From: an uncultured Bacteroidales bacterium
Lineage (GTDB): Bacteria; Bacteroidota; Bacteroidia; Bacteroidales; UBA1402
NCBI GenBank assembly: GCA_942493385.1
Contig: OW818699.1
Coordinates: forward strand, 1,686,808-1,750,807
Reading direction: 5' to 3'
DNA: 64,000 nucleotides
Shown here: one piece after another, positions 1 through 64,000 of the stretch
How positions within the stretch are numbered: the first letter of the stretch is position 1
Layout of the letters: each line of letters begins with the position of its first letter
The notes under the pieces: model-generated
What the model saw: the letters and a program-made list of their open reading frames with translations, nothing else
Told to the model about the DNA's origin: nothing
The model's database searches: none
Translations under genes and position numbers: made by a program

Positions 1-2171
1 GGGATGGTTTTGTATGGGTGAATGCCGGTGAAATCGGTAAAGAGGTGGATATGTTCAATACGAAGATTTTTGATATACGCACCAACAAAATACGTATCTA
101 TATGGCAGGTACTGTTGCCACCGGTATTTTTGAATGGAAAGCCACCGGAGTTGAAAGTGGACCATGTACTCCAAGTGTGTTGACACCGTATATCAAAGTT
201 GGCAACAAGGAAGTACTTCAAGCCAATGCTGGCTCCGTGATGCTTGGCGATTCTGTGATTTTCGATCCACAGGTAGCTGGTAATGGTACATGGGGATGGT
301 CTGGTCCAAATAATTTGTTGGTTTACAATCGAAAACTAACGCTCAGAAACCTACAACCGGCTCAAGCCGGCACCTATACGGCCAGTTACATCAATGATTG
401 CGGTTCCGTTTCAAAACAGTATTACTACTTGACCGTGGACAGTATCGGCGATCCCGGCGATCCAATGGTATGGCCCAGCTACAATCCTACCCTCAAATAC
501 AATTTCAAGGATGAATTCCCGGCATTGGCAATGCCTACCAGAGACAATGTCGATGCTACTCCTGTAGCCGGAACCATTTCTTCCGGTTGGTGGACTTTCA
601 AATGGGGTCCCAAAGCCAAATCGCTCATTGATAGTGCTTGTGTCATTCCCATGCTAGCTCGTTTGAACCAGGATTTTGCCTATTTCCGCGATTCCCTTGG
701 CTGGCCACCGGATAAACGTGTCAAGAATGGATACCGCAGTGCGGTTTATCTTTATGGTTCTGGAATGAATACGGACAACAAAGACAGTACGGCTTTGGGT
801 GGTTGGCAGGGTTCCATCGGCGGCTATCCAATGATCATTGCTTCGTACTATCCCATTTACAGCTTCAGCCCTAAATGCACCTATAACGACAAACTCGCAC
901 AGCAGGGCGCCATGGTACATGAAGGCATCCATTCCGTACTAGCCGACCTTCCTGGTTGCAAGAACGCTGCTTGGTTCCACGAAGGTGGAAACACCTGGTT
1001 GCAGCAAGAAATGGAATCCAGAAAATCCAACAATTACAGCAGCATGGGTTTTTTAAATGCTGCCTCCTTTATCGCCCCATTCATGCCCATCGAATGTTAC
1101 ACCGGCTGGCTTCAAGACGATTCTTTCGGTGGCCCGGCTGCCGAAGGCGTCAATATGAACAACGCTGCTGGTGCACAACTTTGCACCTGGCGTAATCTGC
1201 TTGGTGGTGTACAGTACAGCAATATTTTCCCCACCTTCCTAGGCATGACCTTGGGTTCGGGAAGTATTGCTTGGATTTGGAGAAACTGTCCCACCAGAGT
1301 CTTGGAAGGTGTGTCTGCCAAATTAGGTGACCGTGCCATGCGCAGGCTTATTACCGAATACCGTGCCAAACAAGCCACGCTGGACATGGGCAAATGGACC
1401 AATGCCACCAAAGCTTTGCTGAACAATAATTTCGGTGGAACCATTCAAGCCGAATGGCAGCCTTCTTGGAAAGCACCAGCCGCATGGTATGCTTCCCCAT
1501 ATGTCCGTACCACCACGAGTCCAACCGGTTTGATCACACCCGAATACAGAACCACCCCCGGATGGTCCGGTGCCAATCAGATTCCGCTTGCTGTGACCGG
1601 TAACGAAGTGATCATCAATTTCCAGCCTTTGTCTCCCAACATGACCTGTCAGCTATGTTACCGCACTCGTGCCGGCGCCATTGTCTATAGCAAGGTTGTG
1701 AATGGTGGAGATTGTACATTGAAGTTGAACTCAGTACCTGCAAACAACGTTGTCTTTGCAGTCATCTGCAACACCGATTATATTTACGAAGGCGACACCA
1801 CCCGTAAGAAGCATTTTGATTACCGTCTGCAGAAGGTCAAAGGGGTTACCACTGTAGCCCAATACACAGCCAGATGGTACGATTGGACTCAAACAATTGC
1901 TGTTGATGTGGCAACTCCCAAGGCTGCAGTTTCACCTATGACATTCAAGAACCCGATCCAACAAGGTGAAGATTTGAATTTGGTGTTTGAACAGCCATTA
2001 ACGGCACCCACCGAAATCATCATCCGAAACTTATACGGTCAGGTCGTCTTTAAGAAGTTGGTAGAAGGCACAACAACACTTCAAACCAACAGATACCTTC
2101 AATCTGGCATCTACTTGGTTTCTTCAAGAAGCTCAGGCAAGGAGCTAGTACAAAAACTACTAGTCAAATAA
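1..2171 (+). CDS. Secreted gluzincin-like (HExxH...E) protein with T9SS C-terminal sorting domain, 5'-partial
   Basis: The frame is open from the window edge (codons DGFVW precede the GTG at 18). No signal peptide follows any internal start, so the 5' end is probably upstream of the window. HEGIH at 918-932 and WFHEGG at 972-989 (Glu 16 aa after the second His) match the M1/peptidase-MA zinc-site layout. The C-terminus (...GIYLVSSRSSGKELVQKLLVK) resembles a type IX secretion sorting domain. Confidence 0.6.
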   Translation, partial: DGFVWVNAGEIGKEVDMFNTKIFDIRTNKIRIYMAGTVATGIFEWKATGVESGPCTPSVLTPYIKVGNKEVLQANAGSVMLGDSVIFDPQVAGNGTWGWSGPNNLLVYNRKLTLRNLQPAQAGTYTASYINDCGSVSKQYYYLTVDSIGDPGDPMVWPSYNPTLKYNFKDEFPALAMPTRDNVDATPVAGTISSGWWTFKWGPKAKSLIDSACVIPMLARLNQDFAYFRDSLGWPPDKRVKNGYRSAVYLYGSGMNTDNKDSTALGGWQGSIGGYPMIIASYYPIYSFSPKCTYNDKLAQQGAMVHEGIHSVLADLPGCKNAAWFHEGGNTWLQQEMESRKSNNYSSMGFLNAASFIAPFMPIECYTGWLQDDSFGGPAAEGVNMNNAAGAQLCTWRNLLGGVQYSNIFPTFLGMTLGSGSIAWIWRNCPTRVLEGVSAKLGDRAMRRLITEYRAKQATLDMGKWTNATKALLNNNFGGTIQAEWQPSWKAPAAWYASPYVRTTTSPTGLITPEYRTTPGWSGANQIPLAVTGNEVIINFQPLSPNMTCQLCYRTRAGAIVYSKVVNGGDCTLKLNSVPANNVVFAVICNTDYIYEGDTTRKKHFDYRLQKVKGVTTVAQYTARWYDWTQTIAVDVATPKAAVSPMTFKNPIQQGEDLNLVFEQPLTAPTEIIIRNLYGQVVFKKLVEGTTTLQTNRYLQSGIYLVSSRSSGKELVQKLLVK

Positions 2172-2175
2172 AGGA

Positions 2176-2209
2176 AAGCCCGGGCTGAAAAGTCCGGGCT
2201 TGCTTTTTT
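2176..2209. terminator. Bidirectional intrinsic terminator between convergent genes
   Basis: AAGCCCGG (2176-2183) and CCGGGCTT (2194-2201) form a perfect 8-bp stem with a 10-nt loop. It is followed by GCTTTTTT and preceded by an A-rich run. Confidence 0.6.
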
Positions 2210-2218
2210 AAGAGCGTT

Positions 2219-4300
2219 TTAACGCGACTTTGGTGTAAAGATAGTGGCAGGTTTCGGAGCCTTCATTCCAGTTCCTAGGTAGAAGCTCGGATACGGTGGT
2301 TGGTTGTAAGCCGTGTTTTGCCAGGAAATGGCGCAGCGGTACTGAGCATCATGCATCAACGTCACTAGGCGGAGATCCGTTGGAATGGTGGTGCTGAAAA
2401 TTCGCAATTCCTTGTTGTCCAGTGTACGGAGCATCACTTCTTCCCGCCAGTCACCGAATAAGTCGGCACTCAGGTTTGGCGTAGCCTTGGTTCCGTTGAT
2501 GGACATGCAGCTGTCTGCTTTGAACAATACCTCATCTTGACCTAATTCCCAGTTCCATTTGAAAATGGTGTTTTTGTCTAGTAATTCACGGTCCGGTGTT
2601 CCGTCCCACCAGATGCCAAAATTGCAAGAGCGGGGTTTCTTATCGGAAATCTTCACACCTTTTGAGGAATACAATCCATCGGTAGCCACACTCCAGCTTT
2701 CGTAACCCAAGTATCGAGGATCGATGTCGGCAGTCATGCCACGACCTGTGTCACCAGTACCGGGAAGACCCCAAAGAAGTTTGCCTGTTGCTGCGTCGCG
2801 CATGTGAGCTGCAGAATACCGACCACTTTTTTCATGTACCTGAAACACTTCCATACCTAGTCGTTCAGGATCCAAATCCGAGAAGTGACCTGCATCACCA
2901 TGGCCGTCGCCAGTGCTGTAAAGGCCCTTTCCGTCGTTGTCTATGACTGCAGAACCGTAAACAATTTCATCAAAACCATCATTGTCCACATCACCGACAC
3001 TTAGGTTGTGGTTGCCTTGGCCTGAAAAGGCCTTATTTCCCGGTTTTCCGTCGTAGCTGTCGAAAAACCAGCGTAAACTAAGTTTCCCGTCTTTCCATTC
3101 CCAAGCGGCAAGTGTCGCGCGGGTATAATAACCACGGCACATCACAGCCGACGGATGAACTCCGTCCAAATAGGCAACGGCAGCCAAATAACGGTCCATT
3201 CGGTTGCCACGATTGTCACCCCAAAGACCGGAATCGCCTCGAGCAGGCAAATAATCTACGGTGGAAAGCGCCTTTCCGGTGCTACCTTCAAAAACCGTCA
3301 AGTATTCAGGTCCGCTCATCACCATGCCAGCCAGAGGATTTTCACCTGTACCGCCACCAGGGCGTTGACCACCAAATCGTTGGCCACGGTCACGAAATCG
3401 TTGCCGAATGCTGTCCAAAGGCAAGTCAATCAGTGCGGTATCACCAGTAATGCGGAGTTGCGTCAGAGTCCAGGCACGTCGCAATGAATCAGCCCTTGGC
3501 CCGGTTGCATTCAAATCGGGCATTCGATTTCCACCTGCACCCATGCCTTTGAACGGATCCATGATGCCATCCTTCGTTTTGATGCGCCAGTCGGCCTTTG
3601 GATCTCCGATGTACTTTCCAATACCGTCTTTAGTACCGTCAGCTGTCTTGCAGATCATTTCAGCCTTTCCGTCACCGTCAAAGTCATAGACCAAAAATTG
3701 GGTATAGTGAGCACCTTCACGAATGTTGGTTCCCAGATTTATTTCCCACAACATCGTTCCATCAAGCTTATAAGCCTGAAATATTGGAGCGCTGGTAACA
3801 CCCCCTTGACTGTTGTCCCTTCCGGCACCAGTCATGTGCACCACGATTTCATATTCACCGTCACCGTCCAAATCGCCCGTCGAGCAGTCGCCTGCCGTAT
3901 AACGTTCGGGTGTGTTGAGCGGAATGGATAGGTATTGTTTTGGGGAATCCGGCTTTAAGGTGTAATTTCCTTCCGGAGCCCCTTCCGAACGCTTTAATAC
4001 AGGCTTTACAAAATAAGAGACGGTGGATTTTCCATCGGAAGCATCCGTAAAGTTCGTAACCAACAGCGGTTGTTCGTTGAGTTTGACAGCAGGCTTTCCA
4101 TCCGAACTGCGATACAGGTTGAAGGCAGTTCCCTCCACATCCGTACCCAATAACCTCCAACTTATGAATACGCTGTTTTCACTGGTTCTGAAGGCGACAA
4201 GGCCACGGTTCAGTGCTTCCATCTGTCTGGAATTGGCTGCAAATGAGGTGGTTGCTAGAAGTAAAGCAACCAAGGAAAATAGTAATTTACTTTTGAACAT
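2219..4300 (-). CDS. Rhamnogalacturonan lyase, PL11-like (FG-GAP beta-propeller)
   Basis: 693-aa ORF with a signal peptide (LLATTSFA). Repeated Ca-binding FG-GAP loops (GDLDGDGEYEIVV, DFDGDGKAEMI, GDVDNDGFDEIV) are as I recall them for YesW/YesX-type PL11 lyases. Family assigned from memory. Confidence 0.7.
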   Translation of the reverse strand: MFKSKLLFSLVALLLATTSFAANSRQMEALNRGLVAFRTSENSVFISWRLLGTDVEGTAFNLYRSSDGKPAVKLNEQPLLVTNFTDASDGKSTVSYFVKPVLKRSEGAPEGNYTLKPDSPKQYLSIPLNTPERYTAGDCSTGDLDGDGEYEIVVHMTGAGRDNSQGGVTSAPIFQAYKLDGTMLWEINLGTNIREGAHYTQFLVYDFDGDGKAEMICKTADGTKDGIGKYIGDPKADWRIKTKDGIMDPFKGMGAGGNRMPDLNATGPRADSLRRAWTLTQLRITGDTALIDLPLDSIRQRFRDRGQRFGGQRPGGGTGENPLAGMVMSGPEYLTVFEGSTGKALSTVDYLPARGDSGLWGDNRGNRMDRYLAAVAYLDGVHPSAVMCRGYYTRATLAAWEWKDGKLSLRWFFDSYDGKPGNKAFSGQGNHNLSVGDVDNDGFDEIVYGSAVIDNDGKGLYSTGDGHGDAGHFSDLDPERLGMEVFQVHEKSGRYSAAHMRDAATGKLLWGLPGTGDTGRGMTADIDPRYLGYESWSVATDGLYSSKGVKISDKKPRSCNFGIWWDGTPDRELLDKNTIFKWNWELGQDEVLFKADSCMSINGTKATPNLSADLFGDWREEVMLRTLDNKELRIFSTTIPTDLRLVTLMHDAQYRCAISWQNTAYNQPPYPSFYLGTGMKAPKPATIFTPKSR

Positions 4301-4371
4301 GTTGGTATGGTATCAGGTATAAAGTACAATAACCCTTAGACCTACAGCGATCAAATAGGTTTAAAAGTTGT

Positions 4372-6315
4372 CTATTTGTTGAATAAGCCCGAAAATCCCA
4401 CCTTGTCGGTTCCGAAATAAAATCCGGGATGAGGCGGCTGATTGTACCCAGCATTTTCTGTCGCTACGCCGATGCGGTAAATGGGATCCTGCATGAACGT
4501 GGTGATGCCGTGCTCCGTCGTTTTGTCGGTCATATAGATTCGGATTTCGCGTCCATCCTCGGTAGGCCATATGACTTCTTCACGCCAGTCTCCAAAAATA
4601 TCAGCCGACAAGCAGGGCGTAGCCTTGGTTCCATTGCACCAGCTGATACCTTTTCCTTTGCCGTTAAAAAGAAGGCTCGTGCCGTTGCCAGTCCATTTGT
4701 AGATGTAAATTTTATCCAGCAATTCACGGGTCAGGTCGCCGTCCCACCAGATAGCCATGTTATAAGGGGGAGTGACTTTGGACAGAAGTTTGCCTTTGGC
4801 GGAATAAAGTCCGTTGGTGCCTGAAGACCAAATTTCAAGCCCACGGCTTTCTGGATCGATGTCTGCACAAAGAGCACGACCAACGTCTTGTGTAGAGGGG
4901 TAACCCCAAATCAACTTGCCAGTTGCGGCATTTCGAAGGGATGAACCATTGGGACTGGGTGCATATTCGTGGCATTGCCAGACTTCGAGCCCAGGTTTGT
5001 CAGGATCGATATCCGTCAGGTGCATGGCATCGCCATGGCCCCAACCGGTGCTGTACAATCCAGTTCCGTCATCGTCTATGGCGCACGCCCCGTAAATGAT
5101 TTCATCCTTTCCGTCGTGATCTACGTCCCCGATACGAATGTTGTGGTTGCCCTGATTGGAATAAGCGATGTATTTTTGGTTGTTGGCGTGGGTGTCGAAT
5201 GTCCAGATCTTGGTCATTTTTCCGTTTCTGAAATTCCAGGCTTGTACCACGGACTTGCCGTTGTACCCTCTGCCTACAATGTACGAGGGGCGTTTTCCAT
5301 CCAAATAGGCTACGGCAGAAAGCTGCCTGTCCATGCGGTTTCCGTAATCGTCACCCCATTCAATCATATTGCCTCGGGGTATATAATCTACCCGGTCGAG
5401 TTCCTTGCCGGTAGTACCTTCTATCACAGAAATGAATTCGGGACCACTCAGGATTTTTCCATACGTACGGAGGCTGGCATCCTTGATGACATAGTCAACC
5501 ACACCGTCCATATTGAAATCGCCAATTTTCTTACCGTCGCCGAAAATGGTGCCCTCCGATGTTTTGCAGATCACTTCAGCCTTGCCATCTCCGTCGAAAT
5601 CAAAGACCATGAACGAAAAATACTGGGCGCCTTCACGGACGTTCTTACCAATGTCTATTTGCCAGAGCCTTTTTCCATCCAATTTATAAGCTTCCAAATG
5701 GTTCGTTCCTCCTGAAATTCCAGCTTGTGAACAGGCAAAATTTCCGATTTGGCGTTTTACAATAATTTCATATTCTCCGTCACCGTCCAAATCGCCCACG
5801 GAAGCATCGTTCGGCATGTATGCTCGGGTGGTATCCCAATCGATGGGTGGCAGCTTGATGGAAAGGTAGGGTACCGTTGCCCGTTCTGGCGTGAGCATGT
5901 AGGACACCGCTTTTTTTCGAGATTTGCTCTCCACCAGGATGTATTCCTGAGTGATGGTCGTGTCTACGGACTTGTCGACAAAATAGGTGGCTGTTTTCAA
6001 AGGCTTGTCGTTCAAACGAACTTCCTTTAATTTGGTCACACCTGGGACATGACTTTTACGATACAGGTCGAAACTCACTTTCTTTGAGTCTTCCACCAAT
6101 TTGCGCCAACTCACTGCCACATAACCTTTTCCCTGATGAATGGCAACCAATCCTCGACCCAATTTCTCGAGTTGAAGATTGTTGTAGTTCGGACCGATAG
6201 GGGCTTCGGCAGTGCTCTTCTCTTTTGCCTTTTTTTTGCTACTAGCCGACGGGCAAGTTAGTGAAAAAGCAATAATCCATAAAAATAGGAGTGTTTTGTT
6301 CATAACGATACACAT
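4372..6315 (-). CDS. Rhamnogalacturonan lyase, PL11-like (paralogue)
   Basis: 647-aa ORF with the same loop set (GDLDGDGEYEIIV, DFDGDGKAEVI, GDVDHDGKDEII) and collinear with the neighbouring gene. The true start may be the ATG at 6303 (MNKTLLFLWIIAF...). Confidence 0.7.
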   Translation of the reverse strand: MCIVMNKTLLFLWIIAFSLTCPSASSKKKAKEKSTAEAPIGPNYNNLQLEKLGRGLVAIHQGKGYVAVSWRKLVEDSKKVSFDLYRKSHVPGVTKLKEVRLNDKPLKTATYFVDKSVDTTITQEYILVESKSRKKAVSYMLTPERATVPYLSIKLPPIDWDTTRAYMPNDASVGDLDGDGEYEIIVKRQIGNFACSQAGISGGTNHLEAYKLDGKRLWQIDIGKNVREGAQYFSFMVFDFDGDGKAEVICKTSEGTIFGDGKKIGDFNMDGVVDYVIKDASLRTYGKILSGPEFISVIEGTTGKELDRVDYIPRGNMIEWGDDYGNRMDRQLSAVAYLDGKRPSYIVGRGYNGKSVVQAWNFRNGKMTKIWTFDTHANNQKYIAYSNQGNHNIRIGDVDHDGKDEIIYGACAIDDDGTGLYSTGWGHGDAMHLTDIDPDKPGLEVWQCHEYAPSPNGSSLRNAATGKLIWGYPSTQDVGRALCADIDPESRGLEIWSSGTNGLYSAKGKLLSKVTPPYNMAIWWDGDLTRELLDKIYIYKWTGNGTSLLFNGKGKGISWCNGTKATPCLSADIFGDWREEVIWPTEDGREIRIYMTDKTTEHGITTFMQDPIYRIGVATENAGYNQPPHPGFYFGTDKVGFSGLFNK

Positions 6316-6329
6316 TGGAGAATGAACTT

Positions 6330-6337
6330 CAAAGATA
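6330..6337 (-). promoter_or_regulatory. Bacteroidota -7 box (TATCTTTG) for the PL11 gene at 4372-6315
   Basis: The minus-strand sequence TATCTTTG matches the TAnnTTTG consensus. It lies 15-27 nt upstream of the candidate start codons. Confidence 0.35.
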
Positions 6338-6343
6338 GAAAAT

Positions 6344-6368
6344 CAACCATACTTAATAGGTATGGTTG
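6344..6368. promoter_or_regulatory. 9-bp perfect inverted repeat with 7-nt spacer (CAACCATAC-N7-GTATGGTTG)
   Basis: Read directly from the sequence. It sits where the -33 element of the PL11 promoter would be, in a divergent intergenic region. Confidence 0.3.
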
Positions 6369-6442
6369 GTGTAAAATTCATTATTTATCGTGATTTCAGT
6401 TTCAGCTAAGATAAACTACATTTGTATTCTAAAAACAAAACC

Positions 6443-6637
6443 ATGTTACAAACTATTGTCGCCGCAATAATCGTATTGATCGCTTTCATTTTTGTTTTGT
6501 TACCCTTGTTCACAAAGAAGAAACCGGACAATTCCTGCAATACCTGTTCATCAGGCGGTTGTGGCGGTTGCCCAATTTCGGAGGTAGCCCGAAACAAAGA
6601 TGCCGTTAACGATGGTTCAAAACCCGCCAAATCATAA
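6443..6637 (+). CDS. FeoB-associated Cys-rich small membrane protein-like
   Basis: One N-terminal TM helix (LQTIVAAIIVLIAFIFVLLPLF), then a KKK stretch and a Cys cluster (CNTCSSGGCGGC). The start is taken at the internal ATG; the ORF track starts at 6422. Confidence 0.5.
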   Translation: MLQTIVAAIIVLIAFIFVLLPLFTKKKPDNSCNTCSSGGCGGCPISEVARNKDAVNDGSKPAKS

Positions 6638-6687
6638 AAACCATTAATTATTCTGGTGTTTTTCACAAATACTAAAAGATTATCTTT

Positions 6688-6695
6688 TACATTTG
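6688..6695 (+). promoter_or_regulatory. -7 box TACATTTG upstream of the M13 peptidase gene
   Basis: Matches TAnnTTTG, 38 nt upstream of the ATG at 6733. Confidence 0.3.
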
Positions 6696-6732
6696 AATAA
6701 TTATACGTTACATACAACTACTTAAGTAAATT

Positions 6733-8757
6733 ATGCAAAAACGAATCGGACTTCTATTATTGACATCCTTCACACTAGTTTTCTCAGTTTTGGATGCAGG
6801 CATCGCTTCCGCCCAAGATCTGAATCTCTCCAACCTCGACCACACCGTTAAACCAGGAACCGATTTCTATCGTTTCGCTACGGGTGGTTGGTGCCTAGCA
6901 AATCCCATTCCGGACGAATTCGCCCGTTTTGGTTCCTTTGACAAATTGCGGGACGAAAACCAACGACAAATCCGTGAGCTCATACTTGAATTGGGCGCCA
7001 CCCGACACGAAAAAGGTACTTCAGCCCAAAAAATCGGGGACCTATTCCGCATCGGCAACGACAGCGTCAAACTTAACACTGAGGGTGCAAAGCCCTTGCA
7101 GGAGGGGCTCAAAGCGCTGCAATCATTGAAATCCCGTGAGGAAATCATCAAGGTGGCTGCCACCATGCGAAAGGACGGCCCCAATCCTTTCTTCGACATC
7201 TACATCGGTCCTGACGACAAGAACAGCAATGCCTATCTGCTCCAGTTCAGCCAAGGCGGACTTGGAATGGACGACCGCGATTACTATTTGGATGCTTCGT
7301 CCAAAGCACTGCGTGATGGATATCAGAAACTCATTCAGACCCAATTCGTAAACGCCGGTTATACGCCAGCCGTTGCCAAAAAAGCCGTTTCAGCCGTTAT
7401 GAAGATTGAAACGGCACTGGCCACATCGCATTTCACCAAAGAAAATTCTCGCATTCCCGAATTGAACTACCATAAATACTTGGTCGGCCAACTTAACGAT
7501 TCCGTCGCTGCTTTTCCCTGGAAAGTCTTTTTGGGAAGCCTAGGCGGTGCGGCTGAAACCTCCGTCAACGTCTGTCAAGTGGCACCCATGGTCACTGCTG
7601 TCAAACTCCTGCAAACCGTTCCGGTGGCTGAACTCAAACTCTACCTCCAATGGTGCCTCATCAACGAAGCGGCGTCTTATTTGAGCGACAACTTCGTGAA
7701 CGCCAACTTCGATTTCTACGGACGCCAAATGACTGGTTCCAAAGTCCTTCGTCCACGATGGAAACGTGTTCTGAGCAACATCGACAATTCTTTGGGCGAA
7801 GAGGTTGGCAAGCTGTACACCGCCAAATATTTCCCTGCAAAGGCTAAGGAACGCATGATCAAATTGGTGGACAACCTCAAACTTTCCTTGGGCGAACGCA
7901 TCGCCTCGCTGCCCTGGATGAGTCCGGAGACCAAAGCCAAGGCGCAGGAAAAGTTGAACGCGTTCATTGTAAAAATTGGTTATCCCGACACTTGGAAAGA
8001 TTATTCCTCGCTCGAAATCAAGGACGACAGCTATTGGGCCAACATATGCCGTGCCAACCTTTTTGACTACAACTACAATTTTGCCAAACTCGGCAAGCCC
8101 GTGGACAAGATGGAATGGTACATGACACCGCAGACGGTCAACGCCTATTACAACCCCACAACAAATGAAATCTGCTTCCCGGCTGGCATTCTGCAACCAC
8201 CTTTCTTCTACATGAATGCGGACGATGCGGTGAACTACGGTGCCATCGGCGTGGTCATCGGGCACGAAATGACGCACGGCTTCGACGATCAGGGTTGTAA
8301 ATACGATAAGAACGGGAACATGCTGAACTGGTGGAAACCCGAAGATGCTACCAAGTTTGACGCCCGCACCAAAGTGTTGGCCGATTATTTCAGCAAAATA
8401 GTCGTTTTGGACACGTTGCATGCGAATGGTACGTTCACCTTGGGTGAAAATATTGCCGACCACGGTGGGCTTCAGGTTTCGTACAACGCTTTTCTGAAAA
8501 CAGAACAAGGTAAGGCAGCCATGCTTTTGGGCGGTTTCAGCCCTGCGCAACGTTTCTTCCTATCGTATGCCAACCTTTGGGCCACCAATACCAGGGATGC
8601 CGAAATTGTTCGCTTGACCAAGCAAGACCCGCATTCGCTGGGTAAATGGAGAGTGGACGGCGCCCTGCCGCACATCGCCGCCTGGTACGACGCCTTTGGC
8701 ATCACTCCTGCCGATCCGATGTACCTGCCAGCCGAAAAGCGGGCATCCATCTGGTAA
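6733..8757 (+). CDS. M13 family zinc metallopeptidase (PepO/neprilysin-like)
   Basis: 674 aa with a signal peptide. The zinc site VIGHEMTHGFDD and the downstream GENIADHGG motif are the M13 signature. Confidence 0.85.
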   Translation: MQKRIGLLLLTSFTLVFSVLDAGIASAQDLNLSNLDHTVKPGTDFYRFATGGWCLANPIPDEFARFGSFDKLRDENQRQIRELILELGATRHEKGTSAQKIGDLFRIGNDSVKLNTEGAKPLQEGLKALQSLKSREEIIKVAATMRKDGPNPFFDIYIGPDDKNSNAYLLQFSQGGLGMDDRDYYLDASSKALRDGYQKLIQTQFVNAGYTPAVAKKAVSAVMKIETALATSHFTKENSRIPELNYHKYLVGQLNDSVAAFPWKVFLGSLGGAAETSVNVCQVAPMVTAVKLLQTVPVAELKLYLQWCLINEAASYLSDNFVNANFDFYGRQMTGSKVLRPRWKRVLSNIDNSLGEEVGKLYTAKYFPAKAKERMIKLVDNLKLSLGERIASLPWMSPETKAKAQEKLNAFIVKIGYPDTWKDYSSLEIKDDSYWANICRANLFDYNYNFAKLGKPVDKMEWYMTPQTVNAYYNPTTNEICFPAGILQPPFFYMNADDAVNYGAIGVVIGHEMTHGFDDQGCKYDKNGNMLNWWKPEDATKFDARTKVLADYFSKIVVLDTLHANGTFTLGENIADHGGLQVSYNAFLKTEQGKAAMLLGGFSPAQRFFLSYANLWATNTRDAEIVRLTKQDPHSLGKWRVDGALPHIAAWYDAFGITPADPMYLPAEKRASIW

Positions 8758-8767
8758 ATTCACTACC

Positions 8768-10753
8768 ATGCGACAGACTCATCATAGGCTTTTGGTTCTA
8801 ATCCTGCTGGTACTTGCGACCGGCAGGATGACGAACCTGCAAGCCGCTAGTGTGTCTGCACCCCCGGTACCGTATGAAGAAATGACCTATTCGCCTACGG
8901 GAACGACTTTTACAGTATGGTCGCCCAATGCCACGCAGGTTCGGGTTAATTTGTACAAAGAGGGCAGGGGAGGAGAAGCCTATCAGGAGATCCAACTTAA
9001 AAAAGAAGACCGAGGTTTCTGGAAAATGCACCTGCCTTCCGACCTCAAGGGCCTTTTCTATACGTTTCGAATTCTCTACAAAGACAACTGGCTGGGCGAA
9101 ACACCTGGCATTCTGGCTCGAGCAGTCGGTGTGAACGGTGCTCGCGGTGCCATCATCGATCTGAAACAGACCAATCCGCCGGATTGGGCATCGGATCAAC
9201 GCCCTGAAATGGGACCAAGTACCGACCTTTTGCTTTATGAACTGAACCTGCGTGATTTTTCCATGGGTAAACAGTCTGGCATGGTGAACAAGGGTAAGTA
9301 TTTGTCTTTGACCGAAGCTGGATCCACCAACAGCAATGCATTCTGCACAGGAATCGATCATCTAGTGGATTTTGGAGTAACCCACGTGCTCTTGATGCCG
9401 GTTTTTGATTTCGAAACAGACGATGAATCCAGACCAAAAGACGTCATCCGAAGCTGGAATTACCAACCCATCAATTTCAACGTGCCCGAAGGCATGTATT
9501 CCACCAAACCCTTCGATCCGGTTTCCCGCATCCTGGAATTCAAACAGATGGTTCAAGCGATGCACAAGGCAGGTCTCCGTGTGGTGATGGATGTAACTTT
9601 CGGACATACTTCCAATGTTCAGGAAAGCGGATTTTCGCTCACCCTTCCAGGTCTATGTTATCGGCTGAAGCCCGATGGCAGCCTTTCCAATGCTTCAGGA
9701 TATGGCAACGAACTGGCCACCGAACAACCTTTCACTAGGCAATATATTTTGCAAACGCTCCAATATTGGATCAAAGAATACCACCTGGATGGGTTTCGTT
9801 TCGACCAAATGGGGGTTATGGATATAGAAACCATCAATCAAATCAAGAAATCGATAGATGCCATCGATCCAACAATCTTCATTTGCGGTATTGGCGACGC
9901 CATCAATCCCTCCATCCTGCCAGAAATGGATCGTGCCTTGGCTTCCAACACCAAATTAATGCCTGGCATTGCCGTGTTTGACAAGGAATGGGAAAATGCG
10001 CTTCGAGGCAGTTCCAACGATTCAACAGACGCCGGTTTCCTACAAGGTCGTCCCGATTTGGAAGAATTCGTCCGCTTCGGAATTGTCGGCGGAATTCGTC
10101 ACCCTCAAGTAAATGCTGCAAATTCACCCGGTTTTATGGTCAACTACGCTGCGTCTCCCAAGGAAGTGATTCAGTATGCTTCCACGCATGTTGGCTTTAC
10201 GCTTTTCGATCAACTCAATGCTGGTCGAAAGGAAACGATGCAGCAAGTAACTAAGCGTGCAAAACTAGCCAACAGTCTGGTAATGACTTCCCAGGGCATT
10301 CCCTTTGTATTTTCAGGTGAAGAAATGATGCGCAGCCGCGGTGGCATTTCAAATACTGCTATGACACCCGACTCCCTAAGCCGTTTGGACTGGAAAAACA
10401 AAACCTATTACAACGATGTTTATGAGTTTTGCCGAGGCATGGTGGAGTTAAGAAAGCTGCACCCAGCTTTTCGAATGGCTTCTGCCACCCAAATACAAAA
10501 AAACCTGCGATTTTTAAATGCACCAGAAAAATGCGTGGTGGCTTATGTTCTTGAACCTCAATCGAATGGAGACTCTTGGAAAAGCATCTTGGTGATCCAT
10601 AATTCAAACGATCATCCAGTGAGCGTGCAGGTTCCTCCAGGTAAATGGACTACCGTCGTTCAAGATGGAAAAGTGGACATTTTGGGAATATCGGTATTTG
10701 ATGGAACACAAGCAAATGTTCCTCCGATTTCTACCCTGGTCGCTTATCAATAA
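8768..10753 (+). CDS. GH13 type-I-pullulanase-like protein, predicted catalytically impaired
   Basis: Start taken at the ATG at 8768, followed by a signal peptide (LLVLILLVLATG). GH13 region I VMDVTFGH and region II DGFRFDQMG are present. Region III reads ICGIGD where pullulanases have YGEGW. Region IV reads YASTHVGFTLFD where they have YVxxHDNxTLWD. Confidence 0.75.
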   Translation: MRQTHHRLLVLILLVLATGRMTNLQAASVSAPPVPYEEMTYSPTGTTFTVWSPNATQVRVNLYKEGRGGEAYQEIQLKKEDRGFWKMHLPSDLKGLFYTFRILYKDNWLGETPGILARAVGVNGARGAIIDLKQTNPPDWASDQRPEMGPSTDLLLYELNLRDFSMGKQSGMVNKGKYLSLTEAGSTNSNAFCTGIDHLVDFGVTHVLLMPVFDFETDDESRPKDVIRSWNYQPINFNVPEGMYSTKPFDPVSRILEFKQMVQAMHKAGLRVVMDVTFGHTSNVQESGFSLTLPGLCYRLKPDGSLSNASGYGNELATEQPFTRQYILQTLQYWIKEYHLDGFRFDQMGVMDIETINQIKKSIDAIDPTIFICGIGDAINPSILPEMDRALASNTKLMPGIAVFDKEWENALRGSSNDSTDAGFLQGRPDLEEFVRFGIVGGIRHPQVNAANSPGFMVNYAASPKEVIQYASTHVGFTLFDQLNAGRKETMQQVTKRAKLANSLVMTSQGIPFVFSGEEMMRSRGGISNTAMTPDSLSRLDWKNKTYYNDVYEFCRGMVELRKLHPAFRMASATQIQKNLRFLNAPEKCVVAYVLEPQSNGDSWKSILVIHNSNDHPVSVQVPPGKWTTVVQDGKVDILGISVFDGTQANVPPISTLVAYQ

Positions 10754-10755
10754 AT

Positions 10756-11376
10756 TTAGTGGATTACGTAGGTGCAGCGTCGATTGCCTTTCGCGGAATT
10801 TTCGGTACGCTCAATATGTAGCTTTTCTCCCAAAAGTTTATGGATGTTTTCGATTTCACCCTTGCAGAACCCGTTGCACTGGGCAGCAGCTTTGCCAATA
10901 GGGCAGTTGTTGTTTATGAAAAGCCAATAATCTCCCTCTTTGCTCCATTCGGCCATATAGCCCTCCCGAATCCTTATTTCTGTTAGCAGTTCCAACTTCT
11001 CATCCAACGAAGTTGCATTTTCAAGTGCCTTCTCATAGCGTTCAAAATCTTTTAATTTCTTGTCATCCAGCAGCAATTGAAGTGTATCAGGGCCCAATAG
11101 GCGTTGTACCGTTTCCAATAATTGTACGGTTAGGTTGGCATGATTGTCGGGGAATTGCTTGCCGGATAATGCGGTCAGACTGTACAAAATGGTGGGACGT
11201 CCCACACCCTTGGTACGACTTTCCGATTTAACGAACCCATGTTCTTCCAATTTCAGCAAGTGCAATCGCATGCCCTCACTGGTCATTCCGAAGTCTTTGG
11301 CCAAAACCGCAGCGGTCATGGAACCATTTATTTTCAAATGATTCAGAATCTTTTCGGGTGTCTTGTTGACATTCAT
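10756..11376 (-). CDS. Winged-HTH regulator with C-terminal Cys-rich sensor domain (COG2345/SufR-like)
   Basis: N-terminal wHTH (...GRPTILYSLT). The C-terminus carries four Cys (NNNCPI, AAQCNGFC, RRCTY). It is divergent from the sod gene. Confidence 0.55.
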   Translation of the reverse strand: MNVNKTPEKILNHLKINGSMTAAVLAKDFGMTSEGMRLHLLKLEEHGFVKSESRTKGVGRPTILYSLTALSGKQFPDNHANLTVQLLETVQRLLGPDTLQLLLDDKKLKDFERYEKALENATSLDEKLELLTEIRIREGYMAEWSKEGDYWLFINNNCPIGKAAAQCNGFCKGEIENIHKLLGEKLHIERTENSAKGNRRCTYVIH

Positions 11377-11419
11377 AGAATAAAATTGAAAAAGACAAGT
11401 AAAAACTTGGCAAATGTAC

Positions 11420-11427
11420 TATATTTG
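11420..11427 (+). promoter_or_regulatory. -7 box TATATTTG upstream of sod
   Basis: Matches TAnnTTTG, in the divergent regulator/sod intergenic region. Confidence 0.3.
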
Positions 11428-11451
11428 TGTTAAACAAACAACATAAATAGT

Positions 11452-12108
11452 ATGATAAACCTATTAATTCTCGGAATTAGCTTTCTGAATCTCACCATAT
11501 TGTCGTCTACATTGCCTGCAATGCCCTACGCGTATGATGCGCTGGAACCCAACATCGATGCAAAAACGATGGAAATTCATTACTCCAAGCATTATCAAAC
11601 CTACCTGACCAACTTTACAAAGGCTATAGCTGGTACGCCTGCAGAAGAAAAATCGGTGGAGGAAATCATGGCAACGGCCGATAAGAATGTGCCTGCCATC
11701 CGAAACAATGGGGGTGGCTATTACAATCACAACTTGTACTTTTCACTCTTGTCTCCGACACCGGCTTTGGCACCCTCGGGACCTCTGGCTCTGGCCATCG
11801 ACGCCAAATGGGGTAGCCTTGACAAATTCAAGGAAGCCATCAACAAAGCGGCTATGGGTCGATTCGGTTCAGGTTGGGCTTGGCTTGTCGTTCAAAATGG
11901 TGTGCTCGACATTTGCTCCACCCCCAATCAGGACAATCCACTCATGCCCGATGCCGGTTGCAGCGGAAAGCCAATCCTGTGCATCGATGTATGGGAGCAT
12001 GCCTATTATTTGAAGTTCCAGAATCGCCGTGCAGATTACCTCACTGCCTTCTGGAATGTCATGGATTGGGATGTTGTTGAGGCACTTTACGAGAAAGCCG
12101 TGCAATAA
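11452..12108 (+). CDS. sodA: Superoxide dismutase, Mn/Fe family (Mn-type or cambialistic signature)
   Basis: [42 protein letters not shown] and DVWEHAYYL carry all four metal ligands. The GG and NQD features are Mn-type. The start is ambiguous: the ATG at 11452 adds a hydrophobic 17-aa extension, the TTG at 11500 would give [10 protein letters not shown] (like E. coli SodA MSYTLPSLPY), and the ATG at 11521 would truncate the conserved N-terminus. Confidence 0.9.
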
Positions 12109-12171
12109 TTTCAGAATGATCGTTGGGTTTTCGGAATTTTTGTATCTTGGGAAGCCTAAACGCTCAGCTAA

Positions 12172-13191
12172 ATGAATATTCCGAAAAACCTGACTACTTT
12201 GGTGGCAGACAAGATACGTCTGGCTCAGACCGGTCTTGCCTATGATGAAGTGATTCTCGAAGACACCCATGTTCCGGTTCTGAAAAACGAATACCTGCTT
12301 TTTCTGAAACCTGAAATCACGATGCCTTCCGAAACCGTTCAACTTGAACCCGTCATCGACCTGATACTGGAACAAATGGACGCCTTCGGTTTTGTCATTC
12401 ACGATGTTCGCATCCTGGCTGCCAGTTATTTGGAAGCATTCAATCTTATTGATCAGCATTACGGTGTCATATCTCTGGTTTCCAATCAGGGCTTAATCGC
12501 AATGACAGAAGGCGCAAAAGCCCGCTTCAAGGAGCTATTTGGCGTGGAAGCCGATGAGTCCAACGTGTTGGGCGGTATGGAGTTCCTCCGGAAATACCCC
12601 TTCTTCAATTTCCATTCACTGGACTGTATGTGGCAAAATTCCGAGAACTTGAAGTTGGCCAGCGGCACCTACGTGGAAAAACTTCGGATAGACCAAGAAA
12701 CCGTCTATGTGCTCAACGCCTTTCACCCCAAACAACTCAGGCATTTTACGGAACCTGGACGCAGCATCGTCCTGTTCAATATTTCAGGAGACCGATCTTG
12801 GAAAGAAGCCAGGGAATCTTTTGCTGGCGCCACCGATCCAAGAAAGGCCGTTTCAGGCAGCCTCCGCCGTCTTTTGATGGAACACAAGGAGGAATTCGGC
12901 ATTCCCGAAGTGTCTCAGAGTTTCAACGGCATCCACCTTTCTGCAGGACCAGTTGAGGCACTGATCGAATTGCACCGATTTGATTCCGATCATTCCAGCC
13001 CCGAAGGTGAAAGCGATTTCAAAGACTTCTCCTTCGGAAAGGACTTGATCAAAACGTTCGGTGAAATACCCGAAGCGTTGCTGAACAATGAAACGATCGA
13101 ATTGGATGGCAAATCAACTTCTATATTTGACCTTACTGAAAATCTCGATTCTGACCAAGCGCTTCTTTTGTTGCAAAAATGTTTGAAATGA
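12172..13191 (+). CDS. NDK-fold (nucleoside-diphosphate-kinase-like) domain protein with insertions
   Basis: By hand alignment to NDK: YLLFLKPEIT matches TFIMIKPDGV, GATDPRKAVSGSLRR matches GETNPADSKPGTIRG, and FNGIHLSAGPVEA matches RNIIHGSDSVKSA with the His retained. Function unknown. Confidence 0.4.
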   Translation: MNIPKNLTTLVADKIRLAQTGLAYDEVILEDTHVPVLKNEYLLFLKPEITMPSETVQLEPVIDLILEQMDAFGFVIHDVRILAASYLEAFNLIDQHYGVISLVSNQGLIAMTEGAKARFKELFGVEADESNVLGGMEFLRKYPFFNFHSLDCMWQNSENLKLASGTYVEKLRIDQETVYVLNAFHPKQLRHFTEPGRSIVLFNISGDRSWKEARESFAGATDPRKAVSGSLRRLLMEHKEEFGIPEVSQSFNGIHLSAGPVEALIELHRFDSDHSSPEGESDFKDFSFGKDLIKTFGEIPEALLNNETIELDGKSTSIFDLTENLDSDQALLLLQKCLK

Positions 13192-13244
13192 TTTTTGTTC
13201 GTACAAGTTTTCCGCAGAATGATTGTATTAGAAATTGAATTGAG

Positions 13245-13252
13245 TAATTTTG
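13245..13252 (+). promoter_or_regulatory. -7 box TAATTTTG upstream of the V4R/kinase pair
   Basis: Matches TAnnTTTG, 18 nt upstream of the ATG at 13270. Confidence 0.3.
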
Positions 13253-13269
13253 AAGATATTTTGTAAGAC

Positions 13270-13779
13270 ATGAGCAAAGAACTTTTTTCTTGGTCTGAGT
13301 TGGGCGATATTGAGGAAGGTCGCCCCAATTTGGGTTTGTTTACACGAGTCGAAGTATATCGGTTGATGCAGTACACCATGAGAGCCGTGCTGGACGATGA
13401 GTATGGCGACGCTGAAACCCGACGCTTGCTTATCAAAGCCGGGCGCTTGTCTGGTGAGGAATTTTGCAAGAATAAGCTTGATGTTACGTTGCCAATCAAT
13501 AAGTTTATTGCTCGTTTGCATGAGATTCTGGAGGAAATGCGTATTGGCATACTGAAAGTTGAAAAAATTGACCTTGAAAAGATGAGTTTCACGGTCACCG
13601 TTTCCGAAGACCTCGATTGTTCCGGGCTTCCAGTGAACGGTTACACCGTCTGCGATTATGATGAAGGTTTTTTGGCTGGTATTTTTAAAGTCTATACAGG
13701 AAAAGAATTCATAGTAAAGGAAATCGATTGCTGGTCTACCGGCGATCGCACTTGTCGCTTCATCATCAATCCCATTTAA
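13270..13779 (+). CDS. V4R (4-vinyl-reductase-type) ligand-binding domain protein
   Basis: 169 aa. The C-terminal DCWSTGDRTCRFIINP matches the V4R Cys signature. Its stop TAA overlaps the kinase ATG (TAATG at 13777-13781). Confidence 0.55.
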   Translation: MSKELFSWSELGDIEEGRPNLGLFTRVEVYRLMQYTMRAVLDDEYGDAETRRLLIKAGRLSGEEFCKNKLDVTLPINKFIARLHEILEEMRIGILKVEKIDLEKMSFTVTVSEDLDCSGLPVNGYTVCDYDEGFLAGIFKVYTGKEFIVKEIDCWSTGDRTCRFIINPI

Positions 13780-14909
13780 TGGTAGTTATGACTTCAGCCG
13801 ACCATTCTATTCTAAATTCACTGAGCGATGTGCTCAAACAGCTTTTGCAAGGGCGCAAAGGGACTATCCGAATGGATGCTGTTCCTTCCTCGGAAGTGCC
13901 CGAAGTTCAAGAAATTCGTTCCTCTGTTGAATCACTTGTGAATCAATACAATGAAAGTTATGACTTTATTTTGGCAATGGCCAGAGGCGACTTGGAGAAA
14001 GAGCCTCCCAAACAAAATAGTTTTGTCACCCCTTTTAAGCAATTACAAGCAGATTTGAAACATCTGACATGGCAAATACAACAGATTTCTGAAGGTGACC
14101 TTGAGCAAAAAGTTTCATTCTCAGGCGATTTTTCACTTGCTATCAACCGGATGATTGAATCCCTTCGCGAAAAGCAACGCATCAGCGAATTGAACGAAAA
14201 ATACTTGGAAGATCTTAAAGAGTTGAATGCCAGTAAAGATAAATTGTTTTCCATCATTGCCCACGATCTTAAGAATCCATTCTCCGGATTGCTGAATCTC
14301 AGTGAATTGATTGTAAAGGATGTGCAAGATAAGAAGTACGATTCTGTAGAGGAATATGCATCCCTGCTTAAAACCTTCTCCGTTCAGGGATATAAATTAT
14401 TGATTAACCTTCTTGATTGGGCCAAAGTACAGTCCAACTCCATTTTAATAACTCTTAAACCCGTACAATTAAGTACTTTAGCTGAAGAAAATCGAGAGTT
14501 GATCGTGTCTGCTGCGATTCAAAAAAACATTTCCATTGTTTACAACATACCTGAGGAACTTCAAATCATTGCCGATTCCAACATGCTTCAGACCGTTTTA
14601 AGGAATTTACTGAGCAATGCAGTCAAATTTACTCCTGATAATGGTATTGTAACCCTTTCGGCAGTAAAAGTGGATGATAAGGTTTTGATCCGAGTTCATG
14701 ATACCGGTGTGGGCATTCAAGCCGTAAACCTGAAACGCTTGTTCCGCATTGACACCAGTTTCAGCACCAACGGCACCAACAATGAGTTTGGAACTGGTCT
14801 GGGTTTGATTTTATGCATGGATTACCTCAAGAAAATGGATAGTGATATTCAAGTGGAAAGCGAAGTGGGCAAGGGGTCTACCTTTAGTTTCTCGCTTCCG
14901 CTGGCCTAA
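13779..14909 (+). CDS. Soluble sensor histidine kinase (HAMP-like linker, HisKA, HATPase_c)
   Basis: H-box FSIIAHDLKNPF, N-box LLSNAVKFTPDNG, G1 HDTGVGI and G2 GTGLGL are all present. I saw no TM segment. The start is taken at the ATG overlapping the V4R stop. Confidence 0.85.
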   Translation: MVVMTSADHSILNSLSDVLKQLLQGRKGTIRMDAVPSSEVPEVQEIRSSVESLVNQYNESYDFILAMARGDLEKEPPKQNSFVTPFKQLQADLKHLTWQIQQISEGDLEQKVSFSGDFSLAINRMIESLREKQRISELNEKYLEDLKELNASKDKLFSIIAHDLKNPFSGLLNLSELIVKDVQDKKYDSVEEYASLLKTFSVQGYKLLINLLDWAKVQSNSILITLKPVQLSTLAEENRELIVSAAIQKNISIVYNIPEELQIIADSNMLQTVLRNLLSNAVKFTPDNGIVTLSAVKVDDKVLIRVHDTGVGIQAVNLKRLFRIDTSFSTNGTNNEFGTGLGLILCMDYLKKMDSDIQVESEVGKGSTFSFSLPLA

Positions 14910-14929
14910 CCAACCGATCGTTTAATACC

Positions 14930-15709
14930 ATGAACAGTCGAAAAATACGATTACTATTAGTCCTTTTTGTCGGACTCTTTTCCTGTTCGCCACCAATTTG
15001 GAATAAGTTGCAAAAAAGAGCGGCCAAAGCACCAGACTTTCAAGGTATACTGAACAGTGCGAAACCAACCTTGCTGGCCAAAGGCGATTTTTCAAATTGG
15101 CAGCTTCAATGGTTGGAAGAAGCCGAAAAGCCAGCCCGAATCCAATACTTAGCCAAAGATACCGCATTGGACATCGTTGCTCCAAAAGGTCTTACACTCT
15201 GGTTCAAGGATCCTTTTCAAGGAAATGTGACGTTTCGCTACCAAATGCGAGCTGTTTCCGGTCCCGATTCGCTGGATCGTTGCAGTGACCTGAATTGCTT
15301 CTGGATGGCTTCCGATCCGCTGCATCCCAATTCGATTTTTGCCCGCAAGGATTTCCGCGGTGGCGTTTTCGGCAAATCGTACAGCCTGGTGCTCTATTAC
15401 ATGGGCTTCGGCGGCAATAACAATACGACGACTCGTTTTAGAAAATACGATGGCGATTACGATGCTTTTATCCAAGGAAGGCAACGTCCGTCCATTCTGA
15501 AGGAATATACGGATTCGGAGCATCTCATCAAGCCAAACCACTGGTATTCGGTAGTTATCATCGTACATGACGGCTTGGTTGAATATTGGGTTGATGATGA
15601 ACTACTTGTTCATTATCAGGATGCTATACCCCTGACGAAGGGTTGGTTTGGTTTCAGAACTACTCAGAATCACCTTCAGATACGGCATTTCACTGTTGAA
15701 AGACCCTAA
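14930..15709 (+). CDS. Lipoprotein, concanavalin-A-like/DUF1961-DUF6250-like
   Basis: Lipobox VGLFSC. The body is beta-rich with W/F-rich motifs. The family name is a recollection only. Confidence 0.35.
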   Translation: MNSRKIRLLLVLFVGLFSCSPPIWNKLQKRAAKAPDFQGILNSAKPTLLAKGDFSNWQLQWLEEAEKPARIQYLAKDTALDIVAPKGLTLWFKDPFQGNVTFRYQMRAVSGPDSLDRCSDLNCFWMASDPLHPNSIFARKDFRGGVFGKSYSLVLYYMGFGGNNNTTTRFRKYDGDYDAFIQGRQRPSILKEYTDSEHLIKPNHWYSVVIIVHDGLVEYWVDDELLVHYQDAIPLTKGWFGFRTTQNHLQIRHFTVERP

Positions 15710-15826
15710 AACACCTTTTTTTTTCGCTGCATATTTTTACAGTATCATGTCGGATAAATATGCACTTAAATTCAATTTTTGTGCATTTTTTCGGACTATT
15801 TTTGCCTTTGCCCCCGATAAAACCGT

Positions 15827-15834
15827 TAACTTTG
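15827..15834 (+). promoter_or_regulatory. -7 box TAACTTTG upstream of the mce operon
   Basis: Matches TAnnTTTG. TTTG elements at 15801-15804 and 15807-15810 are possible -33 boxes. Confidence 0.3.
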
Positions 15835-15885
15835 CAGCGTTTTAAAAAACCGGTTATTAACCTTTGTCCGGGCTTGAAAACGTGA

Positions 15886-15901
15886 GTAGCCCATGGGCTA
15901 C
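15886..15901. promoter_or_regulatory. Perfect 16-bp palindrome GTAGCCCATGGGCTAC in the mce leader
   Basis: Read directly. It lies between the putative promoter and the ATG at 15932. Confidence 0.3.
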
Positions 15902-15931
15902 GAACACTCCGGATGAACCATTTTCCAACGT

Positions 15932-16342
15932 ATGAAACCATCGCACATTGAACATCTCGGAATCGCAGTCAACAGCCTTGAAGTAGCCATCCCATTTTAC
16001 GAAAAACTCTTAGGAACTGCATGTTACAACATTGAAGAAGTCCCTGAACAAAAAGTGAAAACTGCATTTTTCATGATCGGTCAAACCAAAATCGAATTGC
16101 TGGAATCGACCGACCCAGAAGGTCCCATCGGAAAATTCCTCGAAAACAAAGGCCCAGGTGTACACCATGTAGCATTCAATGTCGAAGGACTTCAGACTAC
16201 GCTCGAAGAAATTGAAGCCAATGGTATCCGCCTCATTGATAAGACTCCCCGAAAAGGAGCCGAAGGTATGAATATCGCTTTCCTGCATCCGAAGTCCACC
16301 CTTGGTGTTCTGATGGAACTATGTGAAAATCCCAACAAGTAA
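15932..16342 (+). CDS. mce: Methylmalonyl-CoA epimerase (VOC/glyoxalase fold)
   Basis: 136 aa with HIEHLGIAV...FYEKLLG and ...GPGVHHVAF motifs. It sits next to the carboxyltransferase gene. Confidence 0.8.
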   Translation: MKPSHIEHLGIAVNSLEVAIPFYEKLLGTACYNIEEVPEQKVKTAFFMIGQTKIELLESTDPEGPIGKFLENKGPGVHHVAFNVEGLQTTLEEIEANGIRLIDKTPRKGAEGMNIAFLHPKSTLGVLMELCENPNK

Positions 16343-16363
16343 ATTTCAATAATAATTTCACCT

Positions 16364-17917
16364 ATGAGTGCACAACTGGAAAAAGTAAAAGAGTTGATCG
16401 ACTTACGCATTGAAGCGCGTTTGGGCGGTGGTCAAAAAGCCATCGACAAACAGCACGACAAAGGCAAGTACACCGCCCGCGAACGTATCTCGATGTTGCT
16501 GGACGATGGCAGTTTTGAAGAATTCGACATGTTTGTCATACACCGTTGTACCAACTTCGGACAAGACAAAAAACATTTTCTCGGCGACGGCGTCGTAACT
16601 GGCTACGGAACGATCGAAGGCCGTCTGGTTTACGTTTTTGCTCAGGATTTCACCATTTGGGGCGGTTCTCTGTCCGAAACGATGGCCCAAAAGATATGCA
16701 AAGTGATGGACCAAGCCATGAAAATGGGTGCTCCTTGCATCGGTATCAACGACTCTGGTGGTGCCCGTATTCAGGAAGGTATCAACGCTTTGGCCGGTTA
16801 TGCCGAAATTTTCCAACGCAACATCATGGCTTCTGGTGTGATTCCTCAGATTTCCGGTATTTTTGGCCCTTGCGCAGGTGGTGCCGTTTATTCACCCGCT
16901 TTGACCGACTTCACCATCATGACCAAAGGAACTTCCTACATGTTCCTGACCGGTCCCAAAGTAGTCAAAACCGTTACTGGTGAAGACGTTACTCAGGAAC
17001 AACTTGGTGGTGCCTCCGTGCACGCCAGCAAATCCGGTGTCACTCATTTCGCAGTGGACGGCGAGGAAGAAGGTTTGGAACTCATCCGCAAACTCATTTC
17101 CTTCCTGCCACAAAACAACCTCGAAGAAACTCCCCGTCTGAAATGTACCGACCCCATCAACCGTTTGGACGACATTTTGAACGACATCATTCCCGATAGC
17201 CCCAACAAACCGTATGACATGTTCGAAGTTATCGGTGGTGTGGTTGACCACGGTGAATTCATGCAAGTACACGGCGATTTCGCCAAAAACATCATCATCG
17301 GTTTCGCCCGCTTCAACGGTCAAGCTGTTGGTATCGTAGCCAACCAGCCCAAAATGCTGGCCGGTGTGCTTGACAGCAACGCTTCCCGCAAGGCAGCCCG
17401 CTTCGTACGTTTCTGCGACGCCTTCAACATTCCCCTTGTTACACTGGTAGACGTTCCAGGTTTCCTTCCGGGTACCGGTCAGGAATACGGCGGTGTCATC
17501 ACCCACGGTGCCAAATTGCTCTACGCTTACGGCGAAGCAACCGTACCCAAGGTAACCGTTACTCTTCGCAAATCCTATGGTGGAGCACACATCGTAATGA
17601 GCTGCAAGCAATTGCGCGGCGACATCAACTACGCTTGGCCCACGGCTGAAATCGCCGTCATGGGTGCCTCGGGTGCTGTTGAAGTACTGTACGCCAAGGA
17701 AGTTGCCGCTTCTGCCGATCCCGCTGCCACGGCTGCCGCCAAGGAAAAGGAATACGCAGATGCCTTCCAGAATCCTTATCGTGCTGCCCAATACGGCTAC
17801 ATCGACGATGTCATCGAACCACGCAACACGCGTTTCCGCGTGATCCGCGCCCTCGAACAGCTGCAGACCAAGAAATTGGTCAACCCAGCCAAGAAACACG
17901 GTAACATACCCTTATAA
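16364..17917 (+). CDS. Acyl-CoA carboxyltransferase (methylmalonyl-CoA decarboxylase alpha / propionyl-CoA carboxylase beta type)
   Basis: 517 aa with the typical two crotonase-like halves ([22 protein letters not shown]..., [21 protein letters not shown]). Confidence 0.9.
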
Positions 17918-17927
17918 TTCTGAACAT

Positions 17928-18122
17928 ATGGCTATTTTTTATAACAGCGAAAAACAAGTGACCGAAGAGGTAGCAGCTGCCATCGGTTTGGCACTGTTCC
18001 ATCTGAACGAAGAAGTTCACGATGTGGAAAACGCCATTTTGACCTTTGGAAGTGCAGGTCGTACCTATTCCCCCTGGAGCTCCAAAATTTACGGTATCCG
18101 TCAGTTGCCCAACAGAAGATAA
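17928..18122 (+). CDS. Small OadG/MmdD-like subunit (no TM helix)
   Basis: 64 aa between the carboxyltransferase and BCCP genes. The EEVAAAIGLALFHL segment resembles the conserved C-terminal part of OadG-family proteins. Confidence 0.35.
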   Translation: MAIFYNSEKQVTEEVAAAIGLALFHLNEEVHDVENAILTFGSAGRTYSPWSSKIYGIRQLPNRR

Positions 18123-18141
18123 AACTAAAAAAAATCATACA

Positions 18142-18573
18142 ATGAAAGAATTCAAGTACACCATCAACGGAAATTCTTACACCGTTGAAATCATTAAAGA
18201 AGACGGTGCCGAAGTTGAACTGACTGTTAATGGTACAGCATATACCGTAGAAGTTGAAGAGGAAATCATCGAATTGCCCAAAAAGATCACGCGTCCTGCC
18301 GCCGCCCCGACCAAACCCACTGGTGAACCGGTACTGGGTGTCAAAAAGAACGTCTCCTCCGGTGGCGCCGTAAAAGCTCCGCTACCAGGTGTCATTCTCG
18401 AAGTGTGCGTCAAGGTTGGCGACACGGTGAAAGTAGGCGACAAAGTTCTGCTGCTCGAAGCCATGAAGATGGAAAACACCATTGCTAGCGACTTGGCTGG
18501 TAAGGTTCTGGAAATCAAAGTCGAAGCCGGCACCACTGTCCTAGAAGGTGCGGAAATGATCATGATCGGATAG
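18142..18573 (+). CDS. Biotin carboxyl carrier protein (biotinyl domain)
   Basis: Start at the ATG at 18142 (MKEFKYTING). Has a Pro/Ala linker and the biotinylation motif EAMKMEN. Confidence 0.85.
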   Translation: MKEFKYTINGNSYTVEIIKEDGAEVELTVNGTAYTVEVEEEIIELPKKITRPAAAPTKPTGEPVLGVKKNVSSGGAVKAPLPGVILEVCVKVGDTVKVGDKVLLLEAMKMENTIASDLAGKVLEIKVEAGTTVLEGAEMIMIG

Positions 18574-18597
18574 ATGTCTCAATAGAGCGTATTGCCC

Positions 18598-18635
18598 AAA
18601 AAAAAGAGCTTGTATTAATAATGCAGGCTCTTTTT
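18598..18635. terminator. Bidirectional intrinsic terminator (BCCP gene / gldL)
   Basis: AAAAAGAGC...GCTCTTTTT with additional imperfect inner pairing (TTGTATTA/TAATGCAG). An A-run lies on one side and a T-run on the other. Confidence 0.55.
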
Positions 18636-18654
18636 GGTATAAAACGATAAGTTT

Positions 18655-19488
18655 TTATTCTTTCTTCATCATTCCTATCATATTCTTATAATTCTTGTTC
18701 AGGGTCGAGAGGTTACTGTTGAGTTCTTTCATTTGGTCGCGGTATTTCTTAGTTTCGACAGCCGATTCGGACATATCCTTGAGATATTCTTCCGCACCCT
18801 GTACCTGAACCCGATAAATGGAATTCAACGTATTCAAATTTTTGTTGAGCGATTCCAGCTCCATCTGATATTTTTTGGACTCTTCCTCAATCGAAGTCAG
18901 CGAACTGGCAATGCTTTGATATTTGAAGACCGTCTTGGATGTAACTCGCAGGATGGATGATTCATAAGCTTTGGCCAGTCGTTCTAGCGATTCATCGGCA
19001 ATTTCGATGGTTTTCATGTATTTGGTCGAAGCCGCAAAGACATCGCCCATCGTATTCATGTGTTCAGCCGTGTCACCAAGCTTTCGCAGGCCATCTCCGA
19101 AGCGAAGCAATAAATCGGGCGTAATGTCACCATTCATCAACATCTCGTCAAATTTGGCCAGCGCCAGGGATCCATTGCCATCATCCACCAGCTTGCTGTT
19201 CACCCGACGTGGTACAATTTCCTCCTCTTCATCATCAGCACTCAGGATTACGTTTGGATAAACCAAAGGCGGATGTTCATCATCCTGACTTTCAAAAGCG
19301 TAAAAGAAGAAAATGATGGCTTCCGTCACCAAGCCGGCAGTTAGCATGTAATCCGCTCCTGCCCAATGCTCCAATTTGAATAGGGCACCTAATACAACGA
19401 CAGATGCGCCAAAACCATACAGTTTTGTCATGGCAGCCTTAAAGCCCCTGGTCTGCGTCAATCGTTGTATTTGTGCATCTAAGCCCAT
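18655..19488 (-). CDS. gldL: GldL/PorL-like motor protein
   Basis: KLYGFGASVVVLGALFKLEHW and LTAGLVTEAIIFFFYAFE are the two N-terminal TM helices characteristic of GldL. A cytoplasmic coiled-coil-like tail follows. Confidence 0.85.
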   Translation of the reverse strand: MGLDAQIQRLTQTRGFKAAMTKLYGFGASVVVLGALFKLEHWAGADYMLTAGLVTEAIIFFFYAFESQDDEHPPLVYPNVILSADDEEEEIVPRRVNSKLVDDGNGSLALAKFDEMLMNGDITPDLLLRFGDGLRKLGDTAEHMNTMGDVFAASTKYMKTIEIADESLERLAKAYESSILRVTSKTVFKYQSIASSLTSIEEESKKYQMELESLNKNLNTLNSIYRVQVQGAEEYLKDMSESAVETKKYRDQMKELNSNLSTLNKNYKNMIGMMKKE

Positions 19489-19520
19489 AGATCAAATTTT
19501 ATTGTAAAGATAATGCAATT

Positions 19521-21134
19521 TTACTTTATAGTAATGAAGAATGGTGGAAGATTCCGCTTATCATTTCCAGGTCCATTGACAATGATTTCTTCAAATAGTA
19601 GCACTTGTCCTCGATTCGTTCTCCGAATCTCCTGTATCATTTCATCCGTCAGATTATCGTTGGGTGAATCATAATTGTAGGTATTGAAACCACGATCCAT
19701 CGTCAACCTGAAACTTACGACCTGAAAAACGTAATTAAAATCAAAATCCACAGGCATCATCGGTACGATTTTTCCTGCCGAAAGGATATTTTCACGAGTA
19801 ACAAAGCCATCTTTTCTTCCGGAAATGGTAGGAGTCGGATCCGGTAGTTTCTTGATACGAAAAGTTTGCGTGCCTATCAACTTCAAACCATCATTCGACT
19901 TGATGGAAACCGATACGACCGCTTCTTTTGCTGTTGGTGGCACTATACAAATCCATCCGCTACTCTTAGGGTCCTGCTTGATAGTGCCGACAGATATGGT
20001 CGGAGAAAGGTTCTCCATCGGAATTCCAGTGATGGAAACGGACAGTGGATTTTCCACCCCAGCATAAAGTACGTTCATATTGGTGGGAGAAACCGTCACA
20101 ACAGGAGGTGCTACAAAATACTCCCCTTTGAAATGATAGGTCCGTTCACGTCCGGAAGCCGTAGGTACACTTACAAATCCAGCGTATTTTTGCATTCCTA
20201 AAGCAGTAGCTGGAAATTTGATATTTAATTTACCCTTATCCCTTGCTACGAGCGTAGCCTGGCCTTTTTGATCGACCGTCATGCTGTCCACTCCTTTCAT
20301 CAGGTATACGCTTGGACTTGGGGTGTGGCTGGTGTCATAAGCAGCCACAATCACTTCCGCTTCAAAATCATCACCCGTAAACAAATAATTAGTTTTTGGC
20401 AGCACCTTCGCTTCAATCCGGTCGTACTTGAAATCCTCGGCGATGCTTTCCCTAAGAAGTCCATTAACCACTTCCAATTCCGCATTGTTTACTTCCGAAA
20501 TCAATTTGTTCAGAATCGGAATATCGGCTGCCAGCGGAATATCATAGAAGTAATGGTGTTCCCAGCTTTGCAACTTGCCAAAAGCATCTTTGTATTTGTC
20601 CTTCGTGTCAAGACCCAATTGAATATCCTTCCTATTCGACGGATTGATCAGCTTCAAAATCTTTTCCCGATATGCACTTATCTTGTTTTTGAGTTCTCTT
20701 GCCTTACCCTTGGAGCCACTTTCCAAAGGTCCGATCATAATTTGCGTTGGTATCGTATAGTTATCCTTTTTCCGCAAATCTCTAATGCTCATTTTGCGGG
20801 CAGAATCCAAGGGTACCTTCTCTGTGACTGCAATTAATTCGTCTCGCATATTTGCGATGTAACTCACCATCTCGGTCGAAAGCTTCATGGCCACTTTTGC
20901 CTTATCCCAGAATGGACCGACCTCAATTTGGTTCATGGTGAACTCCTTCTGGAATTCTTCCACTGTCATTTTACGTTTATCCGGAAAACTTTCATTGGTT
21001 GAAAGCACGGTGTCATTCACCGTCGAGTAACCCTCCAGCACCTCTTTCGAAACATTCAGGGCCAGCATTGCCGTCAGCACGAGGTACATCATGCCAATGA
21101 GCTTTTGCCTGGGTGATTCTTTTTGGTGGGCCAT
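19521..21134 (-). CDS. gldM: GldM/PorM-like motor/periplasmic shaft protein
   Basis: The N-terminus SPRQKLIGMMYLVLTAMLALNVSKEVLEGY is the GldM signature TM region. Length is 537 aa. The GldM_C-like end reads ...LLFEEIIVNGPGNDKRNLPPFFITIK. Confidence 0.85.
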   Translation of the reverse strand: MAHQKESPRQKLIGMMYLVLTAMLALNVSKEVLEGYSTVNDTVLSTNESFPDKRKMTVEEFQKEFTMNQIEVGPFWDKAKVAMKLSTEMVSYIANMRDELIAVTEKVPLDSARKMSIRDLRKKDNYTIPTQIMIGPLESGSKGKARELKNKISAYREKILKLINPSNRKDIQLGLDTKDKYKDAFGKLQSWEHHYFYDIPLAADIPILNKLISEVNNAELEVVNGLLRESIAEDFKYDRIEAKVLPKTNYLFTGDDFEAEVIVAAYDTSHTPSPSVYLMKGVDSMTVDQKGQATLVARDKGKLNIKFPATALGMQKYAGFVSVPTASGRERTYHFKGEYFVAPPVVTVSPTNMNVLYAGVENPLSVSITGIPMENLSPTISVGTIKQDPKSSGWICIVPPTAKEAVVSVSIKSNDGLKLIGTQTFRIKKLPDPTPTISGRKDGFVTRENILSAGKIVPMMPVDFDFNYVFQVVSFRLTMDRGFNTYNYDSPNDNLTDEMIQEIRRTNRGQVLLFEEIIVNGPGNDKRNLPPFFITIK

Positions 21135-21218
21135 ACTTGATTACTTAATAAATAGGTCCAAGTCGGTTGTGTTTTTGAACATAAATTGTACCTTGATCGT
21201 TATCGTTTGTATGTATTG

Positions 21219-21226
21219 CAAAAGTA
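21219..21226 (-). promoter_or_regulatory. -7 box TACTTTTG upstream of gldM
   Basis: The minus-strand sequence matches TAnnTTTG, 85 nt upstream of the gldM ATG. No convincing -33 element was seen. Confidence 0.25.
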
Positions 21227-21325
21227 TTCGATGTTTTGCATATTTCCTAATGCGGCACATAATTCTCAAATTATCAGAAAAGAAGAATCCCAGCCAATTT
21301 CAGGCGCTATTTGGAGCATAATTTG

Positions 21326-21793
21326 TTATTGTAACCTATAATTCAAAGTTACTGCATAGGTGCCCGGGTGTAACTGCGAAAAATCAGAAATGAAAACATT
21401 CTGAGTAAGGATGACTGTTTTATTGCTTGCATACCATATACCTGTAATTATTGATTGATAATAGGTAGCGACGGTAACTAACCCTGTGGTGGAGCCTGCC
21501 CAATTACCACTAGGCTGTGCTGCCTGAACGGTATAGGTCATGCCAGGTGGGACAGAGTTGGATAAAATATCGATGTTTCCAACAATACCATCGCCTAAAA
21601 ATGGCCATGAATATTTGACAGATTGTGACGTGTAAGCAACTATTGGGTTAGCTGGAGTAGCTCCTGCTGTTGATGTTTGAAGCGTATAAGCGTTGGGACT
21701 CAATGTCAAAGGGGTTAAGGAAATCCTGCTTTGTGCCCAAGTACTACCACCCAACAAGGTAATAAACAATAGAAAAAAACATCTTTTATTCAT
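21326..21793 (-). CDS. Small secreted pilin-like protein (post-usher position)
   Basis: Signal peptide ending TWAQ. The mature N-terminus has alternating hydrophobics (RISLTPLTL). The C-terminus HPGTYAVTLNYRLQ resembles the GxY...Y-x-Q end of chaperone-usher/SCPU-type subunits. Confidence 0.45.
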   Translation of the reverse strand: MNKRCFFLLFITLLGGSTWAQSRISLTPLTLSPNAYTLQTSTAGATPANPIVAYTSQSVKYSWPFLGDGIVGNIDILSNSVPPGMTYTVQAAQPSGNWAGSTTGLVTVATYYQSIITGIWYASNKTVILTQNVFISDFSQLHPGTYAVTLNYRLQ

Positions 21794-21799
21794 AATCGG

Positions 21800-24424
21800 T
21801 CACTTTTTAATTAGATTATTCTGGAATTGAATTTGTCTTGCTTTCTTTTGAATGACGACATCAATTTTTTCGTGTTTCCCGGAAGTCAAATCAATGGTGA
21901 AATTACTATTTAAAAGTTTATAACCCAAAGGTATTCCATTAGGATATATTTTTATTTGCCATTTGTCTGGTCGTAAGTCATCAAAACGGAACGTACCTTC
22001 CTTGTTAGTATAAATTCGGTAAATATCCTTGCCGTTGCTTGCTTCCACAATGAGCTTTTCAATGGTTTCCTTGACTGGAATGTAGCCCTTTTGATTGGCA
22101 CGTTCATCTTCTTGAACCATTATTCGTCCTGAAATACTGCCCGAAGATGTTAAGGCACATTCAAACAACGTCACTTTGCTGGGTTCTACAAGAATCTTGA
22201 ATGGGCCTGGCGTTTCCGTTATCGTATTCAACCCCATGGAGGAAGCATCGATGTTCATCAGGTACTCTCCTACAGGAATTGCTGGAAACTTGAAATTGCC
22301 ATCTTTATCGGTAATGCAAATATTTCCGTTCAGATTCAACAAAAGCCCACCAACCTTTTCCACTCCATGATTGATGATCTTGCCGCTCACACTCCCAATA
22401 TTTTTCTTTTTAGCTATGGGCATGTTCAAATTGTGAACATAGCGCAATTGAACGTTGTATTCTTTTTTGTCAAGGGTGTTTTTAACTAGGTTGTAGTTGG
22501 CTGTCAGGTTTATTTCGTTGTTGTCGTTAATTCGTCCGAAAAGGTTCATCGAGAACAAACTTCTGTCTGAGGTATAGTAACGCCACTCATAATTACTGTT
22601 GTATTGCAGTGATAACGATAGGCGGTCCTTCATATTGGCAATAAATGAACCACCATAATAAAACTGATCAAAACCTGTCACATTTTTTTGCCCACCCTGA
22701 TAGGTGGAGAATGCACTGGCTGAAAAACTTTTATTGAATATGTAGAACATGGTAAAAGTACTGTTGTAGAACAACGACTCATCCACTACTATTCCGGGTA
22801 GATGATTTTGCATTTTTCCAACATCGGCAATCAGTGCCAGGTTGAACGACTTTAATTTGCTTTGAAGGGATATTCTACCACTTGTTTTGTCGTAATCAAA
22901 CAAAGGTGTTGGTGATTGGTCTTCTAAGCTAACCATATTGCCTGCCAAGGATAAGGTATTTTGCTGTGAAATTCTATAACTGGCAGTCATATTGATGTTT
23001 TTGCTGTGGGGCATGTTGGCATACAACGTATCCAATGCCATATTGGTGCTGTTTACGTCGTAATTGACCGAAAGTGAAAACTTCTTCAACTGAATGGCGG
23101 ACCCGACATTCATACGAAGGCTGTTGGTAACGAATCCAGGAAAATTGGGTTCTGCAAACAGGTATACCAAATGCGTGCTGAATTTGGGGATATTGAGATT
23201 TATGGTTGCCTTGTAAGCTTTTGTTAATTTTGAAGTGGCTTGTCCCATTGCCAGTTCTGCTTCCGTGCTGATAATGGAGAAAAGATTGTTGTGTGCAGAA
23301 ATCGTATACAATTGCGTGCGATTGTTCAATGTATCCGATTTCGTTAGGAATCCGGCCGACAATCCGTTCCTGGGGTCGAAATTGAACGATGAATAGGCCG
23401 CTGCCACTTGTTTGATTAGTGGATAATAACGTGGTACATTGTAGTAGGTCCCAATGGTCCATTTGTTCAAACGATACCGCAGTTCAAGCCCACGTCCGTT
23501 TCTGGAGGACTCTGTCAATTCACTTAATCCGAAATTATAGTCTCCTACAGCTGTAAAAAATTTTGAGGTACGAAATTTGAGATAATACTCATCATTCAAG
23601 CCAAATAATGGATTACCCGTTCTATCGGGACCGCGCAGGTGAAAATCAACGTTGGTATCCCCTTTTTTCCCAATCGCACCTGTACCCTGAATGTCGTACA
23701 TGCTACTTATCATTTGATTGCCCAACCGATTGCTGGCTGCAAAAATTCCAGATATTTTGATAGGAAAGCGTTCGTATTTGTCAAACTTGACCGCTTCAGA
23801 TGGAAATATGTCGTACGAAGAATACACTGAAGATTCTGTCTCCGGCTTGTCAACTACTTGCGCTATCAAAATGACCGATTGTTGCGTATGACCGTCAACT
23901 TTTTTTGCCGTTTTCGAATGAAAAGTTGTTACAATACCAGAATCCTTTGGAATGGAGAATTCTTCAATCTTACTTTCGGATCCCCTGAGTGTAGTCGTCT
24001 TTATTTTTACATCCAAATTGGAGAAATTCTGAATGAGATAACTTATGTTCACCTCATCACCTGAAAATATATACGAAGGAGATTTCAATTTTGTAATTGA
24101 AATCTCATATTTTGGCCTTACTTGAATGGGTATGTCAATTTTTCCGAACGGAATGTGACCAGGCAACTCCAACACTTCAACAGACAGATTAAAGTCACCG
24201 GCACGGATACTCTGTGATATTTGTATACCGATAACTTTTTTTAGACTGGAATTCTTTTCGATCTTGATGGATGAATAATCCGCAATCAACTTGCCGTTCA
24301 CTTCGTTGTTGCTAAACTTGATTTGAGCTTCTTTATCTTCGTTCGTAGGATTGTTGATCACTACAAGCATGTTGATGGTAGCGCCCGGTTCAACTTCTTT
24401 TTTTTGTGGTGAAAGTACCTTCAA
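21800..24424 (-). CDS. Outer-membrane beta-barrel protein with periplasmic beta-sandwich domains (usher-like); 5' end requires a frameshift to reach the ATG at 24501
   Basis: The track ORF starts at a TTG. The frame stays open 37 more codons upstream and encodes ...NRFNCFFLIVLRSSALA. Two N-terminal Ig/CARDB-like repeats cover about aa 1-215. A central ~470 aa has an amphipathic beta-strand pattern (LRYRLNKWTIGTYYN, SLSLQYNSNYEWRYY). Two C-terminal CarboxypepD_reg-like domains follow (GSVSGKIINHG...DKDGNFKF and GSISGRIMVQ...NKEGTFRFDDL). Confidence 0.5.
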   Translation of the reverse strand: MKVLSPQKKEVEPGATINMLVVINNPTNEDKEAQIKFSNNEVNGKLIADYSSIKIEKNSSLKKVIGIQISQSIRAGDFNLSVEVLELPGHIPFGKIDIPIQVRPKYEISITKLKSPSYIFSGDEVNISYLIQNFSNLDVKIKTTTLRGSESKIEEFSIPKDSGIVTTFHSKTAKKVDGHTQQSVILIAQVVDKPETESSVYSSYDIFPSEAVKFDKYERFPIKISGIFAASNRLGNQMISSMYDIQGTGAIGKKGDTNVDFHLRGPDRTGNPLFGLNDEYYLKFRTSKFFTAVGDYNFGLSELTESSRNGRGLELRYRLNKWTIGTYYNVPRYYPLIKQVAAAYSSFNFDPRNGLSAGFLTKSDTLNNRTQLYTISAHNNLFSIISTEAELAMGQATSKLTKAYKATINLNIPKFSTHLVYLFAEPNFPGFVTNSLRMNVGSAIQLKKFSLSVNYDVNSTNMALDTLYANMPHSKNINMTASYRISQQNTLSLAGNMVSLEDQSPTPLFDYDKTSGRISLQSKLKSFNLALIADVGKMQNHLPGIVVDESLFYNSTFTMFYIFNKSFSASAFSTYQGGQKNVTGFDQFYYGGSFIANMKDRLSLSLQYNSNYEWRYYTSDRSLFSMNLFGRINDNNEINLTANYNLVKNTLDKKEYNVQLRYVHNLNMPIAKKKNIGSVSGKIINHGVEKVGGLLLNLNGNICITDKDGNFKFPAIPVGEYLMNIDASSMGLNTITETPGPFKILVEPSKVTLFECALTSSGSISGRIMVQEDERANQKGYIPVKETIEKLIVEASNGKDIYRIYTNKEGTFRFDDLRPDKWQIKIYPNGIPLGYKLLNSNFTIDLTSGKHEKIDVVIQKKARQIQFQNNLIKK

Positions 24425-24470
24425 CTCCAGTTTACTATCAATAGCCAGAGCGGAAGAACGTAATACTATT

Positions 24471-24479
24471 AAAAAAAAA
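24471..24479 (-). repeat. T9 homopolymer (minus strand), either a -1 slippery site or an indel-prone tract at the usher-like gene 5' end
   Basis: The minus strand reads ATG TTT CGA ATC GTT TCA ATT GTT TTT TTT TAA. A -1 shift, or one extra T, joins MFRIVSIVFF to LIVLRSSALAIDSK... in the main frame. Confidence 0.6.
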
Positions 24480-24532
24480 CAATTGAAACGATTCGAAACA
24501 TCTATCAGGTTTTTGACAATCTGCGCCTCACC

Positions 24533-25333
24533 CTAAAAATAAAGTGTATATTCCAATCCAAATACATCATCATCCGCACCAGCGGCAACGATCATGGCCG
24601 TATATGTTTTTTTGGATGGAACACCCTCTAAGTCCAACTTGAATCGGGCTGAAGTGGTTGGATATAAACCACGTTTGGGTGCTGTAATTTTTTTAACCAA
24701 AATGCCGTCTTGATCATATAGTTCAATGCTGACTTCAGGAGCGATGTAGTGTTGACCTTCGTTCAACAAGTCGATGGCTAGGTAAAGTTTCTTGCCTTCT
24801 TCGGCTTTTATAAGGGTAGGATCCATGAACTTGAGTTTTCCTGTACCCCTATTGTTGATTTCATTGACTACTTGAACCGCATATCTTGTTGCAGTCCGAA
24901 TACTTAAGTCACCCTTCTGATTCGGGTCAATAGGATCAACACCTTCAACCATGATGACGCTCCAGTAAGAGCCAATGATGGAGTCGCCTTTTGGAACTGT
25001 TATTTCATATTCAACATTACGTGATTCCTTGCTTTTTAAGACGACAGTTCTTGGACTATATTGTATCCAACTGGCATTGGATCGTTTTTGTCCACCAGGT
25101 TCATCGTAAAAGGTTTGTTCTTGAAAGTTGAATAGGAAATCTGTTTGGTAGATTCTAACTTCCTGATCGGCGGCATCATTATTTTGAATCTTAATTTGTC
25201 CCTTGACAACATCACCGGGATTGGTATTGTATACTTGCTTTAAACTTCCAATAACTTCGACGGATGCCATTAAACCTACGGGAAGTAAAAATAAGTAGCA
25301 AATAAACAGGATAAGCTTTTTGTTTAGCATCAT
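24533..25333 (-). CDS. Periplasmic two-beta-sandwich protein (chaperone-like, PapD/DUF916-like pattern)
   Basis: Signal peptide (LLPVGLMA). The segments VVKGQIKIQNNDAADQEVRIY and YSPRTVVLKSKESRNVEYEITVP...SYWSVIMVEG resemble the Ig-like chaperone pattern. It lies immediately upstream of the barrel gene. The fold is not verified. Confidence 0.4.
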   Translation of the reverse strand: MMLNKKLILFICYLFLLPVGLMASVEVIGSLKQVYNTNPGDVVKGQIKIQNNDAADQEVRIYQTDFLFNFQEQTFYDEPGGQKRSNASWIQYSPRTVVLKSKESRNVEYEITVPKGDSIIGSYWSVIMVEGVDPIDPNQKGDLSIRTATRYAVQVVNEINNRGTGKLKFMDPTLIKAEEGKKLYLAIDLLNEGQHYIAPEVSIELYDQDGILVKKITAPKRGLYPTTSARFKLDLEGVPSKKTYTAMIVAAGADDDVFGLEYTLYF

Positions 25334-25393
25334 GGTTCTGATTTAAAGCATTAAGAATAAGTTAAAATGAGCTGGAAAACGTATCAAACACCG

Positions 25394-25401
25394 CAAATGT
25401 A
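25394..25401 (-). promoter_or_regulatory. -7 box TACATTTG upstream of the chaperone-like gene
   Basis: The minus-strand sequence matches TAnnTTTG, 61 nt upstream of the ATG at 25333. Confidence 0.3.
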
Positions 25402-25515
25402 TTCGTAGTTTCTTAAAAAACCTAATTTAACTTATTAAAATATACTTTTAGAACTAAAAAAAAAACTACTAAACCCTTTTGAACAGCTATTTTCAGTTTG
25501 TAAAGCGTAGAAATC

Positions 25516-26094
25516 CTATTGAACTGCCGTCAATGTAAAAGTGACAACAATTTGTGCACCAGTGGTGGCTCGTAGTGTTCCATACGTGGCTGGATTGACA
25601 TCCAACGCATAACTGAACTTCAATGGGTATCCGTCTGCTGCTCCCTTACCTGAATAACAGGATGCGATATTGGTAATAATCGGCCTGTCTGTACCATCCA
25701 AAGTTGTCGGAGCAATAAAGACTCCTGTTTCACCTGCAAAATTGGAGTTTGGTTGTAAAACCGAAAGTTCAAGATGGGTGCCTGGAGGTACGGTTCCTGC
25801 TGTAATCTTTGCCGAAAGTGTTCGAGTCATTGAAGAGGAGATCACAGAAGACATCAAGAGTCTGGCTGTAGAGTCAGATGCGCTTACTTCAACGGAAAGC
25901 CCGGCATCTTGCTGGTTTAATTGCAAATTGATGAGGTCGGCACTTGTTTTTACCAACGAGACTTCCGTAATTCCCAGCGTAATGGTCGTAGACGAAGAAT
26001 TGGTTGCGCTCGTAGAACCCTCCTGGGCGAAAACTCTATAACTGTTTAACAACAGTGCGCAAAATATTCCAATGATCGATAGCTTTTTATACAT
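25516..26094 (-). CDS. Secreted pilin-like paralogue P1
   Basis: Signal peptide ...RVFAQ. Family motifs are RLLMSS, TRTLSAKI, SCYSGKGAADGY and the C-terminal IVVTFTLTAVQ. Its ATG overlaps the upstream gene's stop (ATGTATAA). Confidence 0.5.
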   Translation of the reverse strand: MYKKLSIIGIFCALLLNSYRVFAQEGSTSATNSSSTTITLGITEVSLVKTSADLINLQLNQQDAGLSVEVSASDSTARLLMSSVISSSMTRTLSAKITAGTVPPGTHLELSVLQPNSNFAGETGVFIAPTTLDGTDRPIITNIASCYSGKGAADGYPLKFSYALDVNPATYGTLRATTGAQIVVTFTLTAVQ

Positions 26095-26650
26095 TGGTAT
26101 CGGATGCTACAGTGGAAATGGTATAAGTAACAATAATAGTTGCACTTCTAAGGATTGGCGCGTTTGGGATGGCCTTGTAAACGTATCGGATAACATAACC
26201 GTCATCCTCCGTTTTTCCCGACCAACAGGTTCCAATTCCTTCTGCAAGAGTTACTTCCGTTTCGTTCGAAAGTAGTTTTTCGCCCGTAAGAGAACCTCGA
26301 TTTTCTGGATAAACAAAATTACCGTTAGGTTCCTTCAATTCTACATGAAGTGTAGTGCCAACCAATGCCTCCGAAATTTTGGCGGTGATGGCTCTCGTTT
26401 CGCCGTTATTTACAAGTGACGAAATCCTTAATCGAGACTTGTCATTCTCGGCAGCTTGTTGAATCGCATCACCAGCCTCAACAGCACCCGCCAATATCAA
26501 CTTGACGGGTGGCCCTGCTACAGCCAGTAAAGCAGACCCAGCTACTTGGAGGTCAATGGATTGTGTAACAACCCTTGTGTCCTGAGCATAGACTGATAAG
26601 GGCATCAGCAATAAGGAAAGACCTATAAAATATACAAATACCCTTTTCAT
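26087..26650 (-). CDS. Secreted pilin-like paralogue P2
   Basis: Start taken at the ATG at 26650 (MKRVFVYFIGLSLLLMPLSVYAQ); the track begins at a TTG at 26671. Motifs are RLRISS, TRAITAKI, TCWSGKTEDDGY and IIVTYTIS. Confidence 0.5.
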   Translation of the reverse strand: MKRVFVYFIGLSLLLMPLSVYAQDTRVVTQSIDLQVAGSALLAVAGPPVKLILAGAVEAGDAIQQAAENDKSRLRISSLVNNGETRAITAKISEALVGTTLHVELKEPNGNFVYPENRGSLTGEKLLSNETEVTLAEGIGTCWSGKTEDDGYVIRYVYKAIPNAPILRSATIIVTYTISTVASDTNV

Positions 26651-26727
26651 AGTCGATATCATATCATACAATGTCTCTCAAACCTTAAAAGGTTCTAAAG
26701 ACATTTGAAAAAAAATTAACAACGAAA

Positions 26728-27324
26728 TTATACCGCTGCTGTGATCGTGTATGTAATGACTATGTTTTGACTTTGCATGAAGGTCGCATCGGCTTTTTTG
26801 GCATATCTATATGTTACAGTATAACCATCATTGTCACCCATGCCCGACCAGCAAGTTGTTATGTCAGAAACTATCGTCTTGCTCGAACCATCTGTCAATT
26901 CTTGTTCTGTAGCAGGTGTACCACCATTGGCTACTGCTGGAAGAAAACTTTCTGGTTTGGTGAGTGAAACGAAAAATTGGGTACCTGTATTTGTGATTGC
27001 AGGGGAAATGCTTGCAGTAATAGTCCTCGTTTTTCCACTCTCAACCAGGGAAGATATCCTAAGTCTCGTGTCCGAATTGCTGGCCTGATCCATGACGGCC
27101 GCACCAGCTTGTGTTGCTCCGGACAAGGACATCGAAACAGCTGTGGAAGTACCAGCATTAATGTTTGTATTGAAAACAGCCAACAATGCGGAGCCATTTA
27201 CTTGAAGGGCGATGTTCTGTGAGACATCAGCGCCGGAATTCCCTGGGTTTTGTGCCGTCGCGATCATAGGCAAAGTAGTGCCGATAAGTAAAGCGATGCA
27301 TTTTAATAACGATGTTTTTTTCAT
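26728..27324 (-). CDS. Secreted pilin-like paralogue P3
   Basis: 198 aa with signal peptide ...IATAQ. Motifs are RLRISS, TRTITASI, TCWSGMGDNDGY and NIVITYTITAAV. Confidence 0.5.
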   Translation of the reverse strand: MKKTSLLKCIALLIGTTLPMIATAQNPGNSGADVSQNIALQVNGSALLAVFNTNINAGTSTAVSMSLSGATQAGAAVMDQASNSDTRLRISSLVESGKTRTITASISPAITNTGTQFFVSLTKPESFLPAVANGGTPATEQELTDGSSKTIVSDITTCWSGMGDNDGYTVTYRYAKKADATFMQSQNIVITYTITAAV

Positions 27325-27409
27325 TTTATTGAATGTTTTAGCTTTTGGATGTTTCTCAGTTTATATCAACGACTTTGTAATGAGCAAAAGATAAGCCGAG
27401 ACTTCCAAA

Positions 27410-28006
27410 TTATACTTCGGCAGTAATTGTATAGGTGATGACGATGTTCTGACTTTGTAGGAAAGTAGCATCAACTTTCTTGGCATAACGGTAAGTGACA
27501 ACGTAACCATCCGTTGCACCTGTACCTGACCAGCAGGTTGTAATGGCAGAAACGACAGTCTTGGTTGTTCCGTCAGTCAGTTCTTGTTCAGCTGCAGCAG
27601 TTCCACCATTGGCAGCAACAGGTTGAAAGGTTCCGGGTCTTGTCAGTGCAACAAAAAACTGTGTTCCAGAAGTTGTAATTGCTGGAGCGATGGCTGCAGT
27701 AATGGTTCTGGTCTTGCCGCTTTCAACAAGTGACGAAATTCTAAGTCTGGTGTCAGCGTTTGTGGTTTGATCCAAAATGGCCGCACCAGCTTGTGTGGCA
27801 CCGGTCAATGACATGGAAACAGCCGTAGAAGTTCCTGCATCGGCATTGGTGTTTACAACCGCCAATAGAGCAGACCCGTCTACTTTAAGTGTAATATCCT
27901 GTGTAACAGTTGCAGCAGATCCGCCGGGATTTTGAGCGGAAGCGAAGAGGGGCATGGCTAAACAAGTCAATAATGCGATGCTTTTGACCAATGAAGACTT
28001 TTTCAT
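27410..28006 (-). CDS. Secreted pilin-like paralogue P4 (candidate major subunit)
   Basis: 198 aa with 146/198 identical positions to P3 by ungapped hand alignment. It follows a 312-bp regulatory gap that has its own -7 box. Confidence 0.5.
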   Translation of the reverse strand: MKKSSLVKSIALLTCLAMPLFASAQNPGGSAATVTQDITLKVDGSALLAVVNTNADAGTSTAVSMSLTGATQAGAAILDQTTNADTRLRISSLVESGKTRTITAAIAPAITTSGTQFFVALTRPGTFQPVAANGGTAAAEQELTDGTTKTVVSAITTCWSGTGATDGYVVTYRYAKKVDATFLQSQNIVITYTITAEV

Positions 28007-28057
28007 AATTTTTGTGTATTAAAATGATTGAAATTTGAGTTGCTATTTTATGGTTTA

Positions 28058-28065
28058 CAAAGATA
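28058..28065 (-). promoter_or_regulatory. -7 box TATCTTTG upstream of P4
   Basis: The minus-strand sequence matches TAnnTTTG, 52 nt upstream of the ATG at 28006. Confidence 0.35.
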
Positions 28066-28079
28066 GGTCAGAAAAACAG

Positions 28080-28106
28080 TTATGTACACTAGGTTTCCGT
28101 ACATAA
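28080..28106. promoter_or_regulatory. 8-bp perfect inverted repeat TTATGTAC-N11-GTACATAA
   Basis: Read directly. It overlaps the expected -33 region of the P4 promoter. On the minus strand it is followed by ACTGTTTTTC, so an operator or a weak terminator are both possible. Confidence 0.3.
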
Positions 28107-28318
28107 AAGATACGAAGTACCATTCTTTAAGGATACAAAGAGGAAACATGTTCCTAAGCATATCACTAGGCAAACCTAAATCATTTTTAGCAATGACAAC
28201 CATGGTATTTGCCTGATTATACTTCAGGATTACAGATATTTAGTATCAGTAAAATCCTTAGAAAAGACTTCCTCTTTTAAGAAGTTAAAAGTAGTCAAAA
28301 ATATTAACAGTCAGATAA

Positions 28319-28891
28319 TCAATTGCTTGTTATCGTGTATGTGACTGTTATCGGTGCATTGGCTATCGCTCTAAGTAGAGCATAGTTCGCTGGATCAACA
28401 CTCCAGTAGTAGGTGAGGTTGAACCCATTTGTTGACGAAGATCCGGTATACCCACTGCCAATGCTGTTTATAAGCGTTGTGTTGATATTCTTGAGCAAAG
28501 TGATCTGGCCCGATGGTGTTCCGCGGTTACCAGAACCTGAAGAAGAGCTAGACGCAGTCAGTTTGAGGAGCGTACCGGCAGGTACAAATCCGCTAGTGAC
28601 GGATGCCATGATCCTTCGAGTTTGGTTGGCTGGAGCAATGGATGTTAATTGCAAGTAAGATGCATTATTTGTTTTTGGAGAAGTTGTTTCCCCTGCAACT
28701 GAGGCCAATAAGTTCATACTGATTGTAGTCAAAGGATTAATTCGGATAAGGCTCACATCATTGATGGTTATAGTGAACACATTAGTAGTATAGACCTGAG
28801 CAGTTGCTTTTCCGTACAAGACCAGTGAAAGAACGATAAACAAAAGATACTTCCACCTATAGGTTGAATTTCGAATGGTGGTGTTATTCAT
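28319..28891 (-). CDS. Secreted pilin-like paralogue P5 (divergent, Cys-less motif)
   Basis: Signal peptide ...GKATAQ. Motifs are TRRIMASV, GSGYTGSSSTNGF and PITVTYTITSN. Its ATG overlaps the P6 stop (ATGAATAA). Confidence 0.45.
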   Translation of the reverse strand: MNNTTIRNSTYRWKYLLFIVLSLVLYGKATAQVYTTNVFTITINDVSLIRINPLTTISMNLLASVAGETTSPKTNNASYLQLTSIAPANQTRRIMASVTSGFVPAGTLLKLTASSSSSGSGNRGTPSGQITLLKNINTTLINSIGSGYTGSSSTNGFNLTYYWSVDPANYALLRAIANAPITVTYTITSN

Positions 28892-29453
28892 CTGAATTGA
28901 TTGTATAAATTACACGAATACGTAAATTGGCAAGTAGTTCGCTTTGAATGTAATCCGGATCATAGCCCGGTTTGAGTTCCCATGAAAAAGTTAGCAAGTG
29001 CCCTTTGTTATCTCCTTGGCCAGTGTAACAAGATCCAATATCTGTGATGATTGCCTGAGGTGCCGTAGATAAATAGATGGGAATGGCCGGTTTCCCAACT
29101 TGCCCGTAACCGGCACCGATATCTGGTCCGACTTTCAGCTTAATGGCGATTTCAGCAGGTAAGTCGCCTGAAGCAAGGCTTGCACAAATCGTATTGGTTG
29201 AATTGCTTACGATGACAGAGGAATAATTAATCCAAATCGTATCCACGGTCGATGGCGCTAGTTTCCGATCTTTGCCTTCGCCAGTGAAAAGAGAGAACTT
29301 GAGTTCGGAAGATCCCATGCTCAACTTGGCGCTTGGTGGTATGGCCATTTGGACCGGCAATTTGCCAGTGTTGTCGTTCTCTTGAGCTTGCAGGCGGAAG
29401 TCTGCAACAATCAAAAGCAATGTGAACATAAATACGTTGTACGTCATTCTCAT
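28884..29453 (-). CDS. Secreted pilin-like paralogue P6 (divergent)
   Basis: Start taken at the ATG at 29453 (MRMTYNVFMFTLLLIVADFRLQAQ), preceded by AAGGAGG-caag; the track begins at a TTG at 29474. Motifs are SCYTGQGDNKGH and RIRVIYTINSDE. Confidence 0.45.
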   Translation of the reverse strand: MRMTYNVFMFTLLLIVADFRLQAQENDNTGKLPVQMAIPPSAKLSMGSSELKFSLFTGEGKDRKLAPSTVDTIWINYSSVIVSNSTNTICASLASGDLPAEIAIKLKVGPDIGAGYGQVGKPAIPIYLSTAPQAIITDIGSCYTGQGDNKGHLLTFSWELKPGYDPDYIQSELLANLRIRVIYTINSDE

Positions 29454-29463
29454 CTTGCCTCCT

Positions 29464-30096
29464 TTAATATACAATGCCTTGCTTCATAGCATACTTGACC
29501 AGTTGGGCTAAGTTGTCAAACCCCATTTTGTCAAAGATGTTCTGTTTGTGTGTTCCAACCGTCTTAATGCTGATATAAAGAGATTCGGAAACTTCACGTA
29601 CAGATCTACCCTCAGCCAAAAGCCCTAGTATTTGTGTTTCCCGTTTTGTCAAAGTGGCAGATAAATTGGTGTTCCTTCCAAGGTATTCATCGATGATAAT
29701 GCTTTCAACATCCATACCCACTGCCTTTTTTCCATTATTTATTTGCCTGATGCCGTTCAATAAGTGTTCGAAAGTGCAGTTCTTCAAGTAATATCCATGA
29801 ACACCGGCTGTCAACGCTCCTTTAATATGTATTTTTTCAGAATGTGATGTTAATGCAATTATTTTGCAATTTGGGTGCTCCATCAGGATCATCTGAGTTG
29901 TTTCAATGCCCTTCAACCGAGGTAGACATATATCCATGATTACCATATTCGGTCGCTTTTCTTTTACCCTTGAAAGAACTTCAACCTGATCCTCTGCTTC
30001 TCCGATGGCTTCAATATCGTCGGTTTCGCTGAATCTGTAGGCAAGAAGTTCCCTGAACAACTTATTATCATCTGCAAGTAAAACAGATATCTTCAT
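29464..30096 (-). CDS. Response regulator, NarL/FixJ (LuxR-type HTH) family, no adjacent kinase
   Basis: Receiver domain (LLADDN..., MVIMDICLP, KIIALTSH) plus a C-terminal LuxR HTH (LTKRETQILGLLAEGRSVREVSESLYISIKTVGTHKQNIF). Confidence 0.85.
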   Translation of the reverse strand: MKISVLLADDNKLFRELLAYRFSETDDIEAIGEAEDQVEVLSRVKEKRPNMVIMDICLPRLKGIETTQMILMEHPNCKIIALTSHSEKIHIKGALTAGVHGYYLKNCTFEHLLNGIRQINNGKKAVGMDVESIIIDEYLGRNTNLSATLTKRETQILGLLAEGRSVREVSESLYISIKTVGTHKQNIFDKMGFDNLAQLVKYAMKQGIVY

Positions 30097-30156
30097 AGTA
30101 TGATGGTATGCTTAGTTGCTGAGAGCTTGATTTGGTCTGGAAATCATCCCTTGCAA

Positions 30157-30164
30157 CAAAAATA
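30157..30164 (-). promoter_or_regulatory. -7 box TATTTTTG upstream of the response-regulator gene
   Basis: The minus-strand sequence matches TAnnTTTG, 61 nt upstream of the ATG at 30096. Confidence 0.3.
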
Positions 30165-30316
30165 CGTATAAAATAGAACTTGTGGTCATTATTGCCTAAA
30201 AAGTTTGGGTGGATCGAAGTGAATACGGTCGTGTTATCGAACAGTGAGTAGTAGGTTCATTCCAATAAAATGTTGTTAAACATACTTTTCCCCCACTCAT
30301 TTTCACTTTCCTTTAC

Positions 30317-30324
30317 TATTTTTG
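30317..30324 (+). promoter_or_regulatory. -7 box TATTTTTG upstream of the PUL regulator gene
   Basis: Matches TAnnTTTG, 51 nt upstream of the ATG at 30375. Confidence 0.35.
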
Positions 30325-30330
30325 TTCAGT

Positions 30331-30354
30331 ATAGAACAGCATAGAACAGCATAG
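30331..30354 (+). repeat. Tandem 10-bp direct repeat ATAGAACAGC x2.4
   Basis: Reads atagaacagc atagaacagc atag and begins 6 nt after the -7 box. Confidence 0.8.
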
Positions 30355-30374
30355 CTCAAAAAACAAGTAAGTAT

Positions 30375-31358
30375 ATGGAAGTCAATTTCTTGTCAAATTC
30401 GACCAAGGTTAGGCAGATGGCGGAAGCCATTCGTATGGCCATCTCGCAAGGGGAATTCTCGGAGGGTGAGATGCTACCGTCCATCAATCAGATCAGTTCG
30501 AAATACAATGTGGCCCGCGATACGGCTTTCAAGGCATTTCAGGAATTGAAGCTGAAGGGAGTCATCGAATCGGCACCTACGAAAGGGTATTATGTATCGT
30601 CTTCAGTCAATAACATTCTGGTTTTGCTGGATATTTTCAGCCCCTATAAGAACGACCTTTACAATGCCCTGACCAAGAATCTGGGACCCCACAACCGGCT
30701 GGACCTGTATTTCCACCATTACAATGAGGCGCATTTCAACAACGTCATCATGAACAGTTTGGGCAAGTACAACCGGTACCTCATCATGAATCTTAAGAAC
30801 GACGTTTATTCTACGGTGCTTGACAACATTGACAAGAGTCGCATCCTGCTGCTGGACTTTGGGAAGTTCAACAAGGACGGTTTTGCGTATGTGTGCCAAG
30901 GTTTCGATACGACCTTGTATGAATGCCTGCAATCGGGAGTGGAGCTTTTCAGAAAATACAAGAAACTGAATTTTATATTTCCGTTGGATTCTGAGCATCC
31001 CAGAGGCGGTATTCAGTACTATGAGCAGTTCTGCAAGGAAAATCATATTAAGAGCAATCTGGTGAAGCGGCATGTGCAGGAATCGGATTTGGTGAAGGGA
31101 GAGGCCAACCTCATCGTTTCGCACGGGGATCTCATCGAGGCCATCAAAATTTGTAAGAACAATGGCTGGAAATTGGGGGAAGACATTGGGATAGTGACTT
31201 TCAACGATGCGCCCATGTTGGAAGTCATTGAAAACGGCATCACGTCCATTTCGGTGGATTTCAAGCAAATGGGGGCGCTGGCTGCCCGTTTCATCAACAA
31301 CAACGAACGCCTGCAAACGTATGTGCCGACCAAGCTCATCGTTCGCGGCTCGCTTTAA
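30375..31358 (+). CDS. GntR-type HTH / periplasmic-binding-protein (LacI-like sugar-binding) hybrid transcriptional regulator
   Basis: N-terminal GntR wHTH (LPSINQISSKYNVARDTAFKAFQELKLKGVIESAPTKGYYV). The ~250-aa C-terminal domain has the PBP type I pattern. Confidence 0.65.
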   Translation: MEVNFLSNSTKVRQMAEAIRMAISQGEFSEGEMLPSINQISSKYNVARDTAFKAFQELKLKGVIESAPTKGYYVSSSVNNILVLLDIFSPYKNDLYNALTKNLGPHNRLDLYFHHYNEAHFNNVIMNSLGKYNRYLIMNLKNDVYSTVLDNIDKSRILLLDFGKFNKDGFAYVCQGFDTTLYECLQSGVELFRKYKKLNFIFPLDSEHPRGGIQYYEQFCKENHIKSNLVKRHVQESDLVKGEANLIVSHGDLIEAIKICKNNGWKLGEDIGIVTFNDAPMLEVIENGITSISVDFKQMGALAARFINNNERLQTYVPTKLIVRGSL

Positions 31359-31368
31359 AATAAAAAAC

Positions 31369-32277
31369 ATGAAAAAACTGAAGGGAATCATTCCCCCTAT
31401 GATCACGCCGTTGCTGGACAACGACCGCTTGGATGTGAAAGGGGCCGAAAGGCTCATCGAGCACATGATAGCCGGTGGCATCCATGGACTTTTCATCCTC
31501 GGAACCACGGGTGAAGCACCCAGCCTGAGCTACCACCTGCGTTATCAGTTGGTGGAACTGGTCTGCAAGCAAGTGGCAGGTCGGATTCCCGTACTGGTGG
31601 GGATTACGGATACCTCGCTTTATGAAAGCGTGAAACTGGCTGAGCATTCCAAGCTTTGCGGAGCCTATGCCGTCGTTTCGGCACCACCGTATTATTATGC
31701 GCCTTCCCAACAAGAGTTGATCGAATACTACGAAAACCTGGCCGATGCGCTTCCGTTGCCTCTTTTCTTGTACAACATGCCCTCGCATGTCAAGGTTTCG
31801 TTCGAACCGGCCACGGTGAAAGCCATCGCACAGCATCCCAATGTGATAGGGCTCAAGGACAGTTCAGGCATCATGGTTTATTTTCATACCTTGATCCAGA
31901 TCATGAAGGACCAGCCCGATTTCTCTTTGCTGGTAGGTCCAGAAGAATTAACGGCCGAAGCGGTGCTTTTGGGTGCCGACGGTGGAGTAAACGGAGGGGC
32001 CAACATGTTTCCGAAACTCTATGTGGATTTATACAATGCCGCAGTTGACCGGGATATCGACCGGGTAAATGAGCTGCAGGTGCAGGTAATGGAAATTAGC
32101 AACACCATCTATAAGGTGGGCCGATATGGCTCGAGTTATTTGAAAGGGGTGAAGTGCACGTGCTCGCTTCTTGGTCTTTGTTCCGATTTCATGGCTGCGC
32201 CTTACCGTAAATTCCGACAGGAAGAACGGGATAAGGTGAAAGCGGTTTTGGAACGCCTGGGTTATAAAATTGCTTGA
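31369..32277 (+). CDS. DapA/dihydrodipicolinate-synthase-family class I aldolase or dehydratase
   Basis: Start at the ATG at 31369 (MKKLKGIIPPMITP). Has the GTTGE motif and the Schiff-base Lys context IGLKDSSG. Confidence 0.75.
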   Translation: MKKLKGIIPPMITPLLDNDRLDVKGAERLIEHMIAGGIHGLFILGTTGEAPSLSYHLRYQLVELVCKQVAGRIPVLVGITDTSLYESVKLAEHSKLCGAYAVVSAPPYYYAPSQQELIEYYENLADALPLPLFLYNMPSHVKVSFEPATVKAIAQHPNVIGLKDSSGIMVYFHTLIQIMKDQPDFSLLVGPEELTAEAVLLGADGGVNGGANMFPKLYVDLYNAAVDRDIDRVNELQVQVMEISNTIYKVGRYGSSYLKGVKCTCSLLGLCSDFMAAPYRKFRQEERDKVKAVLERLGYKIA

Positions 32278-32347
32278 ACGAAGTGATTTTCTCCATTCAT
32301 AAATCAATGACTATTTCGACAGAAGTCTTTACACGAATAATTTTAAA

Positions 32348-34039
32348 ATGAAAAACATTAAGAATCTTTTAGCATCAATCTGCTTGTTAGGTGCCGCCTC
32401 GTTTGCATATGCACAGTATCCAACCATACCCAAAGAGGTTCAGGCTGTATCCGATTCCATGATGGCCGGTTTCCGCCAAGCATCCGATTCTGCATGGGCC
32501 GTTGCATTACCCATCATTGAGAAGGAAGCCCTGGAGGGTCGTCCTTATATTCCGTGGGCCAACCGCCCCTACGATTTGCCCCAGGCTGAAATTCCTTCCT
32601 TCCCAGGTGCCGAAGGCGGGGGTTCATTCTCCTACGGTGGCCGGGGTGGCAAAGTTTTGGTTGTAACCAATCTGAACGACGCTGGGCCAGGATCCTTGCG
32701 TTGGGCTTGCGAACAAGGTGGTGCCCGCATCGTCGTGTTCAACGTTTCTGGTACCATTCATTTGAAGACACCGATATCCGTTCGTGCACCTTATATTACT
32801 ATTGCAGGACAAACTGCTCCTGGTGACGGTATTTGTGTGGCAAGCGAAAGCTTCTGGGTTGACACGCACGACGTGGTGGTTCGCCACATGCGTTTCCGCC
32901 GCGGTATCACCACCGTAGGTCGTCGCGACGACAGTTTTGGTGGCAATCCGGTGGGTAACATCATGTTGGACCACATTTCCGCCACTTGGGGATGCGACGA
33001 AAATATTTCCTTCTACCGCCACATGTTCAACGATGGCAACGGTGGCATCGACAAAAAGTTGGCCACCGTCAACGTAACCATCCAGAATTCCATTTCGGCA
33101 GAATGCTTGGATACTTGGAACCATTCGTTCGGCAGTACCCTGGGTGGGGAAAATACGACCTTCCTTCGCAACTTATATGCTTGTAATGCCGGCCGAAACC
33201 CATCTGTGGGCTGGAATGGTGTTTTTAATTTCACCAACAATGTCGTGTTCAATTGGGTACATCGCAGCATGGACGGTGGCGACTATACCGCCATGTTCAA
33301 CCTCATCAACAACTATTACAAGCCAGGGCCTCTAACCCCTAAGCAAGGACCCTTGTCACACCGTTTGGTCAAACCCGAATCCGGACGCAGCAATGTGAAG
33401 AAGAAAACTTACGGTCGCGTTTATGCCAATGGAAACATCATGGAAGGAAATGCTGCAGTAACCAAAGACAATTGGGACGGTGGTGTGCAAGTGGAAGATG
33501 AAGAAAATGCCGGCGAATACACCCAATCCATGAAAGTGACCAGACCTTTCCCCATGCCAGCTGTAACTATTATGCCTGCTCAAAAGGCCTTTGGTTTTGT
33601 GATGGACAATTGCGGTGCAACCTATCCCAGAAGAGACGTAGTGGACACCCGAATCGTGAAAAATACACGCACTGGTGTCATTCAGGTGAAGGAAAACGTC
33701 AATTTGGACGAAATTCCAAAGTTTAAATACCGTCGTTTGCCGGTGGATTCGTACAAGCAAGGCATCATCACGGACATCAGCCAAGTTGGTGGTTGGCCGG
33801 AACTGAAAGGTACGCCCCGCAGCGACCGCGACAAGGATGGCATGCCGGACAGCTGGGAAACCAAATACGGTCTGAATCCTGACAATGCGGCCGATGCCAT
33901 TGCCGACTGCAACGGGGACGGTTACACCAACATCGAAAAGTACATCAATGGGATGAATCCGAAAAAGAAAATTGACTGGACCAATGCGAAGAATAATTTC
34001 GACACGTTGGCAAAGAAAAAAGGAGACCTTTCTGAATGA
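32348..34039 (+). CDS. Pectate lyase, PL1-like, with C-terminal Ca-binding (thrombospondin-3/dockerin-like) repeats
   Basis: Signal peptide. Contains AEGGGSFSYGGRGGKVLVVTNLNDAGPGSLRWA...ITIAGQTAPGDGI and the repeat DKDGMPDSWETKYGLNP...DCNGDGYTNIEKY. No T9SS sorting domain. Confidence 0.7.
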   Translation: MKNIKNLLASICLLGAASFAYAQYPTIPKEVQAVSDSMMAGFRQASDSAWAVALPIIEKEALEGRPYIPWANRPYDLPQAEIPSFPGAEGGGSFSYGGRGGKVLVVTNLNDAGPGSLRWACEQGGARIVVFNVSGTIHLKTPISVRAPYITIAGQTAPGDGICVASESFWVDTHDVVVRHMRFRRGITTVGRRDDSFGGNPVGNIMLDHISATWGCDENISFYRHMFNDGNGGIDKKLATVNVTIQNSISAECLDTWNHSFGSTLGGENTTFLRNLYACNAGRNPSVGWNGVFNFTNNVVFNWVHRSMDGGDYTAMFNLINNYYKPGPLTPKQGPLSHRLVKPESGRSNVKKKTYGRVYANGNIMEGNAAVTKDNWDGGVQVEDEENAGEYTQSMKVTRPFPMPAVTIMPAQKAFGFVMDNCGATYPRRDVVDTRIVKNTRTGVIQVKENVNLDEIPKFKYRRLPVDSYKQGIITDISQVGGWPELKGTPRSDRDKDGMPDSWETKYGLNPDNAADAIADCNGDGYTNIEKYINGMNPKKKIDWTNAKNNFDTLAKKKGDLSE

Positions 34040-34692
34040 AAAAGTTTATTCTTTTATATGTGTTGACCCTGATGCTGTTGCCGGCTTTTGCCCAGCAACA
34101 GCAATCGGCGGATGCCTACCTTAAAGTATTGACTGGTCGTTCTGAGAAAATCGTACAGACACTGGGCATCACGGACTCAACCCAATTTAAAAGGGTGGTC
34201 CATGCTTTGGTCAATCAGTACGCCACGGTGGGCAGAATTCAGGATGTAGCCGATTCTACCGTCAAGGCTTTGAGAACCGAGGGTTTGGATAAGGAAGCAC
34301 TGGCAGTTCAGATCAAAGCCTTCCAGAATGAACGGGATGCGCAATTGTACGCCCAGCATGCAGTCTTTTTTGCCCAATTGTCGGCTGAACTCAATCCGGA
34401 ACAGATTGAAGCTGTAAAAAACGGTCTGACTTATAATGTGCTGAACGTCACCTACAAGGCCACTTTGGAAATGATTCCCAGCCTTAAGGACGATGAAAAG
34501 CTGCAAATCCGGATTTGGTTGCTGGAAGCCCGCGAACGCGCCATCGACGCCTCCTCGTCCGACTCGAAACACGGTTGGTTCGGCAAATACAAAGGCCGCA
34601 TCAACAATTACCTGGCTGCCCGTGGTTACAATTTGACCAAAGAACGGGAAGCTTGGACTGAACGCATCAAACAACAAAAAACCAATCCATGA
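34036..34692 (+). CDS. DUF3826-like secreted protein
   Basis: 218 aa, helical, with a signal peptide. It has the genomic context typical of pectin PULs. The family name is from memory. Confidence 0.4.
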   Translation: MKKFILLYVLTLMLLPAFAQQQQSADAYLKVLTGRSEKIVQTLGITDSTQFKRVVHALVNQYATVGRIQDVADSTVKALRTEGLDKEALAVQIKAFQNERDAQLYAQHAVFFAQLSAELNPEQIEAVKNGLTYNVLNVTYKATLEMIPSLKDDEKLQIRIWLLEARERAIDASSSDSKHGWFGKYKGRINNYLAARGYNLTKEREAWTERIKQQKTNP

Positions 34693-37600
34693 GTACTTTT
34701 CGGGGTTTGATTTTCCTTTTGCTGACAACGCTGGCTGTTTCTGCTCAGAAACCGGCGATTCCAGTGCTGCCGATAAGTCTTGGTCAAGACGGCAAGCTGG
34801 CTTATGTAGTTGACGAGAAAGGCAATCGGATACCCGATTTTTCCTTCTGTGGATTTGAAAAGTCTGAGAAACCCATCCCGTTCATACCAGTTCGGGTGGT
34901 GGTTTCTCCCATTCAAGGGGATGCGACCAGTCGTATTCAGACAGCTTTGGATTATGTGGCAGGTCTGCCTGCTGATGCTCAAGGCATTCGTGGAGCTGTT
35001 TTGTTGCAGAAAGGACGTTATGAAGTAGCCGGAAGCCTCAAAATTGCTGCCTCTGGTGTGGTTTTGCGCGGTTCTGGCATGGTCGAGGGCGGAACACTGC
35101 TCTTTGCCTCAGGCGACGATCGCGAAACGCTGATCCGCTTGGTCGGTGGCAAGCCAACAATTGGAGCGGGGATGCCCGTTACTAATTCGTATCTGCCCGT
35201 CAATGCGATGAAGCTCACCGTAGCTTCAACCAATTTTAAAACAGGCGATCGCATTCGAATTCGCCGTCCGTCCACTAGGGAATGGATCAGAGCCACCGGA
35301 ACCGAAAGTTTCGGAGGTGCCGAATCCGCCATCGGATGGAAGCCAGGCAATCAGGACATTTTCTGGGATCGTACCGTCAAGGTGGTTTCAGGCAACGAAC
35401 TCCAACTGGACGCGCCGCTCACCACCGATATGGATCCCATTTATGCCGTGGATACCGTCTATGCCGTTTCCTGGCCGGGTCGAATGCATCATTCAGGCAT
35501 TGAAAACCTGCAATTGGAATCCGCTTGGGATTCCAACAACCCGAAAGACGAGAACCACCGTTGGATGGCCATCGTGCTTGAAAACATTGAAAACAGCTGG
35601 GTGCGTCGCGTGGCATTCCGTCATTTTGCCGGTTCAGCCGTTTATGCGCTTGAAACTGCAGCTCAAATTACGGTGGAAGATTGCAAATCGTTTGAACCCA
35701 TCTCCGAAATTGGGGGCTACCGCCGGAACACGTTCCTCAACGACGGACAACTCAATTTGTTCCAGCGCTGCTGGGCCGAACAAGGCTTTCACGATTTCGC
35801 CCTCGGGCAATGTGCTGCCGGTCCGAATGCGTTTGTGCAGTGTTTTTCTTCTTTGCCGTACAGTTTCAGTGGAACGCTTGGTTCCTGGGCATCCGGCGTC
35901 TTGTTCGACAACGTCCGTGTGGACGGCAATGCGCTGAATCTTTCCAACCGCCGTCAAGATGGCCAAGGGGCAGGCTGGTCGGCAGCAAACTCCATGATTT
36001 GGCAATGCAAGGCTGCCGTGATCGATTGCCCCAAGCCGCCGATGGCGCAGAATTGGGCCTTCGGAAACTGGTGCCAGTTCCAAGGCGACGGATTTTGGAC
36101 CGCTTCCAGTGAAAGTGTTTCGCCACAAAGCCTTTATTACGGACAATTGACCGATCGCCTCGGTTCGCTGGTGGCTTGGGCAGGTTTGTTGCCAGAAAAA
36201 GGCGAAGCTTCCAGCAGTCCAACCTACGAAGTGGCTGCCGCATTGACTCGGGAAGCCTGGCAACCGGCTTTAACACTTTCCCAGTGGATCGATATCTTGA
36301 TTTTGCTTCAACCCATTTCACTGGATGCAACCGGCTCCAAAAAGCTGGAAGAACTCAAATTGACACCAAATAAGGCGGTTCCTTTTGCCGCACCCATGAC
36401 CGTCACCAACGGATGGCTGGTTCGTGGCAACAGTTTGGTGCTTGGCGCTCGTCGTGGAGTCAGCTGGTGGAACGGCAATTTGAAAAGCAATTTTCTGAAA
36501 TCGGGAGCCAGCCCGCATTTGACACGTTGGGTGCCAGGTCGCACCGGTACCGGATTGACCGACGATCTGCAGGAACTCACAGACAAAATGCTTAAAGATG
36601 GTGTGGTGGCTACCGATTACAATTATGCCCTCTGGTACGAACGCCGCCGCGACGACCACATTCACGAACGCCGCATGGACGGGGATGTTTGGGCACCTTT
36701 CTACGAAGTTCCTTTTGCCAGAAGCGGCCAAGGACGTGCCTACGACGGTTTGAGCAAATACGATTTGACCAAATGGAACACCTGGTACTGGAGACGCCTC
36801 AAAACCTATGCCGATTTGGCCGATCAAAAGGGTTTGGTACTATTCAATCAGAATTTCTTCCAGCACAATATTATTGAAGCAGGTGCGCATTGGGCCGATT
36901 TTCCCTGGAGAACAGCCAACAACATCAACTCGACTGGGTTCCCTGAGCCTGTGAATTTTGCTGGTGACAAACGGATCTTTTTTGCCGAACAATTTTATGA
37001 TTTGTCGAACGCCACCCGTAAAGCCTTGTTCGAACGCTACATACGACAGTGTTTGAACAATTTTATGGACAACAACGGTGTCATCCAATTCATCGGTCAC
37101 GAATACACCGGACCGAAAGCATTCGTGGAATTCTGGCTCGACGTGATTGGCGCTTGGGAACAGGAAACAGGCAAAAACGCCTTAGTTTGTCTGAGCACTA
37201 CCAAAGATGTTCAGGATTCCATACTTGCTGAACCCAAGTACAACAAATTGGTGGAAATCATCGATACCAAATACTGGCGGTACGAAGCCAATGGCAAACT
37301 ATACGCGCCTCCTGGTGGAATGAATTTGGCACCTCGTCAACATTTGCGTTTGAAACAGCGGAAAATTGACCTTGTGAAAGGCAATGCGCCCTCTGTGAAA
37401 GCTTCAGCGGCACTTAGCAACGACGACATCCTATACTGGACCGTTCGTGATTACCGTGATTTGTATCCCGAAAAGGCGGTCATTTATTCTTCCGATGTCG
37501 CTTGGGTCGGTTGGTCCGCATTCATGGGCGGCGGTTCCGTTTGCGGCTTGCCTGCGAATCTTTCCAAAGCCTTTTTAGAATCGGTGGTACATTTAAAACC

Positions 37601-37841
37601 GATGGACAGTCTGGATCCGGAGCGTTTTTGGCTTTTGGGAAATGCTGCTGCAGGTTATGCCTTGTATGTAAAAAAAGGCACGACTGCCGAATTGGATCTG
37701 ACTTCGGCACTTGGTACCTTTAAAGCACAATGGATTGACTCCCGTAGCGGGCAGATCATTGGTAAAGCATTCAAATTAACTGGTGGCAAGCAAATTTCGC
37801 TTCCAGCAACCAGCCAAACAATTTTATGGTTGTCTAAATGA
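34689..37841 (+). CDS. Large right-handed beta-helix (pectate-lyase-3-like N-terminus) protein, probable glycan-active enzyme
   Basis: Signal peptide. The N-terminal GDATSRIQTALDYVAGL...AVLLQKGRYEVAGSLKIAASGVVLRGSG is typical of Pectate_lyase_3/GH28-related folds. The C-terminal ~450 aa are uncharacterised (DUF6298-like by recollection). Confidence 0.4.
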   Translation: MSTFRGLIFLLLTTLAVSAQKPAIPVLPISLGQDGKLAYVVDEKGNRIPDFSFCGFEKSEKPIPFIPVRVVVSPIQGDATSRIQTALDYVAGLPADAQGIRGAVLLQKGRYEVAGSLKIAASGVVLRGSGMVEGGTLLFASGDDRETLIRLVGGKPTIGAGMPVTNSYLPVNAMKLTVASTNFKTGDRIRIRRPSTREWIRATGTESFGGAESAIGWKPGNQDIFWDRTVKVVSGNELQLDAPLTTDMDPIYAVDTVYAVSWPGRMHHSGIENLQLESAWDSNNPKDENHRWMAIVLENIENSWVRRVAFRHFAGSAVYALETAAQITVEDCKSFEPISEIGGYRRNTFLNDGQLNLFQRCWAEQGFHDFALGQCAAGPNAFVQCFSSLPYSFSGTLGSWASGVLFDNVRVDGNALNLSNRRQDGQGAGWSAANSMIWQCKAAVIDCPKPPMAQNWAFGNWCQFQGDGFWTASSESVSPQSLYYGQLTDRLGSLVAWAGLLPEKGEASSSPTYEVAAALTREAWQPALTLSQWIDILILLQPISLDATGSKKLEELKLTPNKAVPFAAPMTVTNGWLVRGNSLVLGARRGVSWWNGNLKSNFLKSGASPHLTRWVPGRTGTGLTDDLQELTDKMLKDGVVATDYNYALWYERRRDDHIHERRMDGDVWAPFYEVPFARSGQGRAYDGLSKYDLTKWNTWYWRRLKTYADLADQKGLVLFNQNFFQHNIIEAGAHWADFPWRTANNINSTGFPEPVNFAGDKRIFFAEQFYDLSNATRKALFERYIRQCLNNFMDNNGVIQFIGHEYTGPKAFVEFWLDVIGAWEQETGKNALVCLSTTKDVQDSILAEPKYNKLVEIIDTKYWRYEANGKLYAPPGGMNLAPRQHLRLKQRKIDLVKGNAPSVKASAALSNDDILYWTVRDYRDLYPEKAVIYSSDVAWVGWSAFMGGGSVCGLPANLSKAFLESVVHLKPMDSLDPERFWLLGNAAAGYALYVKKGTTAELDLTSALGTFKAQWIDSRSGQIIGKAFKLTGGKQISLPATSQTILWLSK

Positions 37842-40564
37842 AGCCCAAAAAGATGAAGCATGTTAAAAAGCTGTCGATAGGAATCCTATTCTTACTGTTC
37901 CCCCTGTTGGTGGGCGCTGCAGCTAAACCCGTCTACTTTTTCACCTCCTTCAACGAACCGGCTACGGACGGCTTGCGCCTGTTGTACAGCTACGACGCCA
38001 GGCATTGGACCGACCTTGGTGCCATCTTTCTAAAACCCCAAGTCGGCAAACAAAAGGTCATGCGCGACCCATCCATCGTTCAGGGCCCAGACGGAACTTT
38101 CCATTTGGTCTGGACATCCAGCTGGGGCGGCGACCTTGGTTTCGGCTATGCCTCGTCCAAAGATCTCTTGACCTGGTCTGAACAAAGGTTCGTACCCGTC
38201 ATGGCGCACGATACCAGTACGGTCAATGTCTGGGCGCCCGAGTTGTTTTACGACGCGGCAACCAAGAAATTCGTCATCGTTTGGTCCTCCACCGTGCCCT
38301 TTAAGTTTGCCAAGGGCGTTGAGGATGAACGGAACAACCACCGACTTTATTACACCACGACCACCGATTTCAAGACGTTTTCCAAGGCCAAACTGTTTTT
38401 TGATCCGGGTTACAGCGTCATCGACGCCACTATTCTCAATCGCGGCAAGAGCGATTACGTCCTGGTTTTTAAGGATAACACCAGGCCTGAACGCGACATC
38501 AAAGTAGCATTCGGCAAAACAGCACTCGGACCCTGGACCAACAGCTCCAAGGCGTTAAGTGACTTCTTCACCGAAGGCCCAACCACCGTCCAAGTGGGAG
38601 CGGAGTGGCTCATTTATTACGACTCCTACCGAAAAAAATGCTACGAGGCGCTTAAAACCAGTGATTTCAAGACTTTCCAAAATGCCACTGCCGAAATCGA
38701 ACTTCCAAAAGGTCACAAACACGGCACCATTTTTAAGGGAGACGAAACCCTGCTGAACAAATTGCAGTTGGCCACTGATCCGTCCAAAATGGTGCATTAC
38801 AGCGGAACCACCCTTTCCAACGTAGATTACCACCACGGCATGCTCACTCCGGCTGTAGGCGTACACAACATCCAAGTGATGCGAGCCTCTCGCGAACATC
38901 CTGAACTGACCGACAATCAAGGTTTTACCTACAACCATGCACCCATGATGGCGTATTGGAACAACACCATATATATAGAGTACCTAAGCAATCCGGTTGG
39001 CGAGCACGTTCCACCCGGTCAAACGCTGCTGTTGAAATCCACCGATTTGGGCAAGACTTGGTCGAAACCCGATCTCCTATTCCCACCCTACAAAGTACCG
39101 GACGGTTTTAAAAAAGAAGGAAACGAAACGGTGGCCAAGAACCTGCTTGGCGTGATGCATCAGCGTGTCGGTTTTTATGTTTCCAAGGCAGACCGTCTGT
39201 TGGCACTGGCGTATTACAGCGTGGCCATGGATGCCAAGGATGATCCGAACGATGGAAACGGTTTCGGTCGGGTAGTTCGTGAAGTCAAAAGAGATGGAAG
39301 TTACGGCCCCATTTATTTCATACGCTATAACCACGGTTTCTCTGAAAAAAATACCAATTACCCTTTCTATGCCAGCAGCAAAGACGTCGGTTTCGTACAA
39401 GCTTGCGAGGAATTCCTGAACAATCCGCTCTACATGATGCAAACCGTGGAGGAAGGCGACCGAAACGACCCGAAGATTCCCTTGCTGAAACCTTTTAAAG
39501 CGTTCTGCTATTATCATTTACCTGACGGAAACGTGGTGGCATTGTGGAAACATGCGCTGACCTCGGTGAGCACCGATGGTGGATTCACTTGGAAAGAACC
39601 GGTGCAGCGTGCCTTTGGTTTCGTGAACAGCAATGCCAAAATTTGGGGGCAACGCACCTCCGACGGCCATTATGCCACCGTCTACAATCCGTCCGAATTC
39701 CGCTGGCCGCTGGCCCTTTCGGTAAGTCAGGACGGTCTGGATTATAAGAACTTACTGCTGGTTCACGGCGAAATATCGCCCATGCGCTACGGCGGCAATT
39801 ACAAATCGTATGGTCCTCAGTACGTCCGAGGAATTCAAGAAGGGGAGGGCAGCCCCCCCGACGGTAAGATGTGGGTGACTTACAGCATGAACAAGGAAGA
39901 CATCTGGGCAGCCTCGATACCCGTGCCCATCCGTTCGGAAGTGACCCAGCACGCGAACGATGTTTTTGACAGCCTGCCCGACAACCACGAGCTGGATTGG
40001 TGGAATACCTGCAGTCCCGCCTGGGCGCCAGTTGCCATCTCGCGCAAAGACAGTGTCAAATGCCTCACCCTGAGCGATAAGGATGCCTTCGATTATGCCA
40101 AGGCTGAACGCGTCATTCCGTCTTCCACCCATTTCAAAGCTGTTTTCACCTTGAACGCCGCTCAAACGGACCAACAACTCGACATGGAGTTACTCAACGC
40201 CCAAGGCCTGCCTTCCATCCGAATTAGCCTGATGCCAGGCGGTACGATTCGTTCCAAAACCGGAGCCCGATTCTCAGGCGCTGGCAACTACGAAGCCAAT
40301 AAGGACTACACCTTCGAAATCCGCGTGAACACCAAAATCCGAACGTTTGAACTCTGGATGAACGGCCAAAAGAAGCTCACCAACATCTTTTACCAACCTG
40401 CAGCCGAAATCAGCCGAATCGCCTTCCGCACGGGAGAACCACGGCTGAACCCGACACCGGAGACCCCTGCCGACAATATGTCCGACCTACCTGAAACCGG
40501 GAAATTGATTCCCGAAGCGAAGTTTTACTTGAAATCGTTCAAAACAGAACCCATCAACGAATGA
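37838..40564 (+). CDS. Multidomain glycoside hydrolase: GH43-like + BNR/sialidase-like propeller + LamG-like domain
   Basis: GH43 motifs MRDPSIVQGPDGTFHLVWT and VWAPELFYD. Asp-boxes STDLGKTW (39038-39061) and STDGGFTW (39569-39592). The C-terminal region is ConA/LamG-like. Confidence 0.6.
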   Translation: MKPKKMKHVKKLSIGILFLLFPLLVGAAAKPVYFFTSFNEPATDGLRLLYSYDARHWTDLGAIFLKPQVGKQKVMRDPSIVQGPDGTFHLVWTSSWGGDLGFGYASSKDLLTWSEQRFVPVMAHDTSTVNVWAPELFYDAATKKFVIVWSSTVPFKFAKGVEDERNNHRLYYTTTTDFKTFSKAKLFFDPGYSVIDATILNRGKSDYVLVFKDNTRPERDIKVAFGKTALGPWTNSSKALSDFFTEGPTTVQVGAEWLIYYDSYRKKCYEALKTSDFKTFQNATAEIELPKGHKHGTIFKGDETLLNKLQLATDPSKMVHYSGTTLSNVDYHHGMLTPAVGVHNIQVMRASREHPELTDNQGFTYNHAPMMAYWNNTIYIEYLSNPVGEHVPPGQTLLLKSTDLGKTWSKPDLLFPPYKVPDGFKKEGNETVAKNLLGVMHQRVGFYVSKADRLLALAYYSVAMDAKDDPNDGNGFGRVVREVKRDGSYGPIYFIRYNHGFSEKNTNYPFYASSKDVGFVQACEEFLNNPLYMMQTVEEGDRNDPKIPLLKPFKAFCYYHLPDGNVVALWKHALTSVSTDGGFTWKEPVQRAFGFVNSNAKIWGQRTSDGHYATVYNPSEFRWPLALSVSQDGLDYKNLLLVHGEISPMRYGGNYKSYGPQYVRGIQEGEGSPPDGKMWVTYSMNKEDIWAASIPVPIRSEVTQHANDVFDSLPDNHELDWWNTCSPAWAPVAISRKDSVKCLTLSDKDAFDYAKAERVIPSSTHFKAVFTLNAAQTDQQLDMELLNAQGLPSIRISLMPGGTIRSKTGARFSGAGNYEANKDYTFEIRVNTKIRTFELWMNGQKKLTNIFYQPAAEISRIAFRTGEPRLNPTPETPADNMSDLPETGKLIPEAKFYLKSFKTEPINE

Positions 40565-42111
40565 AACGAATATTCCTCCTACTGCTCCTGCTGACCAGTC
40601 TCAGTCTCAGTCAAGCTGCGAAAAAACCCGTCAAAACGCCCCCAGATCTTTTGAAAAAGACTGATTTCAAGCATTTTGTGGATTATTTCAACCGCATGGA
40701 GGATGAAAACATCGTTCAGGCGATACCCAACGATTCGGCCTGGAATTGGATGCAGGCCAACATTCCGTTCTTTGACTGTCCGCAAGACAATTTCACAGAA
40801 ATGTACTATTACCGTTGGTGGACCTATCGTAAGCACATCAAGCAAACACCCATCGGAAAAGTGGTCACCGAGTTTCTGGTAAACCGTTCGTACGCTGACA
40901 AATACAACCTAATTGCTTGTGCCATCGGTCACCATCTTTACGAAGGACGCTGGCTCAACAACAACTGTTTCCTGGAAGAAAACCTCAAAGCTTGGTACCG
41001 AGGCAATGAAGGCAAGCCGATGAACAAGCTCCACAAGTTCAGCAGTTGGACAGCGGATGCCGTTTGGAACAAATTCCTAGTGGATGCAGACACCGCATTC
41101 GTATTGGATTTGATGCCCGATTTGGAAACCGATTTTGCTTGGTGGGAAAGCAACCACCGCTTGCCAAACGGTTTGTACTGGCAAGGCGACGTGCAGGACG
41201 GCATGGAAGAATCCTTAAGTGGCGGTCGGAACAAAAAACACGCCAGACCCACCATCAACAGCTACATGTATGGCAATGCCAACGCTTTGTCCAACATGGC
41301 TTTATTAAAAGGTGATGTAACCAAAGCCAAATACTTTGCAGGTAAAGCCTTCGAAATCAAGAACCTGACCGAACGCCTGCTTTGGAACGACGATCAGCGT
41401 TTCTTTGAAACCCGCTGGCCCAACGATACCATTTGCGGCATTCGCGAAGCCATTGGTTTCATCCCCTGGTACTTCAACCTCCCCGACCAAGGCAGTGAGG
41501 ACGCTTGGAAGCAAGTAGCTGACGAGCAAGGTTTCAAAGCCCCTTATGGAATAACCACTGCTGAACGCAGACACCCAGCCTTCCGAACCCATGGGGTGGG
41601 GAAGTGCGAGTGGGACGGTGCCGTCTGGCCGTTCGCCACGTCACAAACCTTGACTGCCATGGCCAACGTATTCAACAACTATTCCTCGATAAGCGCACCC
41701 GATACGCTTTACTTCCAATTGTTGCAAACCTACGTCGAATCCCAGTACCACCGCGGTCGCCCCTACATCGGCGAATACTTGGATGAAACCACCGGTTACT
41801 GGCTCAAAGGCGATCAGGAACGGAGCAGATACTACAACCATTCCACATTCAACGACCTTATCATCAGCGGTTTGCTCGGACTGAGGCCTTCGGCAGGTAA
41901 CGTATTGGAAATCAATCCGATCATTCCTGAGAAACAATGGGATTGGTTCTGTCTGGACGGAGTGAGTTACCACGGTCAAAAAATTTCCGTGCGCTGGGAC
42001 AAAACCGGCCTGAAATACGGTAAAGGAAAAGGTTTCCAAGTTTATGTGAACAAACAGCCAGTAGCGGCTGCCGCGCATATCGGTCGATTACGAATTACAC
42101 TGAAAAAATGA
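40561..42111 (+). CDS. (alpha/alpha)6-barrel glycoside-hydrolase-like protein
   Basis: 516 aa with a signal peptide. Helical-repeat pattern, with WDGAVWPFATSQT resembling GH15/37/63/142-type barrels. The family is not resolved. Confidence 0.4.
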   Translation: MKRIFLLLLLLTSLSLSQAAKKPVKTPPDLLKKTDFKHFVDYFNRMEDENIVQAIPNDSAWNWMQANIPFFDCPQDNFTEMYYYRWWTYRKHIKQTPIGKVVTEFLVNRSYADKYNLIACAIGHHLYEGRWLNNNCFLEENLKAWYRGNEGKPMNKLHKFSSWTADAVWNKFLVDADTAFVLDLMPDLETDFAWWESNHRLPNGLYWQGDVQDGMEESLSGGRNKKHARPTINSYMYGNANALSNMALLKGDVTKAKYFAGKAFEIKNLTERLLWNDDQRFFETRWPNDTICGIREAIGFIPWYFNLPDQGSEDAWKQVADEQGFKAPYGITTAERRHPAFRTHGVGKCEWDGAVWPFATSQTLTAMANVFNNYSSISAPDTLYFQLLQTYVESQYHRGRPYIGEYLDETTGYWLKGDQERSRYYNHSTFNDLIISGLLGLRPSAGNVLEINPIIPEKQWDWFCLDGVSYHGQKISVRWDKTGLKYGKGKGFQVYVNKQPVAAAAHIGRLRITLKK

Positions 42112-44867
42112 AGAAATTAAGGTTGTTGATTCTATTTCTGAGTCTGTCCGCCGCCGTTATGGCTTCCGGTTTGACAGTGACTTCTGCCACCTGCGACTAC
42201 AGGGTTGATCCGCTGTTGGTTGCATCCGACCAACCCCGCTTCGGCTGGGAACTGGCTTCGGACGTGGAGGGTGCCAAACAAACTGCCTATCAACTCCTGG
42301 TGAGCAGCAGCACTGATGCGATCGGCGATTGCTGGAAAACCGGAAAGGTCGAATCCGATCAAAGTCAGTTCATCACTTACAATGGTGCAAGGCTCTATCC
42401 TGGAAAAACCTATTATTGGTCGGTTCAGGTTTGGGATCAACTAAATCAACCTTCCATCATCAAAACTGGAACTTTCACCTTGGCTCCATCCGTGGAGGAA
42501 TTGTCCGCGGCAAGGTGGATCGGAGCCATTACCAAGATTGACAGTCACTTGCCTGCGGGTAGAAAAGACTGGCACGGACCTTCACCCAAAAAAGAAAAGG
42601 TGCGCTATGCATGGAGCGCCATCAACCAACTCGCTTTGAAGAGCATTCAGGTTCGCAAAGCATGCACGCTTGAAAAAAAGGTTGCCCAAGCCCGAGTTTA
42701 CATCAGTGGCCTAGGCCATTACGAACTTACCATCAACGGAAAACGCATCGGTAAGAGTCAGTTCGATCCGCTCTGGAGTGATTACGACAAAACGGTCTAT
42801 TATTCTGCCTACGACGTTCAAGAAAACTTGCAAAAGGGTGAGAATGTGATCGGTGTGCTGCTTGGAAACGGTTTCTACAATGCCGTGGGCGACCGCTACA
42901 ACAAAATCTGGATCAGTTTCGGCCCGCCAACTCTGTTGCTTCGCATGGAAGTGACCTTCAAAGACGGCAGCACCAAGACCATTCTGACCGACGCGAGTTG
43001 GAAATACCACGAAAGCCCCATCACCTTCAACAACATTTACGGCGGCGAAAGTTACGATGCCAACCACGAACAGGCAGGTTGGAACAAGCCCGGTTTCGGC
43101 GATGCCAACTGGAAACCCGTCGTGGTTCAGGAAGCCCCTCTTGGCCAACTTCGTCCGCAAACGGCTCCTGCCATTGAGGAAATGAAATCGTACGACGTGA
43201 AATCCGTTAAAAACCTGGCACCTGGTTCCAACGTACTGAACATGGGTCAGAACCTGTCCGGTTATCCCGTCATCAAAGTGAAAGGCCCCAAAGGCTCCAA
43301 AATCAAGATCATACCTGGCGAACTCTTGGAAAACGACCGTGTCTCGCAAAAACGCAGCGGTGGTCCGTATTATTTTGAATACACCCTGAAGGGCGAAGGC
43401 GTGGAAACCTGGTCTCCCCGGTTCAGCTATTACGGCTATCAATATTTGCAGCTGGACAGCGCCGATTTGTACAAAAGTGAAAAAGGTAGCAAGCGCCCTG
43501 TCGTACTGGATGTCAAGTCCGAATTCGTCTACAATTCCACTCCTGAAACCGGTACGTTCAACTGCTCCAACGATTTGTTCAACCGCACGCATGAACTCAT
43601 TCAAAATGCCGTCAAGAGCAACTTTCAGGCTGTTTTCACCGACTGTCCCCACCGCGAAAAACTGGGTTGGTTGGAAGAAACCTATCTGAACGGACCAGGC
43701 TTGCTTTACAATTACGACCTGACCACCTTCATGCCCAAAATGGTGCAGGACATGCTGGATGCACAGAATCCCAATGGATTGGTTCCTTCCATCGCACCAG
43801 AATACGTCGAATTTGAAGGTGGTTTCATCGATTCTCCAGAGTGGGGCGTGGCCGCCGTCATCGTGCCATGGATGTATTATGAATCGTACGGTGATGCCAG
43901 CTTGATCCGTAAATCCTACGACATGATGAAATCCTACGTGGATTACCTCACGACGAAATCCGACAGCGGAATCGTCTCACACGGCTTGGGCGACTGGTAC
44001 GACTATGGCACCCACGCGGCCGGTTATGCAAAGAATTCCCCAATCAATGTTTCGGCAACCTCTCACTATTATTATGCCATCGATTATTTGGTGCGTTCGG
44101 CTCAATTGCTTGGCATTCAAAATGATGCATCTCAATATATGGCGCTTAAGAATTATGTGAAGGATGCTTACAACCGGAAGTTTTTTAACAAGGAGACCAA
44201 GCAATACGGTTCTGCCAGCCAGTTCTGCAACGCCGTTTCCCTTTACATGGGTCTGGTCGAACCAGAAAACAAGGAAGCTGTGCTGAACAACCTGCTGGAG
44301 GATATTAAGTTGCACGGAAATCGCCTGACAACGGGTGATATCGGCAATCGCTACCTTTTCCAGACCTTGGCTGTAAACGATAAGAACGAGGTGATGTACC
44401 GAATGACCAACCACTACGATGTCCCAGGTTACGGCTTCCAGCTCCAGTTCGGCGTCACCACTTTGACCGAGCAATGGGATCCCCGCCGCGGCTCCTCCTG
44501 GAACCATTTTATGATGGGTCAGATTGACGAGTGGTTCTACAAAACCCTGGCCGGCATCCAACCCGATCCAGCCCAACCCGGCTACAAGCATTTCCTGGTC
44601 AAACCTACACCGGTAGGAGATTTGACTTCCGTTTCTGCAACGCACAAAACCTTGTATGGAACCATTCGGGTTGATTGGAAAAAAACGGCCGAACAGTTCG
44701 AATTGGTGCTCGATGTGCCCGTCAACACCACAGCAACGGTGGTGATGCCGGGAAAAGGACGTATTAAGGATTGGAAGGGAAAAGGACAAGATCTTGGTAG
44801 TGGTCAGTTGGAATGCGAACCAGGACAACACCGTATTGTGTTCTTAAACATACCTAAGAACGAATAG
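42108..44867 (+). CDS. alpha-L-rhamnosidase, GH78
   Basis: 919 aa with ARWIGA, FDPLWSDYDKTVYY, TDCPHREKLGWLEE and a six-hairpin region, as in the bacterial rhamnosidase architecture. Confidence 0.8.
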   Translation: MKKLRLLILFLSLSAAVMASGLTVTSATCDYRVDPLLVASDQPRFGWELASDVEGAKQTAYQLLVSSSTDAIGDCWKTGKVESDQSQFITYNGARLYPGKTYYWSVQVWDQLNQPSIIKTGTFTLAPSVEELSAARWIGAITKIDSHLPAGRKDWHGPSPKKEKVRYAWSAINQLALKSIQVRKACTLEKKVAQARVYISGLGHYELTINGKRIGKSQFDPLWSDYDKTVYYSAYDVQENLQKGENVIGVLLGNGFYNAVGDRYNKIWISFGPPTLLLRMEVTFKDGSTKTILTDASWKYHESPITFNNIYGGESYDANHEQAGWNKPGFGDANWKPVVVQEAPLGQLRPQTAPAIEEMKSYDVKSVKNLAPGSNVLNMGQNLSGYPVIKVKGPKGSKIKIIPGELLENDRVSQKRSGGPYYFEYTLKGEGVETWSPRFSYYGYQYLQLDSADLYKSEKGSKRPVVLDVKSEFVYNSTPETGTFNCSNDLFNRTHELIQNAVKSNFQAVFTDCPHREKLGWLEETYLNGPGLLYNYDLTTFMPKMVQDMLDAQNPNGLVPSIAPEYVEFEGGFIDSPEWGVAAVIVPWMYYESYGDASLIRKSYDMMKSYVDYLTTKSDSGIVSHGLGDWYDYGTHAAGYAKNSPINVSATSHYYYAIDYLVRSAQLLGIQNDASQYMALKNYVKDAYNRKFFNKETKQYGSASQFCNAVSLYMGLVEPENKEAVLNNLLEDIKLHGNRLTTGDIGNRYLFQTLAVNDKNEVMYRMTNHYDVPGYGFQLQFGVTTLTEQWDPRRGSSWNHFMMGQIDEWFYKTLAGIQPDPAQPGYKHFLVKPTPVGDLTSVSATHKTLYGTIRVDWKKTAEQFELVLDVPVNTTATVVMPGKGRIKDWKGKGQDLGSGQLECEPGQHRIVFLNIPKNE

Positions 44868-44884
44868 CTTATTGACGGATTTAG

Positions 44885-44892
44885 TATCTTTG
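44885..44892 (+). promoter_or_regulatory. -7 box TATCTTTG upstream of the first SusC gene
   Basis: Matches TAnnTTTG, 93 nt upstream of the ATG at 44985. Confidence 0.35.
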
Positions 44893-44900
44893 TCAGTAAT

Positions 44901-44918
44901 CAGGACAGAGCAGGACAG
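44901..44918 (+). repeat. Direct repeat CAGGACAG-AG-CAGGACAG (10-bp period)
   Basis: Read directly. It begins 8 nt after the -7 box. Confidence 0.8.
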
Positions 44919-44984
44919 TTCAAAAAATACACGATGTTGATTCGAGAATAATCGATTGATAACATGAATTTGATTCTAACTTAA

Positions 44985-47900
44985 ATGAAAAACACCAAAT
45001 CGGAAGAATTGAAAAGAATTGTGCTTCTTTTCGCAATGTGCATGCTGAGTTTCAGCGTTATGGCTCAGCAAAGTCGTTCCGTTTCGGGAACGGTGAAAGA
45101 TGCTGGCGGAGAGCCTTTAATCGGCGCTTCGGTCACTGTAAAGGGCATTTCCACAAGTGTGATTACCAACGTCAACGGTGCATTTACAACCACTGTCCCA
45201 CAAGGGAAAAACGTCCTTGTCGTGTCGTATCTCGGTTATGCTTCGCAGGAAGTTGACATTGCGGGTAAAGCCGCTGTTTCGGTTATCCTTAAGGAAGACA
45301 ACAACCAGCTCGAAGATGTCGTTGTCGTTGGATACGGTGTGCAGAGAAAGAAAGATTTGACTGGAGCCGTTGCCACCATTAAGGCGGGACAAATTATGGC
45401 CATGCCTGTTGTTCAGGCTGCCGAAGCCTTGCAAGGACGTGTTGCCGGATTGGATGTGACCCGTGGAAATGGCGACGCAGGCGAAGGTGTTACCATTCGT
45501 TTGCGCGGAAACCGTTCTGTTTCAACGGATAAAAACGAGTTGGCAAATTACAACCAACCGCTGACTATTGTGGATGGCATGCAAGGCGTTTCGCTGGATG
45601 ATATTACGCCTTCCGATATTCTTACCATCGACGTATTGAAAGATGCCGCTTCCACTGCAATTTACGGCGCACGTGGTGCAAACGGCGTCATTATCGTAAC
45701 TACCAAATCGGGTCAAGCTGGTCAAGCACGGTTGAGCTTTAATTCATATGGTGGTGTTTCCGATGTGGCAAGTTACGGCAGATACATGAATACCCAAGAA
45801 TATGTAGCCTATCAGATAGAACGAAACAGAGGGTTGACGGCCAATGCCTCCAATGCCTGGCTTGGAGTGACTAAAACGGCTGAAGAGATTTTTTCGCCCG
45901 ACCAATTGGCAAAAATAAATGCGGGAAACGACACGTATTTTCCAGGTGTTGTTTTGCAATCGGGTATCCAGCAAGAATACAATTTTAACCTAAGCGCAGG
46001 AAACGAAAACACCAAAGTGTATCTTTCGGGAAGCATTTACGACGAAGAGGGCATACTCAAACGCGACCATTTCCGCCGTTACACAGGCAGAATGAATATC
46101 GAACAGAAAGTATTCAACTGGTTGGATATGGGAATGCGCATGCAAATGGCTTACAGCAACAATGACAAGAGGCAAGACCCGATGAATGTAGCCCGCCGCA
46201 TTCCGCCCTTTGAAACGCTGTACGACGAGAATGGAAATTTGATTCTAAATCCTGCCAACATCAGTAGCGGTGCCAATCCACTGCTTGACGAAGACCCAGC
46301 CAACTGGCAAAACACGATTTACGGAACACGTTTTTCTGGTGCGGCCTATGTGTACATTAAACCATTCAAGGGATTATCGCTGCGATCAAATCTGGGTATT
46401 TCGGCAGACAACACCATTAATGGCCTGTATTACAGCGCCAATTCGGTGAAGGCCATTACCAGCAGCGATCACAAAAACGGCGGAACTCAAAAAACACAAA
46501 GCGACTACCGCCGTTACCAATGGGAAAATATTCTGACTTACAATAAGACCTTTGCCGATATTCACAACCTGACCCTTACAGGGATTCAGTCGCTTGAACA
46601 TTCCATCAGCACAGGCATGACTTTCGCCAATGCCAATCCACCCAGATACCCTACCATGCTTTGGCATGAAACGTTGACAAACACTACCGGTTTGACAGGA
46701 GCCTATATCGACCGCGAATACGTTTCGCTGGCAGGACGTGTCAATTATATTTTGCTGAGTAAATACATTTTCAACGCCTCGATGCGCTACGACGCTTCGT
46801 CGAAAGTAAACGGAAACTGGGCAAGTTTCCCTTCTGCAGGGGCTGCATGGCGTGTTAGTGACGAAAGTTTTGTCAAAGACGTTTCAGTCATGGATTTTCT
46901 AAGTAACCTGAAACTAAGAGGAAGTTGGGGGGTCTCCGGTAACGACAATACGGACGACTATATTTCGCAAACCGCTCTTGCCGAAATCAGCAATTTTACA
47001 TGGAACGGAACATCAATTGCCTCGGCTTACCGTTTGGGCGATATGCTGGGGAACAAAGACTTAACATGGGAACGCACGGCTACGTACGACTTGGGAGTGG
47101 ATTTGGGATTATTCAAAAATCGCGTAAACATCACTTTCGACTTATATAATTCAACAACGACCAATCTACTCGCTATAATGCAAGTTCCATCCATTGCAGG
47201 TGCCACCCAAACCTATAAAAACTTTGGAGAAGTAAGCAACAAGGGTTACGAAATTCTGCTCGAAACCTACAACCTGAAAAGCAAAAACTTCCAGTGGAAC
47301 ACTACCGTTACTTTTGCCCAAAACAAGGAAGAAATCGTTTCGTTGCCTGGGGGCAAGAGCATTGCGGACGGGCAGCTTTATTCACGGGATGTACTTATCA
47401 TCGGTTCTCCGGTAGAAGTGCTCTACGGTTATAAGATTGATGGAGTATGGAACATTGACGAAGCCAGCGAAGCGGCTCTGTATGGAGCGGTTCCTGGCGA
47501 TGTGAAATTTCACGATGTGCCCGATGAGAACGGCGTGATTGACCATGCATTGAACCCAAATTCCGACCGTATGGTAATTGGCAAAGTTGCGCCCGACTTT
47601 TACGGCAGCATCAGCAATGATTTTTACTATAAAGGTTTTGACCTGACGATTTTTGCCACTTTCCGTGAAAATTTTTGGTACGCTTCCGACTTTGTAAATA
47701 AATACGAACCGAACAGCGAAAAGAACAACGGACCGCTTATGAATTACTGGACGCCCGAGAACCCTACTGGAACATTTCCGCGCCCGGGCACCACTTGGAG
47801 TAAAAATCAACCTGAAAAAGCGCACTCTTTGACGTTTGTGAACAATTCATATCTGAAAATCAAGAACATTACATTGGGTTATACGTTGCCCGTAAAGCTG

Positions 47901-48074
47901 TCACAAAAAATCGCCATCAATAAATTGCGCTTGTGGGCCTCGGCTAAAAATATGTTTATCTGGCAAAAAGACCCAGCAGGATTCGACCCGGAAAACGTAA
48001 ACAATCTCGGAGAACTGATGACCGACCATCCACTCAACAAATTGGTCACTTTTGGATTGAATGTAGAATTTTAA
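44985..48074 (+). CDS. SusC/RagA-family TonB-dependent outer-membrane transporter
   Basis: The N-terminus has a signal peptide and a CarboxypepD_reg-like domain (VSGTVKDAGGEPLIGASVTVKG), followed by a plug and barrel. The protein ends in F. The next gene is SusD-like. Confidence 0.9.
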   Translation: MKNTKSEELKRIVLLFAMCMLSFSVMAQQSRSVSGTVKDAGGEPLIGASVTVKGISTSVITNVNGAFTTTVPQGKNVLVVSYLGYASQEVDIAGKAAVSVILKEDNNQLEDVVVVGYGVQRKKDLTGAVATIKAGQIMAMPVVQAAEALQGRVAGLDVTRGNGDAGEGVTIRLRGNRSVSTDKNELANYNQPLTIVDGMQGVSLDDITPSDILTIDVLKDAASTAIYGARGANGVIIVTTKSGQAGQARLSFNSYGGVSDVASYGRYMNTQEYVAYQIERNRGLTANASNAWLGVTKTAEEIFSPDQLAKINAGNDTYFPGVVLQSGIQQEYNFNLSAGNENTKVYLSGSIYDEEGILKRDHFRRYTGRMNIEQKVFNWLDMGMRMQMAYSNNDKRQDPMNVARRIPPFETLYDENGNLILNPANISSGANPLLDEDPANWQNTIYGTRFSGAAYVYIKPFKGLSLRSNLGISADNTINGLYYSANSVKAITSSDHKNGGTQKTQSDYRRYQWENILTYNKTFADIHNLTLTGIQSLEHSISTGMTFANANPPRYPTMLWHETLTNTTGLTGAYIDREYVSLAGRVNYILLSKYIFNASMRYDASSKVNGNWASFPSAGAAWRVSDESFVKDVSVMDFLSNLKLRGSWGVSGNDNTDDYISQTALAEISNFTWNGTSIASAYRLGDMLGNKDLTWERTATYDLGVDLGLFKNRVNITFDLYNSTTTNLLAIMQVPSIAGATQTYKNFGEVSNKGYEILLETYNLKSKNFQWNTTVTFAQNKEEIVSLPGGKSIADGQLYSRDVLIIGSPVEVLYGYKIDGVWNIDEASEAALYGAVPGDVKFHDVPDENGVIDHALNPNSDRMVIGKVAPDFYGSISNDFYYKGFDLTIFATFRENFWYASDFVNKYEPNSEKNNGPLMNYWTPENPTGTFPRPGTTWSKNQPEKAHSLTFVNNSYLKIKNITLGYTLPVKLSQKIAINKLRLWASAKNMFIWQKDPAGFDPENVNNLGELMTDHPLNKLVTFGLNVEF

Positions 48075-48088
48075 AGGGAAATAATCGT

Positions 48089-49816
48089 ATGAAAAGTTTA
48101 AAAACAACGATACTTATTTGCGGAATTGCATCGATGCTCGTTTTTTCCGCCTGCGAAGATTTTCTTTCGCCTTTCAATCCGAAAGGAGTCACCGAAGAAA
48201 TGCTTTACGCCACCGAAGACGGTTTTGAAGCGGGCGTAAATGCGTCCTATTCCTATCTTCGCCGACTTTGGGGATTGAAACAGGGGCAATACTGGATGGA
48301 ATTTGGCACCGACCTTTGGACAAACGGCGGTGTTACAGATAACAGCACCGACCTAGGCCTGTTAAGTTATCAGAACCTTACCGGAGGTGATGAATGGCTC
48401 AGCAATCTTTGGAGGCAAAGCTACTATGCCATTAATCAATGCAATACCATGCTCGCTTATGTGCAAAACGCCAAGCCGCAAGTACGCAAAGCCCGCGAAG
48501 CTGAATTGCGCGTGCTGCGTTCGTATTTTTGGTGGGTGCTTACAGAGCAATTCGGCGACATCCATTTTATGACAAGAGCCAACGCCGGAGGCGAAATCAA
48601 AGGCCTGAAAACGACTCCTGACAACGTGTATGAACAAATCTTCTTGGATCTGGAATTTGCCGTGACAGAAAACAATTTGCCTAACACCTCTCCCGATCTG
48701 GGACGTATTACAAAACCAGTTGCCGAAGCGTTGTTGGCGCGTATCTGTCTGACACGCGGCCGTAACGCCGAAGCCATTACGTATGCCAAAAACGTCATCG
48801 ATAATTACAGTTATGAACTCGAAACGCCGGTCAATCTGTGGGATGCGACGAAGCAGCGCATTAACAAGGAGGCCGTATGGACACTTTTCCGGTACACGAA
48901 CAATCAAATGAATGGTGGTGTGGAATTTCCCTCTGCGATGTTTGTGCCGCAATACACGATATTAGCAACCACTGTTGCTAAGTGCGGTTTTATGCAAGGA
49001 AACTACAACGACATCGATGGACGAATGCAAGGAGGGCTCATCATGCCCACGTATCGTTTACTCGATTTGTACGACCAAACAAGTGATGCGCGTTTTGCCG
49101 CTACCTTTAAAAATGTTTGGAGAGCAAACAACAATTCTACAGTTGCACTCATAAAAAATGCGGCTTATCCAAAGTGGACAGCCGAAGAAGCCACTGCCTA
49201 CGGCGTACCCTCACTTAGCGGACAATACCGTTTTAATATGGGCGATACGTCATTGGTGCTGGTTTTCAACAATCCATCGGCAAAACGATTCCCCTATGTT
49301 CGTTATACGGTACTTGACGAAGCCTTTTTGTACGATACGCTAACCAAAGCCCCGAGAGAACGCCGAGTTTATTTTCAGTTTCGAAAATATGTTGAACCCA
49401 CACAAACTTCAAACAGCACCGGAAGCCGCGATTATTTTATGATTCGTTTGGCGGAAATGTATCTGATTATTGCTGAAGCCGATTTCAAACTCAACGGCTC
49501 AAACTGTACCGATGGCATTCAGGCATTGAATGAACTTCGCGCTAAACGTGCGTTGCCGACAGCCAATGCTTCGTTTACCAATGTGGCCTCCATTCCGGAC
49601 ATCAACTTTATTTTGGACGAACGTGCCCGTGAACTCTGTGGCGAGCAACTCCGCTGGTTTGACCTGAAGCGTACAGGAAAATTGGTGGAATACGTACGGG
49701 CTTACAATCCAGACGCCAGTATCGAAGATTTCCACGTTTTGCGTCCCTATCCAACAGCGCAGATCGAGCAAATGTCGAATCCGGAAGATTTTGTACAAGT
49801 AGGCTACAACCCTTAA
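48089..49816 (+). CDS. SusD/RagB-family lipoprotein
   Basis: Lipobox LVFSAC. Has the TPR-like helical pattern, and the position after SusC fits. Confidence 0.85.
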   Translation: MKSLKTTILICGIASMLVFSACEDFLSPFNPKGVTEEMLYATEDGFEAGVNASYSYLRRLWGLKQGQYWMEFGTDLWTNGGVTDNSTDLGLLSYQNLTGGDEWLSNLWRQSYYAINQCNTMLAYVQNAKPQVRKAREAELRVLRSYFWWVLTEQFGDIHFMTRANAGGEIKGLKTTPDNVYEQIFLDLEFAVTENNLPNTSPDLGRITKPVAEALLARICLTRGRNAEAITYAKNVIDNYSYELETPVNLWDATKQRINKEAVWTLFRYTNNQMNGGVEFPSAMFVPQYTILATTVAKCGFMQGNYNDIDGRMQGGLIMPTYRLLDLYDQTSDARFAATFKNVWRANNNSTVALIKNAAYPKWTAEEATAYGVPSLSGQYRFNMGDTSLVLVFNNPSAKRFPYVRYTVLDEAFLYDTLTKAPRERRVYFQFRKYVEPTQTSNSTGSRDYFMIRLAEMYLIIAEADFKLNGSNCTDGIQALNELRAKRALPTANASFTNVASIPDINFILDERARELCGEQLRWFDLKRTGKLVEYVRAYNPDASIEDFHVLRPYPTAQIEQMSNPEDFVQVGYNP

Positions 49817-49869
49817 TAAACATGTTCTTAAACATCTTTAAACAACGCATCGCACACAAAAAAAATTCC

Positions 49870-49877
49870 TATTTTTG
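49870..49877 (+). promoter_or_regulatory. -7 box TATTTTTG inside the PUL
   Basis: Matches TAnnTTTG, 83 nt upstream of the ATG at 49960. Confidence 0.3.
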
Positions 49878-49884
49878 TATTGAT

Positions 49885-49906
49885 AGTACAGTACAGCACA
49901 GCACAG
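49885..49906 (+). repeat. Pentamer repeats AGTAC AGTAC AGCAC AGCAC AG (ACAG every 5 bp)
   Basis: Read directly. It begins 7 nt after the -7 box. Confidence 0.8.
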
Positions 49907-49959
49907 AAGTTTCAATCAATTTAACTAGTATATGTTTAACCTTTAATACAATAACCATT

Positions 49960-51183
49960 ATGAAAAAAATCTCTACTCTTTGCTTTATGGTTGCAGGTAC
50001 ACTGTTTGTCAGTGCACAAACAATTCCTCATTCTGGACCCACTCGGAGTCTTGGCGAAGTATCAACCGACTCGCTCGGTTATTACCATGCACCCAAAACA
50101 GGCTGGTCTATTGCTCCCACCACCGATTTCCCGTTGGTCATGGATGTATCGTTTGACAGTTGGACACTAAACCACGACAAGGCAAACTCTAGCAATGCAA
50201 CCAAAGGACGTGCACTTGCCGCTACTTATGCTGATTGGAATCAAACAGTCAATATGACAGGACCTTTGACAGGACAAACGGCTCAAATCAGTATTGTTAA
50301 ATGTGCCGTGGCTCCACTAGGGCTTTCACAAAACAAAATTGAATTTACCAAACCAGCAAGTGATATTTTCTTGGGAAGTAACACGAACTACGACAATGGA
50401 CAAATTCCTGATCCCGAAGATGCCACCCCTCTATCGGTAGGTTTCCTTGAAGTAAGTCGCTGCAACAGCAATGGAACAGGCGCCAACCTTTCGATTGCAG
50501 GTGCAAAACATGGTACGGTCATAACCCCTGGCATAAAAGGCGCTTTGGTTGTGCAATATTCCTTTTCAAGTATCGGCGGTTCCAAGCGCGCTTTGAAGCT
50601 TGAACGCTCTGTAAATGGTGGCGCTACCTGGCAAATTGTCCGTAATCCTATGAAGACTACGGTTCAATGGAACCAAAGAGACTCTTCTGCCGCCGATGTG
50701 ACTTATCCAAGTGGCGCTACGGATGTACCAACCATTGATAAACCCTTCAAAAGCGCTTATTACTGTTCGGGCGCAGGTGTGCGTATGGAAGATTTTATTG
50801 GCAACGGCGAGGAAACCGTTATGCTTCGCTTTACCATAAACGACTGCTGGAAAGACGATGCTGCCCGCGATACGACAACTTCAACAGGTCATGCAACAGG
50901 TCATGCGGAAACACAAGACTATCGACTGCACAATATTAAGATCATTGCTACAGCCAATGCACAATTGGCAGGTGTCAATAACGCCAAAGTTTCCACAACT
51001 AACGTACTAGGTGGCCTTGGAAAGGTGGAATTGCGTGGAGCTATTTCCGAAGGCAGCATCTACAATGGAATCGGGCAGAAGGTGGCTGATTTTTCAGCAG
51101 GAAATCAAACGATCAAACTCAGCTCTGGCATTTATATGGTTGTTGAGCGCAATCAACCGGTAGTTAAAGTAATAGTTAGATAA
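49960..51183 (+). CDS. Secreted protein of unknown function with T9SS C-terminal sorting domain (SGBP position in PUL)
   Basis: Start at the ATG at 49960 (MKKISTLCFMVAGTLFVSAQ). The C-terminus ...IKLSSGIYMVVERNQPVVKVIVR is T9SS-CTD-like. Confidence 0.55.
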   Translation: MKKISTLCFMVAGTLFVSAQTIPHSGPTRSLGEVSTDSLGYYHAPKTGWSIAPTTDFPLVMDVSFDSWTLNHDKANSSNATKGRALAATYADWNQTVNMTGPLTGQTAQISIVKCAVAPLGLSQNKIEFTKPASDIFLGSNTNYDNGQIPDPEDATPLSVGFLEVSRCNSNGTGANLSIAGAKHGTVITPGIKGALVVQYSFSSIGGSKRALKLERSVNGGATWQIVRNPMKTTVQWNQRDSSAADVTYPSGATDVPTIDKPFKSAYYCSGAGVRMEDFIGNGEETVMLRFTINDCWKDDAARDTTTSTGHATGHAETQDYRLHNIKIIATANAQLAGVNNAKVSTTNVLGGLGKVELRGAISEGSIYNGIGQKVADFSAGNQTIKLSSGIYMVVERNQPVVKVIVR

Positions 51184-51198
51184 TTAAGATGTCTAATG

Positions 51199-51239
51199 AG
51201 GGCACCAACTCAGCGTTCGCACGTTGAACTTGGTGCCCT
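51199..51239 (+). other. Intergenic stem-loop (10-bp perfect stem AGGGCACCAA/TTGGTGCCCT, 21-nt loop)
   Basis: Read directly. No T-run follows, so it is not a canonical terminator. Confidence 0.4.
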
Positions 51240-51284
51240 TCAGAAACAGATGTTACACCCTTACATTTTTTAAATATTATCACC

Positions 51285-52748
51285 ATGAAACCAACCAAAT
51301 CAAAGAAAACGAACCTGCTGTTAATGGGAGCGGTATTCTGTTTTACCGCTTTTTCGTGCGTCGATGGCTACCATGACGATACCGTATGGTCATCGAGCGT
51401 AAAGAATACCCAGCTTGAATCGCCTGCAGCCGATCAAATTACTGTCAATTTCAGCGCTGACGGTACCGGTCAGACCATTAATTGGCCTCTTGTACCAGGT
51501 GCAGGTGGCTATCAGGTCACTGTCTACAACGTGGACGACCCTGCAAATCCTGTTTTGATTGGCGAAGAAAACGAGGTGGTCGATGGCATCTCAACGACTC
51601 GTCCCTCCACCGAAGATACGCGATTCAAAGTGGTGATCAAGACGTTGGGCAATGCTAAGAACAACAATTTGGAGGCAGTAGCCCCCACCGAAAAGGCCTA
51701 CGACAACATGTTGGCCGTTACGGCAATTATACCTGACGGAACCAATCTGAGTGACTATTTCAAAGCCAATCCAATTCCTGCAAGTCCTACAGAACTTTGT
51801 TACGAATTGGTAGCTGGTGGTATTTACACGATGAGCGACACCATTTCAATAAGGCAAACGACGGTTACCATTCGAGGCGACAAAGTGGTACATCCCAAAA
51901 TTACGGTGACCGATGGTTCCTTTGTGAATGGCGGAGCAGGTTTCAAGTTGAAATTCATCGATATGGATTATGCTGGTTTTACTGGTTTGGCAACAACGGC
52001 CGTCATACTGATGGATGCCAATATTGCAACTACGGGATTATCAACAGGTGGATATGTGGTGGTACCTACAACAGCACCCATTGCCATTCAATCCTGTAAG
52101 ATTACCGGATTAAAGTATTATTTGTTTTTTGATAGTAGTAAAAAGTATGCTATAGGCACCTTCCTGATCAAGGATTGCATCATTGGCAGGAGTTTGAATC
52201 AAAGTCTGAGTGCCGAAATTCGTTTTGGTGCAGGTATGGTAAAAGATCTGACCATCACGAAAAGTACGTTTTATAGCGAAGTGGCCGATGGAAGCAACCG
52301 GTTTATCCAGATATCATCTTCAAATGTGAGCAGCGTTAAACCTGCTACCGAAACTTGGGCAAGTGGAAGCCTTACGGTTACGAATTCTACCTTCCTTCAG
52401 TGCTGTAAAACAACCCAGTCATTCAATTCCAATGGAGCCATGAGGCAGGTAGGCGACAAAGTGACCATCATGAACAATATTTTTGTCGATTCCTTTAACC
52501 AGGAGGCCATTCGTCGATTCCGCTCTTCCAACACAACACCAGTTTTTACGGGCGGATATAATTCATATTGGTACAATGGCATTTTCCCATTGAATGAAAA
52601 GACTCATGCACAAGGCGACAACAGCGGAACGATTATTGAAACCGATCCACAGCTGACCCGTGAGGCAGGAACTGCAAACTTTACACTCGCAGGCCCCGAT
52701 CAAATAGCTGCAAGAACAGGAGACCCCCGCTGGTTGCCCGCTTTATAA
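51285..52748 (+). CDS. Lipoprotein with FN3-like and beta-helix-like regions (DUF4957/DUF5123-like PUL protein)
   Basis: Lipobox TAFSC. Has an FN3-like GAGGYQVTVYNVDDPANPV segment and the C-terminal GDPRWLPAL. The family name is from memory. Confidence 0.45.
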   Translation: MKPTKSKKTNLLLMGAVFCFTAFSCVDGYHDDTVWSSSVKNTQLESPAADQITVNFSADGTGQTINWPLVPGAGGYQVTVYNVDDPANPVLIGEENEVVDGISTTRPSTEDTRFKVVIKTLGNAKNNNLEAVAPTEKAYDNMLAVTAIIPDGTNLSDYFKANPIPASPTELCYELVAGGIYTMSDTISIRQTTVTIRGDKVVHPKITVTDGSFVNGGAGFKLKFIDMDYAGFTGLATTAVILMDANIATTGLSTGGYVVVPTTAPIAIQSCKITGLKYYLFFDSSKKYAIGTFLIKDCIIGRSLNQSLSAEIRFGAGMVKDLTITKSTFYSEVADGSNRFIQISSSNVSSVKPATETWASGSLTVTNSTFLQCCKTTQSFNSNGAMRQVGDKVTIMNNIFVDSFNQEAIRRFRSSNTTPVFTGGYNSYWYNGIFPLNEKTHAQGDNSGTIIETDPQLTREAGTANFTLAGPDQIAARTGDPRWLPAL

Positions 52749-52783
52749 AATAGTACCATGCATGAACATAAATAAAGAGAAAC

Positions 52784-55700
52784 ATGAAACAGTTTAAAAA
52801 CATAATTTGCTTGCTGTTGTTTGCGCTTGCATTACCTGCAATGGCTCAGCAAACACGTACAATAAAAGGAACGGTGCTTTACGATAACGCCGAAGCCGTT
52901 ATTGGAGCGAGTGTGGCAGTTCCTGGTACTAATGTCGGTACGATAACCGATGCCAACGGAAAATTTTCCTTGCTTAACGTTCCGGCTGCAAGCAAAACAG
53001 TACTGATCTCCTATCTTGGTCACAAAAGCCAAACCATTGACATTGTTGGTAAATCCGAAATCAATGTGACGCTCGTGTCTTCAGTTGCAACCGATTTGAA
53101 CGAGGTTGTGATTGTAGGTTATGGTACCCAGAAAAAAGCACACCTTACTGGTTCCATCGCGACAACTTCACCGGTAGAAATTCTTGATTTGTCAGCAACC
53201 AGTTTGTCTGCCACCTTAGAAGGCTTGATGGCAGGTGTCAGCGTCAGCCAAACGAGCAATCGTCCGGGAGAACCGGCTCGTATTTCGATTCGCGGTCAAA
53301 CGACTCCGCTTTATGTAATTGACGACTATGTATGTCCGGTCGAAGATGGCGAGCGCATGTTCAACAACCTTGACCCAACGATGATTGAAGGCATCTCCGT
53401 ACTGAAAGATGCTTCAGCGGCCATTTATGGTGCTCGGTCTGCACAAGGTGTCGTCCTAGTCAAAACCAAACGAGGTCAGATAAGCAAACCAAAAATCTCG
53501 TACAACGGGCAATTTGGGTATACCGACGAGTTTTACCGCTCAAAAATGATGGATTCGTACAATTATGGCCAAACATGGAATGCCATTCGCGTTGCCGATC
53601 CTACACAAAGTGGTTTCGACCCGTTGAAACACCTTTATCAGGCAGACGAACTGGAAGCCATGAAATCGCTCGATTACGATTTGTTGGATAAATACTGGAG
53701 TTCGGCTTTGACTCAAAAACACGGTGTCAATGTTAGTGGCGGTACCGAAGCTGCTACCTATTTTGCTGGTGTATCGTACATTACGCAGGACGGTAATATG
53801 GGCAAAATTGACTACGACCGTTGGAACTACAACGCTGGTATGGATGCAAAAATAAACAAATGGACAAAGGCATCGTTGTCGGTTTCTGGCGACTATGGTC
53901 AAACCACAAAATCGAACAACAAAGTAGGTGGGACGAATGCTGAGAAAGATTACGTCATGTTGCTGACCCGTCCGCGCTATATACCCGAGTACATCACAGA
54001 CCCGGCAACTGGCATGGAATATGCCATTGCACCTTATGGTATTACAAACGGTATGTTGGAGCAAACGCAAAACTACCATTACGACGTCATCGAGAACTTA
54101 GGCAATTTTTCGAAAAATATGCCCCAAAATATGACGCTTAGCGGATCGATCGACTACGAATTCGGATGGAGCAAGATACTGAAGGGCTTGAAACTGAAGG
54201 CTGTCTATTCAAAAAGTATCAGTACTACCCACAGCAATGAATTTGGTTCGGAATACTCCCTGTATCGATTCCCCGATGGCGTTAATGGACGCGGCGGTAG
54301 TGGCAATCACTTATATGTTGGTACGGATGGTTATCCGCTCAATTATGGCAACATCACGACAGTCAATGTGATCAACGGAAGCAGCAGCTACTTGAAAAGA
54401 GAAATGGGTCGCAGCGACAGTTATCAGTTGAATTTTGTTGCATCGTATGCCCGTACGTTTGGCAAACACGACGTGAGCGGTTTGTTCACGGTCGAAAAAT
54501 CAGAGCGCGAATACGAATATGTATGGGGTAATGTAAATTTACCCTACACGTTTACCAATTATCAGTCGAATGGAGCAAGTGGCGACCAAACCACTGCGTT
54601 CAGCCGTTCTGAATCGGGCGTTTTGTCGTACGTTGGTCGTTTGAATTACGTTTATGATGGTAAATATCTAGCTGAATTCTTGATACGTAGTGATGCGAGT
54701 ACCAAATTCGCTCCCGAAAACTATTGGGGAACATTTCCTTCGTTTTCTGCCGGTTGGATTATTTCGGAAGAAAATTGGTTTAAGGAAAGCGTGCTCTTTG
54801 TAGATTTCTTGAAAATTCGCGGTTCGTTTGGTATGCTTGGACGCGACAACATCGATTCTTGGGCTTGGGCACAATTTTACGGAAACGAAGTGATCAAAGG
54901 TCCGATCTTTGGTAACAACCCTGACCAGAATGCAGGTCCTCACTTCCAATTACCGAACGCTGTACCAAACCGTAATTCCCACTGGGACAAGAGTTACAAG
55001 TCAAATCTTGGTATGGATTTGAACATTTTGAAAAGTCGCTTGTCACTTTCTCTTGACGGCTATTACGATCAGAATCGCGACGTTTTCATGTCCATCAGCA
55101 ATGCACCCGATTATCCCACAACGGTTGGTGCTCAGGCTTCACCTTCCAACTGGGGTTCGACCGACAATTATGGTGTTGAACTTTCGTTGGGTTGGCGTGA
55201 CAAGATTGGCAAGGATTTCAAATACCATGTACGTCTGAATACTGGATACACCGACAACAAACTCATCAAGTATCCTTTTGCTGCCGAAGCTACCCGTCCG
55301 TTGGACGCAGCTGTGCCAAACGAACGCTCCGACCGCGGTTTGTGGGGATATGAGTGCCTCGGAATGTTCCGTTCGTATCAGGACATCGCCGAATACTTCG
55401 CCGAAAACAGTCTGATCACCTACATGGGTAACACGCAGGCCGATATTCACCCAGGAACGTTGATTTACAAGGATGTTCGCGGCTCGCAAAAGTCGGACGG
55501 TACGTTCTACGAAACTGGTGATCCACTCGACCCAGAGGGCAACAAAGTAGATGGCAACGACCGGATAAAAATATCGAATCGTAGCAACAACATTTATGGT
55601 TTTACGATGAATTTTGGTGCTGAATATAAGAGTTTTTCTATTAGTGCGCAATTAGGTGCAAGCTGGGGCAGCTATACCATGATGCCTACGCAAGCCATCA

Positions 55701-56128
55701 CCAACAAAAGCGTTGTTTCCACCGCTTCGGGTTATGATGTGATGCAATACACGAATTTGCCGTCTTTCTGGACGGGAAACATGTATGTTTATGAAGATGT
55801 CCTTGATGCGCAAGGCAGAACTGTAGCCACACAGAACCGCGATGCAATCTACCCCAACTTGCGTTTTGCTGGGATGAATTCGGTAGCTTCCACTTTTTGG
55901 AAAGTAAACAATGCCAACGTGATGTTACGTAACCTGACAGTTGCTTACTCGCTACCAAAGAATTTGGTTCAAAAGGTTGGTATCGAAAGTTGCAGACTCA
56001 ATTTGACAGGCCAAAATCTGCTCGACTTCTACAACCCATATCCCGATAAGTTTATGAGTCAGAATTCCAGCTTCAGTGTCTATCCTACGTTACGGAAATT
56101 CACTCTAGGTGTAAATGTTACATTCTAA
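52784..56128 (+). CDS. SusC/RagA-family TonB-dependent outer-membrane transporter (second)
   Basis: IKGTVLYDNAEAVIGASVAVPGT N-terminal domain, then plug and barrel. The protein ends in F. Confidence 0.9.
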   Translation: MKQFKNIICLLLFALALPAMAQQTRTIKGTVLYDNAEAVIGASVAVPGTNVGTITDANGKFSLLNVPAASKTVLISYLGHKSQTIDIVGKSEINVTLVSSVATDLNEVVIVGYGTQKKAHLTGSIATTSPVEILDLSATSLSATLEGLMAGVSVSQTSNRPGEPARISIRGQTTPLYVIDDYVCPVEDGERMFNNLDPTMIEGISVLKDASAAIYGARSAQGVVLVKTKRGQISKPKISYNGQFGYTDEFYRSKMMDSYNYGQTWNAIRVADPTQSGFDPLKHLYQADELEAMKSLDYDLLDKYWSSALTQKHGVNVSGGTEAATYFAGVSYITQDGNMGKIDYDRWNYNAGMDAKINKWTKASLSVSGDYGQTTKSNNKVGGTNAEKDYVMLLTRPRYIPEYITDPATGMEYAIAPYGITNGMLEQTQNYHYDVIENLGNFSKNMPQNMTLSGSIDYEFGWSKILKGLKLKAVYSKSISTTHSNEFGSEYSLYRFPDGVNGRGGSGNHLYVGTDGYPLNYGNITTVNVINGSSSYLKREMGRSDSYQLNFVASYARTFGKHDVSGLFTVEKSEREYEYVWGNVNLPYTFTNYQSNGASGDQTTAFSRSESGVLSYVGRLNYVYDGKYLAEFLIRSDASTKFAPENYWGTFPSFSAGWIISEENWFKESVLFVDFLKIRGSFGMLGRDNIDSWAWAQFYGNEVIKGPIFGNNPDQNAGPHFQLPNAVPNRNSHWDKSYKSNLGMDLNILKSRLSLSLDGYYDQNRDVFMSISNAPDYPTTVGAQASPSNWGSTDNYGVELSLGWRDKIGKDFKYHVRLNTGYTDNKLIKYPFAAEATRPLDAAVPNERSDRGLWGYECLGMFRSYQDIAEYFAENSLITYMGNTQADIHPGTLIYKDVRGSQKSDGTFYETGDPLDPEGNKVDGNDRIKISNRSNNIYGFTMNFGAEYKSFSISAQLGASWGSYTMMPTQAITNKSVVSTASGYDVMQYTNLPSFWTGNMYVYEDVLDAQGRTVATQNRDAIYPNLRFAGMNSVASTFWKVNNANVMLRNLTVAYSLPKNLVQKVGIESCRLNLTGQNLLDFYNPYPDKFMSQNSSFSVYPTLRKFTLGVNVTF

Positions 56129-56143
56129 TAAAAACTTGCAGCA

Positions 56144-58318
56144 ATGAATAAAATCATGAATAAATTAGTTTTAACCACAGTCCTGGCAGCAAGTCTTTTG
56201 TTTAATTCAGGATGTAGTGACGATTTCCTCAAAGAAAAAAGGGATTACAGCAAACTTTCACCCGATTTGTACAACGACTATATGGGTGCCAAGATGCGTG
56301 TGGAGGATATCTACCTTCGACTTTTGCCGAATGCCAATGATGGTCTGATGTACCGCAGTCCAAGTGGCGGAAAAGCAGATATTCTATCTCAATGCACCGA
56401 GGAATTTTCGGGACTTTCTGATTTTGTAAATCCCGATGTGATCATTACCTCTTCGAGCAATCTTGCCGATTGGTTTCATGTCAACAAACAAACTAGTGCC
56501 GGTCCTTGGGGCGAAATCCGCAATTGCAATGATGTTATTGAGGGTGTCTCTAACAGTACGCTAGCAGAAAACCAAAAACGAGAGTTGCTCGGACAGGTTT
56601 ATTTTTTCCGTGCATGGCAGTATTACTTGCTTGTAAAGACCTATGGCGGCGTACCAATTATTGATGAGGTGCAGTTGACCGATGTGAGCGAGGCTGCAAA
56701 TTTGGCTCGACCACGTTCCACTACCAAAGCTTGCATCGACTTTATCTGCGACGATTTGGAAACAGCTGCCGGTATGTTGCCACTCCGTTGGGGCTCTTCC
56801 GATTTTGGCCGAATTACAAAGGGTGCAGCGTATGCGTTGGCTGGCAGAGCACGTCTGCTCTATGCAAGTCCGTTGTTCAATCGCACTGATGATGTAACAC
56901 GTTGGCAAACAGCTTACGATGCCAATAAAATGGCATTGGATTCCTTGACTGCAGGCGGTTTTGGTTTGGCCTACAAGGACGCTCCCGGCATCAATGCCGC
57001 TGGTTTTTCGAAACTGTTTTCGGACTACAACAGCAACGAAGCCGTTTTTGTGACGCTTTACAACCGTGTTCACGATGACAATGCGGCACATGAAATCTAT
57101 CGCAACAACAAAAGGGAACAAGGTTTGCGTCCCTCAAATGCTGCCGGTGGCACCAGCAATACCGGTATTAACGCCAATTCGCTGATGTTGGACTTGTTCC
57201 CAATGGCAGATGGAAAGAAACCGACAGAAGTGGGCACTTACAATTACAGTTCATTGAAATTCTTTGAAAACCGCGACCCGCGTTTCTATCGCACCTTTGC
57301 TTTTCCAGGTGTCTTTTGGAGATTTGAAGGGAATCCGTTGACTTGGACTCCACCCGTACCATCGAATGCCGTTTACAACGGTACGGATTATGTTTTGTGG
57401 AATTATGCATGGTATGCCGATCTTACGAAACAGGACGATCCAAATATTGGTGGATATGGAGCCGACAGATTGGGCCAAAATTACCGTGGTGTCTATGTTC
57501 GCAAGCGTTCAAACGATTTCGACATGACCACTCCAACCCCAACTTGTCTTTATCGTTGGCCTTCCACTTCTGCCGAAAATAGAGCTGGTGCTTTCGGTGA
57601 AGGTGCCTTGCCTCACATGGAAATCCGTTATGCCGAAGTAATGCTCAACTTTGCTGAAGCTGCCTGTGGTATTGGTAATACAGCCGAAGCGATTCAGGTG
57701 TTGAAAGACATCCGTCAGCGCGCAGGTTATACCAATGCGACCGATAATTACGGTTTGAACGTAGGCGAATTGGCCGATCGTGCCAAACTCTTTGCTGCAA
57801 TCCTATACGAACGCCAGATTGAATTGGCTTATGAAGGTAAACGTTTTGACGACATGCGTCGCTGGCTGCTTTGGGACGGAGGAGCATCATTCACTGGTGG
57901 GGATGGAGCACCTTCAACTTGGACACTAACCGGTTTTGCAGCAAATACCTGTACCTTTCTTGGTGTGACACCTTTCAACGGCAGTCGACGCGACAATGTT
58001 GAACTTGCTGCGAAAGCAGTCGCTGTTGAAGCACAGGGAAGTGACCCAATTGCAGCCAATCGTCCGGCTCCGCTCGATTTGAAAACGGATCTAAGTACTC
58101 AATTTGCAGGCCTGGCATCTTTTTACGACACGTATTTGAAACGTAAGATACGCTTGGGAGATGAAGTTGGTAAAGTGGTGGCATTCAAGCCACAATATTA
58201 TTTTATTGGCTTGACAAGTGCCGCACAAACCAACAACATCACTCTGCTGCAAACAATTGGCTGGGCTGATGTCAATAACGGCAATGCAAACGGCACGTTC
58301 GACCCACTTGCAGAATAA
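56144..58318 (+). CDS. SusD/RagB-family lipoprotein (second, long: 724 aa)
   Basis: Lipobox FNSGC. Has SusD-like motifs (YFFRAWQYYLLVKTYGGVPI, MLNFAEAA). Confidence 0.85.
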   Translation: MNKIMNKLVLTTVLAASLLFNSGCSDDFLKEKRDYSKLSPDLYNDYMGAKMRVEDIYLRLLPNANDGLMYRSPSGGKADILSQCTEEFSGLSDFVNPDVIITSSSNLADWFHVNKQTSAGPWGEIRNCNDVIEGVSNSTLAENQKRELLGQVYFFRAWQYYLLVKTYGGVPIIDEVQLTDVSEAANLARPRSTTKACIDFICDDLETAAGMLPLRWGSSDFGRITKGAAYALAGRARLLYASPLFNRTDDVTRWQTAYDANKMALDSLTAGGFGLAYKDAPGINAAGFSKLFSDYNSNEAVFVTLYNRVHDDNAAHEIYRNNKREQGLRPSNAAGGTSNTGINANSLMLDLFPMADGKKPTEVGTYNYSSLKFFENRDPRFYRTFAFPGVFWRFEGNPLTWTPPVPSNAVYNGTDYVLWNYAWYADLTKQDDPNIGGYGADRLGQNYRGVYVRKRSNDFDMTTPTPTCLYRWPSTSAENRAGAFGEGALPHMEIRYAEVMLNFAEAACGIGNTAEAIQVLKDIRQRAGYTNATDNYGLNVGELADRAKLFAAILYERQIELAYEGKRFDDMRRWLLWDGGASFTGGDGAPSTWTLTGFAANTCTFLGVTPFNGSRRDNVELAAKAVAVEAQGSDPIAANRPAPLDLKTDLSTQFAGLASFYDTYLKRKIRLGDEVGKVVAFKPQYYFIGLTSAAQTNNITLLQTIGWADVNNGNANGTFDPLAE

Positions 58319-58334
58319 TAATCCAAAAACTTAG

Positions 58335-58366
58335 GAGGCGGGCATCAAAATCCGCCTCTTTTGTTT
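58335..58366 (+). terminator. Intrinsic terminator after the second SusD gene
   Basis: GAGGCGG (58335-58341) and CCGCCTC (58352-58358) form the stem, followed by TTTTGTTT. Confidence 0.55.
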
Positions 58367-58402
58367 GTATATTGATAATACCTAAAGAATAGCGTAAAAA
58401 TT

Positions 58403-60145
58403 ATGAAACATTTTTCTTTAATCTCTCTCTTTGTCGTTTTTGCGCAAATATCCTTGCAAGCCCAAACCAAAGCCTTCCCTACAGCGGAAGGTTTTGGTTC
58501 TATGGCTTCAGGTGGACGTGGCGGTGTGGTCATCGAAGTGACCAACTTGGAAGACGATGCAACAGGTGCCACTGTGGGCAGTCTTCGTTGGGCGCTGAAT
58601 CAAAGCAAGACCGTGCCGGCCACTATTGTGTTCCGAGTAGGGGGCATCATCAAATTGGTGGCCGACTTGCGTAGCACACGCACTGCTGGTACCACCATTG
58701 CCGGTCAAACGGCTCCTGGTGACGGCATCACCATACGGGGTGCCAAAACAAACCTGGGAGGAAGTGTCAATCTCGTAGTCCGAAACATCCGTTTCCGCAT
58801 CGGATTGAAGGGCGATACGTTATTTGCGGCAGGAGGTTCCATCGGTATCGAGAATGCCAGCAACTTCATTTTGGATCATTGCGTTTTCGGCTGGTCGGGT
58901 GAGGAAAACATGACCATGTACGACAACATCTCAACCACGGTGCAATGGAGCATCATCCACGAAGGTTTGTACGCCAGCGGACATGCCAAAGGCGCACGGA
59001 GTTATGGAACCCAATGGGGCGGACAAGGTGCAACTTATCATCACAACCTGTTGGCGCACAACTACAACCGAAGCCCCCGTTTTAATGGGGCCCGCAGCAA
59101 CGACCGGAACGCACTGATCGACTTTGTGAACAATGTGAACTACAATTGGGGAAAATCAAACTCCTGTTATGGTAGCGACTTCGATTCTGGGGGATTGACC
59201 AACCGCACCAATATGGTCAATAATTACTACAAGCCCGGTCTAGTGCGACCTGGAACAAGCAACTCCTTTTTCACTCAGGCCTCTTTCGGAAGTCAAACCA
59301 CCGCACAAATTCCTGTTTTTTACATGAACGGAAATTACATGGAGGGTTCGGCAAACGCAACCAACAATACCGACAATTACAATGGTTTGGATGCGGGTGC
59401 CTATACCGCAAAATCGATTGCCAAAACGGCATTGATTTCTGCCACCCCGTTTTCGATAACCTATCCAGTAACGACCGAATCGGCAGCCAACGCCTATAGC
59501 ACTGTTTTATCCAAAGCAGGCACCATTAAGCGCGATTCCGCAGAGCGTCGTGTCGTCAATGAGGTACGAACAGGCACCGCCTCTGGTAAAGGAACCTCTG
59601 TGAGGTATTTGAATTCGGACGGAACAACCTATTCGAACAACGGATTTTACAACGTAGCCAAAGGCATCATCGATAATCCATCATTAGCTTTTGGATCTGA
59701 AATTGCATACCCATCCACCATATGGACCAGCACCATTGTGGATGCGGATCACGACGGAATGGACGATGCTTGGGAACTCGCAAAAGGATTGGATCCTGCA
59801 AATGCAGAAGACCGAAATACCCTTTCGCCAAGTGGTTACACCGCCCTGGAAGTCTATCTGAACAGCCTGATGGGGGAGGAAATACTTTTCAGTACCGGTA
59901 TGAAATCGAACACTGTCTCCCACGGCATCGGCTTTATCCACAATCCAGCAAGCGATGTGATCAACTTGTTCAGCCCTGAAGCCATCAACCGATATCGCGT
60001 TTGTGATGTATCTGGCAAATGCCGTCAACAAGGTCATGAAGCAGGTATGACCAGTTTTGATGCTGCATTACTACCCAAAGGCCTTTATTTTTTAGCTTTA
60101 GAAACCGAATCCGGCAACAACGTTACTTTGAAATTCATTAAGTAA
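58403..60145 (+). CDS. Pectate lyase, PL1-like, with Ca-binding repeat and T9SS C-terminal sorting domain
   Basis: AEGFGSMASGGRGGVVIEVTNLEDD...GSLRWA...TIAGQTAPGDGI parallels the lyase at 32348. Also has DADHDGMDDAWELAKGLDP and the CTD ...GLYFLALETESGNNVTLKFIK. Confidence 0.7.
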   Translation: MKHFSLISLFVVFAQISLQAQTKAFPTAEGFGSMASGGRGGVVIEVTNLEDDATGATVGSLRWALNQSKTVPATIVFRVGGIIKLVADLRSTRTAGTTIAGQTAPGDGITIRGAKTNLGGSVNLVVRNIRFRIGLKGDTLFAAGGSIGIENASNFILDHCVFGWSGEENMTMYDNISTTVQWSIIHEGLYASGHAKGARSYGTQWGGQGATYHHNLLAHNYNRSPRFNGARSNDRNALIDFVNNVNYNWGKSNSCYGSDFDSGGLTNRTNMVNNYYKPGLVRPGTSNSFFTQASFGSQTTAQIPVFYMNGNYMEGSANATNNTDNYNGLDAGAYTAKSIAKTALISATPFSITYPVTTESAANAYSTVLSKAGTIKRDSAERRVVNEVRTGTASGKGTSVRYLNSDGTTYSNNGFYNVAKGIIDNPSLAFGSEIAYPSTIWTSTIVDADHDGMDDAWELAKGLDPANAEDRNTLSPSGYTALEVYLNSLMGEEILFSTGMKSNTVSHGIGFIHNPASDVINLFSPEAINRYRVCDVSGKCRQQGHEAGMTSFDAALLPKGLYFLALETESGNNVTLKFIK

Positions 60146-60146
60146 A

Positions 60147-61037
60147 ATGACCAACAAGAAATTTTCCGGTGTCGTGGTGCCTATGGTTACGCCACTGAGC
60201 CCTGAACTGCGAATCGATACGGATGCAGTGGCACGCATCATCCGATTATTCGCCGCAAACGGTATTGATCCCTTGGTGCTCGGTACGACTGGTGAGTCCA
60301 GTTCCATCAGCAAAAAGAGCAGTTTTGAGCTGGTCGCTGCTGCCATAGCGGCTAAAGCGCCCAACCAACGTATTTACGCCGGTTTGGTGGGAAATCAAAT
60401 CAAAGCCCTGATTAAACGCGGAAACCGATACCTTGAAATGGGCGTGGATGCCGTTGTGGCCACCTTACCATCGTACTATGTGTTGACTCCGGAACAGATG
60501 TACACCTATTATAGGCATATGGCCAACAGTTTGGAGGGTCCCCTTCTGATGTACAACATAAAGGCCACCACACAAATGAGCATACCGTTGGAGCAAGTCG
60601 AAAAACTGAGTCATCACCCCAACATCTACGGACTCAAAGATTCAGAACGGGATGAAGAACGCATGAAAGCGTGCATTGAAAGCTATAAGGATAGACCCGA
60701 CTTCTCCTATTTTTGTGGCTGGGGCGCCCAAAGTGCCGGAAGTTTGAAATTGGGAGCGGACGGCATCGTTCCGAGTACCGGTAACATCGTCCCTGAACTG
60801 TACAAGGCACTCTATCAGGCTGCTTTGAAGGGCGATTTTGAAACAGCCGACCAATTTCAAGTCCAAACCGATGATGTGGCCGTGTTGTACCAGAAGGACA
60901 GAACCCTTGGCCAATCACTGGCAGCGCTTAAAGTGATGATGCACAGCAAAGGCCTATGCGGTACCACGATGATGCCACCACTTACGGAGCTTTCTCAAAA
61001 AGAAGTTGATCAAATTAATGTAGAATTTGTAAAATAA
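60147..61037 (+). CDS. DapA/dihydrodipicolinate-synthase-family class I aldolase (second)
   Basis: VVPMVTPL, LGTTGES and YGLKDSER motifs. Confidence 0.75.
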   Translation: MTNKKFSGVVVPMVTPLSPELRIDTDAVARIIRLFAANGIDPLVLGTTGESSSISKKSSFELVAAAIAAKAPNQRIYAGLVGNQIKALIKRGNRYLEMGVDAVVATLPSYYVLTPEQMYTYYRHMANSLEGPLLMYNIKATTQMSIPLEQVEKLSHHPNIYGLKDSERDEERMKACIESYKDRPDFSYFCGWGAQSAGSLKLGADGIVPSTGNIVPELYKALYQAALKGDFETADQFQVQTDDVAVLYQKDRTLGQSLAALKVMMHSKGLCGTTMMPPLTELSQKEVDQINVEFVK

Positions 61038-61046
61038 CTCATTGTC

Positions 61047-62603
61047 ATGCTAGGACACACCATCCACTGGATCGATACCCTCATCGTTTTCGCCTCCGTT
61101 TTGGCTACCATTGGCGTCGGCCTGTATTTTGCCAAACGGCAGAAAAGCTCCGACCATTACTTTTCCGGAGGTCAGAACATTCCCGCCTGGGCCATCGGTC
61201 TTTCCATCTTTGCCACCCTAATCAGCAGCGTCACCTTTTTGGCCTATCCTGCAGCCGCCTACAAATCCAACTGGATTCTGCTGGTGCAAGGGTTGATGGT
61301 GCCGCTGGTACTGGTCTGCATCATCTGGCTCGTCGTACCACTGTATCGAAAAGCAATTAGACTCAGTGCCTACGAGTATTTTGAACGCCGCTTCGGTTTT
61401 GGTGCGCGCGTGTACAGTTCCTTAGCCTTCATGCTCACCCATTTCTCCAAAATGGGAACCGTATTGTACTTGGTATGTTTGGTGCTCAATACCTTGAGCG
61501 GCATTCCAATTATGACACTAATTATTGGTATCGGTCTTTGCATCGTATTCCTTACTCTGGTCGGCGGCATCGAAGCCGTCATTTGGATGGATGTGATTCA
61601 GGGCTTTATGATCATCGGTGGCGGACTGCTTTGCCTGGGTCTACTTTTATTCAGACCCGAAGCCGGCCCCGTAGCCACCCTTCAACAAGCCTGGGATATG
61701 GGCAAGATTGGATTCGGCCCCTACGATTTCAGCTTTACCCAACTGACATTCTGGGTGATGGCCATCAATGGCGCCTTCTACGCCCTACAAAAATACGGCA
61801 CCGACCAGACCATCGTGCAACGCTACCTAGTTGCAAAATCCGATAAAGATGCCAAAAAAGCCTCCTACATCGGCGTTCTTACCACGGTGCCAGTCTGGTT
61901 GCTCTTCATGCTCATCGGTTCGCTGCTCTATGTCTTTTACCACAACGGTACCGCCGTCCTTCCCGAAGGCATGAAAGCCGACGAAGTATTCCCTTATTTC
62001 ATGGGCACCCAACTTCCTGTAGGTGTCGTGGGGCTCGTGCTTTCAGCCATCGTCGCCGCCGCCTTTTCTACCCTGGCTTCGGATATGAACTGCCTCTCCG
62101 CCATTGGCGTTGAAGACTATTATCAACGGCTGAACCCGAACATCACGGACAAGCAACGCCTAAAGATGGGCCGCATGCTCGTAGGCATTTCAGGCATCGC
62201 CATGATGGGAGTGGCCAGCCTCTACGTCATCTGGCAAGGCGAAGGCGTGCTCGGCATGGTGTTCGAACTTTACGCCATATTCTCTGCCGGAATCGTGGGC
62301 ATCTTCCTGCTCGGTCTCTTTTCGACCCGTGCCAACAAACAAGGCCTGTACATCGGTATCGGCGTGACCGTGCTGTTTACGGCCTATGCCATGCTCACCT
62401 CCACCAAGTTTGAAGTTGGTGGCGAAGAACGCATCTTGCTAGATCTGGGCAATTGGAACTTCACCCAACACAAATACATGCTGGGCGTTTACAGCCACCT
62501 CATCGTCATCTTTGTAGGCTATGGCGCCAGTCTCTTTTTCAAAAAACCGAAACTGGGCGAACAACTCACCATATACAGTTTCCTCGAAGCAAGAAAAAAA
62601 TGA
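61047..62603 (+). CDS. Sodium:solute symporter (SSF) family transporter
   Basis: 518 aa with roughly 13 hydrophobic helices. Has the SSF-like YFSGGQNIPAW and GGIEAVIWMDVIQ motifs. Confidence 0.8.
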   Translation: MLGHTIHWIDTLIVFASVLATIGVGLYFAKRQKSSDHYFSGGQNIPAWAIGLSIFATLISSVTFLAYPAAAYKSNWILLVQGLMVPLVLVCIIWLVVPLYRKAIRLSAYEYFERRFGFGARVYSSLAFMLTHFSKMGTVLYLVCLVLNTLSGIPIMTLIIGIGLCIVFLTLVGGIEAVIWMDVIQGFMIIGGGLLCLGLLLFRPEAGPVATLQQAWDMGKIGFGPYDFSFTQLTFWVMAINGAFYALQKYGTDQTIVQRYLVAKSDKDAKKASYIGVLTTVPVWLLFMLIGSLLYVFYHNGTAVLPEGMKADEVFPYFMGTQLPVGVVGLVLSAIVAAAFSTLASDMNCLSAIGVEDYYQRLNPNITDKQRLKMGRMLVGISGIAMMGVASLYVIWQGEGVLGMVFELYAIFSAGIVGIFLLGLFSTRANKQGLYIGIGVTVLFTAYAMLTSTKFEVGGEERILLDLGNWNFTQHKYMLGVYSHLIVIFVGYGASLFFKKPKLGEQLTIYSFLEARKK

Positions 62604-63748
62604 AAACCATCCAACTGCAACATCCCAAACGAACCGTCTTCGGGCCGGGTTGCCTGAACGACTTGGCTGCAGACCGCCTGATCACAGTGTCTCAACGCAT
62701 CTTGTTGCTCGTTGCCACACCTTTATATATAGTAATGAAACCATTGGTCGAATCGTTTCGGTCGGCCGGGAAACAGGTGGACGTCTATGAATTCATTTTC
62801 CCGGGTGAACCCACGTTCAAACAAATGGACGAAATGCTGGTTCATTCCCAAGAGTTCCAACCCGATTGCGTCATCGGTATCGGAGGCGGCAGCGTGCTCG
62901 ACTGTGCCAAACTGTTGGCCGCACTCACCAATAGCAAGCAACTTTTACGCGAAGTGCCAGGCATCAACATCCTTCAAGGCCGTAGCATCAACCTCCTTTG
63001 CGTGCCAACCACATCAGGCACCGGCAGCGAAATGTCGCCCATCGCCATCCTGCTCGATACGGATACCAACGAAAAAAAAGGCATCATCAGCCCCGACCTG
63101 GTGGCCGACGCCGCTTACATCGACCCGGCACTGACCTTGACCCTTCCTAAAAAGCTTACTGCCGAAACCGGTTTCGACGCCCTCTGCCATTGCATCGAAG
63201 CCTACACCAACAAGTTTGCCCATCCTGCAGTGGATATTTACGCCCTCAAAGGCATCCAACTTATTAGCGCCAACCTGCTGAAAGCATGTCAGGACGGCAG
63301 CAACCTCGAAGCCCGCATTGCTCTGTCAATGGCCTCCATGTACGGCGGCCTATGCCTTGGCCCGGTAAACACCTCTGCCGTGCATGCCCTTTCTTATGGA
63401 CTTGGTGGAAAATACCATGTTTCGCATGGCCTCGCCAACGCCATTCTTTTGCCCGAAGTCCTGCTGTTCAATCTGCCAGCATGTGTGGAACGCACCGCAG
63501 AAATCGCCCTTGCACTTGGCGTCCGCAAAGGCCCCGATGCAGAAACCACCGCTTTGGCAGGCATTCAGAAAATCCGCGAACTGTCCATCGCCTGCGGCAT
63601 TCCACAGCACTTGTCCGAAATCGGCATTCAAGAAGCAGACCTACCCGAACTTGCTACCATTGCTCTAAATGTAAAAAGACTGCTGAACAACAACCCCAGA
63701 GAAGTCAGAATGGAAGATGCATTGAGTATCTTTACGCTCCTCCTATGA
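62600..63748 (+). CDS. Iron-containing (group III) alcohol dehydrogenase
   Basis: Start at the ATG at 62600, which overlaps the transporter stop (ATGA). Has GGGSVLDCAK and His-rich metal-site segments (CHCIEAYT, HALSYGLGGKYHVSHG). Confidence 0.8.
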   Translation: MKTIQLQHPKRTVFGPGCLNDLAADRLITVSQRILLLVATPLYIVMKPLVESFRSAGKQVDVYEFIFPGEPTFKQMDEMLVHSQEFQPDCVIGIGGGSVLDCAKLLAALTNSKQLLREVPGINILQGRSINLLCVPTTSGTGSEMSPIAILLDTDTNEKKGIISPDLVADAAYIDPALTLTLPKKLTAETGFDALCHCIEAYTNKFAHPAVDIYALKGIQLISANLLKACQDGSNLEARIALSMASMYGGLCLGPVNTSAVHALSYGLGGKYHVSHGLANAILLPEVLLFNLPACVERTAEIALALGVRKGPDAETTALAGIQKIRELSIACGIPQHLSEIGIQEADLPELATIALNVKRLLNNNPREVRMEDALSIFTLLL

Positions 63749-63758
63749 ATAGACTCCT

Positions 63759-64000
63759 ATGAACAAAATGACACCCATCATCGGCATCAGCATGGGCGAT
63801 CCTGCTGGGATCGGTCCTGAAATCATCGTCAAAGCCTTCTTGCAAAAGGAGGTCCATGATCGTTGCCGTCCGCTGGTGGTCGGTGATGCGGCTGTGATGA
63901 AATACGCCGTGAAACTCCTTGGCGCAACCCTGAACGTGGTTTCCATCAATACGGTCTCTGAGGCAATTTTCTCTCCCGAAACCTTGAATGTGTTCGACCT
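63759..64000 (+). CDS. PdxA-family (4-hydroxythreonine-4-phosphate / 4-phospho-tetronate) dehydrogenase, 3'-partial
   Basis: Not in the ORF track because it runs off the window. My translation is MNKMTPIIGISMGDPAGIGPEIIVKAF..., the PdxA N-terminal signature. Confidence 0.65.
   Translation, partial: MNKMTPIIGISMGDPAGIGPEIIVKAFLQKEVHDRCRPLVVGDAAVMKYAVKLLGATLNVVSINTVSEAIFSPETLNVFD

Follow-up and report, generated by a model that had tools for sequence, protein, structure and literature searches.

A gene cluster of many bacterial phyla that looks like a previously undescribed chaperone-usher-like surface-fibre system

Six tandem ORFs on the minus strand of the window, the 64,000-nucleotide stretch of DNA analysed here, encode proteins of 190-198 residues that are significant paralogues of one another, as a sequence-only reading had proposed; all pairwise phmmer comparisons of the listed ORFs give E ≤ 4e-5. 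Paralogue A (28884..29474) is 196 aa long when read from a TTG and matches the family HMM at 7e-66, and its first in-frame ATG, at 29453, is the likely start and the one used in the earlier reading. It overlaps by 8 nt the gene for paralogue B (28319..28891; 190 aa), which is the Cys-less member that reading had remarked on, matches the family HMM and by positional orthology holds the second place. Paralogues C (27410..28006; 198 aa), D (26728..27324; 198 aa), E (26087..26671; 194 aa) and F (25516..26094; 192 aa) follow, F being assigned by the family HMM and positional orthology and overlapping E by 8 nt. Relative to C, sequence identity falls from 74% (D) through 41% (E), 29% (F) and 25% (B) to 20% (A), and D, with a C versus D E-value of 1e-91, is evidently a recent duplicate of C. 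Database protein P0001 is identical to paralogue D, and P0003, a 187-aa call on the same contig, is probably the paralogue E gene, whose likely start is M8 and whose product would then be 187 aa long. The first gene of the cluster (29464..30096, minus strand) encodes a LuxR/NarL-type response regulator (Pfam Response_reg 5e-23, GerE 4e-17) with the FimZ model among its NCBIfam matches, and in about 22 Bacteroidota loci an orthologue immediately precedes the subunit genes.

A seventh, divergent paralogue of 155 aa (21326..21793, minus strand) sits two genes beyond the array, outside the stretch that the sequence-only reading had described. It matches F at a phmmer E-value of 7e-5 and occupies a conserved position after the usher-like gene described below, where it is the orthologue of genes in L001 (51% identity), L002, L004 and L006; E-values of 1e-8 to 1e-5 tie it to post-usher genes with family-HMM matches at 1e-13 to 1e-26.

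Every motif listed in the sequence-only reading is visible in the alignment of the six proteins, and we scored their conservation over 412 non-redundant family members. An h-x-h-x-h strand occupies columns 38-42, its three h positions being 100% hydrophobic, and is followed by a [WRY]-L-x-[YI]-S-S block (columns 87-92), a T-R-x-I-x-A-x-I block (columns 99-106) and a C-[YW]-[TS]-G-x-G-x-x-x-G-[YH] block (columns 158-168) in which the Cys is conserved in 84%, G161 in 96% and G167 in 99% of members. The C-terminal block, I-x-V-T-Y-T-I (columns 188-194), contains an invariant threonine, T193. Signal peptides ending in A-Q, also noted earlier, are present (family-wide, A in 69% and Q in 86%) but are not specific to the family, because signal peptidase I substrates follow a general Q-rule throughout the Bacteroidetes (PMC5837995). 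The family is of uniform length and runs to 199 matches and 1,386 representative clusters at 50% identity; every homologue is from an uncultured MAG. The six subunits have no counterpart among the sequence families of Pfam, NCBIfam or PDB, and among 124 family members there is no match to the Peptidase_M73/TasA or WxL-domain Pfam models. Nor did clear homology to a non-fibre family, one of the results that the sequence-only reading had named as counting against it, turn up for the subunits, and on that point the reading stands.

Between the array and the seventh paralogue lie two genes, the first of which (24533..25333, minus strand) encodes a highly conserved 266-aa protein with a signal peptide. 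The best 120 of its 417 homologues are 64-94% identical to it, as against 20-74% among the paralogues of the window; assembly machinery is usually more conserved than exposed subunits. None of these best 120 of 417 homologues has a Pfam assignment. The only sequence signal, always under the Pfam gathering score, is to the WxLIP domains of Gram-positive WxL/Csc clusters, which combine small and large WxL proteins with WxLIP (DUF916-DUF3324): WxLIP_PGBD (DUF916) is matched by 71 of 86 close and 15 of 26 distant orthologues, and WxLIP_HBD is also matched, in the right N-to-C order, in 2 of the 26 distant ones. We regard this two-domain similarity as weak but consistent. The small WxL proteins are likewise single domains of ~180 aa that directly follow a signal peptide and occur several to a cluster, and in AF2 predictions by others the WxL sandwich is completed by a strand from WxLIP (PMC10599100). 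However, the 266-aa protein has no C-terminal TM helix, the present cluster has no LPXTG analogue, and WxL clusters, which are almost confined to Firmicutes (PMC9772566), have no outer-membrane component.

The second gene (21800..24501, minus strand) encodes an outer-membrane protein, 897-901 aa long in its orthologues, whose AF2 model (pLDDT 87.4) displays an usher-like fold. Two N-terminal sandwiches and two C-terminal sandwiches flank a barrel region with about 28 long strands over residues 199-691, and we put the strand count of the barrel at about 24-28. The top nine Foldseek matches are all FimD (E 8e-15 to 7e-12 over 740-810 aligned columns), followed at lower significance by PapC (1e-9), LptD (1e-6) and TonB-dependent receptors (about 5e-7). 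Seven of 49 orthologues give weak matches to CooC_C, the C-terminal domain of an alternate-pathway usher, and the N-terminal domains of distant orthologues give sub-threshold matches to Motile_Sperm, ASH and HYDIN-type Ig domains. By hhalign the N-terminal ~200 aa are related to the 266-aa protein (probability 73%, E 3e-5). Proteins with an usher fold are, to our knowledge, known so far from fibre assembly alone (FimD, PapC, Caf1A, CsuD). In the present genome a frameshift of one base lies within the codons of the signal peptide (T-run 24471-24479); it may be a miscalled base, or it may have left the system inactive in this organism.

In Bacteroidota the cluster is genetically linked to GldL and GldM, an inner-membrane, proton-driven motor pair. 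The GldM/PorM homologue (19521..21134, minus strand; 537 aa) has all four GldM Pfam domains, matches PorM (7cmg) over its full length at E 1e-57 and keeps the N-terminal Arg (PRQK); the GldL/PorL homologue (18655..19488, minus strand; 277 aa) matches Pfam GldL_N at 2e-23 and GldL (7sau) at 2e-35 and keeps the 'LVTEA' glutamate of TM2. GldM directly follows the post-usher subunit in about 30 Bacteroidota loci, the window included, and GldL follows GldM in at least 12. In T9SS and gliding loci, which share these full-length proteins, the canonical order is gldK-L-M-N, whereas here M precedes L, neither gldK nor gldN adjoins, and domain searches found no T9SS C-terminal domain in the subunits. 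ExbBD-TonB powers TonB-dependent receptors, and a motor pair conserved beside a barrel gene, together with the second-tier Foldseek matches to such receptors, could be taken to indicate energised uptake, with the barrel as a gated transporter driven by GldLM and the small proteins as surface or periplasmic binding proteins. We consider this highly improbable: the usher matches are about seven orders of magnitude better and also cover the flanking domains, and domain searches of the cluster proteins and usher-like orthologues found neither a TonB box nor a Pfam plug domain. Moreover, other phyla carry the cluster without GldLM, the genes downstream of the usher-like gene in L041 and L042 being unrelated, and for binding proteins a fixed array of six to eight paralogues would be unusual.

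The same arrangement, subunits followed by a chaperone-like gene, an usher-like gene and a further subunit, is found at 65 loci in diderm phyla that include Bacteroidota, Planctomycetota, Spirochaetota, Ignavibacteria and Gemmatimonadota. The paralogue types themselves keep a fixed order, A, B, optional C/D/E, F, chaperone-like, usher-like and G. The A-type gene always opens the array, with positional orthologues of 32-61% identity standing first in most loci, the F-type is always last ahead of the chaperone-like gene, and E-type genes are found in the closest loci only. This fixed order suggests one major subunit accompanied by adaptor, tip or terminator subunits, in keeping with the division into major and minor or adaptor subunits proposed earlier, and roles of this kind would fall to individual paralogues.

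The AF2 model of mature paralogue C (pLDDT 91.6, pTM 0.84) has an all-beta fold, with seven strands by DSSP; its first 20 residues have no regular secondary structure. Every one of its best Foldseek matches is a subunit of a donor-strand fibre (CanA, CfaB, SafA, CS17, PapE and FimG), and the resemblance is weak: E-values are about 1e-2, with none at or below 1e-3, and TM-scores are 0.33-0.42. At the top stand cannula subunits from Pyrodictium and Hyperthermus, with a probability of 0.92-0.97 for the best two and of 0.84 for CanA 7uii. They are TasA-superfamily proteins and form polymers by donor-strand complementation with no chaperone involved (10.1101/2024.12.30.630787), and in subunit size and the N-terminal donor strand the CanA/CanX cannulae, AbpA and TasA resemble the present proteins. 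It is conceivable, though we think it distinctly unlikely, that the subunits are matrix proteins of this sort, assembling by themselves once outside the cell, and that the 266-aa and ~900-aa proteins provide no more than a means of export or anchoring. Those fibres assemble with neither chaperone nor usher and are systems of archaea or monoderm bacteria. The structural similarity found here stays below a TM-score of 0.45, no sequence similarity to them was found (the TasA Pfam result above included), and no signal-peptidase gene adjoins the cluster in the window ORFs or the loci examined. The tight linkage to the 266-aa protein across several phyla argues for a dedicated periplasmic partner.

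Since the monomer model is confident and compact, the subunit fold may be self-sufficient, and in the coevolution analysis the N-terminal strand couples weakly to the very next strand, as in a hairpin, and not clearly to the C-terminal strand. Both observations would suit a barrel that exports small proteins singly as a surface coat, monomeric adhesins or binding proteins, as would the WxLIP relatives of the 266-aa protein, for WxL clusters are interpreted as non-filamentous surface complexes, not pili (PMC9772566, PMC10599100). The structural neighbours of the subunit are nevertheless fibre subunits, none of the 124 members matches a WxL domain, and fixed positional types are typical of ordered fibres. 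With the usher fold confined so far to fibre assembly as well, we judge non-polymerising display unlikely, if the most serious of the alternatives.

We therefore return to fibre assembly. Like the chaperone-usher pili (classical Fim/Pap, alternate CFA/I-CS1, archaic Csu/CupE), the cluster combines subunit paralogues of ~150-190 aa with a ~265-aa periplasmic and a ~900-aa outer-membrane protein, and a NarL/LuxR-type regulator lies upstream. The large protein has the predicted FimD/PapC-like order of N-terminal domain(s), large barrel and two C-terminal sandwiches, and the subunits carry both an alternating-hydrophobic strand near the N-terminus and a conserved, aromatic-containing strand at the C-terminus. 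The differences are considerable. Pfam searches, with 124 subunit members and 49 usher-like orthologues, and hhalign detected no sequence homology to chaperone-usher components, the three components giving probabilities of 0.4%, 0.3% and 1.7% against E. coli FimA, FimC and FimD. In the usher-like protein two Ig-like domains, homologous to the putative chaperone, stand at the N-terminus and two domains of CarboxypepD_reg type at the C-terminus, the strands number about 24-28, and no plug is obvious in the DSSP string of the model; the subunit fold is only weakly pilin-like; and the taxonomic range and the GldLM linkage in Bacteroidota set the cluster apart, chaperone-usher assembly being known to work without an inner-membrane energy source. 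The earlier reading is partly supported, by the operon-like architecture, the FimD/PapC best matches, the fibre-subunit neighbours and the fixed positions of the paralogue types. Membership of the SCPU/Csu, DUF4402 or Fimbrial families, with which that reading had suggested a comparison, is not supported, since none of 124 family members matches them at E ≤ 1.

In the mechanism that we propose, subunits would be exported by Sec and cut by signal peptidase I to leave an N-terminal Gln, as the Q-rule predicts. In the periplasm they would be held by the 266-aa two-domain protein, a putative chaperone whose closest known relative, WxLIP, is a predicted strand donor, and passed to the ~900-aa FimD-like protein for translocation and polymerisation. 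The likeliest contacts between subunits are the N-terminal h-x-h-x-h and invariant C-terminal T-Y-T-I strands, through putative donor-strand or edge-strand complementation. On balance we favour, with some reserve, the view that the six ORFs and the seventh encode surface-fibre subunits built by a deeply divergent pathway of the chaperone-usher type, and the clusters look like a chaperone-usher-like surface-fibre system, previously undescribed, in many bacterial phyla.

The six tandem minus-strand ORFs at 25516-29474 (paralogues A to F, 190-198 aa by ORF calling) align end to end with pairwise phmmer E-values that are all ≤ 4e-5, which bears out their description as paralogues in the sequence-only reading. 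Identity to paralogue C is 74% for D, 41% for E, 29% for F, 25% for B and 20% for A. The motif blocks listed in that reading were all found, and they are hallmarks of the family in 412 non-redundant relatives: a signal peptide ending in A-x-A with Q as the next residue, a variable Gly/Ser/Thr/Asn-rich linker, an h-x-h-x-h strand that is 100% hydrophobic at its three h positions, the blocks L-x-[YI]-S-S and T-R-x-I-x-A-x-I, the motif C-[YW]-[TS]-G-x-G-x-x-x-G-[YH], with Cys in 84% and the last Gly in 99%, and a C-terminal strand I-x-V-T-Y-T-I whose Thr is invariant. The A-Q ending was rejected as a family signature, as it follows the general Q-rule for signal peptidase I substrates in Bacteroidetes (PMC5837995). 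The single Cys is missing in B-type subunits, and elsewhere it has no second Cys with which to form a disulfide inside the molecule. Within the array, A and B, and likewise E and F, overlap by 8 nt, and the widest gap, 312 nt, lies between B and C. The family has 199 matches in a 90%-clustered database and 1,386 representatives in a 50%-clustered library; the matches listed are mostly 180-200 aa long, those that are named are nearly all "hypothetical protein" and those labelled by organism are Bacteroidota MAGs.

The genes around the subunits keep a conserved order. Searching one genome per species with the family of the 266-aa chaperone-like protein, and mapping the ORFs by HMM, gave 65 loci, and throughout Bacteroidota these run as one to seven subunit genes, the 266-aa gene, the gene for the ~900-aa usher-like protein and, usually, one subunit gene more. 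The paralogues hold fixed positions, with A-type first, B-type second, F-type last before the chaperone-like gene and an A-like gene after the usher-like gene; the C, D and E types occur in the closest relatives only. The largest array seen, in a Bacteroidales MAG (4189-14059 of locus L033), places seven subunit genes ahead of the chaperone-like gene and one behind the usher-like gene. In the window the post-usher place is taken by a 155-aa secreted protein (G, 21793..21326, minus strand). The subunit family profile aligns weakly to G alone (hhalign probability 9.6%), and G was tied to the family through its positional orthologues, the post-usher subunit genes of other loci, which makes it a seventh, divergent member. 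On balance, we favour the view that the six proteins and the seventh are surface-fibre subunits of a deeply divergent chaperone-usher-type pathway, one that resembles chaperone-usher pili in architecture and in the predicted fold of its usher-like protein.

The chaperone-like/usher-like pair with flanking small ORFs is also present in MAGs labelled Planctomycetota, Deltaproteobacteria/Thermodesulfobacteriota, Spirochaetota, Ignavibacteria, Gemmatimonadota, Zixibacteria, Armatimonadota and Gammaproteobacteria. Most small ORFs of these distant loci match the family HMM, and they keep the N-terminal h-x-h-x-h and the C-terminal T-[IV]-T-[YFL]-T-[IL] strands. Usher-like proteins of greater length (1,013-1,342 aa) are found in three loci (L023, L024 and L032) and in several loci outside Bacteroidota. 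A LuxR-type response regulator precedes the subunit array in ~22 loci. Elsewhere in the window, a GntR/LacI-type regulator (30375-31358) precedes a long plus-strand run of large ORFs of 563-1114 aa (32348-62603), which looks like a polysaccharide-utilisation region.

The usher-like ORF (874 aa, 24424..21800, minus strand) has orthologues of 897-901 aa with a signal peptide. AlphaFold2 (pLDDT 87.4) models it as two sandwiches at the N-terminus, ~28 long strands and a further two sandwiches at the C-terminus, a predicted fold with the domain order of an usher: N-terminal periplasmic domain, large beta-barrel and paired C-terminal beta-sandwiches. In a Foldseek search of the PDB the top nine matches are FimD entries, with E-values of 8e-15 to 7e-12 over 740-810 aligned columns; PapC is matched at 1e-9, and all other barrels rank well behind these ushers, with 1e-6 for LptD and ~5e-7 for TonB-dependent receptors. 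In chaperone-usher ushers the barrel has 24 strands and encloses a plug domain; the ~28 long strands of the model, as assigned by DSSP, span residues 199-691 and show no clear inserted sandwich. Conservation in the mature protein (21800-24442) is highest at residues ~265-320, a stretch in the barrel region with short DSSP strands that reads …HLRGPDRxGNPLFGLNDEYYL…LGDxNYGLSxLTESSRxGRG… and may serve as a gate or resemble a plug.

By sequence the same protein falls outside the Pfam families Usher (PF00577), PapC_N and PapC_C. The Usher family is absent from the matches of the window protein and from the 25 most-matched families of 49 orthologues, hhalign of the usher-like family against E. coli FimD gives a probability of 1.7%, and a PDB sequence-profile search with the family returned nothing relevant. 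What Pfam does match in the orthologues is chiefly CarboxypepD_reg-type C-terminal domains, with a weak CooC_C match in 7 of the 49 as the one signal related to ushers. The N-terminal domains of distant orthologues show sub-threshold matches to Motile_Sperm, ASH and HYDIN-type Ig families, which share a Pfam clan with PapD_N. Strong matches to ciliary central-apparatus proteins occupy Foldseek ranks 10-19 of the model; the Ig-like N-terminal domains, rather than the barrel, probably account for them.

The usher-like gene of this genome is shifted out of frame within its signal-peptide codons (24465-24505, minus strand), where one base is missing at or beside a run of nine T (24471-24479), so that the annotated ORF begins without a signal peptide. 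The ATG at 24501 reads MFRIVSIVFF*, and one base added at the T-run restores MFRIVSIVFFLIVLRSSALA followed by IDSK... At the same site the intact orthologue of locus L066 has GCT TTT TTT TTA and the window G-T TTT TTT TTA. The missing base may reflect a sequencing error, a mutation or pseudogene, or slipped-strand switching; judged by the comparison with L066, a simple one-base loss or a base-calling error beside the run would be as likely as a phase-variable poly-T tract.

Directly downstream of the subunit array lies the 266-aa secreted protein (25333..24533, minus strand), which has 417 homologues; the best 120 listed are 64-94% identical and carry no family assignment. Sub-threshold matches to WxLIP_PGBD (DUF916) were found in 71 of 86 close orthologues (best E 5e-5) and in 15 of 26 distant ones, and two of the 26 also match WxLIP_HBD (DUF3324) in their C-terminal half, in the order seen in WxLIP; no WxLIP match reaches the gathering score. 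Together with fn3_5 matches, these imply two putative Ig-like domains. The protein contains the invariant segment ...LSIRTATRYAVQVV... and ends ...GLEYTLYF, with no C-terminal TM helix such as WxLIP has. A PapD-like periplasmic chaperone combines PapD_N and PapD_C and has a G1 donor strand. No PapD match was found in it or in the orthologues scanned, hhalign of its family against FimC gives a probability of 0.3%, and a PDB sequence-profile search gave nothing relevant.

In Gram-positive bacteria WxL proteins are partnered by WxLIP, which has two Ig domains. WxLIP has been predicted to donate a strand that completes the WxL sandwich (PMC10599100). Strand donation of this predicted kind is the mechanism of a PapD-type chaperone. 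In the favoured reading, the 266-aa protein would act as the strand-donating periplasmic partner of the subunits, and the 900-aa protein would serve as the outer-membrane assembly platform. The 266-aa protein (24533-25333) aligns with the N-terminal ~200 residues of the usher-like protein (23840-24442; hhalign probability 73%, E 3e-5), and on this profile comparison it and the two N-terminal usher-like domains appear to be paralogous. Classical ushers are not known to have any such kinship with their own chaperones.

The six subunits themselves match nothing in Pfam or NCBIfam at E ≤ 1. The comparison with SCPU/Csu-type pilins made from sequence does not extend to family membership: none of 124 family members, scanned singly at E ≤ 1, matches SCPU, DUF4402 or Fimbrial, nor does any of the six window proteins. 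The same 124 give no match to TasA/Peptidase_M73, WxL or the T9SS C-terminal domain, the family profile found nothing among PDB sequences, and hhalign against E. coli FimA gives a probability of 0.4%. The mature proteins are single domains of ~170 aa, and no match to Por_Secre_tail or another T9SS CTD was found. Type V pilins (FimA/Mfa1) have a lipoprotein signal peptide and a FimA/Mfa-type fold of 300-500 aa; the subunits have signal peptides of the signal peptidase I type without a lipobox Cys and no FimA or Mfa match in Pfam. WxL domains carry two W-x-L motifs, the second of which the C-terminal [YF]-T-[IL] of the subunits merely resembles.

An AlphaFold2 model of mature paralogue C, built from a 124-sequence alignment (pLDDT 91.6, pTM 0.84), is all-beta with seven DSSP strands, and its first 20 residues, including the conserved DITLKV strand, are without regular secondary structure. 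No PDB entry matches it in Foldseek at E ≤ 1e-3, and the best of the weak matches (E 1e-2) are nearly all donor-strand fibre subunits: the cannula proteins of Pyrodictium and Hyperthermus (probability 0.84-0.97, TM 0.33-0.42), then CfaB, SafA, CS17, PapE and FimG. The likeness of the modelled fold to such subunits suggests, and does not prove, a fibre role. Matches to cannulae would also be expected of chaperone-free TasA/CanA-like matrix fibres, which we think improbable here: the subunits have no Pfam match to the TasA superfamily (TasA, CanA, AbpA), the fold similarity stays at that E-value and TM-score, short of a clear jelly-roll match, and the cluster has no signal-peptidase gene, which TasA-type genes often have beside them. 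Several strand pairings emerged from mean-field DCA of the 412 sequences; the couplings of the N-terminal strand are weak and not decisive, its best partner being the strand that follows, in a hairpin, rather than the C-terminal strand. Such couplings would also suit non-polymerising surface proteins exported by the cluster, a reading that, set against the fibre-subunit matches, we consider unlikely, if less so than matrix fibres. The analysis shows the usher-like fold of the large protein and the conserved gene order. We retain the fibre-subunit reading, in which the inferred polymerisation, strand exchange and chaperone role of the 266-aa protein would follow the chaperone-usher scheme, where the N-terminal strand of a neighbour completes the incomplete Ig fold of each subunit.

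In ~30 Bacteroidota loci, including the window, a full-length GldM/PorM homologue lies directly after the post-usher subunit gene, and a GldL homologue, where detectable, follows it (at least 12 loci). The window pair (GldM, 537 aa, and GldL, 277 aa; 18655-21134, minus strand) comes directly after the cluster. Its GldM contains the full set of four Pfam domains, matches PorM (7cmg) at E 1e-57 and has kept the N-terminal Arg (PRQK); its GldL matches 7sau at E 2e-35 and has kept the transmembrane Glu (LVTEA). Since M precedes L, the reverse of the canonical gldK-L-M-N order, and neither gldK nor gldN adjoins, the pair looks like a dedicated paralogue; it is absent from loci outside Bacteroidota. 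An energised uptake system could use such a pair and a large barrel as well, and with FimD ranking ahead of TonB-dependent receptors we give this reading very little credence. In a fibre pathway, the periplasm-spanning GldM arm might engage the usher-like periplasmic domains or the chaperone-like protein. We offer, tentatively and with more doubt than belief, the further proposal that in Bacteroidota a chaperone-usher-type fibre machine is coupled mechanically to a proton-driven rotary motor of the inner membrane, the dedicated GldL-GldM pair, which would be the first such case, and that, more broadly, the core of subunit, chaperone-like and usher-like genes is an ancient lineage, spread over many phyla, that is sister both to chaperone-usher pili and to the WxL clusters of Gram-positives. 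Full-text literature searches returned no description of the cluster or of a GldLM-linked usher-like system; the CryoSeek TLP-1 and Microcystis CT pili, when compared, proved to be separate systems.

In the usual view chaperone-usher pili belong essentially to Proteobacteria, and it is the recognisable families Usher, PapD and pilin that define them. The cluster described here differs from them in lying outside every sequence-defined chaperone-usher family, in its taxonomic range, in its WxLIP-like partner and, in Bacteroidota, in its motor pair. Its components are all annotated "hypothetical protein" at present, and the findings suggest that the same architectural solution exists, unseen by sequence profiles, in many other diderm phyla, among them Bacteroidota, Planctomycetota and Spirochaetota. 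It may also be a bridge in evolution to the Gram-positive WxL clusters, which are poorly understood. To our knowledge, chaperone-usher pili need no energy input at the outer membrane; motor coupling, if true, would mean that fibre extrusion, rotation or retraction is energised, unlike in all known chaperone-usher pili. Type 9 secretion and gliding use the GldLM rotary motor, and in Bacteroidota the cluster may be a second client of it. The subunit, chaperone-like protein, usher-like protein and motor lend themselves to concrete tests by structure prediction, cryo-EM and genetics.
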